Source: Gemmatimonadota bacterium
GTDB lineage: Bacteria; Gemmatimonadota; Gemmatimonadetes; Gemmatimonadales; GWC2-71-9
NCBI GenBank assembly: GCA_039591075.1
Contig: JBDHEI010000004.1
Span: 29,537 to 93,536, forward strand
Length of the DNA stretch: 64,000 nt
Reading direction: 5' to 3'
Program-made: the position numbers and the translations under genes
The notes under the pieces: generated by a model
Seen by the model: only the letters and a program-made list of their open reading frames with translations
The model's database searches: none
Told to the model about the DNA's origin: nothing
In this document: in pieces, positions 1-64,000 of the stretch
Position numbering within the stretch: position 1 is the first letter of the stretch
Layout: the number at the start of each line of letters is the position of its first letter

Positions 1-105
1 GCCGGGCGCCGTGGGGTCGAGGTCACAGGACAGCGTCACGCCCACCATGAGCGTGAAGACCACGGTGATCCATCGTGAACCTCCCCGTGCGGCTCCCAGT
101 GTCAC
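1..105 (-). CDS. Partial gene running off the left edge; signal/lipoprotein-like N-terminus
   Basis: The minus-strand frame is open from a GTG at 105 to the window edge. It reads VTLGAARGGSRWITVVFTLMVGVTLSCDLDPTAPG: basic n-region, hydrophobic core, then Cys. It starts 14 nt after the ybjQ-like stop. It is too short to appear in the ORF track. Confidence 0.3.
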   Translation of the reverse strand, partial: MTLGAARGGSRWITVVFTLMVGVTLSCDLDPTAPG

Positions 106-118
106 GCGTGGCCGGCCA

Positions 119-448
119 TCACCAGGTCGTCTTCACCGCGGTGCCGGATGCGCTTACCATGAGCATCGTTCCGCCTCGGCCGACCTGAATGGTCTCGTAG
201 TCGAGGTCGACGCCTACCACCGCATTGGCGCCGAGCGCTTCGGCCTCCATGGCCATCTCGTCGATGGCCGTGTCTCGAGCCCGCCGTAGCTCTTCTTCGT
301 ACGCTGCAGAGCGCCCGCCGACGATGTCGCGGATGCTGGCAAATATGTCCTTGAAGATGTTGGCGCCCAGGATGGCTTCGCCGGTCACGATACCGTAGTA
401 GCTCGTGATCTCGGAGCCTTGGATGGTCGGGGTCGTTGTGATCAGCAT
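119..448 (-). CDS. ybjQ: YbjQ/UPF0145 family protein
   Basis: 109-aa ORF with family-typical sequence: [49 protein letters not shown]. Confidence 0.85.
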
Positions 449-463
449 CCGTACCTCGAAGGT

Positions 464-1024
464 TCAGTCCAGTGGGGTCGGAGTTTGGAGCGCCCGGGCG
501 ATCCCCCGCAGCAGCGCGCCGTCGAAGGTGAATCGCGGCAGATCGGCGATCGGACACCACACCCAGCGCAGGTCGTCCAAGGGTGCGTCCGGCTCCGCGA
601 TCCTGAAGTGGAACATCAGGTCGTGGTGCAGGTGGGCCGGTTCGCGTCGCGTCTTGGGGATCTCGTGCACGTCCACGGCTACGAGCGGTGGATCCGGGTG
701 ATCCGAGACGGGGATTCCCGTCTCTTCCAGCACCTCGCGTTGCGCGGTCGCGATCAGCGACGCGTCGCCGGGCTCCACGTGACCGCCGGGCTGCAACCAC
801 CGTTCCAGGCGATCGTGGTAGACCAGGACCACCTGACGCCCATCCGCAGAGAGCACGACCGCGCTCGCGGTGACGTGTCCCGGATCGTAGTTCACCCGAT
901 CGAACGGGACCGGCGAGCTGCGCAGCAGGTCGATCGTCTGCTCGAGGCTTGCCACCGCCCACGCGTCGGGTACGGGTTCGAAGGCCTCGACCAGCTCTAG
1001 GACGTCCGGCGTCGAGATGGTCAT
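464..1024 (-). CDS. NUDIX hydrolase
   Basis: Nudix box GGHVEPGDASLIATAQREVLEETGI. The internal ATG at 1024 overlaps the upstream stop as ATGA. The longer ORF extension to 1171 is Arg/Pro-rich and overlaps the SRAP gene. Confidence 0.85.
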   Translation of the reverse strand: MTISTPDVLELVEAFEPVPDAWAVASLEQTIDLLRSSPVPFDRVNYDPGHVTASAVVLSADGRQVVLVYHDRLERWLQPGGHVEPGDASLIATAQREVLEETGIPVSDHPDPPLVAVDVHEIPKTRREPAHLHHDLMFHFRIAEPDAPLDDLRWVWCPIADLPRFTFDGALLRGIARALQTPTPLD

Positions 1025-1695
1025 GCTTCGATCGGCATCACGCATTCGGGACCCTCGTTGGCGGGGCTGTTCACGTACCGGCTCACGGGATAGACGGTCA
1101 TGGTGTCGGCGGGGAGCGGCCGGAGCAGCGCACCGAGGCGAGCCACATCGGACACCTCGGGGTCCAGCCACGTATCGTAGTGCGCCGGCGGCAGGATGAC
1201 GGGCATGCGGTTGTGAATCGGCTCCACCAGGGGATTCGGGCTAGTGGTCAGAACGGTGAACGACTCGATGGGCTCGTGTCCCGCGTCACTCCAGCGGTCC
1301 CACAGGCCCGCCAGCGCGAACGGCCGGCCGTCATGCATGCGGATGTAGTACGGCTGCTTGATCCGGCCCAGCTTCTTCCACTCGTAGAAGCCGTCCACCG
1401 GCACCAGGCACCGCTGTCGACGGAACGGCAATTCGAATGCCGGCTTCCGGTCGACCGTTTCCGCACGCGCATTGATCATCCGGTTCCCAATCGTGAAGTC
1501 CTTTGCCCAGTGCGGGATGAGTCCCCAGCGCAAGAAGTCCAGCGATCGCTCCCCGGCACGTGCGGCCTGGCGCACCACGGCCGCATCCTGCGTGGGAGCC
1601 ACGTTGTAGCGCGGCTCGATATCAGGCATCTGCAACAGCCTGAACACTTCACGGTCCAGCTCGGCGATCTGTGCCTGTGAGAAACGGCCGCACAC
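1021..1695 (-). CDS. yedK: SOS response-associated peptidase (SRAP/YedK/HMCES family)
   Basis: GTG start followed by catalytic Cys2 (MCGRFSQ). Motifs NVAPTQ, LRWGLIPHWAK and VPVDGFYEWKK. Confidence 0.9.
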   Translation of the reverse strand: MCGRFSQAQIAELDREVFRLLQMPDIEPRYNVAPTQDAAVVRQAARAGERSLDFLRWGLIPHWAKDFTIGNRMINARAETVDRKPAFELPFRRQRCLVPVDGFYEWKKLGRIKQPYYIRMHDGRPFALAGLWDRWSDAGHEPIESFTVLTTSPNPLVEPIHNRMPVILPPAHYDTWLDPEVSDVARLGALLRPLPADTMTVYPVSRYVNSPANEGPECVMPIEA

Positions 1696-1816
1696 GAGAA
1701 ATCGTCGGTCTCGGTCTGAGGTCGCGGTCAGGGAATCGCTTCAAGTATACCGCCCGGTGTTTGCGACCGTGAGAAGCGGGACGCAGATTCTTGACGGTCA
1801 TCTGCCGGAGTGATCC

Positions 1817-2791
1817 ATGCGTCCCCAGCCAGCTGCATTCCTTCTGCTCGCCGCATCGCTCAGCGCGGCACCCGTTTCGGCGCAGGACACGGTGCGGTTC
1901 ACCCCCACCGTCGGCTATCCCACGTTCGCGGTTCGCGAGCCGGTGCTGCGCGTGCAACCGGGCACCGTGCTCCTGTCGTCCACCAACTTCGGTCCCTACT
2001 ACACCGAAGAGGGTGGGGCTTTCCCGGGAGAAGTGGGGCCCATCTATGTGGAGGGCGCCACGACGAACGATATGCTCGTGGTCAAGATCCATTCGGTGAA
2101 ACCCAATCACCATCTTGCCGCGTCGCGGTTGTACCCGAATTTCGGCGGCCTCTCCATGGATCAGGGCAACCGCTTGGTGAACCAGCCCATCGAGCCGCGC
2201 CGCTACGTATGGCGGCTCGATCGCGAGCGAATGACCGGCACCACGACACTTCAAGGCAGCAGGCTCAAGGAGATCGAGGTCGACCTGCAACCCATGCTGG
2301 GCCGCGTGGCCGTGGCACCGGCCGGCGGCCAGGCGTTCACTGGTCTCTGGCCAGGCGACTTCGGCGGCAACATGGATGCGCCCGAGGTACGCGAAGGCAC
2401 CACCGTCTATCTGCCCATCTTCCATGACGGCGCGTACTTCTACTTTGGCGACGGGCACGCGCGGCAAGGCCACGGTGAGGTGTCGGGTACGGGGCTCGAG
2501 ACGTCGATGGACGTCGTGCTCGAGATCGATCTGATCAAGGGGAAGCCGATCGACTGGCCGCGGCTCGAAGACGATGAGTACATCATGGTGGCTGGCAGCG
2601 CCCGCCCGTTGATCGACGCGTTTCGGATCGCGCACGTGGAGCTGATTGAGTGGCTGGAGCAGGACTACGGGTTCGACCGGCTGGACGCGTACCTGTTGCT
2701 CGGGCAACTGGCGGTGAGCACGGTGGCCAACATCGTGGACCCGCAGTACACCGTGGTGGCCAAGTTCCCGAAGAAGTATCTGCCGAGGTGA
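1817..2791 (+). CDS. Acetamidase/formamidase (FmdA/AmdA) family protein with signal peptide
   Basis: N-terminus MRPQPAAFLLLAASLSAAPVSAQD. Body motifs GPIYVEGATTNDMLVVKIH, GGNMDAPEV and FGDGHARQGHGEVSGTGLETS. Confidence 0.8.
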   Translation: MRPQPAAFLLLAASLSAAPVSAQDTVRFTPTVGYPTFAVREPVLRVQPGTVLLSSTNFGPYYTEEGGAFPGEVGPIYVEGATTNDMLVVKIHSVKPNHHLAASRLYPNFGGLSMDQGNRLVNQPIEPRRYVWRLDRERMTGTTTLQGSRLKEIEVDLQPMLGRVAVAPAGGQAFTGLWPGDFGGNMDAPEVREGTTVYLPIFHDGAYFYFGDGHARQGHGEVSGTGLETSMDVVLEIDLIKGKPIDWPRLEDDEYIMVAGSARPLIDAFRIAHVELIEWLEQDYGFDRLDAYLLLGQLAVSTVANIVDPQYTVVAKFPKKYLPR

Positions 2792-2845
2792 GTCCGCGCG
2801 CGACATAGATTCTAAGTTGTTATATATTAACGAGATAGGATGCTC

Positions 2846-2889
2846 TTGACATTCCTTCCTTGTCTGTTAGTGTATTAGTAAACCAATAC
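2846..2889 (+). promoter_or_regulatory. AT-rich promoter/operator island upstream of the gntR-ABC operon
   Basis: A perfect -35-like TTGACA lies at 2846-2851; the -10 is ambiguous. An inverted repeat GTATT-N8-AATAC lies at 2872-2889, just before the ATG at 2903. The 2792-2902 spacer is strikingly AT-rich for this window. Confidence 0.4.
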
Positions 2890-2902
2890 AGTCAGCCGCC
2901 AC

Positions 2903-3283
2903 ATGTTCGATCAGATCGATCCTCGCAGCCCAACGCCGCTCTACGACCAGATTGCCGGTCGTATTCGAGTAGCGGTGGCAGCAGGCGAGCTGCGACCCGG
3001 GGAGCATCTCCCCTCGGTGCGCCAGCTCGCCGGCCGGCTGCGGGTCAATCCGGCGACTGTGGTGCAGGCGTACCGAACGCTCGAGTCGGAGGGATTCGTC
3101 GAGATGCGTCAGGGATCCGGAACGTTTGTGCGGGAGATCGGTCCAGCGCGGCGGTCGGAGGAACGGAGTGAGCAGGCGCGCGATCTCGTGAGGGCGATGC
3201 TGGCCGAGGCGGGACGGCGCGGGCTGGCGGCGAAGGAGATCGTCGAGGCTTTCAACGACGAAACGGGGGCGGGAGTCCGATGA
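2903..3283 (+). CDS. GntR-family transcriptional regulator, short YtrA-like subtype
   Basis: wHTH sequence PLYDQIAGRIRVAVAAGELRPGEHLPSVRQLAGRLRVNPATVVQAYRTLESEGFVEMRQGSGTFV. The protein is only 126 aa. Confidence 0.9.
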   Translation: MFDQIDPRSPTPLYDQIAGRIRVAVAAGELRPGEHLPSVRQLAGRLRVNPATVVQAYRTLESEGFVEMRQGSGTFVREIGPARRSEERSEQARDLVRAMLAEAGRRGLAAKEIVEAFNDETGAGVR

Positions 3284-4182
3284 GCAACGCGATTGAGACG
3301 CGCGGACTGCATCACCGCCTGGGCAAGACGTTCGAGATCCGAGAACTCTGGCTCAGCGTCCCGTCGGGATCTATCTACGGCTTCCTCGGACCGAACGGTT
3401 CGGGGAAGACCACGACAGTGCGGTTGCTGCTCGGTTTGCTCCGACACGCGCGCGGTTCGGTGACCGTTCTGGGCCGGCCGATCCCGGGCGACACCCCGCG
3501 GGTGCTGGCGCGTACCGGCTACGTACCCGAGCGGCCGCATCTCTATGGCGTGCTCTCGGTGGGCGAGGCGATCCGCTACCATGCCGCGTTCTACAGCACG
3601 TGGGACCATCGGCGGGCCGACGAGCTGGTGCAGCGGTTTCATCTCGACGGGTCGCTCCGGATCAGCCGACTCTCGAAGGGCGAGACGGGCAAGCTCATGA
3701 TGCTGTTGGCCCTCGCACAGAGCCCGGACCTGTTGGTGCTCGACGAGCCCACCGACGGGCTGGATCCGGTTGTGCGGCGCGACGTGCTGACAGCACTGCT
3801 GGACTACGTGTCGCAGCACGATGCGACGGTGTTCATCTCGAGCCATCTCGTGCACGAGCTGGAACGCATCTGCGACTGGGTCGGCGTGATGGACAACGGT
3901 CGGCTCGTGGCGGAGATGCCCATGCAGACGTTCAAGAACGGGATCAAGCGGCTGCGCGTGACGGACGCACCTTCACTGTTGAGCGACACGCCTTTCGTGG
4001 TGCTGTCGCGCGAGCCGGGCGACAGGTTGAGCGGAGGCGAGGTGTGGGTGGTCCGTGGGTGGCAGGATCCGATGGAGCAGTACTTCGAGGGGATCGGCGC
4101 CGCGCTCCGCGAGGTAGTGGACCTCGATCTCGAGGAAGGGTTCGTGGAGCTGCTGCGCACGTTTCGGGCACCGACTGGCTGA
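3280..4182 (+). CDS. ABC transporter ATP-binding protein
   Basis: Walker A GPNGSGKTTT, signature LSKGETGKL and Walker B LLVLDEPTDGLD. ATGA overlap with the gntR stop. Confidence 0.92.
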   Translation: MSNAIETRGLHHRLGKTFEIRELWLSVPSGSIYGFLGPNGSGKTTTVRLLLGLLRHARGSVTVLGRPIPGDTPRVLARTGYVPERPHLYGVLSVGEAIRYHAAFYSTWDHRRADELVQRFHLDGSLRISRLSKGETGKLMMLLALAQSPDLLVLDEPTDGLDPVVRRDVLTALLDYVSQHDATVFISSHLVHELERICDWVGVMDNGRLVAEMPMQTFKNGIKRLRVTDAPSLLSDTPFVVLSREPGDRLSGGEVWVVRGWQDPMEQYFEGIGAALREVVDLDLEEGFVELLRTFRAPTG

Positions 4183-4191
4183 GGGAGCGAC

Positions 4192-4848
4192 ATGTTCCGG
4201 CAGATACTCTACACGCAGTGGAAATGGACGGGGCTCGGGATCGTGGCGGTGACGCTCGTGGCCTTTTCCCTCCCGATCCTGACGGTGCAGAAGTTGGGGA
4301 TCACCGACCCCACGTGGCTCGACGCCCGCGTGCTCCTCGCAGAGATCGAAGCATGGAGCCGGATCTACCCGGCGCTGGCGCTCACCATCGGATTGCTCGC
4401 CGGGACAATGGCGTGGACCCACGATCATCGGAATAAGCACGTCTATGCGCTAACCCTGCCGGTGCCGCGGTGGCACTATGTGCTGCTGCGGTTCGGCGCT
4501 GGGCTCGCCATGGTGATGGCGCCGATCGCGGCGCTGTGGCTCGGCTCTGTGCTTGCGAGTGCGATGGCCGTGATCCCGCCGGGTCTGCATGCGTATCCAC
4601 ACGCCGTAGCGTTGCGGTTCGCCGTTGCCGTGGTCCTCGCTTTCAGCATCTTCTTTGCGATCTCGGCGGGCACGGCCCGCACTGCCGGCTACATCCTCAC
4701 CATTGTGGGGGGGCTGTTCGTGACGCAGCTCCTGCTGGAACTGTCCGGTAGCAGCACCAACATCGTCATGCCGATATTCGATCGCATGGTCACGCTACCC
4801 GGACCCTTCGAGATCTTCACCGGCCGCTGGATGCTGATCGATGTGTAA
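4192..4848 (+). CDS. Integral membrane protein, probable permease partner of the ABC ATPase
   Basis: Starts 9 nt after the ATPase stop. About 5-6 hydrophobic helices (e.g. GLGIVAVTLVAFSLPIL, LRFAVAVVLAFSIFFAISA). No family motif recognised. Confidence 0.65.
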   Translation: MFRQILYTQWKWTGLGIVAVTLVAFSLPILTVQKLGITDPTWLDARVLLAEIEAWSRIYPALALTIGLLAGTMAWTHDHRNKHVYALTLPVPRWHYVLLRFGAGLAMVMAPIAALWLGSVLASAMAVIPPGLHAYPHAVALRFAVAVVLAFSIFFAISAGTARTAGYILTIVGGLFVTQLLLELSGSSTNIVMPIFDRMVTLPGPFEIFTGRWMLIDV

Positions 4849-5941
4849 CCGCCGTCGGCGGACGGTCGTGGTGGCTTTCGCGATCCTCGCGGTCCTCGCC
4901 GAGCGACCACTCCGGGCCCAGGACACTGACGCCTACCGTTCCGTGGTGGAGCGACTGGCCGGGCGTGTGGAAGCGCTGACGCTGCTAGAGTCCCCCGCGC
5001 GACAGAATCCGGAGATCGGGCCCCTCGATACGCTCACCTACGGCACCATCTCGCTGCTGGTGCCACCGCCCCGCCGGGCGTTCGCCGACGAGGTGGGGCG
5101 CGCGGTGTGGGACACCATTGTCGCCTACTTTGGACCGGACACGAGCGCCGTCGCGCCGACCGTGGTTGCCCTGGTGCCGGCGGGCCGCCGTGTCCCGCTG
5201 GCTGCCACGTTCCAAATACCTCTGAGACCTGAACACCCTGTGGACTATGCCATCGGCTTTGTGCTGAATCAGGTGCGCGAGAGGGAAGTGGCGCGGATCG
5301 ACCACGGCAGGTGGGGCGAGTGGTTCTCCCAAGCGGCGAAGGCGATGCTGTTTTGGCCCTCCGACCTGCGATTACAGGCGGCCTATTTTGATTTGGCCAC
5401 GAAGCCATGGTCGGGGGTCCGTGATTGCTTTGCGGGTGACCTCGGTCAATGCGCGCGTGTCGCGTCGGTGGGACCCGACGATCCGGTCACGGGCCACTTC
5501 ACGGTGGAGGAGCGCAGGAGAATCGTCGAGCGCGCCCGACGCGACGTCCTGCCGCTGCGTCGCTCGGCTGCAGCTGCGCGCTGCGTGGATGACGGTATCG
5601 ACAGCGCGTGCGTGGAGCTGTTCCAGCAACATCCTGCCTGGATTCGCGAAGATCCGCTCTCGCCAATGACCCGCGCGACGCTGATCCACACCGCCCTCGA
5701 CCTCGGCGGGGAGGGCGCGTTCGGGCGGCTCGTGGCGTCCGAGGGCGAGGATGTTCTTGCCCGATTGGCAACCGCGGCCGGGGTGTCGCAGGACACCCTG
5801 CTGGCAACGTGGCAGCGCAGGATCCTGGCCGAACGGCCGCAGTCCACGACACTCCCACGGCTCCCGGGATGGCTGGCATTCCTTTGGGCCGTCGTGTTCA
5901 CTGTGGCCGCGACCAGAAGCACCAGATGGCACCGCGGATGA
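4841..5941 (+). CDS. Hypothetical bitopic envelope protein (paralogue family member 1)
   Basis: The ATG overlaps the permease stop by 8 nt. Signal-like RRRRTVVVAFAILAVLAERPLRAQD and a C-terminal TM LPGWLAFLWAVVFTVAA. The C-terminal region parallels the next gene. Confidence 0.6.
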   Translation: MCNRRRRTVVVAFAILAVLAERPLRAQDTDAYRSVVERLAGRVEALTLLESPARQNPEIGPLDTLTYGTISLLVPPPRRAFADEVGRAVWDTIVAYFGPDTSAVAPTVVALVPAGRRVPLAATFQIPLRPEHPVDYAIGFVLNQVREREVARIDHGRWGEWFSQAAKAMLFWPSDLRLQAAYFDLATKPWSGVRDCFAGDLGQCARVASVGPDDPVTGHFTVEERRRIVERARRDVLPLRRSAAAARCVDDGIDSACVELFQQHPAWIREDPLSPMTRATLIHTALDLGGEGAFGRLVASEGEDVLARLATAAGVSQDTLLATWQRRILAERPQSTTLPRLPGWLAFLWAVVFTVAATRSTRWHRG

Positions 5942-7089
5942 GGCGACTGGTAATGTACGGCGTGCTCGCCTGCGCGGCGATCGCGGTGGGACTGCTGCCG
6001 CCACGGGAGCCCGAGAGGCCGCGACCTCGGCCGCTGCCCCGCACGCTCGACCGCGCGTCGTGGCAACTCCGAACCGCGGTGGAGCGTTATCAGCTGCTCT
6101 CGCTCCGCGATTCGGTCGTACAGCTCGTGCAGGATGGCGCTGTCCCGTTCGGGGATTCCCTGGCGTTCCTGGTCGATCCCGAGCTGTCGGCGCACCATGA
6201 CTCGGTGGTTCGGGCGCTGGTGACGCGGGTGTGGCGCCGCATGAGCCCGGGTAACGCACGCACGCGGATGGTGGTTGTGGTGGATGTGGACACGAGTGCG
6301 GCCTATCGTGGGCTACCGAGGTACCCGACATACCGGCTGCGGGTCGATCACCTGACCCCGGAAGCTACCGACGGTACGACATGCGTTGCCGGGATCAAGA
6401 TCGGGTTGGGGGAAGCGCAACGGATTCGCGAAGGCCGTTCGCTGAGTCCCGCCGTCATTGAGCGGATTCGCGAACGTGCTGTCGGGGTGTGCGGCTTCTA
6501 TGCGGCGTTCGGGAGGCCTGGCAAAGGGGTCCGATCCTGGCTGCCACCGCGCAATTACGTGCCGGCCTCGGAGGTTTCGTGGACCCGCGATCCGCTCGCG
6601 GTCCCTCACGACCCGCCATATGCCGGATGGGGGGGGGTTCGGGGTCTTCACTTCGCGCTCGTCGGCTGTGCGGCGGGTGAACGGTCACGCTGTGGGGAGA
6701 TGCGCCGGCGCCTTCCCGGCGACGACCGGCTACCGGTACGCTGGGCCAACTTCGAGGTCGATGGGGTGGCGGTGCGTGCTGATGAATATGGCTCCTGGCG
6801 CGATCCACTTGGGCCCTCCCAGCGTTCGTACTTCGCCGCCATGGTCGCCCACTACGGCAGGGATCAGTTCGAGCGGTTCTGGACGTCCGACGCGCCGCTT
6901 GAGGATGCGTTTCTGGCAGCGACAGGTGAGTCCATCGACGATTGGACGATGCGCTGGACGCGTGCCGACTTTGGGACCCCGGCGCGTGGCTCGAAGCTGC
7001 GACCGGTGTCGGTATTCCTCTCGCTCGTGATTGCGGCTGTGCTTGTGGGAAGCGCTGGCCTGCTGTCTCACTTCCGGCAGGCGGCGTAG
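5938..7089 (+). CDS. Hypothetical bitopic envelope protein (paralogue family member 2)
   Basis: ATGA overlap with the upstream stop. N-terminal TM MRRLVMYGVLACAAIAVGLL and C-terminal TM VSVFLSLVIAAVLVGSAGLL. Conserved block FERFWTSDAPLEDAF...DDWTMRW is shared with the fragment at 9134-9472. Confidence 0.65.
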   Translation: MRRLVMYGVLACAAIAVGLLPPREPERPRPRPLPRTLDRASWQLRTAVERYQLLSLRDSVVQLVQDGAVPFGDSLAFLVDPELSAHHDSVVRALVTRVWRRMSPGNARTRMVVVVDVDTSAAYRGLPRYPTYRLRVDHLTPEATDGTTCVAGIKIGLGEAQRIREGRSLSPAVIERIRERAVGVCGFYAAFGRPGKGVRSWLPPRNYVPASEVSWTRDPLAVPHDPPYAGWGGVRGLHFALVGCAAGERSRCGEMRRRLPGDDRLPVRWANFEVDGVAVRADEYGSWRDPLGPSQRSYFAAMVAHYGRDQFERFWTSDAPLEDAFLAATGESIDDWTMRWTRADFGTPARGSKLRPVSVFLSLVIAAVLVGSAGLLSHFRQAA

Positions 7090-7093
7090 CCGC

Positions 7094-8827
7094 TCACGCA
7101 CGGCTGCGGCCGCATGCGTCGGCTTTCGTGATTGCCACCTCCAGATCGGTACGAGACGCGGAGACACCCATGGTGGCGGCGCGCTCGATAGCCACCCGCA
7201 ACTCTTCGATGACCGCCTCGGCCACGCGCAGTTCACCCTGCAGCGCGACTTGCCGCGACTCGACTTCGCTACGCTGCTGCGGGGTAGAGCGGGTGTGGCC
7301 GCCGTCATCCCTTTCCCCTTCCTCCAGCAGGCGGTCGAGGCGTCCGAGTTGGCGCGCCAACGCTCGGACGCGAGCCACGATGCGATCGGCACTTCCCACC
7401 ACGCCGGGAATGCGGTCGCGCTCCGATCGCGGCAGGTTGGTCACGAGCCCCGCAATCACCGCACGCTCGCTGCGCACCCGCTGTACCGTGTCCACATGGG
7501 TGCCGAACGCCCCCGATCGCGATCCGAGTGTGCCAGAGGTCTCGGTCGACACGGAACCGCTGGGCGGGCTGTCACCGCCACGCAGGATGTCACGCGGCGT
7601 GTAACCAGTTGTCCACAGGCGACCGTACCGAAACGCCACGGGGAGCAGCCACAGCGCCGCGATGAGCGGTGCGAAATCCAGCGCCTTGTTAGTAGCGAGG
7701 TCGATGGCGAGCAGGGCGGCGTTGCCCAGTGCGAACACGGCAACGGTCCGCCGGAACCGGGCCACCGGCGTGACTGGCAGGGTCGTCATGGTGCGGATCG
7801 CAGCGCGGACGCCCGTGGCACGCGGTACGGCGTACCCGCCCGTCGTCTGCGGCCGGAGCAGTGCACAGAGTTCCCCAGCCGAGGCGTAGCGATCGTCCGG
7901 CTCCTTCGCCAGGCAGCGCGTCACCGCTTCGGCGAGGTCGGCTGGGCAGTCCGGCCGTCCCAGAGTGACCGACGGAGCCTCCTCACTAATCAGTCTCACG
8001 ATGAGGCCCTGAAACGTGGCCGCTCGGAACGGCAGCTCGCCCGTCAGCATCTGGTAGGCAACCACGCCGAGCGAGTAGAGGTCGGACCGGTGGTCCACCT
8101 CCGCCTCCGCGCTTGCCTGCTCGGGACTCATGTAGTCGGGTGTGCCTAAGAGCATGCCGGTGCCCGTCAGGCCTTGGCCGTCCTCCGGTTGGGCTGCGCG
8201 CGCAATCCCGAGGTCGGTGACGAGTACGCGTCGCTCGTCGCCCTCGAGCAGGATGTTGTCGGGCTTCACATCGCGATGGATCATTCCGGCGCGGTGCGCG
8301 TGGTGCAGGGCACTGGCCGCCTCGAACAGAATTCGTCGCACCTCGTCGAGCGGGAGCTTCCCCTCTCGCTTGGCTCGTTGGCCGAGGGTTTCGCCGTGAA
8401 TAAGTGGCATGACGAAGTAGGCGAGGCCATCGCTCTCACCCACAGTGTAAATCGGCATGATGTTGGGATGCCGGAGCTGCGCCATCGCCTCGGCTTCGCG
8501 CCGGAACCGTTCTAAGAGCAGCGGCGAGGCGTGAAAATCGTAGCGCAGCGTCTTGACAGCCACTTCGCGCTTCAGGCGCACATCGCGGGCGGCATACACC
8601 TCGGCGAACCCGCCCCGACCGAGCAACGTCCCGATCTCGTATTGGTCGCCCAGGGCGTGCCCCAGTCGTCGCCGATGCAGCTCCGCCCCGGACGACTGGG
8701 ATGCAGTACCCGTGTCACCTCCACGAAGCACAACGGAGAGCCGCTCACTGCCGCACTCCGGGCAGTAGCGTCCCCGATCGGGAAGCTCAGCGTTGCAGAC
8801 GGGACAGCGTTGGACGAGTTCAGCCAT
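7094..8827 (-). CDS. Ser/Thr protein kinase with N-terminal zinc ribbon, TM segments and coiled-coil tail
   Basis: Zinc ribbon CPVCNAELPDRGRYCPECG. Kinase motifs VAVKTL, HRDVKPDNILL, DLGIA and PDYMSPEQ. Hydrophobic helices ALGNAALLAIDLA and LIAALWLLPVAF. Confidence 0.9.
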   Translation of the reverse strand: MAELVQRCPVCNAELPDRGRYCPECGSERLSVVLRGGDTGTASQSSGAELHRRRLGHALGDQYEIGTLLGRGGFAEVYAARDVRLKREVAVKTLRYDFHASPLLLERFRREAEAMAQLRHPNIMPIYTVGESDGLAYFVMPLIHGETLGQRAKREGKLPLDEVRRILFEAASALHHAHRAGMIHRDVKPDNILLEGDERRVLVTDLGIARAAQPEDGQGLTGTGMLLGTPDYMSPEQASAEAEVDHRSDLYSLGVVAYQMLTGELPFRAATFQGLIVRLISEEAPSVTLGRPDCPADLAEAVTRCLAKEPDDRYASAGELCALLRPQTTGGYAVPRATGVRAAIRTMTTLPVTPVARFRRTVAVFALGNAALLAIDLATNKALDFAPLIAALWLLPVAFRYGRLWTTGYTPRDILRGGDSPPSGSVSTETSGTLGSRSGAFGTHVDTVQRVRSERAVIAGLVTNLPRSERDRIPGVVGSADRIVARVRALARQLGRLDRLLEEGERDDGGHTRSTPQQRSEVESRQVALQGELRVAEAVIEELRVAIERAATMGVSASRTDLEVAITKADACGRSRA

Positions 8828-8939
8828 AGGTGTTGGGGTGCGGCTTGCGACAATTATACCGGATCAGCTCCTTCAGAGATCCAATCCTTCTTTGCGGTCT
8901 TGAGAAACCTCCAGGGTGGTGCGAGGTTACGGGTCCCAC

Positions 8940-8997
<58 letters not shown>

Positions 8998-9011
<14 letters not shown>

Positions 9012-9146
9012 CTCACCAGGCTCGGATATGCGAGCCCGTTCTGCGTCGGCGCCGCGCCGCTTCGGTCCACGGCGCTCGTCTATCGACTCGCGCCTTAGGA
9101 TCAACTCTGCCCGGCGCCTCTCACCAGGCTCGCATGTGCGAGCCCG
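8998..9146 (+). repeat. 41-nt direct repeat pair duplicating the tRNA-Cys 3' end plus a downstream hairpin
   Basis: 8998-9038 reads tctgcccggcgcctctcaccaggctcgGatAtgcgagcccg and 9106-9146 reads tctgcccggcgcctctcaccaggctcgCatGtgcgagcccg, 39/41 identical. The 67-nt filler begins with an acceptor-like ggcgccg at 9049. Confidence 0.85.
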
Positions 9147-9472
9147 GTGCGGGGTGGTACTGGTTCTACAGCTACCGGTACGGACATGGCCTTGGACCCG
9201 CGGCACAGGAATACCTGGGCGACATGGTGGGTCGATTCGGCCGGGAGCGGTTCGAGCGGTTCTGGACATCCGATGCGCCGCTCGAGGAGGCGTTCGAAGA
9301 GGCGATGGGTATGCCGCTCGATCAGTGGACCATGCAATGGGCACGGACCTACATCGGCGTGCCGCGCACCGCAGGGCAACTTCCATGGGGCTCGGCCGTT
9401 CTCTCACTAGTGCTGGCTGCCGCGCTCGTGGGCGGTGCGGGGCTTTACGCCCAGCGGCGGCAGGTTGGTTAG
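9134..9472 (+). pseudogene. Truncated third paralogue of the 5938-7089 gene; C-terminal part only, possibly still expressed as a 112-aa membrane-anchored protein
   Basis: Encodes YLGDMVGRFGRERFERFWTSDAPLEEAFEEAMGMPLDQWTMQWARTY plus a TM helix, collinear with the last ~110 aa of 5938-7089. Nucleotides 9251-9295 match 6868-6912 at 40/45 positions by hand count. The ATG lies inside the second tRNA-end repeat. Confidence 0.55.
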
Positions 9473-9492
9473 GCGGTTAGGCGGTTGGGCGG
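9467..9492 (+). repeat. Tandem octamer array, left arm (GGTTAGGC GGTTAGGC GGTTGGGC GG)
   Basis: Read directly from the sequence. It overlaps the TAG stop of the truncated paralogue. It is the reverse complement of units in the 9575-9630 array. Confidence 0.9.
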
Positions 9493-9565
9493 TAAGTTCC
9501 TCCACAGAGGTCTGAGACGAAGTGGGTCGTCACGACGAAAGAGGACAACCCAACTCCGGGTTCCC

Positions 9566-11113
9566 ATGTCCGATCCAACCGCCCAACCGCCTACCCGCCT
9601 AACCGCTGAACCGCCTAACCGCCTAATCGACGACTGCCTGTCGACGAGGAACGGGCATCTCTTCGTCGAACAGTGCGATACGACGGATCTGGTGAGCCGG
9701 TTCGGTTCGCCGCTGTTCGTGATCTCCGAAGACCAGCTGCGCCGTAACGTGCGCCGGTTTCAGGCCGCGTTTGCGAGCGGGTGGCCCGATGGGCCGGTCA
9801 AGGTGCTGCCGGCCGCCAAGGCCAACTGGATTGCTGCCGTGCAGCACATCCTTGCCAGCGAAGGCTGCGGTTGCGACGTCTACTCGGCCGGTGAGCTCAC
9901 GGTGGCCCTACGGGCCGGCTTCGAACCCCAATACATCTCGGTCAACGGTGTGCCGAAAGACGACGAGCACATCTACCGATGCGTCCAGGAAGGTGTGCGC
10001 ATCACGATCGACAGCGTGGAGGAAGTGGACGCCATCGAGCGCGCGGCGACAGCGCTCGACGGCGTCGCCACGGTGCGGCTGCGGCTCAAACCCGCGCTCG
10101 CCGGGTTCGTGCGACACAGTGAGTTCGTGGCAGAAGGACTCGTCCCCACCGACATTGCCGCCCTCGCCTACAAGGGCGGGCTCGCGTTCGACGACGCAGT
10201 GGCGGTCGGCCGCCGCCTGCTCGCGATGGAGCACGTCGAGCTGGTGGGATTCCACCAGCATCACGGCCGGCACCACCGGTCGCTGCGCTACTGGGAAGAA
10301 CAGATGCGTGCCTTTGCCGCCGAGATCGCACGCGTGTGCGAGGCCCTGGGTGGATACCGTCCCCGCGAGATTGACATCGGCGGCGGGTTCGCGATTCCGC
10401 GGGATCCGTTCAATGCCGTGACTGATTACACCGAGCCACTGCAACTCGCCGTGCTCCACACCCTGTCGAAAGGGCTTTGGGTGTTGGGGCGCCGAGGGCG
10501 GTACGGCGTTCTGCGTCAACTCGTCGATCTGTTCGCGAGCAAGCCGAATGAGACGCCGGCCCCCAGCATCGAGGACTACGCCCGGGTGTGCACCGAAACG
10601 CTGCGGGATTCGCTCCACCGCGTGGGGATCGCCACCGAGGGGCTGCTGCTCGAGCTCGAGCCGGGCCGCTCGATCCACGGTGATGCCGGGATCCACCTGA
10701 CGACGGTGCGGAGCATCAAGCGCATGACCCACCCGATTCGATTCAACCTGGTGGTGGTGGACAGCACCGAGTTCTGGCTCACGGGTGGGCGCTACGAACA
10801 CCACCTGCACGACTATGTGTTCGCCAGCAAGACGGACGCCCCGCTCGAGGGCAAAGCCGACATCATCGGGCGGAGTTGCTTTGGCGATCGCCTGATGCCG
10901 CTGGTCAGGGTCCCCCAGGTTGAGGTAGGCGACCTCCTGGCGCTGCTGGATACGGGGGCCTACCAGGAGGTCTCGACGAGCAACTTCAATGCGCTGCCCC
11001 GGCCAGCCACGGTGCTGGTCACGGGCGATCAGGCGGCGATCGTCCGGCGGGCGGAGACCGAGACCGACGTGCTCCGCCGGGACATCCTTCCGGCACACCT
11101 GGGGAGGGGCTGA
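9566..11113 (+). CDS. PLP-dependent decarboxylase, Orn/DAP/Arg decarboxylase (alanine-racemase fold) family
   Basis: PLP-Lys context LPAAKANW, plus IDIGGGFAIP, LEPGRSIHG and active-site Cys GRSCFGD. The ATG at 9566 is preferred over the TTG at 9485. At 515 aa it is longer than typical LysA. Confidence 0.85.
   Translation: MSDPTAQPPTRLTAEPPNRLIDDCLSTRNGHLFVEQCDTTDLVSRFGSPLFVISEDQLRRNVRRFQAAFASGWPDGPVKVLPAAKANWIAAVQHILASEGCGCDVYSAGELTVALRAGFEPQYISVNGVPKDDEHIYRCVQEGVRITIDSVEEVDAIERAATALDGVATVRLRLKPALAGFVRHSEFVAEGLVPTDIAALAYKGGLAFDDAVAVGRRLLAMEHVELVGFHQHHGRHHRSLRYWEEQMRAFAAEIARVCEALGGYRPREIDIGGGFAIPRDPFNAVTDYTEPLQLAVLHTLSKGLWVLGRRGRYGVLRQLVDLFASKPNETPAPSIEDYARVCTETLRDSLHRVGIATEGLLLELEPGRSIHGDAGIHLTTVRSIKRMTHPIRFNLVVVDSTEFWLTGGRYEHHLHDYVFASKTDAPLEGKADIIGRSCFGDRLMPLVRVPQVEVGDLLALLDTGAYQEVSTSNFNALPRPATVLVTGDQAAIVRRAETETDVLRRDILPAHLGRG
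9575..9630 (+). repeat. Tandem octamer array, right arm (about 7 units of CYAACCGC) inside the 5' coding end of the decarboxylase
   Basis: Reads ccaaccgc ccaaccgc ctacccgc ctaaccgc tgaaccgc ctaaccgc ctaatcga, starting 9 nt after the ATG at 9566. It encodes the 8-aa periodicity PTAQPPTRL/TAEPPNRL. Confidence 0.9.
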
Positions 11114-11138
11114 GCGGAGGAGCGTCTCTCCGCGCCCG

Positions 11139-11167
11139 GCTTCACGCCCGCTTCACACCAGCTTCAT
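11139..11167 (+). promoter_or_regulatory. Three direct repeats GCTTCAC/GCTTCAC/GCTTCAT phased at exactly 11 bp
   Basis: Repeats start at 11139, 11150 and 11161, about 55 bp upstream of the ATG at 11223. The arrangement resembles winged-helix response-regulator sites. Confidence 0.4.
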
Positions 11168-11222
11168 CGCCCGCTGGCGATAGGTGAGTCCTACTCTGCA
11201 AACACCCGTAGAAGGAGACGGC

Positions 11223-11459
11223 ATGGCACTCGTAGTGCGTGAGGAAGTCCGACGGTCCGCGACGGACTGCCGCAAAGAGCTGAGCTGCCTGGCCGGAGAC
11301 GGGACGGACCTGTGCCCGGTGAAAGATTGCGTTGCCGGCACGGTTCACTTCATCGAGTGCCGATCAGAGGGCTATTGCTCGTACAAGCAGGCGTTTGGTG
11401 ACGCCCCTCTCTGTAGCTGTCCGGTTCGCAAAGAGCTGTACCGCGCGTACCGGGTTTGA
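11223..11459 (+). CDS. Small 8-cysteine protein (78 aa), putative metal/Fe-S binding
   Basis: Good SD (gaaggagacggcATG). Cys at positions 16, 22, 31, 36, 46, 52, 64 and 66, with a terminal LCSCPVRKELYRAY motif. The family is not confidently recognised. Confidence 0.6.
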   Translation: MALVVREEVRRSATDCRKELSCLAGDGTDLCPVKDCVAGTVHFIECRSEGYCSYKQAFGDAPLCSCPVRKELYRAYRV

Positions 11460-11624
11460 GAGCCCGACAGGAGCAGGCGCCCATCTGGACTGCAGTAAAC
11501 CGCATAAGTGAGATATCCCGTTCCGAAGGCCGTGGCCTTGGGCGGCAGCGAATGCCTGGGCTCGGTTCCCAATCGGGCCCACTGAGCAGCGAGATGCCGG
11601 ATCGCGGAACGCCCTAGACTCCCG

Positions 11625-11746
11625 CTGACCAACAGGTCAGCTCCATGCGAGGCCTTTGTGGCTGGAATGCCCGGATGTGCTTCGGGTGCCAGCCGCGTTC
11701 GGCGTCGCGAGGGGCTACACAAGCGACGTACTGACCTCAGGGTCAG
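11625..11746. repeat. Two perfect 16-bp palindromes CTGACC-N4-GGTCAG, 106 bp apart
   Basis: ctgaccaacaggtcag at 11625-11640 and ctgacctcagggtcag at 11731-11746. A related CCGACC-N9-GGTCGG lies at 11856-11876. Confidence 0.7.
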
Positions 11747-11894
11747 GTGGCGGTAGCTGCTCCAACCGCGCTGGAAGTGTTGGCTCCACTGACCGGAGCA
11801 CCTACCCTTTGGCCTTTCGTGGCCGTCGCACCGGTCGTTGGCTCCGGGATAGAGCCCGACCGCACCCTCAGGTCGGTCCCCCAGAATCTGGCAG

Positions 11895-11933
11895 TTGACC
11901 AGATCTCTGTAACAAGTATCTTATCACCAAGAT
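11895..11933 (+). promoter_or_regulatory. Putative sigma70-type promoter and operator for the MarR-fusion gene; would give a leaderless or near-leaderless mRNA
   Basis: TTGACC at 11895-11900, a 16-nt spacer, then TATCTT at 11917-11922; the ATG is at 11932. An inverted repeat ATCTT-N6-AAGAT (11918-11933) overlaps the -10 and the start codon. Confidence 0.4.
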
Positions 11934-13965
11934 GAATAGCACTGAGGGGTCTGGCCGTCCTGGACCCACCCCAAGTGCGAACTCGGCCACGGAGTTCTGG
12001 GAGGTTTTGGCCCGGGCCCATGCCCTGGTTGAGGCCCGGGTGGCCGAGCATGCGAGCCGGCATGACCTGACACTTGCTGAGTTCGGTGCGCTCGAGGCGC
12101 TCAGCCGACAGGGCCCGATGTTGCTCGGCGAGCTCCAGCGCCACGTCCTGGTCTCGAGCGGCGGCATGACCTATCTGGTCGATCGGCTCGAGTCGAGGGG
12201 ACTGGTGACTCGGCAGCCGAGTCCCACCGATCGCCGGGCGCGGTTCGCGGTGCTGACCGAAGACGGGCAGCGCCTGATAGACCGGATTGCCCCGGAACAT
12301 GTCCGCGCCGTCGCCGACGCGGTCGGTGGTATGAGCGCCGCAGAGCAACGGCAGGCAAGCACGCTGCTGCGGGCACTGGGTCTGGGCGTGGCAGAACCTG
12401 AGCGAGCCGCCGCCGCTCCAGCCGCGGTACTGCCGGCGGAGCCTGTGGTGTTGACCCGACCGGCACCGGTGGCCGCACGCATCGAGCCCCCGCAACCCGC
12501 TCCACCGGAGGTCGCCCAGCCGGCCCCGGTCGAAGTCCCCCAGGAGCCCGAACCGGAAGAGCCGACCCGACCCGAGCCGGAGGAAGTTGCCGCGGGGGGG
12601 CCGGCACCGGCGTTGGCTCCGGAGGACGTGGAGTGGGTCGAGGCAAGCGAGCCTGTGCCGGACGAGGAGCCAGCGCTCTTGATCGGGCCGGAGACCACCA
12701 TCCTCGTTATCGACGACGACCGCAGCACCCGGAGGGTGGCCAAGTCGGCCCTGGCGGGCCCGGGCCGCGAGATCATTGCCGTCGATTCGGCGGCCGAGGC
12801 GGAGCGGGCGCTGGCGCGACACGACGTGGCGCTGGTCGTTCTGTCACTCGTGCTCCCGGACGCCGACGGCCGAGCTGTATACACCCGGCTCAGCCGCCAG
12901 CGGACCACCGCGGCCATTCCCGTGATCATGGTGGCCTCCAAGGTGGGCGAGCGGGCAAGGGTGGAGTGTCTCGGGCTTGGTGTTGCCGAGTGGTTCGAGA
13001 AACCGATCGACGGCGGGGCGCTGGCACAGGCGGCCGATGCATTGCTCGAAGGCGGCTTGGTCCCGATCGCGTCGTCGGCGGATCCGGTGACCGCGGCCCT
13101 GAATCGCGCCGCGTTCGCCGAAGCGTACGAGCGCGAGGTCACCGCCCGGACGGACGATCCGACACCCACCGCACTCGCACTGCTCGATTTGGACGCCATT
13201 TCCGCGGTGAATCGTGAGCACGGCCGAGACATTGGTGACCGCGTGCTGCGTCAAATACGCGAGCTCCTGTCAGGCGTCCTCCGTGATACTGACGTCGTTG
13301 CCCGCTGGCGTGACGATGAGTTCGTGGTGCTCTTCCCGCAGTCGGATCCGGCGACCGCGACGCGCCTGCTCACCAGGACACAGGCCCTGCTCACCACGTC
13401 GCCGCCTACCGCACCGGACGGGACCGAGATCCCGATCACGTTCTCCGCGGGGATTGCCACGGCCAGCCCGCTTACCTCGATGGAAGAGGCCGTGGCCACC
13501 GCCGATCGCGCGCTGAGCCGGGCCAAGAGTGGAGGGCCGTCCCGCGTCGTGTCCGTCGAAGACGAGTCCACCGAGGCCCCGACCACCGTGCTCGTTGCCG
13601 AAGACGATCGGGTCACGGCGACCCTCGTGCGGCATCGGCTCGAGCGGGCCGGGTTCGAAGTCGTACACTGTGAGTCCGGTACTCTGGCGCTCGAGGCGGC
13701 GGAACAAGTGGCGTTCGGTCTCTGCATTTCGGACATCCGGATGCCCGGACTCGACGGCTTCGAGCTGGTGAAGCGCCTGCGGGCGTTGCCGCAGTACGAG
13801 GCCGTGCCGATCCTGATGCTGACGAGCCTTGGCCGCGAGGAGGACATTGTGCGTGCGTTCAGCCTCGGCGCCAGCGATTACATGACCAAACCGTTTTCGC
13901 CCGTGGAGCTTCTCGCCCGGGTGCAGCGTTTGCTGCGCCGCCGAGTCTCCTCGTCGCCGGCATGA
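11932..13965 (+). CDS. MarR-type wHTH / Pro-Ala linker / pseudo-receiver / degenerate GGDEF (RDDEF, I-site RxxD intact) / canonical receiver fusion protein
   Basis: MarR sequence LTLAEFGALEALSRQGPMLLGELQRHVLVSSGGMTYLVDRLESRGLVTRQPSPTDRRA. REC1 is ILVIDDD...LVVLSLVLPDADG, with Ser at the phospho-Asp position. The GGDEF fold shows LNRAAF, LLDLDAISAVNREHGRDIGD, RDTDVVARWRDDEFVV and ADRALSRAKSGG. REC2 is VLVAEDD...ISDIRMPGLDG...YMTKPF. Confidence 0.85.
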   Translation: MNSTEGSGRPGPTPSANSATEFWEVLARAHALVEARVAEHASRHDLTLAEFGALEALSRQGPMLLGELQRHVLVSSGGMTYLVDRLESRGLVTRQPSPTDRRARFAVLTEDGQRLIDRIAPEHVRAVADAVGGMSAAEQRQASTLLRALGLGVAEPERAAAAPAAVLPAEPVVLTRPAPVAARIEPPQPAPPEVAQPAPVEVPQEPEPEEPTRPEPEEVAAGGPAPALAPEDVEWVEASEPVPDEEPALLIGPETTILVIDDDRSTRRVAKSALAGPGREIIAVDSAAEAERALARHDVALVVLSLVLPDADGRAVYTRLSRQRTTAAIPVIMVASKVGERARVECLGLGVAEWFEKPIDGGALAQAADALLEGGLVPIASSADPVTAALNRAAFAEAYEREVTARTDDPTPTALALLDLDAISAVNREHGRDIGDRVLRQIRELLSGVLRDTDVVARWRDDEFVVLFPQSDPATATRLLTRTQALLTTSPPTAPDGTEIPITFSAGIATASPLTSMEEAVATADRALSRAKSGGPSRVVSVEDESTEAPTTVLVAEDDRVTATLVRHRLERAGFEVVHCESGTLALEAAEQVAFGLCISDIRMPGLDGFELVKRLRALPQYEAVPILMLTSLGREEDIVRAFSLGASDYMTKPFSPVELLARVQRLLRRRVSSSPA

Positions 13966-13981
13966 CCGAGCGCATCTGACC

Positions 13982-15040
13982 ATGCCCCTGAACTTCGGCC
14001 TCGGTGAGCAGCTCCTGCTCTTTCTCGCAATCGGCATCGGGATCCTGATGCTGTTCGCGCTGGGTTTTGCTGGTTCGGTGGTGCTGCTCCGCCTGCACCA
14101 TCAACGTCGCGCCGAAAAGTGGAGCGTGCTGGAAGCCAAGTGGGAAGATGCGATTCTCGAGATGCTGGCCGAGGACCGCGATCCATCGACGGTTCACGCG
14201 CTCGTGGCGGAGGGCGACGAACTGTTCTGCGTGAGCTACATCATGCGCTACGCCAGCAGGCTGTCCGGTCCTGAGCGCGAGCGGCTGCAGGAGCTTGCCC
14301 GGCCGTACCTGCCGCTGGTCGTGCCGCGCGCACAGCATCGGGACGCGCGACGACGGGCACGCGCCGTGCGGACGTTGGGTACGCTGGGGCTTCCCGAATA
14401 TGGCGACATCGTCGCCGCCGCCCTCGGTGATGATTCGCCGTTGGTTTCCATGGTGGCCGCCCGGGCGTTGGCACGGGGTAAGGATCCCGACTACGTCGTA
14501 CCGGTGCTCGACCACCTCGATCGATTCACAGCATGGAGCCCGAACTTCCTGGCATCGATGCTCGCGAGCATTGGCCCCGGCGCGACGCCCGCGCTACGGG
14601 TGGTGTTCGCGGACGCCAAGCGCCCGCCCGAGGTGCGCGCCGTCGCGGCCACGGCCCTCGGTTACCTCAACGATCTCGCTGGTGGTGACATCGCCGTCCA
14701 GGTGCTCGCACTGGCGTCGGACCGTGAGCTGCTGGCAGCGGCGCTGCGCCTGATCGGCAGAGTGGGGCATCGGGACCATCGCTCGGCCGTGCTGCCGTTT
14801 CTCACGGCGTCTGATTTCTACGTGCGGGCCACCGCTGCGAGCGCGCTTGGCGGTGTCGGGGACAAAGAAGACCTCGAGCTTCTCCGGATCGCGTGTGAGG
14901 ACGACTCCCGGTGGGTCGCCATCCACGCTGCGCGCGCCCTGCGTGATGCGGGCGATATCAATTCGTTGCAACAGTTGGCTGCGTCGGGCGGGCCCCGCGC
15001 CACCCTGGCGTTGCAGGTGCTCTCCGAGGTGGGCGGATGA
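13982..15040 (+). CDS. Membrane-anchored HEAT-repeat protein
   Basis: N-terminal TM LLLFLAIGIGILMLFALGFAGSVVLL, followed by repeated HEAT/PBS-lyase-like units (ARAVRTLGTLGLPE, VSMVAARALAR, VRAVAATALGYL, VRATAASALGGVG, WVAIHAARALRDAG). Confidence 0.75.
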   Translation: MPLNFGLGEQLLLFLAIGIGILMLFALGFAGSVVLLRLHHQRRAEKWSVLEAKWEDAILEMLAEDRDPSTVHALVAEGDELFCVSYIMRYASRLSGPERERLQELARPYLPLVVPRAQHRDARRRARAVRTLGTLGLPEYGDIVAAALGDDSPLVSMVAARALARGKDPDYVVPVLDHLDRFTAWSPNFLASMLASIGPGATPALRVVFADAKRPPEVRAVAATALGYLNDLAGGDIAVQVLALASDRELLAAALRLIGRVGHRDHRSAVLPFLTASDFYVRATAASALGGVGDKEDLELLRIACEDDSRWVAIHAARALRDAGDINSLQQLAASGGPRATLALQVLSEVGG

Positions 15041-16542
15041 CGGGGACGGTGGGCGTCGTGCTCGTGCTGCTCGCCGCGTTCAACGGTCTCGTGCTCGTGT
15101 ATTTCGTCGTCCTGAACACGGTGTACCTCCTCACGAGCCTCATCGCGTTCCGGGACATCCGCCGCTACGTCGAGCGTCTCAAATCGCTGGACCTGGGAGA
15201 GTTGCTATCGTCGGAAGGCATTCCGCCGGTCACGATCATCGCGCCGGCATACAACGAGGAACCGACGTGTGTCGAGGCCGCACACTCCTTGCTCAGTCTC
15301 GAATACCAGCGGTTCGAGATCCTGTTCGTCAACGACGGGTCGCGGGACAACACGCTTTCGCGGATGCGGGAGGCGTTCGACCTCGTCCCCGCCGCGCGCC
15401 TGCCGACGGCGGACCTCGCCACCAAGCGGATTCGCAAGGTGTACCAGAGCAAGCGTCATCCCAATCTGTGGGTGATCGACAAGGAGAATGGTGGCAAGGC
15501 GGATGCGCTCAATGCCGGCGTGAACCTGTGTGTCACCCCGCTGTTCTGCGCCGTGGACGCCGACAGTTTGCTGGAACGCGAGGCGCTCACACGGATCGTC
15601 CGGCCGTTCCTGGAGGACCGGCGCACGATTGCCGCGGGTGGGGTGATCCGGATCGTCAACGACTGTACCGTGAGCGAGGGGAGCGTCACCGAAGTGCGAT
15701 TCCCACGGAACTGGTGGGCACGGTTCCAGGTGCTCGAGTATCTGCGCTCGTTCCTCGCCGGACGCATGGGGTGGTCGGTGCTCGATGCCACCCTGATCAT
15801 TTCGGGTGCGTTCGGCGTGTTCCGTCGGGAAACCGTGGTGGCGGCGGGCGGCTATGCGTCGCCCCAGACGTCCGGCGCGACTGTGGGGGAGGACATGGAG
15901 CTCGTGGTTCGGCTCCACCGGTACTGCCGCGAGCACAAGATCCCCTACCGGATCAGTTTTGTTCCGGACCCGGTGGCCTGGACCGAATGTCCGGAGACGC
16001 TTCGCGTGCTGGCGCGACAGCGAGACCGGTGGCAGCGCGGGATGGCCGAGAGCCTGATGCGCCACCGGCGCATGCTGTTCAACCCGCGCTATGGTAGGAT
16101 TGGGTCCCTGGCGTACCCGTACTTCCTGTTTCTGGAAACCCTGGGCCTCCTGGTGGAGATCGTGGGCTACGGCGCCTTTGTGCTGACATTGGCCCTGGGT
16201 CTCGTTTCGTACGTGCACGCCGCCGCGTTTCTGATGGCGGCGTTCGTGTTCGGGATGGTGTTGTCCATTGCGGCGGTCGGGCTCGAGGAGCTGGGCTTCC
16301 GCCGATACCCCCGGGTGTCGGATCTCTTGCGGCTCTTCGTGGTGGCCTCCGTGGAGAATTTCGGGTACCGACAGTTGATTTCCTTGTGGCGGCTGCACGG
16401 GCTGATCTCGGCACTGCGGGGCGTGCAAGGCTGGGGAGAAATGACACGAAAGGGCTTTTCGCCTTCCGGGCCACAGGGACCCGACAGCAGCGCGGCACCG
16501 CTAGACCGTTCACCGTCCACACGGAGGACAGGTGATGGCTGA
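15037..16542 (+). CDS. Processive family-2 glycosyltransferase (PgaC/IcaA/NodC/cellulose-synthase-like polysaccharide synthase)
   Basis: ATGA overlap with the HEAT gene. N-terminal TM, then [53 protein letters not shown] and the Q-x-x-RW motif RQRDRWQRG, followed by C-terminal TM helices. Confidence 0.88.
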
Positions 16543-18463
16543 CCGCCCGGCGCATAGCGCGGAGTGGGGTCTGATCTCCAAGGTGAGTCACGAGATCCGT
16601 ACCCCACTGAACGGACTAGTCGGGCTCGTGGAGCTTCTGCTCGATACCGATCTCTCCGCAGAACAGCAGCGATCCGTCGAGCTCATCCGGGTGTCGGCCG
16701 GCTCATTGCTCACACTGGTCAACGACATCCTGGACTTCACCAAACTCGAACGCGATCGGATCGAGCTGGAGGACGTCGCCTTCGACCTCGGTCAGCTCGT
16801 CGATTCCGCAGTCCAGTTGCTTCGGGTACGGGCATTCGAGCGGGGGATCGCGCTGAGTTACGAGATCGCCCCGGAGGTTCCCCGTGCCGTCCGCGGCGAC
16901 CCCAGCCGACTCCGTCAGATCCTCACCAACCTGATTGGCAACGCCATCAAGTTCACGAGTGAGGGCGGCGTCTTCGTGCTCGCCACGACACAACTCAGCC
17001 GCAGCGCTCGCACGGCGGTCCGCTTCGCGGTGCGTGATACCGGCATCGGTATCCCGCCTGACAAGCTGGAAGCGATCTTCGAGGAGTTCACACAGGCCCA
17101 AGTCAGTGTGTCGCGGAAGTACGGCGGAACGGGCCTCGGGCTCCCGATCGCCCGTAAGTTGGCACAGTTGATGGGCGGGGATCTCAAGGTGACGAGCGAG
17201 GCGGGGAAAGGAAGCGAGTTCGCATTCACGGTCTCGCTGAAGCAAATCGACGAGCGAATGCTGGAGGTGGTGTCGCCGGCCACAGTCCCACTGGACCGAC
17301 TCCGCGTACTCGTGGTGGACGGGAACCCGTCGAGCCGTGAGTTCATTCGGCAGACCCTCGGTGAGGCCGGGGTCACGGTGCGCGTGGCCCCGAGCTTGGA
17401 GGAGGGCTACACGGAACTGCATCGGGCCAGGATCGCCGGTGAGCCCATGCATTTCGCCATTCTCGACGCATGGCTGGACCGACAAGACGGCTTCGAGGTG
17501 ACCCGCCGCATCCGGAATGACCCCGACCTGTCCGAGACCCGCGTCATGATTCTCGCGGCCCGAGGCGAGCGCGGCCATGGTCAGCGTTGTCGGGAGGTGG
17601 GTGCTCAGGCCTACTTCACCAAACCGATATCCGAGAAGGAGCTGTTTGGCGCGATTCGTACGGTGATGGCGGCGAGCCTCGAGGATCTGGTCACGCGCCA
17701 CTCGATTGCCGAGAGCCGACGCCGCTTGCGCGTGCTGGTGGCAGACGACAATGAGGTGAATCGCCAGCTCGCGTCGATCGCCCTGACGAAGCGCGGTCAC
17801 CAGGTGGACCTGGTGGAGCACGGGGGACGGGCCGTCGAGGCGGCTGGGCGGAACCGGTATGACGCGATCCTCATGGATGTCGAGATGCCGGAAGTCGACG
17901 GGATCACCGCCACGGCCCAGCTCCGGAAGATCGAGTCGACGGTCGATACACCGATCATCGCGATGACCGCGCACACCGAGTTCCGCGGGTCCGACGCCTT
18001 TTACGGAAGTGGGTTCACGGCCTTTCTATCCAAGCCGTTTCGGCCCCAGGATCTGGTGCGCGTCGTGGAGGAACTGGGAACGGAGCGAGAGGCGGTGACG
18101 ACGGCATCGGCAGACCAGACCGCACCCGTCGAGCTACACGAGTTCCGACGGGTGATGCGCGAGGCTGGCATCGAGGACACGGCCGACAGCATCCTCGGTG
18201 TGTTCCTCGCCGATGCACCGGGACGGATGCGCGAGCTCGAAGAGGCCGTCGGGACCGGAAATGCGGTGGCGATCCGGGCGGCGGCGCACGCTTATCGATC
18301 GGCGGCCGCGACGGTGCGAGCCGAGAGCCTTGCCGCGTTATTGAGTCACGTGGAATCGGCTGCGACGACCGCGAACCTGGATCACGTGAACGAGGTGCTG
18401 CCCCAGTTGCGCGGGGAGCACGAGGCGGTGATCGCCTACCTCCGGGACGTGGATACCCGGTAA
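16532..18463 (+). CDS. Hybrid histidine kinase without a sensor domain (HisKA-HATPase-REC-REC-HPt)
   Basis: The ATG overlaps the GT2 3' end by 11 nt. The H-box [10 protein letters not shown] lies only ~20 aa from the start. Also GNAIKFT, DTGIGI and YGGTGLGL; REC Asp contexts FAILDAW and [13 protein letters not shown]; HPt [13 protein letters not shown]. Confidence 0.9.
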
Positions 18464-18494
18464 CGTCCCATCACGGGTCGTGCGAGAACCGCGG

Positions 18495-19145
18495 TCACGC
18501 CGCCGGCGTCATCCGTTCTAGGAGCGCGCGCGTCGCCTTGATCTCATCACGGTTGACGGTGTGGGCCATACCGGGATAGATCCGCACGTCGACGGTTCCG
18601 CCGAGCGCCTGGAGAGTGGATGCGCTTTCCGTGACCCGCTCGACCGGAATGTGCGGGTCCACGACGCTGCAGCCGAGCAAGACCGGCGTGTCGGCCAGGG
18701 ACCCCGCGTACAAGCGTGGCGTGCCCGGTGGACCGATGAGACCACCGCTCAGTCCCACCACCGCGCCGTATCGCCGCGCGTTGCGCGCCGCGAACTCCAG
18801 CACGAGACGCGCGCCCTGTGAGAAACCGAGGAGCACCACGCCTTCAGCCGAGATGCCGGATCGATCCACGCGATCGAGCATCGCGCCCACGGTGCCAAGG
18901 GCGAACGACAGATCGGGCTCGTTGTCGTCGAAGGGCGCCAGAAAACTGAACGGGTACCAGGAACCGCGTGGCGCCTGGGGCGCGAGAAACGCGATGCCGG
19001 GAACCGCGATGTCCCGGGCCAGGTGCAACATGTCGGCGGCCGAACCGCCCCGGCCATGCGCAAGGATCACCGTCGCACCGGCCGCGTCCAGGGGCGTGCC
19101 GAACACGCCAACGTGAACCTGACCGAGGCCTGCCGGGTCACGCAC
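18495..19145 (-). CDS. Alpha/beta hydrolase (phospholipase/carboxylesterase, dienelactone-hydrolase-like)
   Basis: Nucleophile elbow LLGFSQGA, plus ILAHGRGGSA and a C-terminal GMAHTV His motif. 216 aa. Confidence 0.8.
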   Translation of the reverse strand: MRDPAGLGQVHVGVFGTPLDAAGATVILAHGRGGSAADMLHLARDIAVPGIAFLAPQAPRGSWYPFSFLAPFDDNEPDLSFALGTVGAMLDRVDRSGISAEGVVLLGFSQGARLVLEFAARNARRYGAVVGLSGGLIGPPGTPRLYAGSLADTPVLLGCSVVDPHIPVERVTESASTLQALGGTVDVRIYPGMAHTVNRDEIKATRALLERMTPAA

Positions 19146-19196
19146 GTACCTTCCTCCTCCGCGAGCATGCTGCTTGGGGTCGCTGCAGCACGCGAG

Positions 19197-20786
19197 CTAG
19201 AAGGCCCAGCTACCGGACACCGTGACGGCCACGTAGCGGTAGCCGGCTCCGCCGGTGGAAAAGCTCTGGAGGCCCGCGTTGGAGTAGAGTGCGGAGATGC
19301 CGACCTGCCGGCCGGGGGAGAGGTCGTACGCGGTCTGTAGTGACAGCCGGATCGTGGCGTGTGGATCCCACGTCGATGTGATCTGCTCGAGCCCCGGTGC
19401 CGCTTCCCCCGTGACGTGCCATGGTCCGCGCAGCGGCCGCCAGCGGGCGATCGCCTCGGCATGCAGGTACGAGTTGGGATCGAAGTACCCATCCTGGAGA
19501 TTCTTTTCAAAACCAAAGGCGCGGACCCGCGCCGCCGCGATCCAGGAAGGTGTAAGACGACGAGTGCCGGCGACGTAGCCCGCGAGTCTCCTGTTGGCCT
19601 CGCTGCCTCGGAAGTCCGCGTACGAGAACCCGCCCTCCAACTGCCACAGACGCCAGGGTTCCGCGCGTAAGCTCGCGGCGCCTTGGGTGTACGTCACTCC
19701 ACTGTCGATCATGAGCGCCGTGGCGTCGAACGCCGAGTGGCTGAACGTGAGGGAGCCGCCAATCGGGTTTCGCGCAGGGCTCGCGATGCTTGCGTGCACC
19801 GCCGGTTCGGTCACCGCGGCCGCGCCGTTCGATCCGGAAGCACCGACGCCGAGCCCGACGGTCCAGCCAGGCTCGGCGAGATACCGCCCCGTCGCCACGA
19901 GCCCCCACGCCTGGCGGTCCACGGTGGGCTCGTTCCAGGCCGCGTGCCGGTAGTAGCTGTCGAACCCCATCTGGAATCGTGGCACGACGGGATACGTGCC
20001 GCGGAGGACGACGGTCGCGATGCGTTGTTCGTCTGAGTCGGCCTCGTAGGTGAACGCCGGGCGAACCCAGGGTCCGATCGCCGCGGCGATCGAGCGACGC
20101 TCCTCGCCGTAGTCGCGCGTCCCGCGTCTGTCGGGCGGAATGCGCTGCAAGGTCTCGAGCGCCGCGGCGGGTCGCCCCTGCCAGCGAAGCGTTTGCGACA
20201 GCCCGATGAGGGTGGTGGGATCCCCCTCAGCCATGGCATCCACCGCGCGCCATCGTTCCTCGGCCCCGAGGAGATCACCCTGCCAGGCGGTGATGCGGGC
20301 TATTCCCTGGAGAGCCTCGATGTCGGCGGCGTTGGAGGCGATGAGGTCCGCGTAGATGGCGCGGGCCGAATCGAGATCGTCGAGCCACGCCGTCGTCTGC
20401 GCGAGCCCGAGCCGCACCGAGCGGTTGCCCGGCGACCGACGCAGCATCGCCTCGTAGGAGGCCACGGACTCACGGAGCCGTCCTGCCCAGGCCAGGACCC
20501 TGGCGCGGTCGATCTGGGCTTCGATGTGTTGCGGGTTGAGCGCAAGGATGCGGTCGAACAGGGCCAGGCTCGCGGCGTAGTCACCGTCCCACGCTACCAT
20601 CAGCGCCATCCGATGGAGCGCCAGCGCGTCGGTGGAATCGGTGGCGAGCCGTTCGGCGTAGAGTTGCCGAGCCGTATCGATGTCGCCGCTGGTCCAGGCC
20701 ACGTCGGCGGGGTGCTGCGCCCACCCGGTGGTCGTGACCGAGGCAAGCAGGATTGCAGCCAAGGACGCGAGCCGGAGCAGTCTCAT
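19197..20786 (-). CDS. TPR-repeat plus C-terminal beta-barrel outer-membrane protein (PgaA/BcsC/PelB-like export porin)
   Basis: The ATG at 20786 overlaps the upstream stop (ATGA). Signal MRLLRLASLAAILLASVTTTGWAQ. About 270 aa of TPR with a recurring AW.G motif, then alternating beta-strand sequence ending YVAVTVSGSWAF (terminal Phe). Confidence 0.75.
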   Translation of the reverse strand: MRLLRLASLAAILLASVTTTGWAQHPADVAWTSGDIDTARQLYAERLATDSTDALALHRMALMVAWDGDYAASLALFDRILALNPQHIEAQIDRARVLAWAGRLRESVASYEAMLRRSPGNRSVRLGLAQTTAWLDDLDSARAIYADLIASNAADIEALQGIARITAWQGDLLGAEERWRAVDAMAEGDPTTLIGLSQTLRWQGRPAAALETLQRIPPDRRGTRDYGEERRSIAAAIGPWVRPAFTYEADSDEQRIATVVLRGTYPVVPRFQMGFDSYYRHAAWNEPTVDRQAWGLVATGRYLAEPGWTVGLGVGASGSNGAAAVTEPAVHASIASPARNPIGGSLTFSHSAFDATALMIDSGVTYTQGAASLRAEPWRLWQLEGGFSYADFRGSEANRRLAGYVAGTRRLTPSWIAAARVRAFGFEKNLQDGYFDPNSYLHAEAIARWRPLRGPWHVTGEAAPGLEQITSTWDPHATIRLSLQTAYDLSPGRQVGISALYSNAGLQSFSTGGAGYRYVAVTVSGSWAF

Positions 20787-23362
20787 CGTCCCGCCACGCG
20801 CTCGTCGAGTCGGGAGAACACTCGCTGCATCGCATCGAACACGGGCCGGCGTCGCGCCCGCCAGCGCGGCTCGTCCCACGGCTCCCAGCGGAACTGGGCA
20901 ACCGGTGCGCGGCCGACGGGCCACTGCTGCCACGACCCGTCGGCGAAGCGGGCGGCGGCGACCATCCCGATCGACTCTATCTGTCGCGGGACGAACCCGT
21001 CGGCCGTGTCCGCAGTGCTCGAGAGCACCTGCAAGCTGCTTGGATCGACGACGTTGATGAGTGTCCATGGAATCCGGATCTCCATGATCCCCGATGCGGA
21101 ATCTACCTCCCAGAAGCCGTCAGGCGCCGCCCCGGCCGGCAAGACACTCCGGTCGTAGCCCACGGCGGCGTATTCGGTCCGGTCGCGAGCGAACCGACGC
21201 CGGTTGATGATGACCCGCAGCGAATCGTACCGCGTGTCGTCACGGCGCTTGGTCCGGAGCGGCAGGTTGTAGTGCTGCAGGTACGGCCCGACGAACATTC
21301 CCGGCGGCGGGCTCGTGACCGGCGGCACGGTCACCGGCTCCTTGAGCACCGGTACCCGCTCGATCTGGAACGGGTTGGCGTTGGGGTCGGCGAGCACCCG
21401 TACCTCGTTCGGCGTCGCCACGATGGCGAACTCCACACCGATGGGCAAGCGTACGTCGGCCTTTCCGGGCCAACGAGTGGTTCCGGCCTTGCGGTCGACG
21501 ACATCCAGTCCCACGAGGAGCGTGTCCGGCAGCCCGCGCCCGCCCGGATCGAAGCAAAGGTGGAGATACGTCTCGTCGGCGAGGGCGCGAAGCGCCTCCC
21601 CGTACAGGCCCGGCACAGTCTGCCACCGGGGGAGTCGGTCGGCGAGCGTCGATCCATCCAGGCGCGGCACGGGCTCGATGGCGATCACGCCGTACTGCTG
21701 CTCCGCGTTCAGGCGGCTCAGCCAGAAGCGGGCGCGGTCGCGCGGCAACTCGAGATCGATCACCACCCAGTTCTTCTTGAACCACTCGTCGATCCACGCG
21801 AAGAGCATACCACCAGCCATACCCACCTCGTGGATCAGAGCGGTTGACTCCGCGTCGATCCGCGCCTTCTCGGCCTCGGTATGGCCGCCGTGGTGCCAAC
21901 CGGTGTCGGAGAGGTGGGCCAAGCCCAAGCTCGCAGGGACGCCGTACTCGGCGATCACGACCGGCATGTCCCGGTGGTGCTGCTTCAGTCGTCTGAGGTA
22001 CCGGGCGTATCCGCCGCCCACCACGATGAAGTCGGGGTAGTAGGGATAGGCGTGATAGGACGCGAACACGCCGGCGCGGAACGCCTCGGTCGCCCGCATG
22101 AGGTTCGGGTCGATGGCGACGAGGTCATTGTCGTACTCCTGAGGTACGTACGTGGTGTCCCCGCCAAGCGATTTGCGAATCGCGAGCTCTTCGGCGACGG
22201 TGGTCTCGGTTGGGTGGGTCAACGGGTCGAGTGTGGGCCAGCTCGTGTAGGCCACCGGTCGCTGGTGCCGGTACGTCTCGCTCTCGTAAGCAATGATCCG
22301 CTCGGAGATCTGCGTGAGCCACACGTCCATGGCCGTCCCGCCCTCGATCGCGAGGTACGCGCCGTGCCACGAGGAGCGGTTCGGATGGTTGAGATTGAAG
22401 GTGTCGACCGCGAACGGCTCCCACTCCCGGCCTAGGATGTAGGCCAGTGTCCATCGGGATACGTCGGCGGTATAGAATCCAGACGTGTGTCCGGGTCGGG
22501 GAGCGATGTCCGCACGGCCATGGATCAGATCCACAACGTACTGCATCTCGTCCGAGAACTGCTCGTTCCAGGCCGGGTCGTCAAAATCGTGATCCGGGGG
22601 TAACTCCGCCCACACGCCGTGCACCAACCACAGTGGTCGGTCGGTATGCGTCCGGTTGTGCTCCGCGAGCGCCTCATAGAAGTGCGGTGGGTGAATCGTA
22701 TAGACCCGAATCGTGTTGGCTCCCATCTCGGCGATCTCGGCGATCCAGCCCGCGTAGGTCAGCGAATCCGGAAACTGGCTCGGGAATCGGCCCGGCAGCG
22801 CGGCGCCAAGGTTCACGCCCTTGATGTAGAACGGTCGCCATCGGCCGCGGGCGGCCACCTCAAACCTGTCCCCGCAAGTCCGTGACGCCAGCACGAGGGT
22901 GTTGGGTACCTCGAGCGGGGCCCGGACGGGTGGTGTGCCCAGTCGATCGAGTTGCTCGCGCGCTTCGGCGTGATCGGGTGCGAGGGCGAGCACCTGGGTG
23001 AAGAGCCGGCGGGCCTCCCGCCCGTTTCCTCTCCGGGAGGCGACCAGCCCGATCCCTTGGAGCGCGTCTACGGTCTGTGGCGCGTGTTGCAGCGCGCGTT
23101 CGAACTGCCGGCGGGCCTCGACGAGCCGATTCCCTCGCAGATACCCGTATCCGGCACCGACGGTAGCACCGAGGTGCGCGGGGCAGCGCCGTAAAGCCTC
23201 TTCGAAGACTTCCGTGGCGTCGTCAATACGGTCGTTACGGTACAGCTTCCAGCCACGCGCGACCCTGGTGTCCGCTGCCAGCGGACAGGGTGTGTCGTCC
23301 TGAGAGGAGCAGGCAGCGGCAACGAGGAACACGGCGAAGGCCGTGGAGCGTAGGGCATTCAT
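20783..23362 (-). CDS. Lipoprotein with N-terminal TPR domain and a large TIM-barrel glycoside-hydrolase-like domain
   Basis: Signal/lipobox MNALRSTAFAVFLVAAACSS; an alternative ATG lies at 23380. TPR block in residues ~30-190. GH-A-clan-like strands FYIKGVNLG, GANTIRVYTIHPP, WLVHGVW, VVIAEYGVPAS and FAWIDEWFKKNW. The GH family is not assigned. Confidence 0.7.
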   Translation of the reverse strand: MNALRSTAFAVFLVAAACSSQDDTPCPLAADTRVARGWKLYRNDRIDDATEVFEEALRRCPAHLGATVGAGYGYLRGNRLVEARRQFERALQHAPQTVDALQGIGLVASRRGNGREARRLFTQVLALAPDHAEAREQLDRLGTPPVRAPLEVPNTLVLASRTCGDRFEVAARGRWRPFYIKGVNLGAALPGRFPSQFPDSLTYAGWIAEIAEMGANTIRVYTIHPPHFYEALAEHNRTHTDRPLWLVHGVWAELPPDHDFDDPAWNEQFSDEMQYVVDLIHGRADIAPRPGHTSGFYTADVSRWTLAYILGREWEPFAVDTFNLNHPNRSSWHGAYLAIEGGTAMDVWLTQISERIIAYESETYRHQRPVAYTSWPTLDPLTHPTETTVAEELAIRKSLGGDTTYVPQEYDNDLVAIDPNLMRATEAFRAGVFASYHAYPYYPDFIVVGGGYARYLRRLKQHHRDMPVVIAEYGVPASLGLAHLSDTGWHHGGHTEAEKARIDAESTALIHEVGMAGGMLFAWIDEWFKKNWVVIDLELPRDRARFWLSRLNAEQQYGVIAIEPVPRLDGSTLADRLPRWQTVPGLYGEALRALADETYLHLCFDPGGRGLPDTLLVGLDVVDRKAGTTRWPGKADVRLPIGVEFAIVATPNEVRVLADPNANPFQIERVPVLKEPVTVPPVTSPPPGMFVGPYLQHYNLPLRTKRRDDTRYDSLRVIINRRRFARDRTEYAAVGYDRSVLPAGAAPDGFWEVDSASGIMEIRIPWTLINVVDPSSLQVLSSTADTADGFVPRQIESIGMVAAARFADGSWQQWPVGRAPVAQFRWEPWDEPRWRARRRPVFDAMQRVFSRLDERVAGR

Positions 23363-23504
23363 CGGGAAGTGCCGAAGCATAGACGTGGGTCCGGTGCTGG
23401 GCAATCACCGGCTTGCCCTCCGCCGAGTCTGGCCGTTAGCGTATGGGTTGACGGACGACGCGAGCGCTTGCGCCGCCGCCTTCCCCCCGAGCGCGGAGCA
23501 CTTG

Positions 23505-24608
23505 GTGAATGAACTATCTATCGCCACGCAGCGGATTCGTCGCGGTATCGCGGATTCGCGGAGGTGCATCCGGACACTTGCCGTGGCACTCCTCGTTCCG
23601 GGAGTGGCCATGTGTCAGAGTTCGAGCATGACCGACCGTGGCCTGACCGCAGTCGACGGCGTTCTGGTGGGTCACGTGACCCTGACCGAGCGCCCCACGG
23701 GTTGTACGGTCGTCCTGCTTCCACCGGGCACCGTGGGAGGAGTGGATGTCCGGGGCGGTGCGCCCGGGACGCGCGAGACCGATCTCCTCGATCCGGTCAA
23801 TACCGTCGATGTGGTCCACGCGGTCGTCCTTTCGGGTGGGAGCGCCTTCGGACTCGACGCCGCCTCGGGTGTGGTCCGGTATCTGGAGGAGCAGGGCATA
23901 GGATTCGAGACAGCGGTTGCGCGTGTGCCCATTGTGGTCCAAGCCATCCTCTACGACCTGGCCGTGGGCGACGATCCCGCGGTGCGTCCGGATGCCGAGT
24001 GCGGATACCGTGGGGCGAGTGCGGCAACCGGCGCACCAGTCGGTGAGGGGAGCGTGGGCGCTGGAGCCGGAGCGACCGTCGGTAAGATCCGGGGCCTCGG
24101 CCGCGCTATGCGAGGTGGAGTCGGTTCGGCGTCCGTCACGCTTTCCAACGGACTCACGGTGAGTGCGATCGTCGCGGTCAACGCGCTGGGTGACGTGATC
24201 GACCCAGCTACCGGTCGCGTCGTGGCGGGGGTGCGGGCCGAAAATGGATCGACGCTTGCCGACGCCCGGCGCCTGCTGCGTGAGACTGGCCAGGCACTGC
24301 CGGGGCCGGGCCAGAATACGACCATTGGTGTCGTGGCGACCAACGCGCGACTCACCAAGGCCCAAGCGACCAAGGTGGCGCAGATGGCGCACGACGGCAT
24401 CGCGCGAACGATCTATCCGGCACACACCCCGTGGGACGGCGACGCCATCTTCGGTCTCGCCACCGGCAGCTTGGGCGGCGAGGCGGACGTTGCGACGATC
24501 GGGACGCTGGCCGCCGACGTCGTGGCGGAGGCGATCCTGCGCGCCGTTCGGGCCGCCGACGGCCTACCCGGGATTCCGGCCGTTTCCGACCTGCGCGGAG
24601 GCCGATGA
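23505..24608 (+). CDS. Peptidase family S58 (DmpA/BapA-like aminopeptidase, P1 family)
   Basis: Motifs GLTAVDGVLVGHVTL, TGCTVVL, VDVRGGAPGTRETDLL and VVLSGGSAFGLDAASGV. The start is uncertain: a GTG at 23505 gives a signal-like N-terminus, and ATGs at 23610 and 23628 are also possible. Confidence 0.8.
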   Translation: MNELSIATQRIRRGIADSRRCIRTLAVALLVPGVAMCQSSSMTDRGLTAVDGVLVGHVTLTERPTGCTVVLLPPGTVGGVDVRGGAPGTRETDLLDPVNTVDVVHAVVLSGGSAFGLDAASGVVRYLEEQGIGFETAVARVPIVVQAILYDLAVGDDPAVRPDAECGYRGASAATGAPVGEGSVGAGAGATVGKIRGLGRAMRGGVGSASVTLSNGLTVSAIVAVNALGDVIDPATGRVVAGVRAENGSTLADARRLLRETGQALPGPGQNTTIGVVATNARLTKAQATKVAQMAHDGIARTIYPAHTPWDGDAIFGLATGSLGGEADVATIGTLAADVVAEAILRAVRAADGLPGIPAVSDLRGGR

Positions 24609-25996
24609 GCGTTCAGCTCGTCCTGCTTCTCTCCTATGCCGCGGCGCTGACGCTTCTTGGACTCTGGATCGGGCGCCGAGTCTCCACGAGCAGCACGTTC
24701 TTCGTCGCCGGTCGACGGCTACCACCGGTGCTGCTCTTCGCCACCGTGCTCGCCGCCAACATCGGCGCAGGGTCCACGGTGGGTGCCGCGGGCTTGGGGT
24801 ATCGCCATGGGCTGAGTGCGTGGTGGTGGGTCGGCTCCGCCGGTATCGGCACCATGCTGCTGGCGTTCTGGGTCGGGCCGCGACTGTGGAGGATCGCCCG
24901 CGCGCAGGGCCAGTACACGGTTGGGGACTACCTCGAGCATCGATATGGGCGGTCGGTCCGGGCGGTCATCGCGGTGCTGCTCTGGATGGGCACGCTCGCG
25001 ATTCTCGCGGGACAACTCATCGCCGTGGCGTGGGTTCTGGATGTCGTGGCCGGTATCCCCAAGCCGGTGGGGTGTGTGATCGGCGGCGGTGTCATGATCG
25101 TGTACTTCACGGCTGGCGGTCTCCTCACCTCCGCGTGGGTCAATCTCGTGGAGTTGGTGGTGTTGCTGTTGGGGTTCGCCCTGGCGCTTCCGTGGGTGCT
25201 CGCGGATGTCGGTGGGTGGGGAAGCGTGGTCGCTGCGGCACCAGCCACCGTGCACGATTACTTCGGGTTCTGGGGCGGCGACGGATCGGGGTGGACCTAC
25301 CTCGCGCTGCTCGTGCCGGCGTTCATCATTTCGCCGGGACTGATTCAAAAGGTGTACGGCGCCCGCGACGAACGGACAGTCAGAGTCGGCGTCGGCGCGA
25401 GTGCCGTGGTGCTCATGGTGTTTGCGTTCCTACCGCCCCTCCTGGGGATGATGGCCCGGGTCTATAGTCCCGATCTGGCCAATCCCGAGTTGGCGCTTCC
25501 CACCGTACTCGTGCAAGGCCTTCCGGCTGCCGTCGGCATGCTCGGGCTCGCCGCCGTGTTCTCGGCCGAAATCAGTTCCGCCGATGCGATACTGTTCATG
25601 CTCTCCACGTCGCTCTCAGAGGATCTCTACCGCCGCTTCCTCCGGCCCGACGCCTCCGATCGCCAGATCCTCCGCGTCGCACGGTTGGCGGCGGTCACCG
25701 GGGGGGGACTGGGCATCGCGCTTGCGATCGTGTTGCCCTCGGTGATCAGCTCGCTGAGCGTGTTCTATTCATTGCTGGGTGTGAGCCTGTTCGTGATCAT
25801 CGTGGCCGGGATTCATACCGCGCGACCGGGTGTCCCGGAGGCGTTGGCGGCGATCGCGGGCGGGGTGAGCGCGTCGGTGGGATTGCGCCTGGCCGGGGTA
25901 CCGACCTCGGGCCTCTGGAATGCGTATACCCTGGGGCTCGCCGCCTCCGCTGCAGTGTTCGTGGCGGTGGCATTGGCACGGCGCAGAGCTACGTAG
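24605..25996 (+). CDS. Sodium:solute symporter family (SSF) transporter
   Basis: ATGA overlap with the S58 stop. Polytopic, with FFVAGRRLP and ANIGAGSTVGAAGLGY motifs typical of SSF. The upstream part of ORF 24431 is overprint. Confidence 0.85.
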   Translation: MSVQLVLLLSYAAALTLLGLWIGRRVSTSSTFFVAGRRLPPVLLFATVLAANIGAGSTVGAAGLGYRHGLSAWWWVGSAGIGTMLLAFWVGPRLWRIARAQGQYTVGDYLEHRYGRSVRAVIAVLLWMGTLAILAGQLIAVAWVLDVVAGIPKPVGCVIGGGVMIVYFTAGGLLTSAWVNLVELVVLLLGFALALPWVLADVGGWGSVVAAAPATVHDYFGFWGGDGSGWTYLALLVPAFIISPGLIQKVYGARDERTVRVGVGASAVVLMVFAFLPPLLGMMARVYSPDLANPELALPTVLVQGLPAAVGMLGLAAVFSAEISSADAILFMLSTSLSEDLYRRFLRPDASDRQILRVARLAAVTGGGLGIALAIVLPSVISSLSVFYSLLGVSLFVIIVAGIHTARPGVPEALAAIAGGVSASVGLRLAGVPTSGLWNAYTLGLAASAAVFVAVALARRRAT

Positions 25997-26015
25997 CATA
26001 CTCCGGCAGTCGTGG

Positions 26016-26765
26016 GTGGGGTGTCTATGCGCTTCGCCTCGAGGAGGTGCCAGCCTGCAAGTCCGCGACTCGGCCGAGCGAGTCTATCGACTCAAGGCGG
26101 CGGTATGGTCCCTTCCCGGCGCCTTCATCGGCGTGATTGCCGGTGTATTCGTCGGGATGCGGGCCGGCACGAACCCCATCGTTGCCGCACTCATCGGTGC
26201 GGCGATCGGTGCCGTCGCCACCTATGGGAGCATCCGAGTGCTCATGCGAGCAGCCGGTTCGGCGATGCAGACCGTGTATGCCCCGTCCGGCGCGTCGACC
26301 CCGATCAAACGCGATTACTCCCTCGCGCAGTCCTTGGTCGCCCGGGGGCGCTACGGCGCTGCGGTCGCTGCGTACCAGTCACACGCCGTGGAATTCCCAG
26401 ACGACCCGGTGCCCCCGCTCCAACTGGCGCGGCTCCTGGGCGGGCGCTTGCAGCGTCACGAGGAGGCCGCTGGCTGGCTGCGGCACGCGAGGACGCACTG
26501 CACTCTCACGGCCGGCCAGGAACTGATGGTGGCCCAGGAGCTCGTGCGGATCTATGTCGATGAACTCCAAGCGCCTCGGAGAGCGATGCCCGAGCTGTCG
26601 CGCATCGTGGCGGGGTTTCCCGATCTGCCGGCTGCAGAGACAGCGCGGCGTGAGCTCGAGGCCATGCGGGAACTGCTCGTGCAGGAACACGAGGGTCTAC
26701 TCGATTTCACTACGGCGTATCTCGAGAGGACTCGCAAGGAGTCGGGCGGCTCGTCGGGTCCCTGA
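26016..26765 (+). CDS. Hypothetical membrane protein with helical (TPR-like) C-terminal domain
   Basis: Two Gly/Ala-rich TM helices (LPGAFIGVIAGVFVG, IVAALIGAAIGAVATYG) then a helical region. The start is uncertain; the GTG at 26016 is the first start after the SSF stop. Confidence 0.5.
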   Translation: MGCLCASPRGGASLQVRDSAERVYRLKAAVWSLPGAFIGVIAGVFVGMRAGTNPIVAALIGAAIGAVATYGSIRVLMRAAGSAMQTVYAPSGASTPIKRDYSLAQSLVARGRYGAAVAAYQSHAVEFPDDPVPPLQLARLLGGRLQRHEEAAGWLRHARTHCTLTAGQELMVAQELVRIYVDELQAPRRAMPELSRIVAGFPDLPAAETARRELEAMRELLVQEHEGLLDFTTAYLERTRKESGGSSGP

Positions 26766-26773
26766 TCCCCGCC

Positions 26774-28117
26774 CTACGGGCCGATCGGCTCCAGTCTGGC
26801 AGTGAAGTGCCGGAGCACCGGCGCCTCGTACGTGAGGCGCAGCCCGCGAAGGCGATCCCGCTCGGCGAATAGGCGACGGCATACGTCGACCACGTAGTCG
26901 AGATGGCTCTTCGTGTACACGCGTCGTGGCACAGCGAGCCGCACCAGTTCCAGTTCCGGCCAGGTGCCGTCCGCAGCGAACATCAGTCCCCCGATCTCGA
27001 CCCCGCGAATGCCCCCCTCCGCGTAGAGCGCGCAGGTCAGCGCCTGGGCAGGGAACTCCTCCTGCGGGATGTGTGGGAGGAACCGCCGGGCGTCCAGATA
27101 CACGGCGTGTCCGCCAACCGGTACGACGATCGGAATTCCCGCACTGCGGAGCGCCTCTCCGAAGGCCTGCACCTGCCCAATGCGATGCTCGAGGTAGCGC
27201 TCGTCAAGCACTTCATCGAGGCCCCGGGCAATCGCGGCCAGGTCGCGACCAGCGAGCCCGCCGTAGGTTGGGAACCCCTCGATGAGGATCAGCATGTTGG
27301 TGAGCTTGGTGGTGAGATCGTCGTGATTCAGCGCGAGGAACCCGCCGATATTCACCAGACCGTCCTTCTTCGCCGACATCGTGCACCCGTCGGCCAGCTC
27401 GAAGAAGCGACGCGAGATCTCCGCGACACCGTGATCGAGTCCACTCCGCACCTTGTTGAAGTAGGCGTTCTCCGCAAAGCGGCAGGCGTCGTAGATGAAG
27501 GGGATGTGGTGATCCCGGCACCAGGTTGAGACCTGCCGAGCGTTCTCGAGACTCACCGGCTGTCCGCCGCCGGAGTTGTTGGTGATGGTGAGCATGACCA
27601 GCGGAATTCGGTCCCGTCCCACGTCCGCGTACACCTTGTCGAGCTTGGCGAGATCCATGTTGCCCTTGTACTCCACCTCAACGGTGGGATCGTAGGCCTC
27701 GTCGATTACACAGTTGACCGCGACGCCGCCGTTATGCTCCACGTTGGCGCGGGTCGTGTCGAAATGGATGTTGTTGGGAACGCAATCCCCGTCGTTGACC
27801 AGCACAGTGAAGAGGAGGTTCTCCGCCATCCGACCCTGATGGGTGGGGATCACGTGACGGTAACCCGTGATGCGTCGTATCGTCTCTTCGAAGGTGAAGT
27901 AGTCCCGGCTGCCCGCGTACGATTCGTCCCCCGTCATCAGAGCGGCCCACTGGTGGTCCGACATCGCGGACGTGCCGGAATCGGTCAGTAGGTCGATGGT
28001 GACGAGGCGGGCAGGCAGACCGAACACGTTGTGGCCAGCCTCTTCGAGCGCCGCGTCCCGCTCTTCGCGGGTGGTGAACGGAATCGCCTCGACGGATTTA
28101 ATCTTGAAAGGTTCCAT
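26774..28117 (-). CDS. Tryptophanase / tyrosine phenol-lyase family beta-eliminating lyase (PLP)
   Basis: N-terminus MEPFKIKSVEAIPFTTREERDAALEEAGHNVF, then DLLTDSGTSAMS, and PLP-Lys context SAKKDGLVNIGGFLA. 447 aa. Confidence 0.88.
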   Translation of the reverse strand: MEPFKIKSVEAIPFTTREERDAALEEAGHNVFGLPARLVTIDLLTDSGTSAMSDHQWAALMTGDESYAGSRDYFTFEETIRRITGYRHVIPTHQGRMAENLLFTVLVNDGDCVPNNIHFDTTRANVEHNGGVAVNCVIDEAYDPTVEVEYKGNMDLAKLDKVYADVGRDRIPLVMLTITNNSGGGQPVSLENARQVSTWCRDHHIPFIYDACRFAENAYFNKVRSGLDHGVAEISRRFFELADGCTMSAKKDGLVNIGGFLALNHDDLTTKLTNMLILIEGFPTYGGLAGRDLAAIARGLDEVLDERYLEHRIGQVQAFGEALRSAGIPIVVPVGGHAVYLDARRFLPHIPQEEFPAQALTCALYAEGGIRGVEIGGLMFAADGTWPELELVRLAVPRRVYTKSHLDYVVDVCRRLFAERDRLRGLRLTYEAPVLRHFTARLEPIGP

Positions 28118-28278
28118 GGTCGGCGTGCGCTCCGCAGTGAAGCTGCGTTGGAGTCAGGGGCAATCTAGGGTACGCTACCCGCCACGCGTCTAATGAACGA
28201 ACAGCGGGCGCCGACGGCTTTCGATTGCGTCGACGCCCGCAGGTGACTCAGAACCCGCAGAGGGTTGTAGAGTCCGCG

Positions 28279-28722
28279 CTACTGGGACTTCTGCCGGAGA
28301 TACTCGTAGAGGGCCCTAGCCTCCGCCTTGGTGGCCCCCATGTTCACCATGGGTGTGCCGTACTCGGCCAGGAGCTTCTTGGCCTCGGCATCGTACTGCT
28401 GCATCGAGTCCGGCCGCACCACCATGGCCACGATCCAGTCGTAGCTCCGTGTCGTGGTGATCCCCTTGAGAGCGGGACCAATCAACTTGGCATCGATCTT
28501 GTGGCAGCTCGCGCAGCCGCGGCTGGTGAAATATCCCTCGCCTTCCTTTGCCAGGGCCTGATCGATCGGACCGGTGGGCTCCTGCAAGGCTGCAGTTGCC
28601 ATGGTCGTCGCGGGGGCCGCAGCCGCCTGCGTTTCTTGAGCGGGCTGGTCGGCCGTCTCGCCTGCACTGCATCCCACAGCCATCGCCAGCACCACCAGCA
28701 CAGCACCATTACGGGCTTTCAT
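28279..28722 (-). CDS. c-type cytochrome, lipoprotein
   Basis: MKARNGAVLVVLAMAVGCSAG lipobox. Heme motif CASCH; distal Met candidates lie in the C-terminal region. Confidence 0.85.
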   Translation of the reverse strand: MKARNGAVLVVLAMAVGCSAGETADQPAQETQAAAAPATTMATAALQEPTGPIDQALAKEGEGYFTSRGCASCHKIDAKLIGPALKGITTTRSYDWIVAMVVRPDSMQQYDAEAKKLLAEYGTPMVNMGATKAEARALYEYLRQKSQ

Positions 28723-28893
28723 GTTGTCTCTCGGCTCCTTGTCGTGTTCGAATTGGAGTTGACGATCCAACGGGCGCTACGCCACGCGTGGTGGGCTCGG
28801 CGCCAACGCCTAAAACTGCAATGGGGAACTGCTGATGTGAAGGCATGCGCGGGAACGCGCCGCCGGCCAGTGGCCGACGGCGTCTCCATCGGC

Positions 28894-29292
28894 TCACTTG
28901 GCGGGTCGGCTCACGCTCCAGACGTACGCGGCCGTGGCGCGGACCTGCTTGTCCGAGAGGCCACTCCCGCCCTTTGGGGGCATGACAGATCCAGTCGACG
29001 ATTTGTCGGCGCTCACGCCTTTGAGGATGCTCTCGACGATCTCTTGAAACGACCCGTCGCTGTGGAGCCACTCCGGATCCGTCAGGTTGGCCCCCAATCC
29101 CGGAACGCCTTTACCCTCCGGACCGTGACAAACTTGGCAGAGACCCTGGCCCTTGAAGAGCTTCTGACCGTCGGCAACCATCTCCTTGGTGACTCCCTCG
29201 GGGAGATCGCTGGCGCCTTGTGCCGCCGCTGACGCCGTGCCGACCGCAAGGAGTGCGAAGACGACGGTGCCCATACGGGTGAATTGCTGCAT
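28894..29292 (-). CDS. c-type cytochrome (class I, periplasmic)
   Basis: Signal MQQFTRMGTVVFALLAVGTASAAAQG. Heme motif CQVCH, and a downstream GSVMPPKGG Met ligand region. Confidence 0.88.
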   Translation of the reverse strand: MQQFTRMGTVVFALLAVGTASAAAQGASDLPEGVTKEMVADGQKLFKGQGLCQVCHGPEGKGVPGLGANLTDPEWLHSDGSFQEIVESILKGVSADKSSTGSVMPPKGGSGLSDKQVRATAAYVWSVSRPAK

Positions 29293-29460
29293 GGTGACTT
29301 CCCTCCAATTGCCATCCCTATCCTAGAACGCCGTTGTGAGCCCAAGGGTCCATCTCGCCTCCTCAAGCTCCACGTCCCAGGTTCCCTTGGCGAGGACCCG
29401 GAAGTTACGGTGGAGCAGATATTCCACGCCAGCGCACGTGGTCTTGAGGGCCAAGTTGAG

Positions 29461-29679
29461 TCAGCTTTGTGCCCGGGGATGGTGCGTTTTGGTGTCGATG
29501 CCGAAGAGGGCATACAGCGGGCAGTTGTGTGTCAGGGCCGTGCCGCCGAGTACGAGGGCGACAACGGCTGCTCCGAGCGAGATGATGAGCTGCTCGTTGA
29601 ATAGCGCGGCGACGACGAGCAAGATCGCCGCCAGGGTACCGCGGACCCACGCATCCGCCCGTCCGACATTAACTCGCAT
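29461..29679 (-). CDS. DUF2892/YgaP-like small membrane protein
   Basis: 72 aa: N-terminal NVGRADAWVRGTLA, two TM helices, and a C-terminal CPLYALFGI motif characteristic of DUF2892. Confidence 0.7.
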   Translation of the reverse strand: MRVNVGRADAWVRGTLAAILLVVAALFNEQLIISLGAAVVALVLGGTALTHNCPLYALFGIDTKTHHPRAQS

Positions 29680-29768
29680 GGCTGCACCCGTCCCCTACAC
29701 CGATACGTGAACATCGGGGCCACTCCATGAAGCCAGCGATAATGAAATGTGAAGGAGCGCTGAAGCCG

Positions 29769-31157
29769 TCAGTCTGCGGGTGTCTGTCGTGGGAGCGTGA
29801 GGGTGATGCGGAGCCCCCCCAGCGGGCTCCGATCGGCCAAGATCTGGCCGCCGTGGGCGTGGGCGATTGCCGCTGCCACCGTGAGACCGAGCCCGGCGGC
29901 CCCAGTTCGCGTGCGGGCGCTGTCTGTCCGATAGAAATGTTCGAATAAACTGGGCAGGATGTCGTCGGGAATGCCCGAACCACTGTCGTCGACCGTGATC
30001 CCGACCGTGTCCGAGTCGCCTTTGATGGTCACGCGGACGTCCGTGCCGGGAGGAGTGTGTTTGATGGTGTTGTCGAGCAAGTGATTCACCGCGATCGACA
30101 GGAGCTCGCCGTCCACCGGCGCACTCAGATCGTCGGTCCCGGCTTCGTAGCGGAAGACCCGCTCAGCATCGCGTATTTGCGCCTTTGACGTGGCACGCTC
30201 GACGAGTGAGCCAATGTCTCGTTCCCCGCGCTCGAGCTCCAACTCACCGGCCTCCAGTCGTGCGAGGAGAGCCAGCGACTCGCTGATCGACGTGAGGTAG
30301 TCCACGTCCTCCAAGACGCTCGTCAGGACGGCCCGGTATTCCTCTGGCCTGCGCTCGCCCCGCAGCGCGATCTCCACCGCTCCACGCATGGCGGTGAGCG
30401 GTGTGCGCAGATCGTGCCCTGCATCGGCGATCATCCGCCGCTGAGCTTCATAGGCCCGTTCGAGCCGCTGAAACGCGTCGTTGAGCACCTCCACCAGGCC
30501 CGCGAACTCCTCCATGTCGGCATAGGCGGTGATGCGCTGGCGCCCGCTAGGCTGGATGGAGCGAGCCTGCTCGGTGATCTCGAGGACCGGGGCCACCGTA
30601 GTGGCGGAGAGCCAGTTGGCACCGATCACCGTCGCCACGACACCGAGCAGTACGGTCCCGAGCATGAGGAACAGCACTTCGCGGCTCGCGTCGGCCAGGG
30701 GTTGGAGCGATGCCGCGACCTGGAGCACGTCGTTGTCGGGACGCCCGCCCCCCGGGACAGCGAGATAGAACGAACGGATCCTGCCGTTGCGCCATCGCTG
30801 GCCTGCCCACGCCGTGCCCCCGCGACGGGCGCGCTCGAAGCTCGCACGATCCAGCGGCAAGTCGGCCGCCAGGGGCGTGTTGGTCTGCACAATGACCCCT
30901 TCGGCGTTCCGCACGACGACAAAACGATTGACCTCCCGAACGAAGCTCGACCAGTCCTCGTGTTCGGGCTGGATCGCAATGGGGAGCCGCGAAGAGACGA
31001 CTGCGGTCTGCAGGTGTGCCTCCGCTGCGATGTTCCGGTCCAACGACTCCTGGAGCACCCGACGCGCACCCAGGAACGCCCACAGTGCGATGACGAGGAG
31101 GGCTGCACAGATGGTGAGGGAAAACCGCACGGACACCGTGCGGCGCAGGGAGTACAT
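29769..31157 (-). CDS. Two-component sensor histidine kinase (periplasmic sensor-HAMP-HisKA-HATPase)
   Basis: H-box DAGHDLRTPLTAM, N-box LLDNTIKHT, plus DDSGSGIP and GAAGLGL. Two TM helices flank a ~150-aa periplasmic domain. Confidence 0.9.
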   Translation of the reverse strand: MYSLRRTVSVRFSLTICAALLVIALWAFLGARRVLQESLDRNIAAEAHLQTAVVSSRLPIAIQPEHEDWSSFVREVNRFVVVRNAEGVIVQTNTPLAADLPLDRASFERARRGGTAWAGQRWRNGRIRSFYLAVPGGGRPDNDVLQVAASLQPLADASREVLFLMLGTVLLGVVATVIGANWLSATTVAPVLEITEQARSIQPSGRQRITAYADMEEFAGLVEVLNDAFQRLERAYEAQRRMIADAGHDLRTPLTAMRGAVEIALRGERRPEEYRAVLTSVLEDVDYLTSISESLALLARLEAGELELERGERDIGSLVERATSKAQIRDAERVFRYEAGTDDLSAPVDGELLSIAVNHLLDNTIKHTPPGTDVRVTIKGDSDTVGITVDDSGSGIPDDILPSLFEHFYRTDSARTRTGAAGLGLTVAAAIAHAHGGQILADRSPLGGLRITLTLPRQTPAD

Positions 31158-31837
31158 CAGTCCGTGCTGTTCCGCTTCAGGCAGAACCCGACCCCTCGCA
31201 CCGTCTGTATGAGACCGTCGAACCCGGCCTCACGCAGCTTGCGTCGCAAATTGCCGACGTGAACGTCGACAACGTTGCTCTCGGGGTCGAAGTGCATGTC
31301 CCACACTTTCTCGAGCAGCTCCGTGCGACGGACCACATCTTCGGGGTGGAGCATGAAATGCTCGAGCAGCTGGAACTCCCGCGGTGTGAGGTCGAGCGCA
31401 TGCTCGCCCGCCCAGGCGCGGTGCTTCAGCCGGTCCATTTCCAGCGGACCGTATGAGAGGCGATCGAGTCGCGCTGCGCCGCCACGCCGCACGAGCGCGC
31501 GGAGGCGCGCGAGCAACTCGTCGAACTTGAAGGGCTTCGTGAGGTAGTCGTCCGCGCCAGCGTCGAGCCCCCGGACGACGTCCTCGGTCGCATCGCGGGC
31601 GGTGAGCATCAGGATGGGCGTGCTCCGCCCCTCACGTCTGAGCTCCGCCGCCACCTGGAGGCCGTTCTTCTTTGGGAGCATCAGGTCGAGCAGGATCGCA
31701 TCGTAGTCGTTGATGTGCGCGAAGACGGTGGCCTCGTCACCGTCTTTGGCCACGTCGACGGCGTAGCCCTCTTCTCGGAGACCCATCTCGATGAATCCTG
31801 CGACCTTCCGGTCGTCCTCGACTACAAGGATCCGCAT
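31157..31837 (-). CDS. OmpR/PhoB-family response regulator
   Basis: Receiver MRILVVEDD...ILLDLMLPKKNG...LTKPF, plus a winged-helix C-terminus (LTPREFQLLEHFM, VDVHVGNLRRKL). The stop overlaps the kinase start. Confidence 0.93.
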   Translation of the reverse strand: MRILVVEDDRKVAGFIEMGLREEGYAVDVAKDGDEATVFAHINDYDAILLDLMLPKKNGLQVAAELRREGRSTPILMLTARDATEDVVRGLDAGADDYLTKPFKFDELLARLRALVRRGGAARLDRLSYGPLEMDRLKHRAWAGEHALDLTPREFQLLEHFMLHPEDVVRRTELLEKVWDMHFDPESNVVDVHVGNLRRKLREAGFDGLIQTVRGVGFCLKRNSTD

Positions 31838-31895
31838 GTGGAAAACCCTAGCCCGCGCGAAGTAATTGGGCGCTTAAGCGACTGTGAACCACTCT

Positions 31896-33134
31896 TTATG
31901 AAGACGCATCGGCAAATCGTGGGATGTTGAGATGAAAGCGGGCACCGTGCCCGAGCTGACTTTCGACCCTTAGATCGCCGCCCAGCAAACGGGCCAGTTT
32001 TCGGGACAATGCCAGGCCGAGACCGGTCCCGCGTTCGGTCTGTTTGCCCGCCCGCTCGAAGGCCTCGAAGATGATGGCCTGCTGCTCGGGCGCGATGCCC
32101 TCGCCGTGATCCACTACATCGAACCGCATCTCGCCGTTGGACGCCCGGACCTTGACGTCGATCGTGTCGTCCTGGGGGCTGTGGCGTACCGCATTGGTCA
32201 GCAGGTTGATGAGGATCTGCCGCACCCGCTGAGGGTCGGTGCGGCAGTCGATGGTCCCATCGGGGCCGGTCACGCGGACGGCGATGCCTTTCCGCTCCGC
32301 CGCCGGCTCGACCGTTGCCACCGATTCCCGCACGATAGTCCAGGCATCGGCATCGATGAGCTTGGGCTCGAGCCTGTCGGCGTCGAGACGGCTCAGATCG
32401 AGCAGATCCTCGAGCAGGTTGAGCGCTCGCTCGGCCGATTCCTGGACCTCGATTGCCGCCCGCGGTGTGTCAGGAGCGGTCTTCCGAACCCAGAGCTCGG
32501 CCCAGCCGTGAACCGCCGTCAGAGCGTTGCGTAGCTCGTGGTTTGTCATGGCGTAGAACCGCTCGCGCGAGTCGTGCATGCCGCGGAGCTCGGCGAGCAA
32601 GCGCTCGCGATCCTGGTGAAACCGGGCGTTCTCCACCGCGACCGCGGCATAGGCGGAGAGCATGACCGCGACCTTCTCGTCCTCTTCGCTGAACTCCTCA
32701 GCACCGATCTTCTCGGTCAGATACAGGTTGCCGATCGGTCGTTCGCGACCGTGGATGGGCACCCCGAGAAAGGACCGCATGGGGGCATGTTGCTTTGGCA
32801 TTCCGGTGAACTTCGGATGCTTCGTGAGGTCCTTGAGGCGGATTGGGTGCGGGTCCGTGATGAGGAGACCGAGAATGCCGTGGCCGCTCGGCGGTCCGCC
32901 GAGTCGTGACCTCTCGGCTTCATCGATGCCGCTGGTAATGAACCGCTCCAGGCGGTCACCATCCGCGTGCAGCACTCCCAGAGCCGCGAATCGTGACCCG
33001 ATCACCGCTCGGGCGGACTCGACGACCTCCGTCAGCACCGCATCGAGCTCGTGCACCGAGGCAATGCGGATACCGGCGCGGCAGAGTTGCTCCGCGCGAT
33101 GCCAGATCTCGCGGCGGCCCATGTCGGCACTCAT
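31896..33134 (-). CDS. GAF-domain sensor histidine kinase (cytoplasmic)
   Basis: N-terminal GAF (FAALGVL...LGVPIHGRERPIGNLYLTEK), H-box MTNHELRNALTAV, and HATPase motifs LLTNAVRHS, DHGEGI and GTGLGLALSRKL. Confidence 0.88.
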   Translation of the reverse strand: MSADMGRREIWHRAEQLCRAGIRIASVHELDAVLTEVVESARAVIGSRFAALGVLHADGDRLERFITSGIDEAERSRLGGPPSGHGILGLLITDPHPIRLKDLTKHPKFTGMPKQHAPMRSFLGVPIHGRERPIGNLYLTEKIGAEEFSEEDEKVAVMLSAYAAVAVENARFHQDRERLLAELRGMHDSRERFYAMTNHELRNALTAVHGWAELWVRKTAPDTPRAAIEVQESAERALNLLEDLLDLSRLDADRLEPKLIDADAWTIVRESVATVEPAAERKGIAVRVTGPDGTIDCRTDPQRVRQILINLLTNAVRHSPQDDTIDVKVRASNGEMRFDVVDHGEGIAPEQQAIIFEAFERAGKQTERGTGLGLALSRKLARLLGGDLRVESQLGHGARFHLNIPRFADASS

Positions 33135-33221
33135 GATCTCAAGCTAATCCGGCCTCTGAGCCTTCTCTAGCCCGTTTGTCGGAGATCCGGTTCCTGCGGC
33201 CGGGATCCGCCCGCCTTGTCG

Positions 33222-33239
33222 CCGACCTGGCCAGGTCGG
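33222..33239. promoter_or_regulatory. Perfect 18-bp palindrome CCGACCTGGCCAGGTCGG immediately upstream of the first ZIP gene
   Basis: Read directly; self-complementarity checked by hand. It ends 2 nt before the ATG at 33242. Confidence 0.5.
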
Positions 33240-33241
33240 TA

Positions 33242-34009
33242 ATGTGCAGGCGTCTTCGCCGTGATTGGACCGTGGACCCAATATTGGTCGTGCTCCTCTA
33301 CTCGTCGCTTGCCGCGGCCATGGCCGCGGTTGGGGTGCTTCCACTCCTCGGTCGGCGAAGGCTTCCAAGGCACTGGATCGGGTGGTCGAACGCGCTGGCC
33401 GCGGGCCTCATGCTCGGTGTGGCCTATGCCCTGCTGGTGAGCGCACGTGAACGTGTGCCGCTGAGCGGAGCGCTCGGAGCGCTGCTGGGCATCCTGTTCG
33501 TGAATCGAACCCACGCTGCATCCGGTACCAGCGAACTCGATCTCAATCGGCTGGACGAGACCAGCCCGGATTACGGCTACAAGGTCCTCCTCGTGAACGC
33601 GGTGCATTCGGCGGCAGAGGGGGTGGCCATCGGAGCGGCGATGGCGGTGAATCTCTCGTTCGGGGTATTCACGGCGCTCGCCATCGCCGTGCACAATGTG
33701 CCGGAGGGGACCGTCCTCGCAGCAATCCTCACCTCGCGGAGCGTGCGGCTCCGGGACGCCGCCGGCCTGGCCGTCGCGACCAATGTGAGCCAGGTACTCC
33801 TCGCCATCGTGACCTTTGCCCTCATCGCCGCCGCCCCGGGGCTCATGCCGTGGGCCTTGGGCTTCGCCGTCGGGTCGCTCATCTACCTCGTGCTCGCCGA
33901 GTTGCTCCCCGAGTGCTATCGGGAGGCCGGCAGCACGAGCATCGCGCTCGTCACGCTCGTGGCCATGGGCATGGTCGCGTTGCTCGTGAGCCTCGGCCCC
34001 GGGGGCTGA
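33242..34009 (+). CDS. ZIP-family metal (zinc/iron) transporter, copy 1
   Basis: Motifs HSAAEGVAIG, AIAVHNVPEGTVLAAIL and LAELLPE. The ATG at 33242 is preferred over the TTG at 33176. Confidence 0.82.
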   Translation: MCRRLRRDWTVDPILVVLLYSSLAAAMAAVGVLPLLGRRRLPRHWIGWSNALAAGLMLGVAYALLVSARERVPLSGALGALLGILFVNRTHAASGTSELDLNRLDETSPDYGYKVLLVNAVHSAAEGVAIGAAMAVNLSFGVFTALAIAVHNVPEGTVLAAILTSRSVRLRDAAGLAVATNVSQVLLAIVTFALIAAAPGLMPWALGFAVGSLIYLVLAELLPECYREAGSTSIALVTLVAMGMVALLVSLGPGG

Positions 34010-34738
34010 GTGCATCCCGTCATCATCGTCTTCCTCTACGGCCTCGTCACGGCGCTCGCGACGGGGCTGGGGGCGTTGCCCTTTGCGTTCGTGCGCCGGA
34101 TCTCCCCGAGGATCACGGCCCAGTCGAATGCCGTGGCGTCGGGGCTGATGCTGGGCGCGAGTTTCGGGCTCGTCGCCGAGGGTACGCAGTACGGGAGCTG
34201 GCAGACGATCATCGGGGGCATGGGTGGGGTGCTCTTCATCCTCGTCACCCACGCGATCCTCAAACGCTACGATCTGGAGTTCGCTGGCGGCCGGGGGGCC
34301 GGTGCCCGCCGTGCGGTGCTGCTGATGGTGGTGATGACGGTCCACTCCTTTGCCGAGGGCGTGGCGGTGGGCGTGTCGTTCGGTGGAGGTATGACACTCG
34401 CGTTGGTGATCGTCATCGCCATTGCTGTGCACAACATTCCCGAGGGCCTAGCAATCAGCGCCGTGATGCGACCGCAGGGGACGAGCGTCCTAGGATGCGC
34501 GATGTGGAGCGTGATGTCGTCGCTTCCCCAACCCCTGATGGCGGTTCCAGCCTTCCTGTTGGTTGATACGTTCACGCGGATTCTCCCCTACGGCATCGGA
34601 TTCGCTGCCGGGGCGATGGTCTTCATGGTGATCGAGGAACTGCTACCCGAAGCGTACGGACAGGATCAGCGGCACGGGGTTGCGGTCACTGTGACGGTGA
34701 CGCTACTCGCCATGGTGATCTTCGCGCAGTATCTGTAG
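34010..34738 (+). CDS. ZIP-family metal transporter, copy 2
   Basis: The GTG abuts the previous TGA. Motifs HSFAEGVAVG, AIAVHNIPEGLAISAV and IEELLPEA. Confidence 0.82.
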   Translation: MHPVIIVFLYGLVTALATGLGALPFAFVRRISPRITAQSNAVASGLMLGASFGLVAEGTQYGSWQTIIGGMGGVLFILVTHAILKRYDLEFAGGRGAGARRAVLLMVVMTVHSFAEGVAVGVSFGGGMTLALVIVIAIAVHNIPEGLAISAVMRPQGTSVLGCAMWSVMSSLPQPLMAVPAFLLVDTFTRILPYGIGFAAGAMVFMVIEELLPEAYGQDQRHGVAVTVTVTLLAMVIFAQYL

Positions 34739-34778
34739 CGCTCTTCCGTGTGGGATGCGGTTCGCCGAGCAGCGCGGG

Positions 34779-34994
34779 TCAGAGACTGCCGTTGGCAACC
34801 GCTCGGACGATGTTGCTCTGCGAGATCACACCGAGCAGCTCGGTGGCGCTCGCGACGAAGAGCCGGTCCCCACGTCTGTCGACGACCGGTACCCATCGCA
34901 CCCGCGCGTCGGCGAGCTGAATGATGGCGTATTTGAGCGAGATGTCCTCGTTCACGACGGCCAAATCGGTCTTCATGAGATCGGCAACCTTCAT
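34779..34994 (-). CDS. Small single-CBS-domain protein (71 aa)
   Basis: MKVADLMKTDLAVVNEDISLKYAIIQLADARVRWVPVVDRRGDRLFVASATELLGVIS. An SD (aaagagg) precedes the ATG at 34994. The longer ORF extension is Arg/Ser-rich overprint. Confidence 0.75.
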   Translation of the reverse strand: MKVADLMKTDLAVVNEDISLKYAIIQLADARVRWVPVVDRRGDRLFVASATELLGVISQSNIVRAVANGSL

Positions 34995-35007
34995 GTGCGG
35001 TACCTCT

Positions 35008-35886
35008 TTATCGAGTGCTGACCCGGCCGTGCACGGGGATGATGAGGAGCGAGCACGGTAACCGGTTGAGGAGCCGCTCGGTCGTGCTCCCCAGCAGCAC
35101 TCGATCGATCCATCCTTTCCCGTGTGACCCCACGACAACGAGGTCGGCGGACCAATCCGCCACGTGGTCGGCGATCGTGCGCGCCGGCGCACCGCACTGC
35201 ACGACGGGTTCGATTGTGCGGTCGACACCCAACGCTACTAGGGACGCCTCTGTTTCGGCTTCGGCGACCTCTAGGTGCGCGCACTCGTCGGGTTCGATAC
35301 CGACATCCGGAATCGACGGGAGCGGCTCGACGACGTGCAGCGCGCGAATAGTGGCCCCAAACAGTCCGGCAAAGGACTGGGCCGCCATGATAGTCGCGGC
35401 GGCGGCGTCCGATAAGTCGGTTGCGACGAGGACGCGTGCGAACACGCTCGACGGCCCGGCGGCAACCAGGAGGGGTACGTCGATGGTGCGCACGGCGTGA
35501 TGGGCCGTGCTGCCCCCAAGCCATCGCGCGGGTGCCGAGTGGTGCTTTCCTCCCAAGACGAGTAGACCGGCGTCGCGCTCCTTGACCGCCTGCGCGAGGA
35601 TCCACGACGGATTGCCGACACGGATCTCCAGTGACTCCACGGCGGCCGGGAGGGCGGAGCCAACCACTGCGCTCACGGTATCCCTGGCGTGGGCGACGAA
35701 ACGCTCGCTCATCAATCGATGCTCGTCGGAATCTCGAGCCCCGCGCGCGAGTCCCGGCGGCTCGCGGACCGCGTGCACCAGATGACAGGGCACACGTGCG
35801 GCTTCGGCCACGGCCCATCCGCATGTTGCGGCCAGCCCGCCAGCCGGCGATGCATCAACCCCGACAAGAACCGCGTGCCACGCCAT
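35008..35886 (-). CDS. Universal stress protein, tandem UspA domains
   Basis: Two Usp modules: HAVLVGVDASPAG...LLVLGGKHHS, and VLVATDLSDAA...DLVVVGSHGKGWIDRVLLGSTTERLLNRLPCSLLIIP. Confidence 0.85.
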   Translation of the reverse strand: MAWHAVLVGVDASPAGGLAATCGWAVAEAARVPCHLVHAVREPPGLARGARDSDEHRLMSERFVAHARDTVSAVVGSALPAAVESLEIRVGNPSWILAQAVKERDAGLLVLGGKHHSAPARWLGGSTAHHAVRTIDVPLLVAAGPSSVFARVLVATDLSDAAAATIMAAQSFAGLFGATIRALHVVEPLPSIPDVGIEPDECAHLEVAEAETEASLVALGVDRTIEPVVQCGAPARTIADHVADWSADLVVVGSHGKGWIDRVLLGSTTERLLNRLPCSLLIIPVHGRVSTR

Positions 35887-36199
35887 AATGGGCCACTCCA
35901 ATCAGGCCCCGTCGCGCATCCGTTTGATCGGCCCCGGGTCACCCGAGGCGAGAGTATGCCCCGACTCGACCTGCCGTCAAGCGCTCCGGGGCGATTTGGC
36001 CCAGGCCTGAAGCGGGATTCAGGCCGATTTCACCCCATTTTCATAGGCTTCTGCGTAAGGTGAGCCGTCATCCTTGATGGGTGGCCACTGCGGGAATGCC
36101 CTTTGAGGGAAGGGCCGGCGTTCGCGGCGCCGCCGCAGCCTGAGGGGTTTTGACGTCGGCCGCAGGCAAGACGAACGGGATCGTCGAGCATGTAATCCG

Positions 36200-36309
36200 G
36201 CAGAAAATCGGCAAAGCCCTGCGCCAGTCCGATTTGTGGTGCTTACAACCAGGCTACGGAGGGAAATCCCTTACCCCCGGTGCACGGGAGGGCACCGGGG
36301 GTTTTTTTT
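36200..36309 (+). ncRNA. Candidate small RNA (5' end unknown) ending at the intrinsic terminator
   Basis: No ORF. Stem AAATCGG (36205-36211) pairs with CCGATTT (36229-36235). A mini-hairpin GGGAAATCCC follows, then the terminator. A weak -10-like TGTAAT lies at 36191. The transcript could instead start as far upstream as ~35950. Confidence 0.3.
36274..36309 (+). terminator. Rho-independent terminator (plus-strand orientation)
   Basis: A 10-bp GC stem, CCCCCGGTGC with GCACCGGGGG, an 8-nt loop, then T8 (36302-36309). On the minus strand no U-tract follows the hairpin. Confidence 0.85.
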
Positions 36310-36332
36310 GTGCCTGCTAGGGGGCTCGGACA

Positions 36333-37742
36333 TCAGGAGATGAGTTGAACGGTGGCCGCATCTTGGGCCACCCGGGCCGTCCAGCCGTAGCGGGTCTCGA
36401 TCGCCGCGGCAAGGGTCTCGGCCGCCGTCGGTTCTCCGTGCACGAGATGAATCCCCTTCGGAGGTCCCTCGAACCCCGACAACCACTGTAGTAGTTCTCC
36501 CTGGTCGGCGTGGGCCGAAAGCCCGTCGAGGGTGTCGACCTGCGCCCGGACGGTCACGTCCTTTCCATGGATGTGGACCTCGTCGGCTCCCTCCTGGAGA
36601 CGCCGTCCCCGCGTCCCGGCTGCCTGGAACCCGACCAGCAGCACCGTGGTCCGCCGATCCGACAGGCGAAGCTTCAGGTGATGGAGAATGCGCCCGCCCG
36701 TGGCCATGCCGCTTGCGGAGATGATGATGATGGGCCCGCGGAGATCGTTGAGGGCCATCGACTGTTCCTGGGACTTGGCCAGGGTGAAGTGTGACGGATA
36801 GAGGGGATGTTTGCCCCGATCCTCGACCCGGCGCATGTCGACGTCGTGCTCCGCGGTATGGCGGAGGTAGGTGCCCGTGACGTCGATGGCCATCGGGCTG
36901 TCCACATAGACGGGCAGGCGTGGTATCCGTTTGTCATCCTCGAGCTGGCGCAGCCACCACAGCAGTTCCTGGGTGCGCCCCACCGCAAACGCGGGGACGA
37001 GCAGCGCCCCTCCGCGCTCGGCCGCAGTGCGCACACACGTTGCCAGGTCGTCGTCCACATTGGGCGGGTGGGTGCGGTTGCCGTACGTCGATTCCAGGAG
37101 CAGGTAATCGGCGCGTGGTACGGGCTGTGGATCGTGGAGGATCGGCCGCCCCCATCTGCCCAGATCACCGGAAAACACGAGATGAAGCGGCGTCTGCCCC
37201 TTTGTGCTGTCGAGGACGACATCGACGGTCGCCGAGCCGAGGATATGTCCTGCGGTTCGGAACGTGGTCTCGATCCCCGGTGTCACGGCGAAGGTCATCC
37301 CGAACGGTTGTGGCACGAGCAACTCCAGGGCGGCCTGCGCGTCGGCCATCGTATACAGGGGCAACGCGGGGCGGTGACGCGAATAGCCCAGGTAATTCGC
37401 ATGTGCGGCATGCTTCTCCTGGAGGTACGCGGAATCGGGCAACATGTAGTGCAGCAGGTCGGCCGTGGCGTGGGTGCAGTAGACCGGCCCCTGATACCCC
37501 CGGCGGACCACCAACGGCAGATAGCCGCTGTGATCAATGTGGGCGTGGCTCAGGACCAGGGCATCGAGCTTTTTCGGGTCGAAGGCGGGCGCTTCCCAGT
37601 TCCGCTGCCGGAGTGCCTTGAGTCCCTGGAACAGGCCGCAATCGAGGAGCACCTGCCTGCCGTTTGCGCGCACCAGGTGCTTGGATCCTGTGACGGTCCC
37701 GGCGGCCCCGAGAAACTGGACGGTTTTCGTGACGCGTGCCAT
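36333..37742 (-). CDS. MBL-fold beta-CASP family RNA-metabolising hydrolase
   Basis: MARVTKTVQFLGAAGTVTGSKHLV, metallo-beta-lactamase motif SHAHIDHSGYLP, and beta-CASP/RMMBL-type C-terminus (SAHAD). The ATG at 37742 is chosen; the upstream ORF extension is low-complexity. Confidence 0.85.
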   Translation of the reverse strand: MARVTKTVQFLGAAGTVTGSKHLVRANGRQVLLDCGLFQGLKALRQRNWEAPAFDPKKLDALVLSHAHIDHSGYLPLVVRRGYQGPVYCTHATADLLHYMLPDSAYLQEKHAAHANYLGYSRHRPALPLYTMADAQAALELLVPQPFGMTFAVTPGIETTFRTAGHILGSATVDVVLDSTKGQTPLHLVFSGDLGRWGRPILHDPQPVPRADYLLLESTYGNRTHPPNVDDDLATCVRTAAERGGALLVPAFAVGRTQELLWWLRQLEDDKRIPRLPVYVDSPMAIDVTGTYLRHTAEHDVDMRRVEDRGKHPLYPSHFTLAKSQEQSMALNDLRGPIIIISASGMATGGRILHHLKLRLSDRRTTVLLVGFQAAGTRGRRLQEGADEVHIHGKDVTVRAQVDTLDGLSAHADQGELLQWLSGFEGPPKGIHLVHGEPTAAETLAAAIETRYGWTARVAQDAATVQLIS

Positions 37743-37891
37743 ATGCCTAGCTTGAGGAATGGTGCAAGTTGCCCGAATAGTAGATGATAGCCCCAGGGCC
37801 CGGAATAGTCGGTGGTGGTTGGTCGCTGCCGGGCTGGGGCCGGCGTCACACCGGGGACACCGATGTGGGATCGACTGAGGCACACACAGCG

Positions 37892-38483
37892 ATGACCAGT
37901 CTCGACGGGCCGGAGTCGGGCGGGTCGTCGTTTCTGCAGGCGGCTGATGTGGCTGTTGGGAGCCGCAGCGAGCAGGAGCGCTCATCGAAGGAGGTGAACG
38001 ACGCCCTGCTGACGCGTCTCCTGGCCGAGAGCCCCACGGCCGAGGTGATGCACGTGGTGCTCGCGGCGCTCATGGGCGTGCTCTTCTGGCCCCATGTCGC
38101 GCGCGTTGCGCTCCTTCTGTGGCTCGTGTCCATCGTAGCGGCGACCGCGACTCGGCTGTTCATTCGGCACCGACTGGTAGCGACACAGGCGGAGTACTCC
38201 TATGCCATCCGGATGCTCCGGGCCATCGTCGTGGTCACCGGTCTGGCGTGGGCCGTCGGTCCCGCCGTCGTTGTCGTTGACCTGCCGTTCGAGCATCTCG
38301 CGCTCCTCATGGTGGTGTTTGCCGGGTTCGTGGCGGGCGGGACGCATACGCTCGTGGCCGATGCCCGGAGCTTTTACGGCCTGACGGCCGCGTTGATGGG
38401 GCCGCTCGCCCTCAGCATCCTCGCGGCCGGGTACATGCGACTCCAAGTGATCGCATTCCTGCTGGGCGTCCTCTTCGGCGCTG
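37892..38483 (+). CDS. Polytopic membrane (sensor-input) module, probably the frameshifted N-terminus of the following hybrid kinase
   Basis: About 5-6 TM helices (VMHVVLAALMGVLFW, VALLLWLVSIVAATA, AIVVVTGLAWAVGPAVVVV, LALLMVVFAGFVAGG, LTAALMGPLALSILAAG, VIAFLLGVLFGAG). After ~38483 the frame continues to 38710 only as Arg/Gly-rich overprint of the kinase frame. Confidence 0.55.
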
Positions 38484-41264
38484 GTGGAGTACTTGCGCGC
38501 CGCGGCCCAGTTGTCGTCCAGCGAGGCAGCGGCTCGGCAGGAGCGCAGTTTCTTAGAGGCTCTTGTTGCCAGCGCCCCCACCGCCTTCGTTGCCATGGCT
38601 TCCGATGGAACCGTCCTGGGCACGAATCCGGAATTCGAGCGCCTCTTTGGGTACTCGCCGGAGGAGGCTGTGGGAAGCCAGCTGAACGATCTCCTGGTCC
38701 CACCGAGTGATCTACGAGTGGCCCGCGCACTCGAAAACCGGGTGGCTGCCGGGGAGACGGTGATTGCGGAGGTCCAGCGCCGTCGCAAAGACGGGTCGCT
38801 CGTCTGGGTACGGGTGGCCGCCGCGCCCGTTCGTGAGGCCGTCGGGCGCGGCACGTGGTTTGTCCTCTACGACGACATCTCGGCGATGAAGCGCGCCGAG
38901 GCGGCCATGCGCGAGGCGGAGCAGCAGTACCGCGAGTTGGTCGAGTCGGCCTCGGATCTGGTGTGGCAGGTCGATGGTCAGGGTAAGTGGACGTTCCTCA
39001 ACACGGCGTCGGAGCGGGTGTACGGGCAGGAACCCGAGTCGATGGTCGGGCGTCCGTTCGCCGAGGTGGTCGACCCGGAATATCTGGACCAGGATCTCGC
39101 GGCATTCGGCACGGTGCTGCGCGGAGAGGAGCTCCATGACTACGAGACGATTCACCGCCACGCCGACGGGTCTGTTCGCCACCTGAGCTACGCCGCACGC
39201 CCCGTGCGCGATGCGTCGGGTGCGGTTATCGGGGCCCGCGGGATGGCTAGAGACGTGACCGAGCGAGCGGCCACGCGGGTGGCTTTGGAGGAGGCGCGGG
39301 AGATGGCGGAGAACGCGGCCGCGGCCAAGGCGGCGTTTCTTGCCAACATGAGTCACGAGATCCGCACCCCCATGAACGGGGTCATGGGGATGACCGACCT
39401 GCTCCTCGATACGGAACTCACCCCGGAGCAGCGCCAATCAGCCGAGTTGATCCGGACGTCCGCGGAATCGCTGCTTCACGTCATCGACGAGATCCTCGAC
39501 TTCTCGAAGATCGAAGCGGGCCATGTGACCTTGGAGGAGATCAGCATCGACCTCCACGCCCTGCTGGATTCGGTGGTGCGGTTGCTCGCGATGCGGGCGT
39601 TCGAAAAAGGCGTCGAGCTGATCCTCGACCTGTCACCGGCGGTGCCCCGCACGGTACGCTCCGATCCCAGCCGGATTCGTCAAGTGCTCACCAACCTCAT
39701 CGGCAACGCGATCAAGTTCACGAGCCAGGGCGAGATCGTGGTCACGGTCAGCGTGGCGCCGGCCTCGGACGGTGAGCGAGAGATCCGGTTTTCGGTGCGG
39801 GACAGCGGGATCGGCATTCCCCAGGACAAGCTCGAGACGATCTTCGAGGAGTTCACGCAGGCCGACGTGTCGACGACCCGTCGCTATGGGGGCACAGGGC
39901 TCGGTCTGGCCATCTCGCGTCGCCTCGTCCACTTCATGGGCGGCGAGCTCATGGCGCGGAGCGACGACGTTCGCGGAAGCGAGTTCTGGTTCACGCTCTC
40001 GCTCCCGCAGGTGCCCGATCAGGAGACGGCCGCCGTGCATCGCGATCGAGCGGTGATTCGCGGCGCGCGAGTACTCGTGGTGGACGACAACGCTACCAAT
40101 CGACGGATCCTCCGGAGGATGCTCGAAGCGGCGGAGGCGGTAGTGCACGAGGAGGAGATGGCCGACTCCGCTCTGGCCGCCCTGCGCCAGGCGTCGAGGC
40201 AGGACACGCCGTACGCGCTGGCAGTAATCGATGCCTACATGCCCGTCCGGGATGGCTTCCAGCTCGCGGAGCTCATCCGCAAAGATGCAGCGCTCGGGGA
40301 CACCTGCCTGATGATGCTCACCTCGGCGGGGCAACGGGGTGACGCGGAACGATGCCGGGAGCGCGGCATCCGGGGCTACATCACGAAACCGGTCTCCGGC
40401 TCGGACCTGATCGAGGCGGCGGCGGTGGTCCTCTCGGGGAAGGGAACGGTCGACGAGGGCGCACAGCTCGTGACGCGGTACACCATCGAGGAAGCCCGCC
40501 GGCGTCTGCGCATCCTGCTTGCCGAAGACAACCCGGTCAATCAGGAGGTGGCCGCCAGGATGCTGCGGCGTCGTGGACACGACGTGGACGTGGTGGAGAA
40601 CGGGCGCCAGGCGGTCGACGCAGTGGGCCGCGAGGAGTATGACGTGGTCCTCATGGACCTCCAGATGCCGGAACTGGATGGGCTGTCGGCTGCCCGCGAG
40701 ATCCGCGCACTCCCTGGCGGTGGGGCGATTCCCATCATCGCCCTGTCGGCACACGCTCTCGAGGAAGAACAGGGACGTGCCCGCGCGGCCGGCATGACCG
40801 ATTACCTGGTCAAACCCTTCAAGCCGCACGATCTGTTTGCTCTTGTCGAGGGATGGGAGCAGGCCGCCGAAGGGGAGTCCGAGGTGTTGCCAGCTGACTC
40901 GACCCGCCCCGCTGTCGACCTCGCGGCGTTTCAGGATACCATGCGCGAGGCCGGGGCGGCAGACGCCGTCGACGAAATGCTGGAGCTCTTCCTTGCAGAT
41001 GCGCCGCAGCGAATGGCGGCGCTGGAGCGCGCCGCCGCCATGGATGACGTCGAGGGCGTGACACAGGCTGCCCACGCCTACAAATCGGCGGCCGGTACCA
41101 TCCGAGCGACCTTGCTGCACGAACTGCTGGGGGCGCTCGAAAAGGAGAGCCGTGAGGAGAACGCCGGGCGGGTTGCAGATCTTCTCATACGCGTGCGAGA
41201 AGAGCACGCCGCGGTGATGGTATACTTGCGGTCCGCACTCGGGGAAACAGCCGGCACGGCCTGA
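38484..41264 (+). CDS. Hybrid histidine kinase (PAS x2-3, HisKA, HATPase, REC, REC, HPt)
   Basis: PAS (FERLFGYSPEEAVG; WTFLNTASERVYG), H-box [18 protein letters not shown] and [11 protein letters not shown] Asp contexts LAVIDAYMP and VVLMDLQMPELDG. HPt AAHAYKSAAGTI. The frame opens only at 38451 (TGA at 38448-38450). Confidence 0.88.
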   Translation: MEYLRAAAQLSSSEAAARQERSFLEALVASAPTAFVAMASDGTVLGTNPEFERLFGYSPEEAVGSQLNDLLVPPSDLRVARALENRVAAGETVIAEVQRRRKDGSLVWVRVAAAPVREAVGRGTWFVLYDDISAMKRAEAAMREAEQQYRELVESASDLVWQVDGQGKWTFLNTASERVYGQEPESMVGRPFAEVVDPEYLDQDLAAFGTVLRGEELHDYETIHRHADGSVRHLSYAARPVRDASGAVIGARGMARDVTERAATRVALEEAREMAENAAAAKAAFLANMSHEIRTPMNGVMGMTDLLLDTELTPEQRQSAELIRTSAESLLHVIDEILDFSKIEAGHVTLEEISIDLHALLDSVVRLLAMRAFEKGVELILDLSPAVPRTVRSDPSRIRQVLTNLIGNAIKFTSQGEIVVTVSVAPASDGEREIRFSVRDSGIGIPQDKLETIFEEFTQADVSTTRRYGGTGLGLAISRRLVHFMGGELMARSDDVRGSEFWFTLSLPQVPDQETAAVHRDRAVIRGARVLVVDDNATNRRILRRMLEAAEAVVHEEEMADSALAALRQASRQDTPYALAVIDAYMPVRDGFQLAELIRKDAALGDTCLMMLTSAGQRGDAERCRERGIRGYITKPVSGSDLIEAAAVVLSGKGTVDEGAQLVTRYTIEEARRRLRILLAEDNPVNQEVAARMLRRRGHDVDVVENGRQAVDAVGREEYDVVLMDLQMPELDGLSAAREIRALPGGGAIPIIALSAHALEEEQGRARAAGMTDYLVKPFKPHDLFALVEGWEQAAEGESEVLPADSTRPAVDLAAFQDTMREAGAADAVDEMLELFLADAPQRMAALERAAAMDDVEGVTQAAHAYKSAAGTIRATLLHELLGALEKESREENAGRVADLLIRVREEHAAVMVYLRSALGETAGTA

Positions 41265-41432
41265 GACCGGCGGACCGACGCCTCCGCGCCACTGCCAGGG
41301 TTATCGGATCCATTTCGCCACCGGGGTCCCCGGGGTGCACCGCCTGCATCGTTGCCCTCACCTCCCGTAGGGCCATAGGTTGGCATGGTCTCGGGTGTGT
41401 GCGGGCTCAGCCAGTATCTGGAGGTTTTCTGA

Positions 41433-42563
41433 ATGAGATGGTCCTGGAAGCTCGGTCGTGTGTCGGGCATTCGCATCCAGGTACACTGGACGTTTCTCAT
41501 CCTCATCGCCTGGGTGATCGTCGTGCATGTCGCTCGCGGGGCCAACCTGCCGGCGATCGTCGGAGGTGTACTGTTGGTGCTGGCGGTGTTCGCCTGCGTC
41601 GTTCTGCACGAGCTGGGTCACGCGCTCACGGCGCGACGGTTCGGGATCGGCACCCGCGACATCACGTTGTTGCCGATCGGTGGCGTCGCGCGATTGGAGC
41701 GAATGCCGACGGAACCCCGGCAGGAGCTGTTGGTGGCGGCGGCGGGCCCTGCGGTGAACGTCGCGATCGCCGCGCTCCTGTTTCTGGGGTTGGCTCTTGG
41801 GGGTGCCCTCCGACCGGTGCAGGAGATCGCCGTGGTCGGCGGCAACCTACCGGCGCAGCTCCTTTGGGTGAACGTCGTGCTCGTGGGGTTCAATCTCCTG
41901 CCCGCGTTCCCGATGGACGGCGGGCGAATTCTGCGCGCGCTGCTGGCCTACCGACTCGACTATGCGCGGTCCACTCGGGTGGCGGCGACGATCGGCCAGG
42001 GCATGGCGATCGTCTTTGGGTTCCTCGGCCTGATCGGTCCCAATCCTTTCCTCGTGTTCATCGCGATCTTCGTTTATCTGGGCGCTCAGGCCGAGTCGCA
42101 GCATGTCCAGATGCGGACGGCCCTGGATGGCGTGACCGTGGGCGACGCCATGATGACAAGGTTCCGGGTTCTCGAGGGAGGCAATACGCTCGGGCAGGCC
42201 ATCGATGCTCTGCTCGCGGGAGCGCAGCAGGACTTCCCGGTCATCGAGGGCGACCGCATTGTGGGCTTGCTGACGCGAGCGACACTCGTCGCGGCCGTCA
42301 AGGACAAGGGCCCGGGCGTGCCCGTCGGCGACGTGGCCGAGCCGAATTGCCTGGTCGCGACCGAATCCGACGAGCTCCACGGGGTCCTGTCGCGCATGCG
42401 AGAGGCCAAGTGCCAGAGCGTCCCGGTGCTGCGGGGCAACACCCTGGTCGGATTGCTGACGCTGGAAAACGTCGGCGAGCTGCTCATGATCGGGTCGGGT
42501 CTCCGGGACGCGGCACGCCGAATCTACGCCGCAGGTGGCTCTTCGACACGAACGATGGATTGA
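41433..42563 (+). CDS. Site-2 protease family (peptidase M50) with tandem CBS domains
   Basis: SD GGAGG 9 nt upstream. HExxH motif VLHELGHAL, second metal-ligand motif NLLPAFPMDGGRIL, and a C-terminal CBS pair (VGDAMMTRF...FPVIEGDRIVGLLT; VPVLRGNTLVGLLT). Confidence 0.9.
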   Translation: MRWSWKLGRVSGIRIQVHWTFLILIAWVIVVHVARGANLPAIVGGVLLVLAVFACVVLHELGHALTARRFGIGTRDITLLPIGGVARLERMPTEPRQELLVAAAGPAVNVAIAALLFLGLALGGALRPVQEIAVVGGNLPAQLLWVNVVLVGFNLLPAFPMDGGRILRALLAYRLDYARSTRVAATIGQGMAIVFGFLGLIGPNPFLVFIAIFVYLGAQAESQHVQMRTALDGVTVGDAMMTRFRVLEGGNTLGQAIDALLAGAQQDFPVIEGDRIVGLLTRATLVAAVKDKGPGVPVGDVAEPNCLVATESDELHGVLSRMREAKCQSVPVLRGNTLVGLLTLENVGELLMIGSGLRDAARRIYAAGGSSTRTMD

Positions 42564-42595
42564 CGTAGCACGTTCTTCAACTACAGGCGCATGTC

Positions 42596-45500
42596 ATGAC
42601 GTCCTCCTCCTCATTGTGGCGACTACTCGAGCCGGGACGGTTCGAGAATCCCGAGAAGACACGCAGCGCGTGGATGATGCATTGGGTGCTTCTGGGAACG
42701 GCAGTCGTGCTCTTGCCGTTGTTTCCGCTCACGCCGCTGCTGACGGATCGACCCGGTCCGGTGTGGGCCCTTCACTCGGCGCTCCTCGCCACGACACTTG
42801 TTGCTCTGTGGCTGGTACGACGTGGCGCGCTTCGCGGCGTGAGCCTTGGGTTCACGAGCATGGCCTGGATCATCATCACCGTTGGGGCCGCGCTGTTCGG
42901 TGGCATCCGGGCTCCGGCCGTGCTGAGCTATCCGGTCGTGGTGGTGGCGGCGGGATACCTGGTGGGGCGCCGCGCGGCGGTCGTCTTTGCCGTGCTGGGA
43001 GCCCTCGCTGCGCTGGGCTTCGTGTGGGGTGATAGTGCGGGGGTCCTGCCCGAGGTGGCGGTCACCCAAGGACGGCTCTGGATGGGGGTGGCAGGCTCCC
43101 TGGCGGCCGTCACGCTATTCGTCGAGGTTGGTGTCTCCGCAGACGAGCAACGCCGGCACTACGCTGAGCAACTGGCGATGGCGCTCGAGGCTGCCCGGGT
43201 CGGGACGTGGGAGCTCGATCCCCGGAGCGGTGCAATGCGATGGGGAGAGGGCGCGGAGCGGGTCTTCGGTATCGACTCGGGTCGCGTCACTGGGACCTTC
43301 GATGTGTACCTCGGTCTCGTGGCCGAAGAGGATCGTGAGGCGGTCCACGACGCATGGCGCAGGGCGCGGAGCGGCGAGGCGGCGCTCGCTATCGATCACC
43401 GCATCGTGACGACGGATGGATCGGCTCGGTGGGTCGCGGTTCGGGGCCGACCGACCGAGCGCTACGACGGGAGTCCCGTGCGTCTTGCCGGCACCGTGAT
43501 GGATGTGACGGCCAGTCGAATGAACGCAGAAGCCTTGAGGGGAAGCGAGCGGCGGCTCGCGGAGGCGCAGCGGCTGGCGTCGCTCGCCAGTTGGGAATGG
43601 GACTCCGCAAGCGGCACGGTGGTTTGGTCGGAGCAGATGTATCACCTCGTCGGTGTCCCGGAAGACACGCGGCCATCGCGCGCGCACCTCTTGGAAGCGT
43701 TTCATCCCGACGACCGCGGGCATGTGGAGCGGCTCATCGAGCGTGCCGAACGTACCGGGCAACCGTTCGAGTTCGAGCGCCGACTTCTCCACGCGGACGG
43801 CACGGTGCGGCACGTGGTGGGTCGCGGGGAGGCCGTCGTGGATTCCGACGGCCGGGTCCGCGGTCTGCGAGGGTCGATCCAGGACGTGACGGGCCGCAAG
43901 CGCGCAGAGAGCGCGCTCCGCGAGAGCGAGGAGAAGTATCGGATCCTGTTCGAGCACTCGCCGGTAGGGATCGGCATCGCCGATACAGAGGGACATCTCC
44001 TGGCGTTCAACTCTGCGATGCTCGAGCCCGGCGGCTACACGAGGGAGGACATCGAGCAGATCGAGACCGTCGCCGACTTGTACTACGATCCCGCCGATCG
44101 AGAGAGCGTCTTCCTCGCCCTCCGGGAGCAAGGCGCGGTCCGGCAACACGAGGTCCGCTTCAAGCGTAGGCGGGGCGGGTTCTACCACGGCCTGATGAGC
44201 ACCCAGCCCGTGCTCTTCAACCGCCACCCAGCGCTGCTTTCGATCGTTCAGGATATCTCGAGCCGGAAACGCGTCGAAGCCGCGCTTCAGGATCGGGAGG
44301 AACGACTGCGCCAGGCACTGGCGGCGGCGCAGGCGGGCGCATGGCACTGGGACATGCAAACCAACGCCGTATCGTGGTCGGAAGAGAATTTCCGCTTGCT
44401 GGGGTTTGAGCCGGACTCGATGGAGCCCAGCTACACGCGGTGGCTCGAGAGCGTCCACCCGGCCGACCGTGCCGCGGCGCAGCGGGACGTCGAGGATGCG
44501 GTCGTCGGAAGGCGTGATCTCGACACGGACTATCGTGTGCAATGGCCCGACGGCACCGTGCGTTGGGCGAGAGACATGGGGCGCATCCGGTATGACGGTG
44601 ATGGGAAGCCCATCGCCATGTACGGGATCCAGATCGACGTGACGGATCGCAAAGAGGTGGAGCTCCGGTTGCGCGAGAGTGAGGAGCAGCTCCGCATGGT
44701 GCTCTCGCAGATCGACGAGGTGGTCTACGCGGTCGACATCGACCCTGCACAGCCCATGGTCGGCACCGTGACCTTCGTCTCTGACCGGACCCAGCAGATC
44801 CTGGGGTATACCAGCGAGGAGTTCGTGCGCAACCCCGAGCTCTGGGGTCAGGCCATTCATCCGGACGATCGAGAGGCAGTCGCGGAAAGTACGGTGCGGG
44901 TCCTGGAGAGCGGCGACGGAGTGACCCGTGAATACCGCCTGCGGCAGCGTGACTCGGGGGAGTATCGGTGGATGGAAGACCGAGTGGTGCCGCAGCTGGA
45001 CGCTGAGGGGCGAGTCACCCGCATGTTCGGAGTAGCGCGTGATGTCACCGAGCGCATGGAGACGCTCACAGCGCTCCGCGAGAGCGAGGGACGGCATCGT
45101 CGTCTATTCGAGACCATGGCGCAAGGCGTGGTATATCAGGATGCTGAGGGCGCGATCGTGGACGCCAATCCGGCCGCCGAGCGCATTCTCGGCCTCACGC
45201 TGGCGGAAATGCAGGGTCGCACCTCGGCCGATCCCCGTTGGCGATCGGTGCACGAGGATGGTTCGCCTTTCCCGGCCGACGAACATCCATCCATGGTGGC
45301 GCTCCGAACGGGAACGGCTGTACGCAACGTGATCATGGGCGTCTACCATCCCAAGACCGAGCAGCATCGCTGGATCGACATCAACGCGATGCCGGAGTTT
45401 CGCATGGGCGAGGCGGAACCGTACCGGGCGTACACGATGTTCTACGACATCACCGCGCGCAAAGACGCCGAAGAAGCGCTGCGGGCGTCGCAGGAGCGCC

Positions 45501-46543
45501 TTCACAAGGCCTTCGGGCTCAGCCCTGACGCGATCGCCATCACTCGAGCGGTCGATGGCCGGATCGTCGAGATCAACGAGGCGTTCACCGAGTTGTCCGG
45601 CTATGCCCGAGAGGAAGCGGTGGGGCGCACCGCCGCGGACCTTGGTTTTTGGGGGGACGAGGGGGAGCGTGAAGCCTGGTTGAACGAACTGCGGCAGTCA
45701 GGTCGCATGCGTCGGGTCGACCGCCAGGTGCGGGACCGCCTCGGCGTTGTCCACGACGCGCAGCTCTCCACGGAGTTCATCGAGCTCGACGGTCAGCGTC
45801 ACATACTGTGGTACGCGACCGACGTTACCGAGCGGAAGCGGGCAGAGGAGGCCGTCCGCCGGTCCCGAGAGCAACTTCGTCAACTCGCGGCTCGGCTCCA
45901 AGCGGTTCGTGAGGAGGAGCGGACGGCCATCGCACGGGAGATCCACGATGAGCTCGGCCAGGCGTTGACCGGCGTCAAGATGGATCTGACCTGGCTCATT
46001 GGACGGTTTCCCAAGCACTGGAAGGCGGTGCGAGCGCGTGGGCAGGTGCTCACGACGTTGGTGGACGAGACCATCGATGTGCTGCGTGACCTGTCATCTC
46101 GGCTCCGACCGTCTGTGCTGGATGATCTCGGCCTTTCGGCGGCCGTCGAGTGGCAGGCGGCCGATTTCCAGCGTCGCGTGGGCAGTGGGGTCGAGATAGT
46201 GGCACACGTCGAGGAAGTCGAGATCAACCGGGACGGCGCCACCGCCCTCTTCCGCATCCTGCAAGAGGCGCTCACCAACGTGATCCGGCATGCGCAAGCG
46301 TCTCGGGTCGTCGTGGACCTGCGGACCAACGACCAGGCCATGGTCCTCGAAGTGCACGACGACGGGCAGGGCATTGTGGCACTGGACCTCGAAGGGACTC
46401 GGTCGCTCGGTCTCATCGGCATGCGGGAGCGAGCCACTGCGCTCGATGGCACATTGGACATCGAGTCCGGCGAAGGGACGGGAACGATCGTGCGAGCGAG
46501 GCTACCTCTGTCACGGGTCGGACGAGGAGAGAGATCCCCGTGA
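42596..46543 (+). CDS. Membrane-anchored multi-PAS sensor histidine kinase, HisKA_3 type (NarL-partner class)
   Basis: An N-terminal ~190-aa polytopic module, then about 7-8 PAS/PAC units (recurrent W...F..DIT.RK patterns). H-box EERTAIAREIHDELGQALTG, and HATPase motifs LTNVIRHA, DDGQGI and GLIGMRERA. Confidence 0.9.
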   Translation: MTSSSSLWRLLEPGRFENPEKTRSAWMMHWVLLGTAVVLLPLFPLTPLLTDRPGPVWALHSALLATTLVALWLVRRGALRGVSLGFTSMAWIIITVGAALFGGIRAPAVLSYPVVVVAAGYLVGRRAAVVFAVLGALAALGFVWGDSAGVLPEVAVTQGRLWMGVAGSLAAVTLFVEVGVSADEQRRHYAEQLAMALEAARVGTWELDPRSGAMRWGEGAERVFGIDSGRVTGTFDVYLGLVAEEDREAVHDAWRRARSGEAALAIDHRIVTTDGSARWVAVRGRPTERYDGSPVRLAGTVMDVTASRMNAEALRGSERRLAEAQRLASLASWEWDSASGTVVWSEQMYHLVGVPEDTRPSRAHLLEAFHPDDRGHVERLIERAERTGQPFEFERRLLHADGTVRHVVGRGEAVVDSDGRVRGLRGSIQDVTGRKRAESALRESEEKYRILFEHSPVGIGIADTEGHLLAFNSAMLEPGGYTREDIEQIETVADLYYDPADRESVFLALREQGAVRQHEVRFKRRRGGFYHGLMSTQPVLFNRHPALLSIVQDISSRKRVEAALQDREERLRQALAAAQAGAWHWDMQTNAVSWSEENFRLLGFEPDSMEPSYTRWLESVHPADRAAAQRDVEDAVVGRRDLDTDYRVQWPDGTVRWARDMGRIRYDGDGKPIAMYGIQIDVTDRKEVELRLRESEEQLRMVLSQIDEVVYAVDIDPAQPMVGTVTFVSDRTQQILGYTSEEFVRNPELWGQAIHPDDREAVAESTVRVLESGDGVTREYRLRQRDSGEYRWMEDRVVPQLDAEGRVTRMFGVARDVTERMETLTALRESEGRHRRLFETMAQGVVYQDAEGAIVDANPAAERILGLTLAEMQGRTSADPRWRSVHEDGSPFPADEHPSMVALRTGTAVRNVIMGVYHPKTEQHRWIDINAMPEFRMGEAEPYRAYTMFYDITARKDAEEALRASQERLHKAFGLSPDAIAITRAVDGRIVEINEAFTELSGYAREEAVGRTAADLGFWGDEGEREAWLNELRQSGRMRRVDRQVRDRLGVVHDAQLSTEFIELDGQRHILWYATDVTERKRAEEAVRRSREQLRQLAARLQAVREEERTAIAREIHDELGQALTGVKMDLTWLIGRFPKHWKAVRARGQVLTTLVDETIDVLRDLSSRLRPSVLDDLGLSAAVEWQAADFQRRVGSGVEIVAHVEEVEINRDGATALFRILQEALTNVIRHAQASRVVVDLRTNDQAMVLEVHDDGQGIVALDLEGTRSLGLIGMRERATALDGTLDIESGEGTGTIVRARLPLSRVGRGERSP

Positions 46544-47172
46544 TTCGCCTGGTGATTGCCGATGATCATCCGATCGTTCGCGAGGGATTGCATCGCATCG
46601 TCGCTGAGCATCCCGACATGACCGTCGTTGGGGAAGCGGCCGACGGCGACCGCCTCCAGGACCTCCTGCAGGACGTGACAGCGGACGTCCTCCTGCTGGA
46701 CATCTCCATGCCCGGCCTGCCGTTTCTCGAAATGATGCAGCGTCTGCGCACGACGTATCCGCGCTTGCGAGTGCTTGTCGTGAGCGCGCACCCCGAAGAC
46801 CAGTACGCGCTGCGAGCGCTCCGGGCCGGAGCCGCTGGCTATCTCACCAAGAACCACACGCCCGACGAGTTGGCGGAAGCCATTCGGCGCGTCCACCAGG
46901 GTGCCCGGTACGTGACGTCGACGCTGGCTGAAGCCTTGGCCTTCGAGCTCGATCCGGAGTACGATCGGCCCCTGCACGATCGGCTGTCGGAGCGGGAATA
47001 TCAGGTGCTCGTGAGTCTCGGTGCCGGGAAGAGCCTCAAGGAAATCGCCGCCGAGATGTCCTTGAGTCCGAAAACGGTGAGCACGTACCGGGCCCGGGTC
47101 CTGAACAAGCTCGGGCTGAAGACCACGGCAGAGCTGATTCGCTTCGCCATCGAGCAGGGACTGACGGCCTGA
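46540..47172 (+). CDS. NarL/FixJ-family response regulator (REC plus LuxR-type HTH)
   Basis: GTGA overlap with the kinase stop, and SD gaggagag. Receiver IRLVIADDHP...VLLLDISMPG. HTH LSEREYQVLVSLGAGKSLKEIAAEMSLSPKTVSTYRARVLNKLG. Confidence 0.92.
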   Translation: MIRLVIADDHPIVREGLHRIVAEHPDMTVVGEAADGDRLQDLLQDVTADVLLLDISMPGLPFLEMMQRLRTTYPRLRVLVVSAHPEDQYALRALRAGAAGYLTKNHTPDELAEAIRRVHQGARYVTSTLAEALAFELDPEYDRPLHDRLSEREYQVLVSLGAGKSLKEIAAEMSLSPKTVSTYRARVLNKLGLKTTAELIRFAIEQGLTA

Positions 47173-47344
47173 CCGGGTGACTCTCGGTATGTAAGGCATT
47201 CCCTACACGCGTCGGACTCGACCGACCGGGTCTGCTTCCCTCTTCGTACGACCCCACCCGTCCCGAGCTTACTGCGCGCCGTCCCGTCCGCACGGTATCC
47301 TCCCATGAGGAGGCCACCATGGCACGTCGGGTGGGAAAAACCAT

Positions 47345-47740
47345 ATGGCAACAGCAATAGGTGGGCGAGTGCTTCGCGTACTGATCGTCGATGACTCGGA
47401 TGTCATCCGCCAGCGACTGGTGGCGATGCTCGCCGAGGTCGAGGCCGTCAACGTCGTGGGCGAGGCATCGGACGGTGAGACGGGGCTCGTGGTGGCGCAG
47501 GAGACGAAGCCCGATGTCGTCATCCTGGACATCCGCATGCCCGGACTCAGCGGCATCACGGTTCTGCAGCGCCTGCAGGAGTTCGATTCGCCGCCCAAGG
47601 TAATGGTCCTGACGAACTTCCCCTATGCAGCGTACCGCACACGCTGTCGCGCCCTCGGCGCAGCGTACTTCTTCGACAAGTCCACCGAATTCGAGGCCGC
47701 CCTCGCGGCTCTGCTGGTGATGGCCGCCAAATCGCGGTAG
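47345..47740 (+). CDS. Single-domain CheY-like response regulator
   Basis: VLIVDDSDVIRQRL...VVILDIRMPGLSG...FFDKS. 131 aa with no output domain. Confidence 0.85.
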   Translation: MATAIGGRVLRVLIVDDSDVIRQRLVAMLAEVEAVNVVGEASDGETGLVVAQETKPDVVILDIRMPGLSGITVLQRLQEFDSPPKVMVLTNFPYAAYRTRCRALGAAYFFDKSTEFEAALAALLVMAAKSR

Positions 47741-47766
47741 GGAGGCGGAGTGGAGATGCGCACCCC

Positions 47767-50700
47767 GTGAGCGCGGCCGACCTGGGAGTGGTGCTGGCCG
47801 CAGCGGTGCCAATGCTGGCGTGGTGGCGACGCAGGCCAACCCGAAAGGCGGCCCCGGAACGGTCGAGTCGACAGCTAGACTGGCAGGCCGTCGTCGAACT
47901 CGCGCTGGACCGAGATATCGTCGCCATGCTCGACGAAGCTGGGTGCGTCACGTACGTCAGCCCGGCAATCACGTCGGTGTTGGGCTACCCGCAGAGGGCA
48001 GTTGTCGGCCAGAGCGTCTTCGATCTGGTGCATCCGACTGATCTTCCTCGGGCCAAGGAGGCGTTCGTGGCGGGGCTCGAGCAGGCGGGCTCGGCTCCGC
48101 CGAGCGAACTCCGTGTGCGGCACGCCGATGGCTCGTGGCGGAAGGTCGAGGTGCTCGGCAACAACCGGCTCGCAGACCCCGAGTTCAGTTGCATCATGCT
48201 CGCCGTCCGGGACATCACCGAGCGCACGCGTTCCGCCGAAGAGCTGCGCAGGGCGTGGAGCCAGACGCAGCAGTATCTCGACCTCGCTGAAGTCATCTTC
48301 GTAGGGCTGGACCGTCAGGGCCAGGTGGCACTGGTCAACCGCAAGGGCCTCAGTCTTCTCGGCTACGAGCGCGAATCGGCCATCGTGGGGAAGCCCTGGT
48401 TTGAGACCTTTCTTCCCAAGGACGAAGTAGAAACCGATCGCGCGGAATTCGAGGCGGCGATGTCGGGCGACGGTGGCCTGCCCGAGTACTACGAGAACGC
48501 GATCGTGACCCACAGCGGTGCTCGCCGCCTCATCGCGTGGCACAACGTCGTCCTGCGGCACAGCAATGGAGTCCCGATGGGCACGCTCTCGTCGGGCGAA
48601 GACATCACCGAGCGCCGAGGGGCCGAGAAGGCGCTTCAAGAGAGTCAGGATCGATTTCGAGCCGTGTTCGAGGGGGCTGGGATCGGCGTAACCATCGTTG
48701 ATCCCGAGAACATGTTCGTGAGCTGCAACGAGGCGATCGAACGGTTTCTCGGATACTCGCGGGATGAGCTTTTCGCGATGAGACTCGCCGACGTGAGTCA
48801 TCCCAGAGACTACGCGGAAGTGCTCGAGCTCAAGCGACGGATGATTGAAACGGGACAGCCGGTGGGTGTGCTCGAGAACCGGTACCTCCGCAAGGATGGG
48901 TCACTGGTCTGGGGGCGACTGACCCTCTCCCTCTTGCTCGACGAGCAGGGTGATCTGCAATTCGCAGTGGCCATGGTGGAGGACATCACCCGACGGCGAC
49001 AGTCAGAAGCAAAGATGCGCCTCTCCGACAGCATCTTGCAGTCGGTGGGAAATCTCGTAGTCGTGGCTGACGATACCGGGCAGATTCGGTACATCAGTCC
49101 GTCGGTGCGACGGATTCTCGGCTTGGATCCACACGAGTGTTTGGAAGATGGGTGGTGGCGTCTGACACTGAGCGACCCACAGGAACGAGAGCAGGAGCAA
49201 ACCCTCGTGGCATCCAAGGCTGCGGGCCGTGAGCCACTCGGTGACACTCCGTACGAGCGAGTTGCGATGGACGTCCAAGGGCAGCAACGGCGCCTGGAAT
49301 GGACCGACAGCCAGGGCCCGTACAATCTCCTCATCAGGGTCGCACACGACGTCACCGAGCGGAAGGAGGCGGAGGAAGCGCTGCGGGAGCGGGAGGACCG
49401 GTTCCGGGCGGTGGCAGAATCGGCTGTCGATTCCATCCTCGTCGCGGATGCGCAGGGACGCATTGTGTTCTGCAACCATGCGGCGGAGCAGGTCTTCGGT
49501 TACTCCCACGCTGAGATGCACCTGCTGCCGATCGCGAAGCTCATCCCGGATCCATCTACTGGGCCGACCGAGAGCGACCACGAGGAGCCCGAGCGGAATG
49601 TGGCGCCGATGGGCCTCCCGGGGAGCATCATCGAGGCGGTAGGACGCCGACGCGACGGGTCGACGCTCCCCGTCGAGATGTCGGTGGGATCGTGGGATGT
49701 GCAGGGACAGCAGTTCTTCAGTTGGGTCATTCGTGACATCACGGAGCGCAAGAAAGGAGAGGCGGCGCTCAAGCATTCAGAGTCGAGCTTGCGCGCGCTG
49801 ATCGATCATGCGCTCTACGGTATCTATCGCTCGAGTCCCGAAGGGAGATTCCTTGCGGCCAATCCCGCACTGGTGGAGATGCTCGGCTACGACAAGGAGG
49901 CGGAGGTCCTGAAACTTGACATGGCCAGGGACGTCTATTCCCGGGCGGCCGAGCGTGCCAGACTTGTCAAGGAATTCTCGGGGGCCGATCGCATCGATGG
50001 CGTGGAGGTGACCTGGCGGCGCAAGGATGGGAGCCTATTTTCGGTGCGGCTCAGCGGCCGGCCGGTCCACGACACGAACGGTCGGGTGCAGTACTTCGAG
50101 ATGGTGGCGGAAGACATCACCGAGCGTCGGGCTCTGGAGAACCAGCTGCGGCACGCGCAGAAGATGGAGGCCGTCGGCCAGCTCACTGCAGGTATCGCAC
50201 ACGACTTCAACAACATCCTCACCGCCATTCTGGCCAATACGGAGCTGCTGCAGGAATCGTTGCCGCCGGAGCAGACCGAGGTGCTCCAGGACGTCGATGA
50301 GATCGGCAAGGCCGCACGACGCGCGACCGACATGATCAAGCAACTCATGACGTTCGGCCGTCGCGAACAGCTCGACCGGTCACCGCTGGACCTGAGCCAA
50401 TTCGTCCGGCAGGTGTCGACCATGCTCCGTCGCTTGCTTCCCGAGAACATCGAGATTCGCTTGGAGACTGGCAACGCCGGATTTGCCCATGCCAACCCCA
50501 GTGCGATGGAGCAGATTCTGCTCAATCTCGCGACGAATGCGCGCGACGCGATGCCGGCAGGTGGCGTGCTCCGGATCGAGACGCGTCACGCGGCCCTCGA
50601 CGAGCAGTATCGCACGACGCACGGGTGGGGGGTCCCGGGCGAGTACGAGTGCCTGTCGGTGAGCGACACGGGGACCGGGATGGATGCCCGCACACGTGAG

Positions 50701-51306
50701 CGGATCTTCGAGCCGTTCTTCACGACCAAACCCCAGGGGCAAGGGACGGGTCTCGGCCTCGCAATGGTCTATGGATTGGTGAAGCAGCACGCCGGCTACA
50801 TCAACGTGTACAGTGAGCCGGCGCTCGGGACAACCTTCAGGATCTATGTGCCGACCTCGACCGAAGAGCACGTGCTCCCGGAGCCCGCGGTGTCCGAGGG
50901 CATGCCGACCGGCACCGAGACCATTCTGGTGGTGGAGGATGAGGCCGCCATCCGGCGGTCGGTGCAGCGAATCCTGGAACGGCAAGGATACCGGGTGCTG
51001 ACGGCGGAAAACGGCCAGCAGGCGACGGAGTTCCTGCGCGACCACGGGCCGAGCCTCGACCTCGTCATCACCGACCTCGTCATGCCCAAGCTCAGTGGCA
51101 AGCAGTTGTTCGAAGCTGCCCAAGCGCGGGGCTACGGCGTGAAGTTCCTCTTTACGAGCGGGTACTCCGAAATAGACGTCTCCAAGGTGCGACCGGAAGG
51201 TCGAGACGTGCCGTTTCTTCGGAAACCGTGGACGGTGGCGGAGTTGTTGAGCAAGGTGCGTGAAGCGATCGACCAGCCGCTCGCGGATGCGGAAGGTCGA
51301 GCCTGA
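47767..51306 (+). CDS. Multi-PAS hybrid histidine kinase with C-terminal receiver
   Basis: GTG start and one N-terminal TM, then about 6 PAS/PAC units. H-box [13 protein letters not shown], and HATPase motifs [16 protein letters not shown] and [21 protein letters not shown]...[13 protein letters not shown]...LRKPW. Confidence 0.9.
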
Positions 51307-51328
51307 CGGGTACTGTTGCCTGCGTTTA

Positions 51329-52171
51329 CTACCGCAGCCGTCCGCTCAGTCCCAGCACGAGCTGCGCACCCGCGGGGAAGGTACGGCCCGCCAGCGGATA
51401 GCGTCCCCCCGCCTCGACCCACACGGGACCCACCACCTGGACGGCGCCGCCGAGTTGCAGGGTCAGGATGCGCCGCGAGCTGGAGGTCTCGATGCCTTCC
51501 ACGATCCAGTTCCGCCCCGCGAACCCGTCCAGCGTGGCCTTCAGCAGTGTCCGCGTGGAAGGGTTGACCCCTCCTTCGAGGAGGAATACGTACTCGCCAC
51601 CGGGATCCTTGAGCGTCGTCGCATTGGCGAACCTGGCTCGATAGCCCGCCCATAGCTCCGCATAGATCGGGGCCGGCCAGAAGGAATGGCCGATCTCCCC
51701 AAACACCTCGAGGTCCCACTGCCCTTCGCCGAGGGGGACGATGGTCACGTCGAGTGGGGAGAATCCAAGCGGTGCCTTGGCGCCGACGCGCAGTGCGAGG
51801 GGCGTCGACGCCCCGAGCTGTACGGGTTGCCACCGGAGCCACGCCCGGACGTCGCCGAACCCTCGGCTGTGCAGATCCTCCGCCGGGCTCGAGAACGCGA
51901 GGTCGAGGAACGGGATCTGGAGCCACAGGTCGAGCCGTGGGTGGAGACCGACGATCACGTCGGTGAAGATGGCCCGGGAGTTCGAGGTGCCCTGATCGAT
52001 GCGCTCCCGCCGGTTCCCCACTGCATCGAACTCCTGGCCGGTTCGCTGCCAGAACATCGCACTCTTCAGCCACACTTTGCCGGCCTTCCCCTGCGTCCAC
52101 TGTGCCCACGCCGGACTGGCGTGGAGGAAGCCCGTCCCGGTCAGGAGAACGACAAGAACAACCCGGATCAC
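51329..52171 (-). CDS. Putative outer-membrane beta-barrel protein
   Basis: The GTG at 52171 overlaps the upstream TGA (GTGA). Signal VIRVVLVVLLTGTGFLHASPAWAQ, then alternating amphipathic strands throughout. The family is not firmly recognised. Confidence 0.6.
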   Translation of the reverse strand: MIRVVLVVLLTGTGFLHASPAWAQWTQGKAGKVWLKSAMFWQRTGQEFDAVGNRRERIDQGTSNSRAIFTDVIVGLHPRLDLWLQIPFLDLAFSSPAEDLHSRGFGDVRAWLRWQPVQLGASTPLALRVGAKAPLGFSPLDVTIVPLGEGQWDLEVFGEIGHSFWPAPIYAELWAGYRARFANATTLKDPGGEYVFLLEGGVNPSTRTLLKATLDGFAGRNWIVEGIETSSSRRILTLQLGGAVQVVGPVWVEAGGRYPLAGRTFPAGAQLVLGLSGRLR

Positions 52172-53283
52172 AGATCCGGCAGCCGGGTGCTCGGGTGGAA
52201 AACGGACCAGGAAAACCAGAACAACGTGTAGGCGTCGGCGAGCCGCTCGAGCGCCGCGCCCTGAAGCGGTCCGGCCACCGCCACGCCGCGAGCATCCCAT
52301 AGAGAGCCGGTCTCGACATCGCGCAGAACGAACCCACCGGAGTCGGCGACAACGAACGTGAATGGCTGTCCATTCACCGTACGGTCGAACCCGCGCATCG
52401 TCCGGTGTGCACCAACGTACGTCACCAGAATGGGGCGCCCGCCCACCGTGTCGTTGTGGGCCACGGCTGAGCCGAGGCTCGCGAGCGCCTCCAGGGGGTA
52501 CGCGGCAGAGGCAGCGCCTTCATGCACCCCGAGCACCAACTCCTTTGGCGGCCGTGACCGATCCCACGTCGACGACGGAAAGAACGTCGTGGCGTTGTTT
52601 GGTTGATCGTACGTGCCGTACGGGTATCGGTCGTAATCTCGGGAGTAGCCGGTGTTCAACGTGACGATCGTAGTCTGGGGGTGCAGGCTCCTCCACGCAC
52701 CCCACGTGGTCTCGACGATGGGGAGTCGGGTCAATTCGGCGCCACGCTCCGGACCGCACTGCGATCCCAGGAGCAGTTGATTCCAGAGACTCCGGGTGTC
52801 CCGGTCGAACATCATCAGGTTGTTCTCGTAGAGCAGTCCCGAGACTCCGAAGTTCCTGATCTGGCCATTCACTTCGGGATCGAACGCGAGCCCCGATCCG
52901 GTGAGCGGGCAATACGAGACGAGCACATCCTCGCCGCCGAGGGTGTCATTGACGAGTTCGTGCCACCACATGATCCGCAGTGGATAGGCGCGCGCCGCGC
53001 CGTTGATCTCGAGACCCAGCACCCTATCGTCAGCGCGGATCACAAACTCGGCGGCAGGACCCCCAGCGATTTCCGGATACTCGAGGGCGGGGATGCCGTC
53101 CGGGCCAGGTCCGCCATCGAAGATGGCCGATGTGGGAAGGCTGCACTGTAGGTCGGGCGGGTTCTTCGGATCGGGCTCGCTGGACTCCACATCGACGCAA
53201 GCCAGGTTCAGTGCGAGACCGCAGAACGCCGCCGTCCGGATAACCCACCGGGTGGCGTGGCCGGATTGTAGGTGGTTGGACAT
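52168..53283 (-). CDS. DUF3179 family protein (copy 2)
   Basis: Motifs GPDGIPALEYPE, ARAYPLRIMWWHELVNDTLGGEDVLVSYCPLTGSGLAFD and NLMMFDRDTRSLWNQ. The ATG at 53283 has the SD gggagaag; an alternative ATG lies at 53313. Confidence 0.8.
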   Translation of the reverse strand: MSNHLQSGHATRWVIRTAAFCGLALNLACVDVESSEPDPKNPPDLQCSLPTSAIFDGGPGPDGIPALEYPEIAGGPAAEFVIRADDRVLGLEINGAARAYPLRIMWWHELVNDTLGGEDVLVSYCPLTGSGLAFDPEVNGQIRNFGVSGLLYENNLMMFDRDTRSLWNQLLLGSQCGPERGAELTRLPIVETTWGAWRSLHPQTTIVTLNTGYSRDYDRYPYGTYDQPNNATTFFPSSTWDRSRPPKELVLGVHEGAASAAYPLEALASLGSAVAHNDTVGGRPILVTYVGAHRTMRGFDRTVNGQPFTFVVADSGGFVLRDVETGSLWDARGVAVAGPLQGAALERLADAYTLFWFSWSVFHPSTRLPDL

Positions 53284-53343
53284 TGCTCTTCTCCCAACGG
53301 CCGCGGGATCCATTCGGTTCCCGCCACCCGTGTCATTCGCCCG

Positions 53344-54459
53344 CTATCGTCTGATCTTGGTATCGGGCTTGAAGGCCGCCCAGGCGAACCAGAAGTGATT
53401 GCCGTGGGGGACGGGGTCCAACGCCGTGCCCGTAAGCGGTCCAGCGATTGCACTCCCCACGATGGTCCAGGTCGAACCCGTCTGCCGATCGCGAAACAGA
53501 CCATCACCCGCCGCCTCGAAGGTCAGGGTTCGCCCGCCCACTCGACGCCCGAAGACCCCACTCGATCCCACGTCCCTCCCGCCGGCGATATTCGCCGCGT
53601 CCACGGCGCTGGCGGTCCCGGGTGCCCACAAGACGACGATCGGTCGCCCGTCCATCTGGTCGTTCATGACGCGCCGCCGCCGGAGGGTCGTGAACGGATA
53701 GGCCAAACTCGTCTGGGAGGATGACATTGCCACGACGCGCTCCATGGCGGGCATCCGGTCGTCAGCGGGCTTCCGAAAGAAGCGACTCCACGGTGCGCCG
53801 TCAGGGTCGTCATAGCCCGTGTACGGGTTGCGACCGTACGGGCGGTCGTGGCCCGTCTCCCGCGAAAGCACACGGCCGTCCGGATGGCTGGACTTGAAGG
53901 TGGACCAACTCACCGTTGGCGCGCTGACCGGCACCAACTGGCCGCCTGCTAGCTCTCCGACGATCCCCTCGCCGGTTGCCTGCTGCCACCAGCTTTCGGT
54001 TTGGCGGTCGTACATCACGAGATCGGAGTGGCGCAGTCGTCCGGTGGTGCCGAAGTCGAGCACCAGCTCGTTGAAGCGGCGGTCGAACACCAAGGCCGTG
54101 TTACACAATGGGCAGTAGGTAATGGTGACCGGAACGCCGCCAACGCGATCGTTCACGATCTCGTGCCAGATGAGGATCTGCAGGGGATAGGCCCGCACGT
54201 CCGCGCCCATGGCGACGACGATCACAGGCTCGCGGTCCCCCAGCCATTGGTCGGCTTCCCGAGTAGAAACGAAGACTGGCTGGTCGATCGCCGGGATACC
54301 GTCCTTCGGAGGTCCGCCCGAGACGATCTCGTCGAGTGGGACCGTGTGCCGGGAGAAGTCAGTGCGCCATGTGTCGGCCGATTGGGCCAGGGTCCCGCCG
54401 GGCACCAGCCACCCGACGCCCAGGAGGCCAACGACCGACCATCGCAAGTAGGTATGCAT
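53344..54459 (-). CDS. DUF3179 family protein (copy 1)
   Basis: Signal MHTYLRWSVVGLLGVGWLVPGGTLAQS. Motifs PKDGIPAIDQPVF, VRAYPLQILIWHEIVNDRVGGVPVTITYCPLCNTALVFD and DLVMYDRQTESWWQQ. Confidence 0.82.
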   Translation of the reverse strand: MHTYLRWSVVGLLGVGWLVPGGTLAQSADTWRTDFSRHTVPLDEIVSGGPPKDGIPAIDQPVFVSTREADQWLGDREPVIVVAMGADVRAYPLQILIWHEIVNDRVGGVPVTITYCPLCNTALVFDRRFNELVLDFGTTGRLRHSDLVMYDRQTESWWQQATGEGIVGELAGGQLVPVSAPTVSWSTFKSSHPDGRVLSRETGHDRPYGRNPYTGYDDPDGAPWSRFFRKPADDRMPAMERVVAMSSSQTSLAYPFTTLRRRRVMNDQMDGRPIVVLWAPGTASAVDAANIAGGRDVGSSGVFGRRVGGRTLTFEAAGDGLFRDRQTGSTWTIVGSAIAGPLTGTALDPVPHGNHFWFAWAAFKPDTKIRR

Positions 54460-54564
54460 GAACCACGCTCCCGTGACGATCTCGTGTCCTTCCGAGATGG
54501 AGAACGGGTGACCGCGTGCGATGGTTCCGATCGAGGATGCTGGAAGAAAGGGATTCCGGGGAGA

Positions 54565-56367
54565 TCAGTCCTCGGCCGGTGCCAGACTCACGAGGATCTG
54601 CCCCGGCTTGGGCGCGGCAGGCGAGCGGGCAGTGAGGACCACGACGTCGCCGGATTCCTTGATGACGAACATGGGGATGGCGTCGTTGCCGTTGCGCGCG
54701 AGGAATGCCGCGAAATCGAATTCCGGCGTCAGATGCGTTCGCTTGACGACCGCCCCCGACTCGAAACGCCGTGTGATCTCGCCGTGCGTCGCGTCGGGCC
54801 CGAAGAGGAATCGGCCTCGGAGGTGCTCGGGGATACCGCGTTGGCGGCGCTCCCGCGCGGTGGCATCGGGCGGGAGCTGATACATCTGCGACCGATCGAA
54901 CAGATCCTCGAAGTGAAGCGTGGCGAGAGCATTGACCTCGTCGTTGGGCGTGACGGCCAGGAACCGGCCCACGCCGTCCAGCTTGCGCTCGATCTCCTCG
55001 AGCCCCCCCTCCGTGAGCACGTTGCTGTAGAGGGCTTCGAGCCCCTCGCGACGGGCGGCCGTGACGTTGGCCCAATTGGAGTCGGCAAGTACCACCTGCG
55101 CTCCCTTTTCTCGCAGGACAGCCGCCACCTCCCGAACCCAGGGAGCGGCACCGATCATGAGCAGTCCCTGCGGGTTGGGTGTGGCAATGCCGAGGGAGCG
55201 CGCGATCAGGGGAGCGGCAATTCCATAGAAGCCCACCGTGCCGACGATGACGAGAAACGTGAGCGGCACGAGTCGTTCGGCCTGGGCGTAGCCGGCCTCG
55301 GTGAGCTGGAGGGCAAAGACCGATGCAACGGCTGCGGCGACGATGCCTCGCGGCGCCATCACGCCAAGAAACACGCGCTCGCGCCACGTGAGGCTCGATC
55401 GCCAGGTTGCGACAGCCACGGCCGCCGGACGCACGACCACGATCAGGGCGGCGAGAAACAGAAGGCTCCCCGCGCTCCAGTAGTCGGGGTTTTCGAGCGG
55501 TAGTCGGGCCGCGAGAATAATGAAGAGCGAGGCGATCAGCAGTACGCGCAAGTTCTCCTTGAATTCCACGATATGGCGCACGCTCACGAATCGCTGACTT
55601 GCCAGGGCGGCTCCCATGACGGTGACTGCCAGCAGGCCCGACTCGTCCTGAATCGTGTTGTCGACGGCAAACACGAGAATCACCAGCGCCAGCACGAGCG
55701 GGTTCTGGAGATAGTCAGGTGCCCAGTGGCGCCGGAGCACGACAACGACGATGGCGGCACCGATCAGTCCAGAGACAACGCCGATCACGCTCGCTTTCAG
55801 CATCCCACTCACGGCAGCGCCAATACCCGCCCCGAAACCGCCGGCTACGAGCGCCTCGAACACGAGGACCCCGAGGATTGCGCCAATCGGATCATTGACG
55901 ATCCCCTCCCACTTGATGGTGGATCCGATCCGAGGGTTGGGTCGGATGGTGCGCAACAGGGGGATGATCACGGTCGGTCCCGTGACGACCAGCACGCCTC
56001 CCAGCAGCAACGCCAGGCCAAGGTCGAGGTCGAGCAGCAGGAGGCCGAACAGGGTGGCGAGGGTCCAGGTGACCACGACGCCGAGCGAGACGAGGTTTCG
56101 GACCTCGCCACCGATCTCGCGGAGCTCGGCGATGTCGAGGCTCAACCCGCCCTCGAACAGGATGATCGCGACCGCGAGCGAGACGACGGGAAAGACGAGG
56201 TCGGCGAAGATGGCGTCTGGATCGAGGAACCCGGTTACTGGGCCTGCCACGAAGCCGACCACGAGCAGCAACAAGATTGCGGGAAGCCGGAGCCGCCACG
56301 ACAACCAGTGGGCAGCGGTCCCCAGGACCACGATGGCGGCGAGGCCGAGAAAGACGTCCACGCTCAC
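54565..56367 (-). CDS. Cation:proton antiporter (CPA1/Na+-H+ exchanger family) with C-terminal RCK/TrkA-N domain
   Basis: About 12 TM helices with LFEGGLSLD and VTGPTVIIPLL motifs, then a Rossmann-like LLMIGAAPWVREVAAVLREKGAQVVLADS. A GTG at 56367 (or 56361) is chosen because the upstream ORF part overlaps the thioesterase gene. Confidence 0.82.
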   Translation of the reverse strand: MSVDVFLGLAAIVVLGTAAHWLSWRLRLPAILLLLVVGFVAGPVTGFLDPDAIFADLVFPVVSLAVAIILFEGGLSLDIAELREIGGEVRNLVSLGVVVTWTLATLFGLLLLDLDLGLALLLGGVLVVTGPTVIIPLLRTIRPNPRIGSTIKWEGIVNDPIGAILGVLVFEALVAGGFGAGIGAAVSGMLKASVIGVVSGLIGAAIVVVVLRRHWAPDYLQNPLVLALVILVFAVDNTIQDESGLLAVTVMGAALASQRFVSVRHIVEFKENLRVLLIASLFIILAARLPLENPDYWSAGSLLFLAALIVVVRPAAVAVATWRSSLTWRERVFLGVMAPRGIVAAAVASVFALQLTEAGYAQAERLVPLTFLVIVGTVGFYGIAAPLIARSLGIATPNPQGLLMIGAAPWVREVAAVLREKGAQVVLADSNWANVTAARREGLEALYSNVLTEGGLEEIERKLDGVGRFLAVTPNDEVNALATLHFEDLFDRSQMYQLPPDATARERRQRGIPEHLRGRFLFGPDATHGEITRRFESGAVVKRTHLTPEFDFAAFLARNGNDAIPMFVIKESGDVVVLTARSPAAPKPGQILVSLAPAED

Positions 56368-56476
56368 CTCGTCCGGTCTTGGGTGGGTGACGGCCGGCGG
56401 TGGATGCCATGGGCCACGAGCATGACCGATGCGCGCAGGTGCGTCACTGCGAGGAATCCCGATATCGGATCCATTG

Positions 56477-56971
56477 TCAGAATGCGGGACCGGCGCCCAC
56501 ATCACCTCCTGCCACCGCGACGATCCCATCGCACCGAGCGCAAGGCCTGCCATCCTGGTCCCGCAGTTCGGCCGTACAGAAGACGAGGGTCTTGCCGACG
56601 CGTATCGGTCGACCCAGCACCTCGAACCGGTCCCCGAGGACCGGGCGAAGGAACTGAATGCCGAGTTGCGCAACGCCTGCCCGGCGCCCGGCGGTCTGGA
56701 GGTAACCCGCGAGGCCGATCACGAGGTCGAACACCCCCGCAATGACGGCGCCGTTCACGGCTTCGGTGCCCAACCCGCCGCGATGCTCCGGCCTGATCGG
56801 GTCCACCACGGCGCGCACCGTTCCCGGATCGTTCAGGTCGAGGCGGGCTCCCATATGGCGCATGCCCGGGTGGTCGTTCCACTGCGATGCGAATGTCGCG
56901 AGCTGGTCGGGATCGAGCTTGGGGAGGATGGGGGGTGTCTGATCACGTGTGGGCAAGTGAGCTCCCTCCAT
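56477..56971 (-). CDS. PaaI/hotdog-fold thioesterase
   Basis: Motifs HPGMRHMGARL, AVNGAVIAGVFDLVIGLAG and a C-terminal core strand VFCTAELRDQDGRPCARCDGIV. The start is ambiguous: ATG at 56971 or GTG at 56989. Confidence 0.72.
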   Translation of the reverse strand: MEGAHLPTRDQTPPILPKLDPDQLATFASQWNDHPGMRHMGARLDLNDPGTVRAVVDPIRPEHRGGLGTEAVNGAVIAGVFDLVIGLAGYLQTAGRRAGVAQLGIQFLRPVLGDRFEVLGRPIRVGKTLVFCTAELRDQDGRPCARCDGIVAVAGGDVGAGPAF

Positions 56972-57752
56972 CGACGACGACAATGGCACCGGTGATCCAG
57001 GCGCCGGCGGGGCTGGCGAGGTAGACGATCAGGTTCCCGATGTCGTCGGGCGTTCCCCATCGACCAAGCGGAATACGTCGTCGCATCTCCTCGTCGATTG
57101 CATCGGTGTCAGTGTCACCGCCAGCGAACGCCTGCGTGGCGCCGTGCGTGGGCACCGGGCCGGGCGCGACCGCGTTCACGGTGATGCCGTCGCGCGCCCA
57201 CTCGAGTGCCAGAGTCTTGGTGAGCGCGTCGACCCCGGCCTTGGCTGCGGTCGCGTGGGCCATCTGCGGCCACCCGCGGTAGTGTAACGTCATGGAGATT
57301 GAGATGATCCGTCCACCGCCCTGGCCGACCATCACAGGGTGAACCGCCTGGGAACAGAAGAAGGTTCCGTAGAGGTCGGTTTCGACGACCGCTCGCCAGC
57401 CGTTCGGGGACAACTCGGCGGACGGCGCGTAGAAGTTCCCGGCGGCGTTGTTCACCAGCACATCGATCCGTCCCAATTCGTCTACGATCCGCTGCATAGC
57501 CCCGCGCACGGAATCCGGTTCCCGAACGTTCATGGTCACGGGAACAATGCGCGTACCGTGCACCCGGAGCTCGGTCGCTGCCGCCTCGAGGTGCTCGGTC
57601 TTGCGACTGGCGATGGCCACGTCGGCACCGCTCTTGGCAAGACAGGTGGCGATTCCCCGGCCGATGCCGGTCCCGCCACCCGTCACGACGGCAACGCGAT
57701 TGGATAGGAGGCCCGCTCGGAAGACGGGATCCTCTAGGGGTTTCGTGGTCAC
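56943..57752 (-). CDS. SDR-family oxidoreductase (2,4-dienoyl-CoA reductase-like)
   Basis: Motifs VAVVTGGGTGIGRGIA and NNAAGNF; catalytic region SISMTLHYRGWPQMAHATAAKAG. The GTG at 57752 is preceded by SD AGGAG at 8 nt; the ORF track start at 57797 is also a GTG. Confidence 0.85.
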   Translation of the reverse strand: MTTKPLEDPVFRAGLLSNRVAVVTGGGTGIGRGIATCLAKSGADVAIASRKTEHLEAAATELRVHGTRIVPVTMNVREPDSVRGAMQRIVDELGRIDVLVNNAAGNFYAPSAELSPNGWRAVVETDLYGTFFCSQAVHPVMVGQGGGRIISISMTLHYRGWPQMAHATAAKAGVDALTKTLALEWARDGITVNAVAPGPVPTHGATQAFAGGDTDTDAIDEEMRRRIPLGRWGTPDDIGNLIVYLASPAGAWITGAIVVVDGGSSLAHT

Positions 57753-58006
57753 GATTCGTGCTCCTGTGATCTCAAATCGTTCGCGCGCGCGCGGCACGCG
57801 AGGTGGGCGTTCCCCTCCCGGATCCTAAGATACACGACCGTCGCGACGACGAGGGCCGGAGAAGATCCAGTCGGCCCTCTCGCGACGCTCCCCCTCGGCA
57901 TAGCTTTTCTTCGTGACGAGCAGGTGACGCGGTTTGGCGCGAGGCCGGTTTCGGTCTCCGCGGCCACCCGTTTCTAACACCCCAGGGTACGACTGACGAG
58001 GAAGCC

Positions 58007-59371
58007 ATGGCCATCGAGACCGTCAATCCCTCTACTGGCGAGCTTCTCGCGATGTACGAAGAGACCTCACCGGGCGAGGTAAGGGCATTGTTGGACGCGG
58101 TTGATCGAGCGTTCGCTGCGTGGAGCCAGACCGCGATCGAGCAACGGGGACGGCTTCTGCACCGAACCGCGGATGTGCTCCGAGCGCGCGGCGAGCACTA
58201 CTCGGCGCTCATGGCGAGGGAAATGGGGAAGCCGCTTGCTCAGGGGAAAGCGGAGGTTGAGAAATGCGCCTGGGTATGTGAGTACTACGCGAAACACGGT
58301 GCCGACTTCTTGGCCGACCAGCCGGTCGCGACCGACGCGACGCGCAGCTACGTGTCCTTCCAGCCGCTCGGTACCGTTTTCGCCGTGATGCCCTGGAATT
58401 TCCCGTTCTGGCAGGTATTTCGATTCGCGGCACCGGCGCTCATGGCTGGGAATACCGGTGTGCTCAAGCACGCGTCCAACGTGACGGGCTGTGCGCTCGC
58501 GATCGAGGAGGTCTTTCGCGAAGCGGGGCTGCCGGCGGACGTCTTCCGCACGCTCGTGATCGGGGCCGGGCGCGTAAGGAGTGTTATCGAGGCGCCTCAG
58601 ATCAAGGCCGTAACGCTCACTGGTAGCGGTCCCGCCGGTCGAGCCGTCGCGGCCGCCGCAGGCGCGGCTCTGAAGAAGACCGTACTGGAACTCGGAGGGA
58701 GCGATCCGTACGTGGTGTTGGAGGATGCGAGCCTGGACGAGACCGTCGACACCTGCGTCACCTCCCGGCTCATCAACAGCGGACAGAGCTGCATCGCGGC
58801 CAAGCGGTTCATCGTCGTGGCCAGCGTCAAGGAGGCTTTCGAGCGGCGCTTTGTGGAAGTGATGCGCGCCAAGACCATGGGAGATCCGTTTGGTGCCGTC
58901 GATGTGGGCCCCCTGGCACGCCGGGACCTGCGCAACGAGCTGCACCAGCAGGTGGTGGGATCGGTCGAGCGGGGGGCCCGGCTGCTCCTCGGCGGTACGG
59001 TACCCGACGGGCCGGGGGCCTTCTATCCGCCGACGGTCCTGGCGGATGTGCGACCCGGGACGCCGGCCTATGACGACGAGTTGTTCGGGCCGGTGGCGGC
59101 CGTCATCGAGGCACGCGATGAGACTGATGCCGTGCGCATTGCCAACGACTCGCCCTTTGGCCTTGGTGCTGCGGTCTTCACGTCGGACGCCGAGCGGGGA
59201 GAACGCATCGCCAGAGATCGACTGCACGCCGGCGCGTGCTTCGTCAACGCGTTCGTCAAATCCGACCCGCGGCTGCCGTTCGGCGGCATCAAGGACTCAG
59301 GCTATGGCAGAGAGCTCGCGGCTTTTGGGATTCGGGAGTTCGTGAACATCAAGGCGGTCTACGTGAAGTAG
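58007..59371 (+). CDS. NAD(P)-dependent aldehyde dehydrogenase, succinate-semialdehyde dehydrogenase-like
   Basis: Motifs PWNFPFWQ, LELGGSDP and the catalytic Cys context NSGQSCIAAKR; C-terminal FGGIKDSGYGRE. 454 aa. Confidence 0.9.
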   Translation: MAIETVNPSTGELLAMYEETSPGEVRALLDAVDRAFAAWSQTAIEQRGRLLHRTADVLRARGEHYSALMAREMGKPLAQGKAEVEKCAWVCEYYAKHGADFLADQPVATDATRSYVSFQPLGTVFAVMPWNFPFWQVFRFAAPALMAGNTGVLKHASNVTGCALAIEEVFREAGLPADVFRTLVIGAGRVRSVIEAPQIKAVTLTGSGPAGRAVAAAAGAALKKTVLELGGSDPYVVLEDASLDETVDTCVTSRLINSGQSCIAAKRFIVVASVKEAFERRFVEVMRAKTMGDPFGAVDVGPLARRDLRNELHQQVVGSVERGARLLLGGTVPDGPGAFYPPTVLADVRPGTPAYDDELFGPVAAVIEARDETDAVRIANDSPFGLGAAVFTSDAERGERIARDRLHAGACFVNAFVKSDPRLPFGGIKDSGYGRELAAFGIREFVNIKAVYVK

Positions 59372-59375
59372 GCCG

Positions 59376-60089
59376 TCAGGGGTTGGTCGGGCGGACGTCC
59401 AATTCTGAAACCAGGGCCCGATCGGGAAGGTCGAGGGCGGCAATCACAGTAGTGGCGACGTCCTCGGGCTGGAGTTTGCGATCGGGATGCTCCAGTCCCA
59501 TATCGGCCTTCTCGAAGAAGGGCGTTACCACCGATCCGGGGCAAATCGCGGTCACCCGAACGCCCTGACGCCGCACCTCGGCAAACAACGACTTGGAGAA
59601 CCCCAGCACGGCGTGTTTGGCGGCCGAGTAGGCCGCGGCGTTGGGTACGGGGTTGCGGCCCGCGAGACTGGCGATGTTCACGACGTGGCCTCGACCCCGC
59701 GCGAGCATATCGGGTAGGAACGCCCGCGTCATGAGAAACGTCCCGCGGACGTTGACGGCGAATGTCTCGTCGAAGGCCGCCGTGCTCATTTCGACGACCG
59801 GTCCGCCGTGGCCGAGGCCGGCGTTGTTGACGAGGACATCGACCGGACCGAGACTGTCCCGGACGAAAGCCGCGAACCGCGTGACGTCCGCTTCGTCGGC
59901 CACGTCACACGCTTGCCCCACCACCGTGAACCCCGCCTTCGTGAGCTGCTGCACGACCGCCGTCACTTTGGCTCCCGTGCGGGCGCATACGGCCAGTCTG
60001 GCCCCACGGCTGGCCAGCCTGTCCGCGATGGCGCGTCCGATGCCCTCGGTGGCTCCGGTCACCACGCAGATTGCCTTGTCGAGATCCAT
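59376..60089 (-). CDS. SDR-family oxidoreductase
   Basis: Motifs VCVVTGATEGIGRAIA and NNAGLGH, with catalytic YSAAKHAV. 237 aa. Confidence 0.9.
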   Translation of the reverse strand: MDLDKAICVVTGATEGIGRAIADRLASRGARLAVCARTGAKVTAVVQQLTKAGFTVVGQACDVADEADVTRFAAFVRDSLGPVDVLVNNAGLGHGGPVVEMSTAAFDETFAVNVRGTFLMTRAFLPDMLARGRGHVVNIASLAGRNPVPNAAAYSAAKHAVLGFSKSLFAEVRRQGVRVTAICPGSVVTPFFEKADMGLEHPDRKLQPEDVATTVIAALDLPDRALVSELDVRPTNP

Positions 60090-60203
60090 GACCGTAAGCT
60101 AATTCCGCGGCGCAGTGGCGCCGAACGGGGGCCTATTCGACGGTCTTGCGGGGCCCGGATCTCCCGCGCATGTTCCGAGTCCCCCCGACCAGGAGGTGTG
60201 ACC

Positions 60204-62303
60204 GTGAAGGTCTACACAGGAGATAAGATCCGCAACGTCGCGGTGGTCGGCCACGGCGCGAGTGGGAAGACGAGTTTGGTCGATGCGCTTGCGTTCGTGG
60301 CCGGCTCCAGTACACGGCATGGCTCGGTCCCGCAGGGGACTGCCCTCACCGACTACACTCCCGACGAAATCGATCGACAGTACTCCATCAGCCTGGCACT
60401 CGCTCATGCTGAGTGGAATGGCGTCAAGATCAATCTGATCGACACCCCCGGCTATCTGGACTTCATTGGCGACGCGCTAGCCGGCATGTCGGCCGCCGAT
60501 GCCGCGCTGGTCGTGGTTAGTGCGACGTCGGGTGTCGAGGTCGGCACCGAGAAGGTATGGGAATACGCGAGCGAGCGTGGCCTGCCCCGACTGTTCTTCC
60601 TGTCGCTGCTGGACAAGGACAACGCCGATTTCGAGAAAGTGTATCGGGACATCAAGGACCATCTCACCCCCAAGGTGATCCCGATCGAGATACCCGTGGG
60701 CGAAGGGCCGGACTTTCACGGGATCATCAATCTGTTCTCCAGGAAGTGTCACCTCTATAAGAAGGGCACCAAGACCGGCGAGTATGACGAGGTTGATATT
60801 CCGCCCGAATATCAGGAGCGGTTCGACCAGTATTCGAAGGAGATGATCGAGACGATTGCCACGACCAGCGATGATCTTTTGGAGCGGTATCTAGGGGGCG
60901 AGGAGATCACGAGGGAGGAGGCAATCGACGCGATGAAGCAGGGCGTTGCCGCCGGAGAGATCTGTCCGCTGCTCTGCGGCTCCGCGACGCTGACGTACGG
61001 GATCAAGGCATTGTTGTCGAAGCTCGCCGAGCTGGTCCCCGCGCCGACAGAGCGTCCGCCGGTCGTTGCCGAGCGATGGGGAGCGGCCACGCCGGTGGAG
61101 CTCACACCGGCTGACGGGTCACCATTTGTGGCGCAGGTGTTCAAGACCGTGTCGGAGCCGCACGTCGGAGACGTCTCCTTTTTCCGAATCCACGCCGGGA
61201 GCGTGAAGAACGGCGCAGAGGTGTTCAACGCTCCCCGCAGCCTGTCGGAGAAGCTGAACCATCTGTCCATCGCGCAGGGGCGGGATCGGACAGAGGTCCC
61301 GATGCTCCACGTCGGTGACATCGGCGTCGTTGCGAAGCTCAAGGACACCCACACCAACGACACGCTCTCGACCGAGGCCTCGCAGGTGGTGTTGGCGAAG
61401 ATCCCCTTCCCCGAGCCGTTGACCGTGCTGTCGATCCAGGTCAAGCAGCGCGGGGAGGAGGACAAGCTTTCGACCGGGTTGCACAAACTCCACGAAGAAG
61501 ACCCGACCTTCCACCACCGTTACGACGCAGAGCTACGGCAAACGCTGATCGGCGGGCGCGGTGAGCGCCACCTTGAGATCATCGTTGGGCGTCTCGAGCG
61601 GAAGTTCGGTGTCCATGCCGAGCTTGGCCAGCCGCGTATTGCCTACCGCGAAACGTTCAAAGGGAAGGCCGAAGGTCAGGGGCGCCACAGGAAGCAAACA
61701 GGCGGTCGCGGTCAGTTCGGTGATTGCTGGATTCGGATCGCTCCCTTACCGCGCGGGTCGGGGTACGAGTTCGAAGACAAGATCAAGGGCGGTGTGATTC
61801 CGTCGAAGTACATTCCGGCCGTGGACAAAGGGATCCAAGAGGCAGCCGCGCGAGGCGTGACGGCCGGATTCCCGGTCGTGGACTTCAAGGTCCAGTGCTA
61901 CGACGGCTCCTATCACGACGTCGACAGCAACGAGCAGTCGTTCAAGATGGCCGGCATCATGGCGTTCCGACACGTGGCGTCCAGCGCCAAGCCGGTGCTG
62001 CTCGAGCCCATCCTCGAAGTCGAGGTGTGGACACCGGAAGACAACTTGGGGGAGGTCATGGGAGACCTGTCCTCCCGCCGTGGGCAGATCTTGGGTAGTG
62101 AGCGTGACGGTCGGTTGACGAAGGTGCGCGCGTACGTTCCTGAGGCGGAGCTGTATCGGTACGCCACCCAGCTGCACTCGATGACCCACGGGCGAGGCGG
62201 CTTCCATTGGTCACTGTCGAGTTATCAGGAAGTACCGCCTGACGTCGCGGAGAAGGTCCGCGAGCAGCGGAAGCAGCAACTCGAAGAAGACAACGGCCGG
62301 TAG
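60204..62303 (+). CDS. Elongation factor G paralogue (EF-G2-like translational GTPase)
   Basis: SD AGGAGG lies 7 nt before the GTG at 60204. G1 is VVGHGASGKTSL (not the canonical AHIDAGKTT), G3 is DTPGYLDF, and G4-like is SLLDKD. EF-G domains II-V follow (GDVSFFRIHAGSV, HEEDPTF, GQFG). It is not in a str-operon context. Confidence 0.85.
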   Translation: MKVYTGDKIRNVAVVGHGASGKTSLVDALAFVAGSSTRHGSVPQGTALTDYTPDEIDRQYSISLALAHAEWNGVKINLIDTPGYLDFIGDALAGMSAADAALVVVSATSGVEVGTEKVWEYASERGLPRLFFLSLLDKDNADFEKVYRDIKDHLTPKVIPIEIPVGEGPDFHGIINLFSRKCHLYKKGTKTGEYDEVDIPPEYQERFDQYSKEMIETIATTSDDLLERYLGGEEITREEAIDAMKQGVAAGEICPLLCGSATLTYGIKALLSKLAELVPAPTERPPVVAERWGAATPVELTPADGSPFVAQVFKTVSEPHVGDVSFFRIHAGSVKNGAEVFNAPRSLSEKLNHLSIAQGRDRTEVPMLHVGDIGVVAKLKDTHTNDTLSTEASQVVLAKIPFPEPLTVLSIQVKQRGEEDKLSTGLHKLHEEDPTFHHRYDAELRQTLIGGRGERHLEIIVGRLERKFGVHAELGQPRIAYRETFKGKAEGQGRHRKQTGGRGQFGDCWIRIAPLPRGSGYEFEDKIKGGVIPSKYIPAVDKGIQEAAARGVTAGFPVVDFKVQCYDGSYHDVDSNEQSFKMAGIMAFRHVASSAKPVLLEPILEVEVWTPEDNLGEVMGDLSSRRGQILGSERDGRLTKVRAYVPEAELYRYATQLHSMTHGRGGFHWSLSSYQEVPPDVAEKVREQRKQQLEEDNGR

Positions 62304-62307
62304 GGCA

Positions 62308-62343
62308 CGCACCTAGAGCGGCCAGCAGGCCGCTCTAGGTGCG
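62308..62343 (+). terminator. Perfect 16-bp hairpin terminator after EF-G, overlapping the convergent kamA stop codon
   Basis: cgcacctagagcggcc-agca-ggccgctctaggtgcg followed by tttcttcttt. The right arm and T-tract encode the KamA C-terminus GAKKKRT-stop on the other strand. Confidence 0.8.
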
Positions 62344-63528
62344 TTTCTTCTTTGCCCCCTTGCGATTGCCATTGCGGGAACGCTGCCGCGAACGTCCTGG
62401 CGACGGCTCGTCGCCAAACAGCGACATCAGCTCGTACTCCGGCTCGGCTGCGCCGACCGCGACCAACACCTCCGACCGGGCCTGCGGGTAGACGTAGCGC
62501 TGGCCGCGATAGTTCTTGAGCACGATCTCGTCGTCCGTGATCGACTCGACGTACTCCGGAAGCAGGGGGATCTTGCCGCCACCACCCGGGGCATCGATCA
62601 CGAAGTGGGGAACGGCGAGCCCACTCGTCCAGCCGCGGAGGCCCCTCAGAATCTCGAGGCCTTTTTCGACCGTGGCCTTGAAATGCTCCACACCGGCGAC
62701 GTTGTCGCACATGAAGATGTAGTACGGGCGCACGCGCGCGACGAGGAGCCGCTGCAGAAGCTCCTTCATGACGTCGACATCGTCGTTCACGCCGCTGAGG
62801 AGTACCGTCTGGCACCCTAGCGGAATTCCGGCGTCCGCCAGCATGCCCAGTCCCTTGACCGCAGCGGGCGTCAACTCGGCCGGGTGGTTGAAGTGCGTGT
62901 TGATGTACAACGGGTGGTGCTTCTTCAGCACTGCGCAGAGCTCCGGGGTGATCCGTTCCGGGAGATGGCATGGGATGCGGCTGCCGATCCGAATGACCTC
63001 GATGTGCTGGATCTTGCGCAGCCGGCCGAGGATCGCATCGAGTCGCCGATCCGACAACAGCAGAGGATCCCCACCCGAGAGGATCACGTCGCGGATCTCT
63101 TCATGCTCCTGAAGGTACCGGAAGCTCGATTCGAGCTGGGCCATGGAGATCTTCTCGGGGTCCCCCACCTTGCGGCGTCGGGTGCAGAACCGGCAGTACG
63201 ACGCGCACACCGGGCTCACGAGGAACAGCGCCCGATCCGGATACCGGTGCGTGATGTTGGGCACCGGGCTGTCGCCCTCCTCGTTGAGGCTGTCCAGTAC
63301 GCCATCCACGACTTCGAGTTCCTGCAGGTCGGGGACGTACTGCCGCCAGATCGGGTCATTGGGTTTCTGGATCAGGTCCACCATGGCGGGGGAGATCCGG
63401 AACTCGAAGTTGTCCACCGCCTGCTGAAGGCGCCCGAGGTCTGGGAAGTGCTCCGGCCCGAACCGTTCGACGAGCTGCTGGAGCGTGCGGACACCGCGGT
63501 CGTGGAGGAGCTTCTGCCATTCAGCCAT
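62335..63528 (-). CDS. kamA: Lysine 2,3-aminomutase (KamA-family radical SAM enzyme)
   Basis: Radical-SAM cluster CASYCRFCTRR. KamA-typical N-terminus (WQKLLHDRGVRTLQQL, FRISPAMVDLI) and SGGDPLLL. An unusual Lys/Arg-rich tail. Confidence 0.88.
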   Translation of the reverse strand: MAEWQKLLHDRGVRTLQQLVERFGPEHFPDLGRLQQAVDNFEFRISPAMVDLIQKPNDPIWRQYVPDLQELEVVDGVLDSLNEEGDSPVPNITHRYPDRALFLVSPVCASYCRFCTRRRKVGDPEKISMAQLESSFRYLQEHEEIRDVILSGGDPLLLSDRRLDAILGRLRKIQHIEVIRIGSRIPCHLPERITPELCAVLKKHHPLYINTHFNHPAELTPAAVKGLGMLADAGIPLGCQTVLLSGVNDDVDVMKELLQRLLVARVRPYYIFMCDNVAGVEHFKATVEKGLEILRGLRGWTSGLAVPHFVIDAPGGGGKIPLLPEYVESITDDEIVLKNYRGQRYVYPQARSEVLVAVGAAEPEYELMSLFGDEPSPGRSRQRSRNGNRKGAKKKRT

Positions 63529-64000
63529 GGTGTGCCATCTCTTTTGCGGGAGGATCGAGATGCTTGGTGTAGACGATCAAATCGTCCTGAGGCCCGTAGT
63601 ACTGCACGATGTGCGCAGCCCGCGTGTACCCGATTGAATCGTAGAACCCCCGGGTCGGCCCGTAGTCGTCGCGGGACGACGTTTCCACCACGATCAGCAG
63701 CCCCTTCCGCATCCGGATGTTCCGTTCGGTGTGGTCCATGAGCTTGCGGCCGACCCCGTGTCGGTGCGCCGCGGGAGCGACGACGATCCAGTACAGGTCC
63801 CACGTTGCAGCCGTGCAAGGGGTCGGACCGTACAGGGTGAAGCCCACGAGCCCATCGTCGTCGAAGGCCCCGATCGCGTGGTAGTCGGTGCCGGGACGGG
63901 TGATGTGGTCGTCGAACACTTCGAGAGCCACGGTGATCTCGTCGGAGCGGAAGACACGCGTGGCCTCGACCATCGCGCGGACGCGCTCCCGGTCTTCCGC
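63521..64000 (-). CDS. GNAT-family N-acetyltransferase (5' end beyond the window edge)
   Basis: Acetyl-CoA motif VAPAAHRHGVGRKLM. The frame stays open upstream of the ATG at 63973 to the window edge (AEDRERVRA-MVEATRVF). 8-nt overlap with the kamA start. Confidence 0.75.
   Translation of the reverse strand, partial: AEDRERVRAMVEATRVFRSDEITVALEVFDDHITRPGTDYHAIGAFDDDGLVGFTLYGPTPCTAATWDLYWIVVAPAAHRHGVGRKLMDHTERNIRMRKGLLIVVETSSRDDYGPTRGFYDSIGYTRAAHIVQYYGPQDDLIVYTKHLDPPAKEMAHHG

Follow-up and report, generated by a model that had tools for sequence, protein, structure and literature searches.

In the phase-variable contingency loci of Haemophilus, Neisseria, and Campylobacter, the simple-sequence tracts are long and perfect, and they vary within populations. 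Other short repeats act at the RNA level: the Correia elements and inverted DUS pairs of Neisseria are small intergenic inverted repeats that occur in transcripts and form hairpins or act as terminators, the Correia elements are substrates of RNase III, and repeats of this kind can alter the expression of a neighboring gene. Dispersed arrays of a short tandem unit are represented by the short tandemly repeated repetitive (STRR) heptamers of cyanobacteria, reportedly described by Mazel et al. in 1990; to our knowledge, no obligate inverted pairing of fixed polarity has been described for STRR arrays. Among the REP, BIME, and REPIN sequences of Enterobacteria and Pseudomonas, a REP consists of one imperfect palindrome, 20–40 nt long, and the spacer of a REPIN is conserved (PMC3116915, PMC3337134). 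Finally, paired tandem hepta-, octa-, and nona-nucleotide repeats of Geobacter metallireducens are reported as “global regulator binding sites” (Aklujkar et al. 2009, PMC2700814, Additional files 7–9).

Here, we describe an octamer-array element in a 64-kb stretch of Gemmatimonadota DNA (hereafter, the window; all features discussed are on the plus strand unless stated otherwise). Two inverted arrays of an 8-nt unit bracket the start codon of a decarboxylase gene, as a sequence-only reading of this DNA had proposed and as Tandem Repeats Finder and an inverted-repeat search confirm. The left, G-rich arm (G-arm, 9467–9493) reads GGTTAGGC GGTTAGGC GGTTGGGC GGT, that is, 3.4 octamer units, and was called by Tandem Repeats Finder over the same interval as a period-8 array of 3.4 copies with 94% matches and the unit GGTTAGGC. 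The right, C-rich arm (C-arm, 9575–9630) comprises seven CCGCCTAA-type octamers that follow the CCAACCGC register in the frame table; here, Tandem Repeats Finder delimited a period-8 array at 9577–9626 (6.2 copies, 83%, unit AACCGCCT). The repeat search paired the arms in six inverted registers, the best of which joins 9467–9493 with 9578–9604 (27 nt, 96% complementary, 84 nt between), close to the approximately 26 bp with a single mismatch and the loop of about 80 nt given by the earlier reading. Its account of the surroundings also stands: the TAG at 9470–9472, within the first unit of the G-arm, is the stop codon of the upstream ORF, the ATG of the decarboxylase (9566–9568) lies within the loop, and the C-arm, which sets in 9–10 nt into the ORF, encodes a periodic N-terminal peptide, MSDPTAQPPTRLTAEPPNRL. 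The loop itself (9494–9574), outlined from the sequence, the predicted fold, and relatives, contains an SD-like GAGG (9541–9544) located 21 nt 5' of the ATG, which is unusually far, and a local hairpin (AACCC-AACTCC-GGGTT, 9547–9562) that was detected on the minus strand in the promoter/terminator scan; the loop is conserved in its 3' half across the related lineages L125, L127, and L121. At a tolerance of one mismatch or less, GGTTAGGCGG matches the window nine times, compared with 3.5 expected, and eight of these nine matches fall inside 9467–9628. The window contains only this one copy of the element in its 64 kb.

The gene that has taken in the C-arm encodes a 515-aa PLP-dependent decarboxylase of the Orn/DAP/Arg decarboxylase fold (9566–11113; Pfam PF02784/PF00278), which is LysA-like and scores below the lysA equivalog cut-off (NCBIfam TIGR01048, 238 bits vs 298). 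The C-arm corresponds to about residues 4–21, and residues 1–20 form a proline-rich extension with PPxRLTAx periodicity that is encoded by the repeat and is missing from most homologues. More than 100 homologues start 5–8 aa before IDDCLSTR, without any repeat, and the alignment with the LysA structure PDB 1twi begins at residue 22. Ahead of the conserved block, the frame offers only two starts, ATG 9566 and TTG 9485; the next one, GTG 9692, would remove 22 residues conserved in all homologues, which argues against a true start downstream of 9630, an option that the earlier reading had raised against itself. In the window C-arm, the in-frame TAA positions now read CAA (unit 2) and GAA (unit 5), and across six lineages stops occupy the TAA positions in 0 of 13 in-frame units vs 17 of 31 out-of-frame units. 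With a sense codon now in place of TAA in each in-frame unit, translation runs through the entire C-arm. The extension measures 20 aa in the window, P0125, L127, and P0128, 28 aa in P0127 (three additional units), and 13 aa in P0001 (different ATG register), and is in frame in all of them. The 20-aa extension is repeat-derived and is probably dispensable for the decarboxylase.

The element sits at the junction between this DAP-decarboxylase-like gene and a truncated upstream gene. The sequence-only reading needs one correction, at the plus-strand ORF ending in the G-arm, which it called a fragment: by blastn against L001 and gene tables, this ORF is the remnant (9152–9472) of a gene of 395 aa that is intact in the relative L001, with homology to L001 from window position 9152, and it retains the final ~107 codons, among them those for a hydrophobic helix at the C-terminus. 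In L123, the gene caller reports this remnant as a 112-aa ORF. Further upstream lies tRNA-Cys (GCA) (8940–9012; ARAGORN; Rfam tRNA, 67 bits), and a 41-nt direct repeat, composed of the 3' end of tRNA-Cys and a further 26 nt, occurs at 8998–9038 and 9106–9146 (8998–9146 overall, 39 of 41 positions identical). Read directly from the sequence, this repeat is an att-like scar bordering the truncated gene; it belongs to the context and lies outside the element. A G-arm of the octamer-repeat family begins 4–8 nt past tRNA-Cys in the relatives L001 and L121, and in L001 a second element follows tRNA-Cys; the octamer repeat marks rearrangement junctions near this tRNA gene. The closest relative without the repeat is L015. 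Insertion of the element into an overlapping gene junction (ATGA), with L015 as the ancestral state, was considered but is not established, given that no homology between the upstream ORFs could be detected (E = 0.23).

The element at 9467–9630 is very probably one copy of a dispersed, lineage-specific Gemmatimonadota repeat, with its C-arm absorbed into the decarboxylase coding sequence. Assembled genome contigs (596 Gb) were scanned with the 20-nt pattern GGTTAGGCGGTTRRGCGGTT, which matched more than 105 genome stretches compared with about four expected by chance according to our own estimate. Among the 105 matches listed, 86 belong to ~36 species-level Gemmatimonadota metagenome-assembled genomes, often with many per genome, and the density reaches 9 arrays in 8 kb (L062); given that more than 105 stretches matched, these densities and the Gemmatimonadota share among the matches listed should be read as minimum or sample values. 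The general form of the element is (GGTTAGGC)n, a variable loop, and (GCCTAACC)m, with the G-rich arm always 5' of the C-rich arm: among the matches listed, 55 of 61 adjacent array pairs consist of a G-arm followed by a C-arm and none of the reverse, and under a relaxed partner threshold 108 of the 183 arrays in the Gemmatimonadota matches listed are paired, none in the reverse order only. Over 1003 units, the consensus is GGTT(A/G)GGC. The median element is 85 nt long with an MFE of -55 kcal/mol; its arms are ~80–88% complementary, change length in whole units, and range from 3 to 15 units, with the two sides of an element differing freely. Loop lengths run from -3 to 128 nt, and apart from one orthologous pair the loops have no word of 12 nt or longer in common; some of them enclose pre-existing terminators or a whole gene (a canonical terminator lies in the loop of 5 of 52 elements).

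Most elements are located at gene 3' ends, and some precede start codons or lie inside genes. Gene 3' ends account for 41 of 58 classifiable flanks, with the stop codon within the first units in nine cases, these flank classes (41:17) being approximate because they derive from a crude GC3-based ORF caller and not from a real gene finder. A second translated case, with 24 nt added in frame, was found inside a VWA-like gene. The elements were also considered as canonical Rho-independent terminators, a possibility rejected on the grounds that only 3 of 52 carry a T-rich tail and that the terminator scan found none for the window element. Among 2.9 million viral contigs, a single unpaired array was detected, and phages are not obvious carriers. 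The repeat breaks short-read assemblies at fixed points. A permissive E-value search of 8000–12000 against Rfam returned no family matching the repeat, the only real match being tRNA-Cys.

Set against the systems outlined above, the Gemmatimonadota repeat shares with the STRR sequences the dispersal of lineage-characteristic arrays of a 7–8-nt unit and differs in the unit and the phylum. Like the Correia elements and DUS pairs, it consists of small intergenic inverted repeats; however, in Correia elements the core is conserved and a TA target is duplicated, and DUS are single 10–12-mers that do not form tandem arrays. With contingency tracts, the decarboxylase copy has in common a unit that is not a multiple of three, placed just past the start codon, where a one-unit change would inactivate the gene, but its tract is degenerate, shows no variation within the species, and keeps the frame in all lineages observed. 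The Geobacter sites are a closer match in arrangement, being described as dispersed pairs on opposite strands, each of 3–5 tandem copies of a 7–9-nt unit at variable distance, in intergenic regions and sometimes within genes (PMC2700814). The Geobacter units (GTTGCTYN, TCTCCGTSY, and MTYCTGA) are different, and because the unit sequences are unrelated, the resemblance is architectural and does not imply homology. Moreover, that source reports the sites from one species, compared with the ~36 species-level Gemmatimonadota genomes among the matches listed, and it describes no translated copies, which the Gemmatimonadota family has (PMC2700814). [quoted passage not shown] The Gemmatimonadota repeat is high-copy, dispersed, mainly extragenic, lineage-specific, and arranged in inverted, hairpin-forming pairs; however, GGTTAGGC is not palindromic and the spacer is not conserved, each arm being instead a tandem array of 3–15 non-palindromic octamers around unrelated loops. 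The family is REP/STRR-like, and the literature searched yielded no earlier description: no paper contained a 16-mer of the repeat, and the Gemmatimonadota repeats reported were CRISPR only.

The sequence-only reading saw in this locus a plausible translational or transcript-stability switch and, separately, contingency-like behavior; the evidence supports neither. As a phase-variable locus, the decarboxylase would be toggled at high frequency by slippage of the 8-nt unit within the ORF. The repeat does occupy the 5' coding region with a unit length that is not a multiple of 3, the number of units varies between lineages (5, 7, or 10), and, as that reading stated, gain or loss of one unit would shift the reading frame of the ORF; both other reading frames of the C-arm are closed by stops, so that such a change would produce a null allele. 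However, the seven units of the window C-arm comprise five different sequences with a longest identical run of two, and imperfect units strongly reduce slippage. Within a species, no difference in copy number was observed: the window, L123, and L124, three contigs of one species, carry identical elements, and L001–L005, five contigs of the P0001 lineage, agree in their number of G-arm units. Four diverged lineages each have seven units. Every observed allele is in frame, in a survey in which exact-protein look-ups cannot return frameshifted alleles and assemblies represent the consensus only, and a gap-tolerant metagenome scan for C-arm length variants, of low power, yielded only two contigs, both in frame. 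We consider phase variation of this gene extremely unlikely. A locus-specific switch, in which the arms would pair in the mRNA, trap the RBS region in the loop, and make expression dependent on opening or cleavage of the stem, is unlikely, although not to that extent. The predicted fold of 9440–9660 is strong (-112.7 kcal/mol vs -79.5 in dinucleotide-shuffled controls, none of the 200 being as stable; z = -7.3), and so are those of L125 (z = -5.1) and L121 (z = -7.3); the C-arm begins at +10, an mRNA position that falls within the ribosome footprint, and the inverted arrangement is retained in the window, L125, L127, L121, and L001, five of the six related lineages. Against this, dozens of unrelated loci have the same architecture, most of them downstream of a stop codon, L122 combines a long translated array with an upstream array in direct orientation and has no long stem (z = -0.5), and the stem of L001 is weak (z = -2.8). 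In the predicted fold, the SD-like region and the AUG do not themselves appear to be paired: the P(unpaired) around the AUG is 0.35–0.56, the same as in the stemless L015 and L122, and for -20 to +12 it is 0.38 in the window vs 0.37–0.50 at loci without the stem, which starts from +10. Nor are compensatory changes seen among the orthologues, given that three G-arm units of L125 each carry a T to G change without compensation and the L122 arrays are direct. Mismatches show no wobble asymmetry relative to the direction of the flanking gene (54 G.U-type vs 50 A.C-type, p = 0.77), and thus give no positive indication that an RNA stem is under selection. The two arms of one element resemble each other only slightly more than arms taken from different elements do (0.794 vs 0.771, with the observed value not reached in any of 2000 permutations); this covariation was rejected as compensatory evidence, being confounded by genome-specific unit variants. 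The only riboswitch candidate, a THF match in Rfam, is sub-threshold (22.6 bits vs a cut-off of 36) and was dismissed as an artefact of the long stem, and the scan of 8700–9800 contained no promoter-like site for placing the transcription start. The inverted arms may have some local function at the decarboxylase, and with the C-arm at +10 the modeled stem could dampen initiation.

Two further explanations concern the family as a whole. The element might be a MITE or REPIN transposed into intergenic space, with the octamer arrays as its terminal inverted repeats, which would fit its small size (median 85 nt), the many copies per genome, and the presence or absence of the element between relatives, as in L015; the strict polarity of the hairpin would also suit a hairpin-specific Y1 enzyme of the RAYT/IS200 type. 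This model has the inverted termini but fails on the shared core and the target-site duplication, the flanks containing no direct repeats beyond the null expectation (mean longest shared word 3.98 vs 3.98). The heterogeneous loops, some of them pre-existing terminators or a whole gene, and arms that differ freely from side to side argue against it as well, and we judge it very unlikely. Alternatively, the arrays could be cooperative sites for a lineage-specific nucleoid or global-regulator DNA-binding protein, the hairpin potential being incidental. Such a role would accommodate the modest complementarity of the arms and the lack of visible RNA-level selection on the stem; variable spacing combined with a strict arm order is, however, ill-suited to a fixed dimer on duplex DNA, and an 8-bp period would place successive sites on different helical faces. 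We know of no candidate protein that binds the arrays. Inverted pairs of short tandem units at variable distance are precisely the architecture interpreted as protein sites in Geobacter (PMC2700814), but that proposal is itself a hypothesis, and we regard this explanation as improbable.

Under the interpretation of the window element as one copy of a dispersed Gemmatimonadota repeat, the arms would lengthen and shorten by slipped-strand mispairing, and inside coding sequence only frame-preserving outcomes would survive. With both arms on one transcript, a stem of ~27–38 bp could form. In a typical family member, such a stem may resemble a REP-type 3' hairpin, contributing to 3'-end protection or non-canonical termination; at the decarboxylase, it would extend across the mRNA from +10 onward and probably lower initiation or offer an RNase III site. 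In our reading, any such effect at the decarboxylase is incidental to the element's landing site and does not reflect selection for a switch. Hairpin stability alone is insufficient to account for a strict arm order around arbitrary loops, which points to a generating or recognizing machinery. That the arm pairs are made by an active, polarity-specific system restricted to Gemmatimonadota, either a hairpin-recognizing Y1/RAYT-like enzyme or templated GGTTAGGC addition, is a speculative proposition that we hold to be very unlikely. In the latter variant, 3' ends would gain GGTTAGGC units at breaks or at stalled forks, and such addition would automatically leave a G-arm to the left and a C-arm to the right of any enclosed sequence.

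For annotation, the repeat at the decarboxylase should be treated neither as a riboswitch-like leader nor as a phase-variation tract. More broadly, Gemmatimonadota possess an abundant repeat that lacks both a description in the literature searched and an Rfam match, and that could serve as a lineage marker or a strain-typing target. The repeat enters proteins in 24-nt (8 aa) steps and could serve as a small natural case of non-coding repeats turning into coding sequence. The machinery behind the strict arm order is worth looking for: if a generating system exists, it would imply continual seeding of elements at gene ends, deletions between copies, as in the architectures of L001 vs L121, and new peptide segments, such as PPNRLTAQ, written into proteins.

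The sequence-only reading described inverted arrays of an 8-nt repeat around the decarboxylase start, and both Tandem Repeats Finder and an inverted-pair search bear this out. Tandem Repeats Finder delineated a G-rich array (G-arm) at 9467–9493 (period 8, unit GGTTAGGC, 3.4 copies) and an array of the complementary unit (C-arm) at 9577–9626 (period 8, 6.2 copies). The arms can pair in inverted orientation in six alternative registers, the best of which joins 9467–9493 to 9578–9604 (27 nt, 96% complementary, 84 nt between). The stop codon of the upstream ORF is a TAG within the first G-arm unit, the decarboxylase ATG (9566) lies in the loop between the arms, and, of 9 sites across the 64-kb window that nearly match GGTTAGGCGG, 8 fall inside the 165-nt stretch of the element. 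The predicted RNA fold of 9440–9660, proposed by the same reading as a check, reached −112.7 kcal/mol, compared with −79.5 ± 4.6 for dinucleotide shuffles (z = −7.3).

The ORF encodes a 515-aa PLP-dependent decarboxylase with the Orn/DAP/Arg decarboxylase fold that is LysA-like, yet scores under the lysA equivalog cut-off. More than 100 homologues (70–80% identity) start just 5–8 residues ahead of the conserved IDDCLSTR block, and the alignment to the solved M. jannaschii LysA opens at query residue 22. Upstream, the only in-frame start candidates are ATG 9566 and TTG 9485, and the first in-frame start 3' of the C-arm, GTG 9692, would remove 22 conserved residues; therefore, the C-arm codes for residues 4–21 (DPTAQPPTRLTAEPPNRL). 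The canonical unit, CCGCCTAA, contains TAA; as the 8-nt period is not divisible by 3, this triplet comes into frame in one unit out of three. Counting the window together with five related lineages, every one of the 13 TAA positions that fall in frame is a sense codon (CAA, GAA, AAA, GTA, CGA); out of frame, 17 of 31 such triplets remain stops, and the two alternative reading frames of the C-arm are closed. This pattern is what a non-coding repeat leaves once it has been read through and repaired by selection. Separately, 20 nt past the decarboxylase stop codon, 11133–11175 holds 3.7 tandem copies of the 11-nt unit CGCCCGCTTCA (81% matches).

Orthologous loci were compared with that of the window (protein P0121). 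Contigs from two other samples (L123 and L124) carry an identical element. The N-terminal extension is 20 aa in L127, which differs from the window by point changes only; in L121 (P0128), where the G-arm directly follows tRNA-Cys; and in L125 (P0125), where three of three G-arm units are altered to GGGTAGGC without compensation in the C-arm. It reaches 28 aa, with three additional units, in L122 (P0127), where the upstream array is oriented like the coding array, and 13 aa in L001–L005 (P0001), with the ATG in a different register and a degenerate G-arm, TAAGGCGG; L015 (P0003, 81% identity) has neither repeat nor arms. C-arm unit number varies between lineages (5, 7, and 10), and z-scores of the predicted stem are −6.8 for the window, −5.1 for L125, −7.3 for L121, −2.8 for L001, −0.5 for L122, and +0.8 for L015. 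All nine Logan short-read contigs encoding P0002 (L006–L014) start, at position 1, on the same base of the G-arm; assembly breaks systematically at the repeat.

The translational or transcript-stability switch suggested from the sequence is physically possible: if a single mRNA carries both arms, their predicted stem, which begins at +10, should impede binding of the 30S subunit. However, the same architecture is generic across the repeat family, L122 lacks the inverted stem though it keeps the translated array, the arm changes in L125 are uncompensated, and a promoter that would place the transcription start upstream of the decarboxylase was sought but could not be placed, so we see no sign of selection for a switch. 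The mean unpaired probability around the AUG (−20 to +12) is 0.35–0.56 across all six loci, stem present or absent. The parallel proposal of a contingency locus, whereby slippage of the 8-nt unit would turn the decarboxylase on and off, fails on tract quality, the seven units being five different sequences, and on the available population evidence, subject to the limit that exact-protein look-ups and consensus assemblies are blind to minority frameshift alleles.

In L001, a five-gene block separates tRNA-Cys from the decarboxylase; most of it is lost from the window, where the remnants are a 41-nt direct repeat and the final ~107 codons of a 395-aa gene. The two repeat copies (8998–9038 and 9106–9146; 39/41 identical) comprise the last 15 nt of tRNA-Cys and 26 nt downstream, and homology to L001 picks up just past them, at 9152, in the middle of the 395-aa gene, so that the repeat looks like an att-type scar or a deletion junction at the tRNA gene. 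A second G-arm/C-arm element of L001 (420–604) directly follows tRNA-Cys and precedes the decarboxylase element by 4.4 kb. In L121 (~2920–3100), tRNA-Cys is followed by CTCTGGC, a G-arm, a decarboxylase-type loop, and a C-arm, with the 4.4 kb absent; had the pair of direct G-arms in L001 recombined, with deletion of what lies between, exactly this product would be expected. This arrangement suggests, short of proof, that the arrays mediate rearrangements. L001 has a block of GntR, ABC-transporter, and 218-aa genes between tRNA-Cys and the decarboxylase (634–2612); its counterpart in the window (2868–4847, beyond the Ser/Thr kinase) is only ~70% identical, with flanks ~90% identical, and represents either a paralogous copy or a segment that was displaced and diverged.

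Other genes also contain elements or lie within them. A conserved VWA-like gene (...AVGRSGGQA...PPNRPTAQPP...) encloses both arms in L074 (2150–2215), L049 (3560–3720, minus strand), and L072 (1440–1580, minus strand), with one C-arm unit in L072 and four in L049 and L074, an in-frame difference of 24 nt (8 aa). This step and the unit numbers at the decarboxylase locus fit slippage filtered by frame. In the same three genomes, a G-arm and a C-arm ~460 nt apart flank an entire gene whose product belongs to the 23S rRNA intervening-sequence proteins (121–125 aa, four-helix bundle, PF05635) (L049 2462–2956; L074 2845–3327; L072 327–833).

A scan of one genome per GTDB species with the pattern GGTTAGGCGGTTRRGCGGTT matched more than 105 stretches, against an estimated chance expectation of ~4. 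Among the matches listed, 86 of 105 stretches came from ~36 MAGs classified as Gemmatimonadota, Gemmatimonadales, or Gemmatimonadaceae, frequently with numerous stretches in one genome and with up to nine arrays in some 8-kb chunks. The unit consensus is GGTT(A 61% / G 32%)GGC (1003 units); arms span 3–15 units and differ freely between the two sides of an element; and the family medians are 25 nt for the gap, 85 nt for the element, and −55 kcal/mol for the MFE. Among classifiable flanks, assigned with a crude GC3-based ORF caller, 41 of 58 were gene 3' ends, with the stop codon usually at −54 to +22 of the arm and sometimes within it, and 17 were gene 5' ends. Outside Gemmatimonadota, 16 of the 19 arrays among the matches listed were unpaired. 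Long GGTTAGGC/GGTTAGGG arrays occur in Lewinellaceae/Lewinella (Bacteroidota) genomes (L018 2770–2882, after which comes an inverted array of the GCCTAATA type; L047 5973–6036) and could reflect independent origin or transfer. The only matching viral contig, IMG/VR UViG 2895086148_000002 (L128), has one perfect array of six GCCTAACC units at 11559–11606, without an inverted partner.

The elements share no common loop sequence, barring one locus found in two MAGs, and their flanks show no target-site duplication (3.98 versus 3.98 nt), which rules out a classical MITE. A T-rich tail is present in only 3 of 52 elements; 5 of the 52 instead hold, inside their loop, a canonical hairpin terminator complete with its T run. 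Transition differences between arms show no bias for G.U over A.C relative to the direction of the flanking gene (54 versus 50), and the arms are ~80–88% complementary across the family; pairing is thus explained by both arms being built from one consensus, and selection for an RNA helix is not visible. Cyanobacterial STRR, which are heptamer arrays, are a looser analogue. REP/BIME/REPIN elements are likewise dispersed, extragenic, inverted pairs that form hairpins (PMC3116915, PMC3337134), but the present family lacks a palindromic unit and a conserved spacer, two defining traits of REP/REPIN elements. The closest described architecture is that of Geobacter metallireducens, where tandem hepta-, octa-, or nona-nucleotide sites come in pairs, one on each strand and variably spaced; a global regulator was guessed to bind them (PMC2700814). 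A 16-mer of the repeat occurs in no paper of the literature searched.

The order of the arms is strict. With a purpose-written scanner (at least 3 units, each matching at 6 or more of 8 bases), 55 of 61 adjacent array pairs among the matches listed were (GGTTAGGC)n-loop-(GCCTAACC)m, none had the reverse order, and 6 were on the same strand; when the threshold for the partner array was relaxed, 108 of the 183 listed Gemmatimonadota arrays were paired G-arm to C-arm and none in reverse order only. Hairpin stability is no explanation for this order combined with arbitrary loop content, which suggests a candidate polarity-sensitive recognising enzyme, or a process adding GGTTAGGC units to 3' ends.

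Follow-up and report, generated by a model that had tools for sequence, protein, structure and literature searches.

The open reading frame at positions 11932..13965 of the 64,000-nucleotide stretch of DNA analysed here (the window), which comes from an uncultured Gemmatimonadota bacterium, encodes a 677-residue protein in which a MarR DNA-binding domain is joined through a long linker to a pseudo-receiver, a degenerate GGDEF domain and a canonical receiver (MarR - linker - REC1* - GGDEF* - REC2; the gene, its upstream elements and its operon all lie on the plus strand). This combination of well-known parts is rare and undescribed, and its function is predicted from sequence. The signalling module of the fusion has very probably lost the ability to synthesize c-di-GMP, and in the reading that we prefer, to which we give a probability of about one half, the gene encodes a one-polypeptide c-di-GMP and phospho-signalling transcription factor at the head of an exopolysaccharide (EPS) operon, which this factor probably autoregulates. 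The Gemmatimonadota are a common but barely studied phylum of soil bacteria.

One reading frame with four domains

A preliminary description, made from the DNA alone, had proposed this order of four domains, had not recognised it as a described architecture, and had allowed that two genes might be involved. Pfam assignment and an AlphaFold model bear out the order, and the reading frame has no internal stop. The same unbroken frame is present in 12 clusters at 90% identity from independent Gemmatimonadota assemblies (NCBI, JGI, ENA and Logan), with linker lengths that vary among the homologues by whole codons; because one frame recurs in 12 independent clusters, a frameshift artefact is excluded and the protein is the product of one gene. 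Public annotations place the gene start at internal codons, giving proteins of 641, 652, 615 or 450 residues, and MarR-fused proteins, with their N-termini cut off in this way, carry the label 'diguanylate cyclase', which is very probably wrong. A conserved promoter and a conserved N-terminal helix support the ATG at 11932 as the start.

The MarR winged-helix DNA-binding and dimerisation domain occupies residues 16-148 (11977..12375) and includes the wing motif PTDRRARFAVLTEDG. Residues 44-103 match the Pfam MarR and MarR_2 families (E 2e-15), with scores above the family cut-offs in both cases (57.2 bits against 27 for MarR_2, 53.4 bits against 24.6 for MarR), and AlphaFold predicts a complete alpha1-alpha6 fold with N- and C-terminal dimerisation helices (residues 16-42, 48-60, 65-71, 76-88, 110-132 and 136-148) and a beta-wing (strands 92-96 and 104-108), at a pLDDT of about 80-92. 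The full fold is obtained only with the ATG at 11932, because the annotated 641-residue form would truncate alpha1. The domain is 55-65% identical to standalone Gemmatimonadota MarR proteins of 150-175 residues, and is predicted to bind DNA. It is followed by a disordered linker at residues 152-252 (12385..12687; pLDDT < 50), the composition of which (25 Pro, 21 Ala and 19 Glu in 101 residues) agrees with the Pro/Ala/Glu linker of some 100 residues described earlier. Linkers of about 100 residues are confined to the closest relatives, with about 20-40 residues in other homologues; no tandem repeat was found in the linker DNA, and a tandem-repeat origin is rejected on that ground.

REC1 (residues 255-373; 12694..13050) has the (beta-alpha)5 fold of a receiver in the AlphaFold model and aligns to the D2 adaptor domain of PleD. 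In an alignment with CheY, D261 and D262 correspond to D12 and D13, and K357 to K109, while Ser305 (12844-12846) stands at the position of the phospho-accepting D57 and Ala335 at that of the switch residue T87; REC1 is therefore a pseudo-receiver, with neither an acceptor Asp nor a switch Thr/Ser. The acidic pair, the Lys and the Ser at the phospho-Asp position had all been identified correctly at the outset, whereas the Ser of an IMVAS stretch, initially taken as the switch residue, falls at the position of CheY A88. Throughout the degenerate clade to which the protein belongs, S, G, A or N stands at the acceptor position, where canonical relatives have Asp, and as orthologues have G, A or N, Ser305 is ruled out as the target of a Ser/Thr kinase, such as the product of the Pkinase gene located in the window at 7094-8827.

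The degenerate GGDEF domain (residues 383-541; 13078..13554) was delimited by Pfam (a GGDEF match at 383-535, E 7.5e-29), by alignment with PleD and by AlphaFold, and its superposition on GGDEF structures with bound c-di-GMP gives about 1.8-2.2 A. At the A-site, the motif RDDEF (residues 460-464; 13309-13323) replaces GGEEF of PleD (368-372), so that the GG(D/E)EF hairpin of an active diguanylate cyclase is absent. At the I-site, RDTD (residues 451-454; 13282-13293) aligns with PleD R359-D362 (RAID), and Arg482 (13375-13377) takes the place of the third basic residue, PleD R390 or PelD R402. Five residues separate RDTD from RDDEF, as in PleD, in an ungapped and high-confidence alignment; the degenerate signature and the register of RxxD that had been reported both withstand this comparison, and the possibility that RxxD is out of register was checked and does not hold. 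Of the other A-site positions D419, N427, D436, R458 and E463 are kept (PleD D327, N335, D344, R366 and E371), whereas Ser424 stands in place of PleD K332 and Gly in place of K442.

These features extend to the degenerate clade (n=20). The first Gly is R, Q or E in all 20 members and the second is D, E or A in 19, the equivalents of G368 and G369 both being replaced in every case. RxxD is kept in 18 members, having been lost in P0013 and in the MarR fusion P0008; R451 (18/20) and D454 (19/20) are both in the top 27 of the 159 GGDEF positions by conservation. The R390-equivalent position is K or R in 14 members, and the six without a basic residue all belong to the MarR-fused subgroup P0007-P0012. 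In the wider family RxxD is kept in 44 of 75 degenerate members (59%). At the A-site D419, D421 and R458 are invariant in the clade, D462 and E463 are each kept in 19 members, N427 in 18 and D436 in 16, while the K332 position is Ser, Ala or Glu and the K442 equivalent is not conserved. It is plausible from these patterns that GGDEF* binds c-di-GMP. The metal- and guanine-binding residues of the A-site are as conserved as the I-site, and because they are kept c-di-GMP is not the sole option; GTP or another nucleotide could occupy the A-site.

REC2 (residues 552-674; 13585..13953) is a canonical receiver by Pfam and by alignment with PleD and CheY, and Pfam finds two Response_reg stretches in the protein as a whole (E 4.5e-44). 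The full set of phospho-acceptor residues that had been claimed for it is present in the CheY alignment (E557, D558, D601, T631 and K653), with the acceptor Asp601 encoded at 13732-13734, and it is the best-conserved domain among orthologues, with 59-98% identity.

Upstream region and exopolysaccharide locus

A promoter scan and orthologue comparison identify a sigma-70-like promoter, TTGACC-N16-TATCTT (11895..11922), the sole site resembling a promoter between 11100 and 12100 (shuffle mean 0.1); since it ends 9 nt before the ATG at 11932, the mRNA is expected to be leaderless or nearly so. The arrangement TTGAC(G/C)-N16-TA(T/C/G)CTT followed by an ATG 9-11 nt downstream is common to the window and seven orthologue loci (51-91% protein identity); for L009 the comparison covers the -10 element only. 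Over the -10 hexamer and start codon lies a partial palindrome, TATCT-N8-AGATG (11917..11934), and the form TATCT-N8-AGAT(G/A), allowing up to one mismatch, is present once in each of nine MarR-fusion loci, always at the same position; neither the MarR-less loci L001 and L003 nor the other promoters of the loci have it. The conserved promoter together with this palindrome supports the long reading frame and suggests autoregulation, the palindrome being a candidate autoregulatory MarR operator that is inseparable from the constraint on promoter and start site. Copies of the element were sought at other EPS promoters and none was found there, so that a regulon beyond the gene's own operon cannot be proposed. 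We note that the window contains one more match, probably a chance one (shuffle mean 0.2).

The preliminary description had singled out an operator-like inverted repeat between 11880 and 11935. Such a repeat exists, ATCTGG-N7-CCAGAT at 11886..11904, overlapping the -35 hexamer, but it is kept in L004 and L005 only, partly in L010, and not in L002, L006, L007 or L008; with conservation that stops at the closest relatives, it is rejected as the operator. No riboswitch family, for c-di-GMP or otherwise, reaches the Rfam gathering threshold in the 470-nt upstream gap (11460-11931), where sub-threshold chance matches at E<=1 are all that appear.

The gene is the first of an operon in the order regulator - HEAT - GT2 - hybrid kinase, with overlapping stop and start codons. 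A HEAT-repeat protein anchored in the membrane by one N-terminal hydrophobic helix is encoded 16 nt downstream of the regulator (13982..15040), and its stop is overlapped by 4 nt by the start of a multi-pass membrane family-2 glycosyltransferase (GT2; 15037..16542), of which it is the conserved partner across loci. The DAD, GED and QRDRW motifs of the GT2 conform to the D, DxD, ED, QxxRW pattern of the processive type. It scores 126.9 bits against the PgaC/IcaA PNAG synthase family TIGR03937, far below the cut-off of 422.3, and has no close relative of solved structure, the matches being distant and N-terminal; profile searches for a PilZ or other c-di-GMP-binding domain in it found none. Its gene is overlapped by 11 nt by that of a sensor-less hybrid kinase, HisKA-HATPase-REC-REC-HPt by domain profiles (16532..18463). 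Two TPR proteins follow on the minus strand (19197..23404), identified by synteny from overlapping raw ORFs and corresponding to proteins of about 530 and 865 residues in homologous loci.

The regulator gene is always found in an EPS locus of this kind (HEAT, GT2 and two TPR proteins) with an HPt-bearing hybrid kinase, and the link to both synthase and kinase that had been drawn from one genome is thus conserved across genomes. The kinase, the likely phosphodonor for REC2 to judge from this association, is beside the regulator or belongs to its operon in all loci that extend far enough for this to be seen; described earlier as adjacent, it does share the operon in the window, but the HEAT and GT2 genes intervene. 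Immediately after the MarR fusion, L002, L006, L007 and L009 have the kinase and not HEAT-GT2. The MarR-less orthologues P0013-P0020 hold the same locus position, with the stop of the gene in L001 overlapping the start of a HEAT-GT2 pair, and the REC*-GGDEF*-REC module must therefore have a role that does not need DNA binding. We note a REC-HD-GYP gene at the same locus in L001, and a paralogous module in which a standalone REC precedes HEAT-GT2. This receiver was considered as a close paralogue of REC2 and rejected, since at about 30% identity it is no nearer to REC2 than are the kinase's own receivers.

Ancestry of the module and possible functions

The last 420 residues have their origin in a widespread family of diguanylate cyclases with the order HPt-REC-GGDEF-REC, the cyclase signature of which is R(D/E)DEF in this lineage. 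The REC1 Asp is lost in 18 of 75 degenerate members as compared to 2 of 74 canonical ones; about 143 of 149 retain the Asp of REC2. GGDEF* and REC1* are 46-63% identical in orthologues whose MarR domains are 62-68% identical, which argues that they are not decaying. Other DNA-binding domains, an ArsR winged helix-turn-helix and a BTAD, have been fused independently to degenerate versions of the same module, with RxxD lost from the I-site of the BTAD fusion (P0319). The genomic contexts of P0319 and of the canonical relative P0021 are unrelated to the EPS locus, and the link to this locus is therefore specific to the degenerate clade.

Fusion to MarR is rare. An exhaustive scan that covered 1.84 billion representatives gave a single one with a match extending over the MarR part, and a scan of genome collections with short peptide patterns of the query, which finds close relatives only and so under-counts divergent fusions, returned two full-length loci. 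Literature searches on MarR or winged-helix domains with GGDEF and on MarR c-di-GMP effectors yielded no description of the architecture, which is in keeping with the first impression that it was new, and searches on c-di-GMP in Gemmatimonas and on HEAT, GT2 and TPR EPS systems yielded none of the locus.

We propose that the HPt domain of the co-transcribed hybrid kinase would phosphorylate REC2 on Asp601, and that the I-site of the inactive GGDEF domain would bind a c-di-GMP dimer in the fashion of PopA or PelD. Either or both signals would alter the association of the C-terminal modules and with it the geometry, avidity or availability of the MarR dimer, rather than act through rigid allostery, since a flexible linker of 20-100 residues is the sole tether to the MarR domain. 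As an outcome, binding over the gene's own -10 element and start would be either relieved or strengthened. The retention of RxxD, Arg482 and an intact REC2 while the GG pair and the REC1 Asp were lost points to a receptor, as does a conserved EPS operon that includes an HPt kinase and a GT2 synthase devoid of a c-di-GMP-binding domain. That the MarR wing motif is intact, and that promoter and palindrome are seen only at MarR-fused genes, fits a transcription factor, and the REC-HD-GYP gene at L001 and the independent ArsR and BTAD fusions lend further support. Against this are the losses of RxxD (P0008, P0013 and P0319), the variable R390 position and the equal conservation of the A-site, together with the lack of copies of the upstream element at other EPS promoters and the presence of MarR-less orthologues at the same position; moreover, a -10 hexamer and a start site suffice to account in full for the element itself.

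Several of these observations would be expected if the protein were solely a phospho-regulated MarR response regulator, with GGDEF* and the pseudo-receiver persisting as leftover dimerisation scaffolds and c-di-GMP not sensed. The clade members that have lost RxxD (2/20, one of them a MarR fusion), the variability at R390, the 31 of 75 degenerate relatives without RxxD, the lost I-site of P0319 and the status of REC2 as the best-conserved domain are all consistent with this idea. We nonetheless regard it as doubtful, in that R451 and D454 are among the best-kept GGDEF positions of the clade next to a GG that has been replaced, all three I-site residues are kept in the window protein, and the EPS system is of a type that c-di-GMP typically controls and has a synthase without a built-in receptor domain.

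An unlikely proposal, and one compatible with the transcription-factor reading, is that the main output is post-translational, such that the module docks on HEAT-GT2 and activates it, like PelD, YdaK and PssE, MarR being a late addition that provides feedback. The position of P0013-P0020 and the stop/start overlap in L001 suggest such a role, as do the standalone REC before HEAT-GT2 in the paralogous module, the absence of a PilZ domain from the synthase and the restriction of the palindrome to the gene's own promoter; on the other hand, four loci have the kinase rather than HEAT-GT2 after the MarR fusion, and the standalone REC is no nearer to REC2 than a generic receiver. The two proposals can be merged into a bifunctional switch, an elaboration that we think quite unlikely in its entirety. 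In this, resting MarR would repress the operon, and phosphorylated REC2, c-di-GMP or both would cause the module to dock on and activate HEAT-GT2, as the MarR-less orthologues would do, thereby titrating MarR off the promoter, so that both kinase and synthase are made in larger amounts; in that case the ArsR and BTAD fusions would belong to a broader class of DNA-binding effectors, so far unrecognised, that have an inactivated HPt-REC-GGDEF-REC cyclase as their core.

The A-site could still be in use, either to bind a regulatory ligand, GTP or some other nucleotide, or to support weak cyclase activity with R(D/E)DEF, and the GEDEF domain of Caulobacter PdeA reportedly binds GTP in a regulatory capacity. 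Active non-canonical motifs such as AGDEF are also known (PMC3974145), and the clade keeps the equivalents of Mg-binding D327 and E371, of R366 and of guanine-contacting N335 and D344. Such use is improbable, however, with both hairpin glycines replaced throughout the clade, K332 changed to Ser, Ala or Glu, the K442 equivalent not conserved, and the phospho-site of the activating receiver REC1 lost along with the motif, a joint loss that is expected where catalysis no longer matters. Finally, it might be supposed that two genes, one for MarR and one for REC-GGDEF-REC, were joined through faulty assembly or a frameshift, and one might cite the existence of homologues without MarR and the low complexity and disorder of the linker; this idea is effectively refuted by the continuous frame in 12 clusters from four sources, by linker differences of whole codons without an internal stop, and by the lack of a separate adjoining MarR gene beside MarR-less homologues.

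Comparison with known regulators

The closest match in both sequence and structure is PleD of Caulobacter crescentus, which likewise has a non-phosphorylatable adaptor REC directly before GGDEF and shares RxxD, R390 and the five-residue spacing; in contrast, PleD is catalytically active, with GGEEF as its cyclase motif, and its phosphorylatable REC comes first in the chain. Against the PleD family NF007135 of NCBIfam the window protein reaches 210.3 bits, below the cut-off of 474, and it does not have the REC-REC-GGDEF order; it is effectively a permuted and inactivated PleD-like module to which a MarR domain has been added. The PleD paralogue PopA (C. crescentus CC1842) is a c-di-GMP effector of the response-regulator type with a degenerate A-site and an intact RxxD I-site (PMC12564702). 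It resembles the window protein in its REC domains, GGDEF* and retained RxxD, but PopA is a REC-REC-GGDEF* proteolysis adaptor without a DNA-binding domain, whereas the window protein has the order pseudo-REC - GGDEF* - REC behind an N-terminal MarR and is encoded in an EPS operon.

YdaK and PssE are receptors of EPS synthases that act through the I-site of a degenerate GGDEF, and PelD is also a GGDEF-type c-di-GMP receptor (its assignment is from PMC12564702). All three have an inactive GGDEF with RxxD kept, beside a polysaccharide synthase without its own receptor domain, as in the window, but they are membrane or GAF-linked, act on the enzyme, and lack REC and DNA-binding domains. If our preferred reading is correct, the window protein would provide the first regulatory handle on the uncharacterised but conserved HEAT-GT2-TPR polysaccharide system of the Gemmatimonadota.

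It is known that c-di-GMP reaches transcription via many unrelated factors. VpsT, FleQ, BrlR, BldD, MrkH and Clp bind DNA at genes for biofilm or EPS in a manner governed by the level of c-di-GMP, as predicted here, and to our knowledge none of these senses it via a GGDEF I-site; we know of no described DNA-binding factor with an inactivated GGDEF I-site as its sensor domain, nor of a MarR protein with phosphorelay input from a two-component system. A 2025 review of c-di-GMP effectors contains zero occurrences of MarR (PMC12564702). GGDEF proteins are physically coupled to DNA-binding regulators in the DgcM-MlrA pair of E. coli (PMC3715855) and the DgcY-HhmR pair of Halomonas (PMC12421958), which convey c-di-GMP status to transcription through the same kind of coupling as we predict. 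In these pairs the cyclase is active, its partner is of the MerR or LysR type, and the two are distinct polypeptides, whereas the window protein is a covalent fusion of an inactive GGDEF with a MarR partner; it would, if it acts as proposed, be a natural 'Rosetta-stone' fusion in support of the non-covalent pairs, and a single polypeptide in which phosphorelay and second-messenger signals are integrated at a promoter. The standalone Gemmatimonadota MarR repressors, auto-named '2-MHQ and catechol resistance regulon repressor', have the same fold and wing motif in a single domain of 150-175 residues that presumably senses a ligand or oxidation, whereas in the window protein sensing is predicted to have been handed to a two-component and c-di-GMP module of 420 residues.

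Gene continuity, start codon and domain organization

The regulator open reading frame (ORF; window 11932-13965, + strand) comprises 677 uninterrupted codons. It had been taken for one gene, and a check for two separate genes bore this out: among 5.8 billion clustered proteins, a 100% identical homologue, P0001 (annotated length 641 aa), was recovered together with eleven other clusters that share the MarR-REC-GGDEF-REC content, drawn from NCBI, JGI, ENA and Logan assemblies, the named ones being Gemmatimonadota. In every one of these clusters the ORF runs without a break, and the length differences between linkers are whole codons, which excludes a frameshift or assembly join. Public gene calls use internal start codons and give proteins of 641, 652, 615 or 450 aa. 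In P0001, P0002, P0008 and cluster members P0426-P0431 these starts, at an internal GTG or other codons, truncate MarR helix alpha1, and the products are named 'diguanylate cyclase (GGDEF)-like protein' or 'response regulator'; both start and name are probably wrong. The element TTGAC(G/C)-N16-TA(T/C/G)CTT, with an ATG 9-11 nt on, occurs in seven orthologue loci (51-91% protein identity) as well as in the window, and its -10 part and the ATG are also present in an eighth locus, L009. The DNA around it is not conserved among the loci. The element corresponds to a sigma-70-type promoter, predicted to yield a leaderless or nearly leaderless mRNA. This conserved promoter, together with the N-terminal residues of the long form, which are kept in orthologues and make up helix alpha1 in the structural model, supports ATG 11932 as the start.

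Pfam identifies MarR/MarR_2 at residues 44-103, two Response_reg stretches and GGDEF at 383-535, all far over curated cut-offs. An AlphaFold2 model from 18 family sequences (mean pLDDT 78.8) contains a MarR domain with a complete six-helix fold and beta-wing (aa 16-148), a linker with pLDDT below 50 (152-252), REC1 (255-373), GGDEF (383-541) and REC2 (552-674), and both analyses agree with the order of MarR, pseudo-receiver, degenerate GGDEF and receiver given in the preliminary description. The disordered linker, described there as ~100 aa of Pro/Ala/Glu, comprises 101 residues, and Pro, Ala and Glu together account for 65 of them. Aligned with CheY, REC1 has the expected acidic pair (D261/D262) and Lys357, with Ser305 at the D57 position; the Ser/Thr also credited to it does not hold, as the residue at the T87 position is Ala335 and the cited Ser lies one residue later, and REC1 is thus slightly more degenerate than first described. 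REC2 carries the full phospho-acceptor set (E557, D558, D601, T631, K653), as anticipated. A phmmer alignment with PleD is ungapped and of high confidence across the critical stretch (regulator '...vlRDTDvvarwRDDEFvvlfp', PleD '...nvRAIDlpcryGGEEFvvimp'), setting RDTD on the R359-D362 c-di-GMP site (I-site) and RDDEF on GGEEF 368-372, with the five-residue gap between motifs exactly as claimed.

Origin and distribution of the fusion

When 1.84 billion 50%-identity representatives were scanned exhaustively with a family profile HMM, P0007 alone matched across the MarR part. The ~140 matches ranked after it are ~510-aa proteins; all seven that were domain-scanned are HPt-REC-GGDEF-REC, and such relatives, PleD-like by source annotation, occur for example in Fibrobacteria. 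Among 149 representatives, 74 have a canonical GG(D/E)EF (RxxD kept in 71) and 75 a degenerate signature (RxxD kept in 44); 18 of the degenerate proteins have lost the REC1 Asp, against only 2 of the canonical ones, and the REC2 Asp is kept in ~143 of all 149. The simplest reading is that REC1 phosphorylation ancestrally activated catalysis and that, once catalysis was abandoned, the REC1 phospho-site would have become unconstrained and the role of REC2 kept. In the regulator clade the HPt was lost as well, and the neighbouring kinase now provides one.

The MarR domain shares 55-65% identity with the abundant standalone MarR proteins of Gemmatimonadota, suggesting that the fusion is fairly recent. 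Domain shuffling of this kind is common in bacterial signalling proteins, and in two other proteins a degenerate form of the module has been joined, independently of the MarR fusion, to a different N-terminal DNA-binding domain: P0376 (Logan contig, 680 aa), with an ArsR-type wHTH (HTH_5), GGGKF, a retained RDSD and a Pro/Ala-rich linker, and P0319 (L013 9001-11103, from a Gemmatimonadota MAG), of BTAD/SARP type, with AGAEF and the I-site lost. The neighbourhood of P0319 is metabolic and unrelated to the exopolysaccharide (EPS) locus, as is that of the canonical relative P0021. We note a further unusual MarR fusion, P0024 (JGI, 536 aa), whose MarR domain, 56% identical to the regulator's, is joined to a subtilase (Peptidase_S8). 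Of 185,579 species-representative genomes, only two, both uncultured Gemmatimonadota/Gemmatimonadales MAGs, encode close full-length relatives. The regulator is a real, conserved and narrowly distributed fusion of familiar domains; its architecture and evolutionary context are well supported, and every functional step is one that we infer.

The EPS locus and a candidate operator

A membrane-anchored HEAT-repeat protein (13982-15040) is encoded 16 nt after the regulator, followed by a processive family-2 glycosyltransferase (GT2; 15037-16542, 4-nt overlap) with DAD, GED and QRDRW motifs and a sensor-less HisKA-HATPase-REC-REC-HPt hybrid kinase (16532-18463, + strand, 11-nt overlap); further on in the window are two TPR proteins, a peptidase S58 gene and an SSF transporter. 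The window GT2 has no PilZ domain and no close solved-structure relative, and scores under the PgaC/IcaA cut-off. The set peptidase S58 / (REC)-HEAT-GT2-TPR~860-TPR~530 / (MarR-)REC*-GGDEF*-REC-(HEAT-GT2)-hybrid kinase, with asterisks marking degenerate domains, is conserved in every homologous locus of sufficient length to show it, and a literature search found no published description of this HEAT-GT2-TPR type of EPS locus. MarR-less orthologues (P0013-P0020) occupy the same position as the MarR fusions, and in locus L001 the stop of the regulator orthologue overlaps the start of a second HEAT-GT2 pair, with a REC-HD-GYP gene just downstream.

The inverted repeat originally proposed as operator-like, ATCTGG-N7-CCAGAT, is present at 11886-11904, overlapping the -35 hexamer, but is conserved in the nearest relatives only. 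A partial palindrome, TATCT-N8-AGAT(A/G), lies at 11917-11934 across the -10 hexamer and start codon; allowing at most one mismatch, it occurs exactly once in 9/9 MarR-fusion loci, always at the same spot, and was not found in MarR-less loci or at other promoters of the loci. MarR autorepressors typically bind over the -10/start position. Because the same bases are required by the -10 hexamer and start site, the palindrome is only a candidate MarR operator of the regulator's own promoter. Autoregulation in the window would automatically extend to the HEAT, GT2 and kinase genes.

Several other features of the region were observed. A paralogous EPS module has a standalone REC gene ahead of HEAT-GT2-TPR-TPR (L001 872-3803; L002 728-3712; L006 2631-5615); L001 has both modules and other lineages retain one or the other, and the TPR pair is inverted in the window lineage relative to L002 and L006. 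The hybrid kinase begins ~13 residues ahead of HisKA, has no sensor or transmembrane region, and has a partly degenerate first receiver (DG for the acidic pair, Ala at the Thr/Ser position), so it may act as a relay that receives its input from another kinase; in L001 it is followed by a CHASE8-HAMP hybrid kinase and the REC-HD-GYP gene. A dense signalling-gene cluster at 29769-51306 includes two HisKA kinases (one with GAF), a PAS-PAS hybrid kinase with REC-REC-HPt (38484-41264), a 1315-aa multi-PAS HisKA_3 kinase and a 1179-aa multi-PAS hybrid kinase, and the large ORFs tested there have no GGDEF, EAL or PilZ domain. Some 3-5 kb upstream of the regulator are a Ser/Thr protein kinase whose N-terminus carries a zinc ribbon (7094-8827, - strand) and a tRNA gene (8940-9011, +); ORFs at 4192-7089 have no Pfam match. 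A small Cys-rich ORF (11184-11459, +; probable start 11223; 78-91 aa, ~8 Cys; no Pfam family) is syntenic in L004, L005 and L010, between an Orn/DAP-decarboxylase-like gene and the MarR fusion. The non-coding 470-nt gap upstream of the regulator (11460-11931) contains a hairpin, GCTGACC-AACA-GGTCAGC (11624-11641), with compensatory changes in L010 (ACTGGCC-GGCA-GGCCAGT), no Rfam match and no following T-run.

Proposed signal inputs and relation to known systems

Our preferred reading, with a probability of roughly one half, is that the protein represses or otherwise regulates its own EPS operon in the manner of MarR factors, and that its DNA binding would be controlled by a PopA/PleD-like module reading two signals: REC2 phosphorylation by the co-transcribed HPt kinase, and c-di-GMP at the I-site of the inactive GGDEF. 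As the linker is flexible and ranges from ~20 to ~100 residues, the signal would more likely act by changing how the C-terminal module self-associates or is sequestered than by rigid allostery. Orthologues whose MarR domains are 62-68% identical share 46-63% identity in GGDEF* and REC1* and 59-81% in REC2, indicating purifying selection on all four domains.

Over 159 GGDEF positions in the 20 sequences of the degenerate clade, I-site D454 is kept in 19 (rank 15) and R451 in 18 (rank 27). c-di-GMP binding there is plausible from these residues, especially for the window protein, in which all three I-site residues are present, the third (PleD R390) being Arg482. That third position is K/R in only 14 of the 20, and RxxD is lost in P0008, a MarR fusion, and in P0013; that phosphorylation is the only signal, with GGDEF* a scaffold, is a tentative alternative that we rank well behind the two-signal reading. 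A primary output that is post-translational, on the HEAT-GT2 synthase, is implied by the MarR-less orthologues and compatible with the two-signal reading, but is unlikely. The active site (A-site) is likewise free of decay in the clade: D419, D421 (PleD D327, D329) and R458 (R366) show no variation, and 19/20 members retain D462 and E463, 18/20 N427 and 16/20 D436. The first hairpin Gly is R, Q or E in every member, the second D, E or A (G in one), and the equivalents of PleD K332 and K442 are lost; loss of cyclase activity, as the preliminary description read from RDDEF, is likely, and nucleotide binding at the A-site, or residual activity there, keeps a small probability. An artefact, with the ORF continuous in every cluster, can be dismissed almost entirely.

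A literature search turned up no report of a MarR-GGDEF or wHTH-GGDEF* fusion, and MarR has no entry in a 2025 catalogue of c-di-GMP effectors, in keeping with the earlier remark that the architecture is not a described one. GGDEF-transcription factor coupling is non-covalent in DgcM-MlrA (PMC3715855) and in DgcY-HhmR (PMC12421958). In function, the regulator comes closest to PopA, itself a REC-REC-GGDEF* I-site effector, and to the PelD-type EPS receptors; in structure it is closest to PleD. It falls below the PleD family cut-off and differs from PleD in domain order.

Follow-up and report, generated by a model that had tools for sequence, protein, structure and literature searches.

A conserved hybrid histidine kinase without a sensor domain, derived from PAS-bearing kinases, in a putative exopolysaccharide cluster of Gemmatimonadota

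The window, by which we mean the whole stretch of 64,000 nucleotides of Gemmatimonadota DNA analysed here, carries on its forward strand a gene for a 642-aa hybrid histidine kinase (16535..18463) with the Pfam domain order HisKA-HATPase-REC1-REC2-HPt. Upstream on the same strand lie the genes for a 677-aa response regulator composed of MarR, pseudo-receiver, degenerate GGDEF and receiver domains (11932..13965), a 352-aa HEAT-repeat protein with an N-terminal transmembrane helix (13982..15040), and a 501-aa membrane GT2 processive synthase of the PgaC/NodC/chitin-synthase-like type with DAD and QRDRW motifs (15037..16542), whose start is overlapped by the stop of the HEAT gene by 4 nt. Two conserved members of the cluster lie on the reverse strand: a TPR protein of about 530 aa (19197..20786), also found in loci L002-L005 and L085-L090, and a TPR protein of about 865 aa (20783..23404), also found in L002-L005 and L085-L088. 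The latter gene is absent from L090, where a 532-aa protein is the only TPR gene product.

Over 578 relatives of the GT2 synthase occur in GTDB genomes. In 56 of 69 loci the HEAT gene directly precedes GT2, and in 51 of the 69, across phyla, the HEAT-GT2 pair is preceded by a protein that ends in a receiver and whose N-terminal part varies (HPt-REC-REC being one example). This triad of a phosphorylatable receiver, a HEAT membrane protein and a polysaccharide synthase is a widespread but unstudied gene set. In all nine informative contexts of the kinase, the HEAT, GT2 and TPR genes are present and the kinase is the terminal gene of the operon; the cluster has no second kinase that is conserved across these nine. 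The gene before the kinase is GT2 in five contexts and a MarR gene in four (L003, L004, L088 and L090), with two or three genes then separating GT2 from the kinase. A 140-nt gap lies between GT2 and the kinase in L002/L005, and the kinase start overlaps the preceding stop in six of the nine contexts.

The junction between the two genes (16524..16542) contains a Shine-Dalgarno sequence (GGAGGA, 16524-16529), a GTG at 16532, an ATG at 16535 and the TGA of GT2 (16540-16542). An earlier note on this DNA had placed the kinase ATG at 16532, within the last 11 nt of the GT2 gene. The overlap is real, but the codon at 16532, the first of the open reading frame 16532-18463, is the GTG; counted from it the overlap is 11 nt, and from the ATG it is 8 nt (ATGGCTGA). 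An overlap of the two genes recurs in four of the five clusters in which the kinase directly follows GT2, as ATGA in L086. Because the orthologues begin with M-A/P/T-D and the same ATGNCTGA overlap is found in L085 and L087, ATG 16535 is likely to be the start, rather than GTG 16532. An in-frame TAG (16502..16504), 30 nt 5′ of the kinase start, closes the frame, and the DNA before the start is the GT2 gene. An identical protein is present on a 185-kb Gemmatimonadota metagenome contig, and because at least 20 independent metagenomic orthologues (644-652 aa) match it in length and architecture, the layout is not due to chance.

The kinase is real and intact and has no sensor domain; it is probably a soluble cytoplasmic protein. 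A Pfam scan found HisKA (residues 13-72), HATPase_c (121-236), two Response_reg domains and Hpt (553-633), and no PAS, GAF, HAMP or transmembrane segment, which bears out the earlier description of a sensor-less kinase. The DHp hairpin of the four-helix bundle (residues 6-73; 16550..16753) is modelled by AlphaFold (pLDDT 80) as helices 6-36 and 42-73, with only five residues before the first helix, and the H-box histidine is residue 19 (codon 16589-16591), retained in 20 of 20 full-length orthologues. The catalytic ATP-binding domain (residues 81-237; 16775..17245; HATPase_c E 2e-29) has intact N, G1, F and G2 boxes, with N132, N136, D168, G170, G172, F182 and GGTGLGL invariant in the alignment of sensor-less orthologues. 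REC2 (residues 398-515; 17726..18079) is a canonical receiver with its acceptor at Asp448 (codon 17876-17878); all 23 sensor-less proteins share its D405, D448, T478 and K500, and also His585 (codon 18287-18289) of the HPt domain (residues 534-641; 18134..18457; Pfam Hpt E 7e-8). The catalytic and relay residues H19, the ATP-binding boxes, D448 and H585 are therefore intact and conserved.

REC1 (residues 255-380; 17297..17674) is different. It is a degenerate receiver that keeps Asp311 and Lys363, but its second acidic position is Gly263 and its T/S position Ala341, and it is the least conserved domain of the kinase (35% identity to the PAS-bearing paralogue in the window). All 99 PAS-bearing relatives have the full receiver quintet in REC1, against 11 of the 23 sensor-less proteins; the remaining 12 have lost receiver residues. 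The low conservation of the domain could mean no more than decay, but a newly acquired binding role would explain it equally well; with the acceptor Asp present in 23 of 23 and the quintet whole in 11, REC1 may still be phosphorylated in part of the family. The REC1-REC2 linker (17675..17725) has the conserved motif LVTRHSIxExRRRLR, in which T387, R388, H389, E393 and R395 show little or no variation among sensor-less proteins. In the alignment to ShkA it falls where that kinase has its DDR tether, but the two sequences differ.

How did a kinase of this form arise? The earlier note regarded it as the paralogue at 38484..41264 (forward strand, 926 aa, PAS-PAS-HisKA-HATPase-REC-REC-HPt, with two N-terminal PAS domains) minus its input domains, and proposed a pairwise alignment. 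In BLASTP the two are collinear, with 46% identity over 630 aa (query 16-637, subject 288-916), the same order from HisKA to HPt, and identical runs, one of 21 residues and another reading YGGTGLGL. Kinship with PAS kinases thus stands, but a recent truncated copy of 38484-41264 is ruled out. The 23 sensor-less proteins (50-56% identity) all have 16-25 residues before the H-box and are monophyletic (bootstrap 100 of 100), nested within PAS kinases. The nearest PAS-bearing relative is not the window paralogue (distance to the clade, 0.95) but a PAS-PAS kinase directly downstream of GT2 in locus L006 of another genome (0.77), which falls in the sister group of the sensor-less clade in 81 of 100 replicates. 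The sensor-less state is old, monophyletic and derived from PAS-bearing kinases, and these proteins are a small Gemmatimonadota family in which the PAS sensors were lost once. At nine DHp positions the sensor-less clade and the PAS clade have each settled on a different residue; the nine include the specificity-type positions 27, 28, 31, 35, 47, 51, 57 and 61.

The MarR protein (MarR domain 12061-12288), whose best NCBIfam match is the PleD family, had been described as a MarR-GGDEF fusion with its second receiver as the kinase target. Its GGDEF motif is RDDEF (13309-13323; RDDEF, REDEF or RGHEF across orthologues), so it is not a canonical diguanylate cyclase, and the cluster, its local GGDEF domain being catalytically degenerate, has no cyclase of its own. 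The GGDEF domains that serve as c-di-GMP receptors (PopA, PelD, PssE-type) are characterized by a degenerate active site together with an RxxD motif that has been kept; the RxxD motif is present here (13282-13293) and absent in L002/L005. The acceptor position of its first receiver is Ser305 (12844-12846), and S, G or A across orthologues. Because this receiver lacks the acceptor Asp and the GGDEF motif is degenerate, Asp601 of the second receiver (13732-13734) is the only phosphorylatable Asp. That receiver shares 51-57% identity with receivers that neighbour HEAT genes in other phyla, in an Acidimicrobiia MAG and a gammaproteobacterial one, versus 28-30% with all other receivers in the window, which places it in a highly conserved HEAT-adjacent group. 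It is therefore the most plausible target, as had been proposed.

How might a kinase without a sensor serve such a cluster? We consider it reasonably probable that it is a dedicated phosphodonor gating the HEAT-GT2 synthase, in a Gemmatimonadota exopolysaccharide cluster made up of a receiver regulator, a membrane HEAT protein, a processive GT2, two TPR proteins and the kinase. Phosphate would pass from H19 to D448, H585 and then D601 of the partner, whose phosphorylated receiver would gate the synthase through protein contact and may also change DNA binding by MarR; the steps from HPt to D601 and from this receiver to HEAT are suggested by gene neighbourhood and residue logic. Because the kinase has no sensor, its output would be set either by the amount made, since its gene comes last in the operon and is, as a rule, coupled by a start/stop overlap to the one in front, or intramolecularly by its own receivers, as in ShkA. 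Control is probably internal or by co-expression; the two together are the most likely source of control and about equally likely. A relay of four steps, all of them conserved, looks more complex than control by expression alone would require, and the genome encodes other kinases, many of them PAS hybrids, that could feed the partner and so weaken the case for a dedicated donor.

Control by the kinase's own receivers, raised in the earlier note, is a plausible mode, for which ShkA of Caulobacter crescentus (6QRJ) offers a structurally solved precedent. ShkA is a cytosolic, sensor-less DHp-CA-REC1-REC2 hybrid kinase that is autoinhibited by REC2, with the pseudo-receiver REC1 helping to keep it off, and that c-di-GMP activates through this pseudo-receiver (PMC6969517, PMC7010744). 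If the mechanism itself were shared, c-di-GMP on the α4-β5-α5 face of REC1 would displace the REC1-REC2 linker, free REC2 and switch the kinase on. The common domain order, the lack of an input domain, the degenerate REC1 (DG...A), the alignment of ShkA R324 and Y338 with kinase R346 and Y360, and the I-site of the partner, which hints at a role for c-di-GMP, are consistent with this. However, the other four of the six residues that contact the ligand in ShkA are substituted here (T for I340, S for R344, E for S347, A for Q351), and the matching pair, found also in 98 to 99 of 99 PAS relatives, is generic; moreover, the kinase reads TRHS where ShkA has the DDR motif, and a local cyclase is lacking. 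We do not think that c-di-GMP bound in the ShkA fashion is the ligand, and consider this mechanism unlikely.

It is similarly doubtful that the kinase is a hub taking signals from sensor kinases, through DHp heterodimers in the style of RetS-GacS or through phosphate passed to its REC2 or HPt by hybrid kinases that have no HPt themselves. Hybrid kinases without HPt occur in the window (e.g., 47767-51306), one with CHASE8-HAMP lies directly downstream in L002/L005, and the kinase cores of RetS and GacS rank near the top of the structural matches. The nine clade-specific DHp positions, however, argue for insulation from PAS paralogues, the invariant ATP-binding boxes place the kinase's own activity under selection, and the decaying chemistry of REC1 means that it offers no conserved phospho-input.

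The earlier suggestion that binding of GT2 or the HEAT protein switches the kinase, with the gene overlap ensuring co-assembly, draws on the overlap in the window, L085, L086 and L087 and on the constant co-occurrence with HEAT and GT2 (9/9 informative contexts). Such an overlap makes for stoichiometric expression without demonstrating contact; moreover, the kinase follows a MarR gene, away from GT2, in four loci, the 140-nt gap intervenes in L002/L005, none of the kinase domains is an obvious docking module, and just five residues come before the DHp helix. We regard this as quite unlikely. A role mainly as a phosphatase or phosphate sink, holding the regulator's receiver in the dephosphorylated state while another kinase supplies the phosphate, would suit the E/T phosphatase motif (HEIRT) in the H-box and the two receivers, which can serve as sinks, but it is very improbable given ATP-binding motifs invariant across the clade and no other conserved kinase in the cluster. 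The first search did return two short matches, P0086 and P0082, that are truncated PAS kinase calls on short contigs. For the window gene itself, a 5′-truncated PAS kinase pseudogene or an erroneous start call is refuted, because of the upstream TAG, the preceding GT2 gene, the strongly conserved relay residues and the N-terminus shared by 23 proteins of one clade from independent samples.

The best NCBIfam matches of the kinase are unorthodox hybrid kinases (BarA, E 9e-120), and it shares with BarA/GacS, TorS and ArcB (HisKA-HATPase-REC-HPt) the kinase core and a His-Asp-His relay in one polypeptide; however, it scores far under the equivalog cut-offs (401 versus 890 bits), and those proteins take input through transmembrane, HAMP or PAS segments and have a single annotated receiver, whereas it has no input and two receivers. 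The partner resembles PopA, PelD, PssE-type proteins and PleD in combining receiver and GGDEF, but its order is MarR-REC-GGDEF-REC, its first receiver lacks the acceptor Asp, and it is only a candidate c-di-GMP receptor. The synthase resembles PgaCD, IcaAD, BcsA and NfrB as a membrane processive GT2 with D, DxD and QxxRW and TPR proteins alongside (127 bits against the PgaC_IcaA model; cut-off 422), but instead of PilZ, MshEN or PgaD the cluster has a membrane-anchored HEAT protein and an adjacent receiver.

In concept, REC1 recalls CikA of Synechococcus, in which a degenerate receiver is a regulatory or input module that inhibits autophosphorylation and binds quinone and KaiB (PMC12632262); CikA has a GAF domain, however, and its pseudo-receiver is C-terminal. 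In Myxococcus xanthus, the single-domain response regulator EpsW activates the polysaccharide enzyme EpsZ by direct contact, a precedent for post-translational rather than transcriptional control of polysaccharide synthesis by a receiver (PMC12802240); the pathway there is Wzx/Wzy, the target is a phosphoglycosyl transferase, and no HEAT protein is involved. ShkA is the closest relative in form, being the best full-length sequence match (6qrj, chain residues 7-474; E 1e-60, 31% identity) and the top Foldseek match to the kinase model (E 1e-28). Neither protein has an N-terminal input, DHp-CA-REC1-REC2 aligns end to end, and in both the central receiver departs from canonical chemistry while the terminal one is canonical. 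They differ in that HPt is fused here but is a separate protein, ShpA, for ShkA; about half of the sensor-less family keeps DD and K in REC1; and the output is a polysaccharide cluster rather than a cell-cycle transcription factor. Because the ligand contacts and the DDR motif are not conserved, the analogy with ShkA is one of architecture only.

The reading frame at 16532-18463 offers two start codons, a GTG at 16532 and an ATG at 16535, with a Shine-Dalgarno sequence (GGAGGA) at 16524-16529; the stop codon of the GT2 synthase gene (TGA) lies at 16540-16542. Because the sensor-less orthologues of the kinase begin with Met-(Ala/Pro/Thr)-Asp, and the identical ATGNCTGA overlap recurs in two of these, we place the kinase start at ATG 16535, with an overlap of 8 nt and not 11. 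The kinase described in the earlier note was confirmed, with its start moved from 16532 to the ATG at 16535. That note had also seen no upstream in-frame start that would supply a sensor, and this was borne out by a TAG at 16502-16504, which ends the kinase frame 30 nt upstream. A hidden sensor is ruled out by this TAG, by the GT2 gene that fills the same DNA and by the short N-terminus common to the orthologues. In the 642-aa product, Pfam finds HisKA (residues 13-72, E 6e-18, H-box histidine His19), HATPase_c (121-236), two receivers and an HPt domain (553-633), and no others; no Pfam domain lies ahead of HisKA, where only five residues precede the DHp helix, in keeping with the earlier description of a kinase without an input domain. 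In an AlphaFold model (50 sequences, pLDDT 80), the DHp helices span residues 6-36 and 42-73; because the first is predicted to begin at residue 6, even a signalling-helix extension is absent. An Rfam search of 9000-24000, with E up to 0.1, matched no riboswitch or other known RNA. The fragment is high-GC Gemmatimonadota DNA, and the exact kinase protein is also present on a 185-kb JGI metagenome contig.

How might a kinase lacking a sensor have arisen? BLASTP aligned it collinearly with the kinase at 38484-41264 (926 aa, two PAS domains), at 46% identity over 630 residues, which upholds the collinearity noted earlier from the sequence. In a search of 5.8 billion proteins, a distinct set of relatives of 644-652 aa, with 50-56% identity and the architecture of the window kinase, outranked several thousand PAS-bearing relatives (~47% identity). 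All members of this set with a named source are labelled Gemmatimonadota, and in all of these orthologues only 16-25 residues precede the H-box. When kinase cores were placed in a neighbour-joining tree, all 23 sensor-less proteins, P0031 among them, fell into one clade, which had a bootstrap of 100/100 and was nested among PAS kinases. Its sister group included, in 81/100 replicates, L006HK, a PAS-PAS-HisKA-HATPase-REC-REC-HPt protein of 1134 aa from a related MAG, whose gene lies directly downstream of GT2, in the slot that matches that of the window kinase. The distance to the sensor-less clade is 0.77 for L006HK and 0.95 for the PAS kinase of the window. The monophyly of the clade, together with the sister position and the slot of L006HK, points to a single loss of the sensors from a kinase that was already in this cluster. 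The 38484 kinase is thus a cousin, not the parent, of the window kinase; the paralogy proposed earlier holds as a relationship but not as a recent truncation, since the clade is old and L006HK is nearer. Two further search matches, P0086 and P0082, were rejected as additional sensor-less kinases because they are truncated calls of PAS kinases, at a distance of 0.01-0.08 from full-length ones.

The N, G1, F and G2 ATP-binding boxes, including GGTGLGL, are invariant in 20 orthologues, as is H19, and D404/D405, D448, T478 and K500 of REC2 and H585 of the HPt domain are kept in 23/23 sensor-less proteins. This invariance indicates that the His-Asp-His relay is under selection. REC1 has fared differently: its residue quintet is complete in 99/99 PAS relatives versus 11/23 sensor-less proteins, leaving 12/23 incomplete. 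In the window kinase these residues are DG, D, A and K. Members of the subclade encoded after MarR have M, Q or T instead of the lysine, two proteins have R there, and in one DD has become SE; the acceptor Asp is present in every member of the clade. Because the losses differ between members, they evidently arose independently. Of all the domains, REC1 is the one least conserved in the clade, and between the window kinase and its window paralogue it is 35% identical, versus 43-55% for the other domains. Two residues past the REC1 acceptor Asp, nearly all of the sensor-less proteins have Trp where the PAS relatives have Gln. The loss of the sensor thus appears to have been accompanied by a relaxation of REC1 phospho-chemistry, and such relaxation counts against REC1 phosphorylation as the substitute input; it would fit decay toward a kinase that is on by default as well as conversion to a pseudo-receiver. 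Clade-specific shift sites were considered as a sign of a new binding surface on REC1. However, only 3/35 of them fall in REC1, most being in DHp, CA and HPt, and they therefore give no positive support for a novel REC1 ligand site.

We read nine informative gene contexts of the sensor-less kinase (the window with L001, L002 with L005, L003, L004, L085, L086, L087, L088 and L090, the L-numbers denoting metagenome or genome loci). All nine encode a HEAT-repeat protein and a GT2 synthase along with one or both TPR proteins; both of these (~860 and ~530 aa) occur in 8/9, L090 having only the 532-aa one. A receiver-GGDEF-receiver protein occurs in 8/9 contexts, in four of these eight with an N-terminal MarR domain; L088 has in its place a single-domain receiver, with MarR as a stand-alone protein. 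The sensor-less kinase is the final gene in every context (n = 9). It follows GT2 in five of the nine, with a start-stop overlap of 8 nt in the window, L085 and L087 and of 4 nt in L086, and with a 140-nt gap in L002/L005. In the other four it follows a MarR-containing gene, overlapping it by 4 nt in L004 and L090; in L088 the MarR ahead of it is the stand-alone protein. Tight coupling to the preceding gene, whichever that is, is thus the rule, and the synthase is not always that neighbour. The overlaps in L085-L087 rule out a coupling to GT2 peculiar to the window; a start-stop overlap is typical of clusters in which the kinase comes after GT2.

In the window, the two TPR genes (19197-23404, minus strand) are convergent to the operon and adjoin a Peptidase_S58 gene (23343-24608, plus strand). 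Because one strand in L086, L087 and L088 has the order S58 (minus), TPR, TPR, regulator, HEAT, GT2 and kinase, we read the window as having its four genes from regulator to kinase inverted with respect to the Peptidase_S58 gene and the TPR pair. An alpha/beta-hydrolase gene (Abhydrolase_2/DLH, 216 aa; 18495-19145, minus strand) sits between the kinase and TPR genes and was not found in the other clusters examined; it could encode a polymer-modifying esterase or be unrelated. Two GT2 paralogues (44% identical) flank the TPR pair in L005 (1102-13514) and L085 (1-10950), with one sensor-less kinase, at the end, and a HEAT-repeat gene preceding the second GT2 (GT2b). A complete second triad of receiver, HEAT protein and GT2b was read in L088 and L090; the window carries the 'a' copy only. 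Directly downstream of the sensor-less kinase in L002 (10226-13680), and also in L005, lie a CHASE8-HAMP hybrid kinase without HPt and a REC-HD-GYP phosphodiesterase, possibly extra inputs via the HPt domain of the sensor-less kinase. Genes resembling those of type II secretion or type IV pili (PilN, T2SSM, secretin, a T2SSE ATPase with an MshEN domain, T2SSF) adjoin the cluster in L003 (11052-17860), L088 (12135-19947), L089 (6385-11093) and L090 (11534-16517); the MshEN-ATPase gene is present in L003, L088 and L089, and the L090 contig stops short of that position. Just upstream of the window operon lie genes for a Ser/Thr protein kinase (577 aa; 7094-8827, minus strand) and an Orn/Arg/DAP-decarboxylase-like PLP enzyme (9485-11113, plus strand), whose adjacency to the cluster is not conserved in other genomes. 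Elsewhere, a dense signalling region includes a multi-PAS HisKA_3 kinase (42596-46543, 1315 aa). A CheY-like single receiver (47345-47740) adjoins a five-PAS hybrid kinase without HPt (47767-51306, 1179 aa) and, because the two genes are adjacent, is a likelier partner of that kinase than a target of the sensor-less one.

Using an alignment of the window GT2 as query, we searched one genome for each GTDB species and analysed the best 80 loci of more than 578 relatives found. We propose here to group as a triad a REC-terminated protein, a HEAT-repeat protein and a GT2 that are adjacent and co-directional, as they are in the window at 11932-16542. Among these best 80 loci of more than 578, a HEAT gene lies directly upstream of GT2 and co-directional with it in 56/69 with sufficient flanks, and in 51 of these 56 the reading frame ahead of HEAT has a receiver as its last domain. 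The N-terminal part of this receiver-ending protein is variable (REC-GGDEF, HPt-REC, HTH or none); in L044 and L057, HPt is fused to the HEAT-adjacent receiver, an arrangement that supports a multi-step relay. The taxa represented (window 11932-16542, loci L005-L084) are Gemmatimonadota, Neomarinimicrobiota, Rhodothermales, Sericytochromatia, Acidimicrobiia and some Proteobacteria. REC2 of the 677-aa partner protein is 57% identical to the HEAT-adjacent receiver of an Acidimicrobiia MAG and 51% to that of a gammaproteobacterial MAG, versus only 28-30% to every other receiver of the window. The HEAT protein (13982-15040) has an N-terminal TM helix, and none of its 165 detectable relatives, all metagenomic, has a functional name, all being called "HEAT repeat protein" or hypothetical. 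The GT2 (15037-16542) has the GT2 fold and the QRDRW motif and scores 126.9 bits against the PgaC/IcaA synthase model (TIGR03937; cut-off 422.3). We infer that the HEAT-adjacent receiver serves the HEAT-GT2 synthase as its regulatory subunit and is where the relay ends. The EpsW-EpsZ pair (PMC12802240) provides a precedent, in which a polysaccharide enzyme is activated through contact with a receiver. A search of the literature on HEAT, GT2 and receiver clusters or on Gemmatimonadota exopolysaccharide gave no specific description, and the preprint 10.1101/2025.09.12.675316 makes no mention of a cluster of this kind.

By Pfam, the partner protein (11932-13965, 677 aa) is MarR-REC-GGDEF-REC. Its active-site motif is RDDEF (13309-13323) in place of GG(D/E)EF, and the other sensor-less-kinase clusters have REDEF (L003), RDDEF (L002/L005) and RGHEF (L004); an RxxD motif (RDTD, 13282-13293) stands at canonical I-site spacing. 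In its REC1, Ser305 (12844-12846) occupies the position of the acceptor Asp, which is G or A in orthologues, so that D601 of REC2 is the sole predicted phosphate-accepting site. Because the Neomarinimicrobiota protein in the same position retains GGEEF and an intact first receiver, this degeneration is lineage-specific. An active diguanylate cyclase supplying local c-di-GMP is ruled out for this lineage by RDDEF and by a REC1 without the acceptor Asp; from its motifs, the partner looks like a c-di-GMP receptor or a plain response regulator. The JGI contig L001 matches the window at 99.76% identity, but its Pro/Ala-rich linker has a deletion of 34 nt (window ~12400-12500, L001 ~5960) that shifts the frame and splits MarR from REC-GGDEF-REC, and JGI calls only a 450-aa protein and an opposite-strand gene there. 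This deletion and the stand-alone MarR ahead of the kinase in L088 indicate either that the fused state of MarR is unstable or that the linker is prone to assembly error. Ahead of the operon lie a 78-aa Cys-rich reading frame (11224-11459, plus strand) and a non-coding stretch of ~470 nt (11460-11931). The promoter-like element TTGACC-16-TATCTT ends 10 nt ahead of ATG 11932, and its position suggests a nearly leaderless transcript.

At the sequence level, the kinase comes out as a soluble, conserved and sensor-less protein with intact catalytic residues, derived from PAS kinases and always placed within a REC-HEAT-GT2-TPR cluster. We propose that phosphate would pass from H19 to D448, to H585 and finally to D601 in the receiver at the C-terminus of the regulator, and that this receiver gates the HEAT-GT2 synthase and may also modulate MarR. 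The input to the kinase would be either its expression level, given that its gene comes last and is coupled in translation, or control within the molecule by REC1 and REC2, and we give these two options roughly equal weight. As a core statement this mechanism is moderately probable. Several alternatives were weighed against it. The kinase is unlikely to be a relay hub or a heteromer with other kinases, and just as unlikely to be activated by c-di-GMP in the manner of ShkA, a Caulobacter kinase, given that four contact residues are changed, that the matching R and Y are generic to PAS relatives and that the DDR motif is replaced. Control of the kinase by contact with GT2 or the HEAT protein seems quite doubtful, and a role as a phosphatase or phosphate sink improbable. 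A truncated or miscalled PAS kinase is scarcely credible in the face of 23 such proteins in one fully supported clade.

Beyond the proposed relay, we speculate, tentatively and as something possible rather than probable, that REC-HEAT-GT2 is a widespread, undescribed class of exopolysaccharide synthase system gated by phosphorylation of a dedicated receiver via a membrane HEAT adaptor and not by c-di-GMP, and that in one Gemmatimonadota lineage its kinase lost PAS and REC1 is becoming a pseudo-receiver for a cryptic input, a ligand or a partner. Cellulose, PNAG, alginate and Nfr synthases are c-di-GMP-controlled; if the receiver does gate the synthase via HEAT, the system would be their phosphorylation-controlled counterpart, in abundant, barely cultured soil and marine bacteria. 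The system is more novel than the kinase, and the linkage of a receiver, a membrane HEAT protein and a processive GT2 across many phyla is the more valuable by-product of this work. For the kinase itself, the PAS relatives with a perfect REC1 (99/99) and their sensor-less descendants with repeated loss (12/23) form a natural before-and-after series, and what replaces a sensor therefore becomes testable on a handful of proteins.

Sensor-less cytosolic hybrid kinases are common, and ShkA is the main case that we found in which the input mechanism is structurally resolved. Against the NCBIfam equivalog models, the window kinase scores 401 bits for BarA (cut-off 890), 382 for TorS (cut-off 676) and 322 for ArcB (cut-off 838). 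Its best full-length solved relative is ShkA (6QRJ), with an alignment that spans chain residues 7-474 (E 1e-60) and the first rank in Foldseek (E 1e-28); both lack an input domain and both have the order DHp-CA-REC1-REC2. ShkA is kept inactive by REC2 and a DDR linker motif docked on the pseudo-receiver REC1, and c-di-GMP frees it by competing for the DDR site on that pseudo-receiver (PMC6969517, PMC7010744). Of the ShkA c-di-GMP contact residues compared (R324, Y338, I340, R344, S347 and Q351), however, the window kinase matches only R324 and Y338, whose equivalents are equally present in PAS relatives, and has T, S, E and A at the other four. The DDR tether is replaced by LVTRHS, in which T387, R388 and H389 are conserved in the REC1-REC2 linker. 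The contact-residue comparison rules out a strict ShkA-type c-di-GMP site, and because four of six contacts differ and DDR is replaced, the kinase is not of the ShkA type by these residue tests. It shares the architecture of ShkA and, by analogy, possibly its autoinhibition logic; it is a ShkA-like sensor-less hybrid kinase to which an HPt domain is fused.
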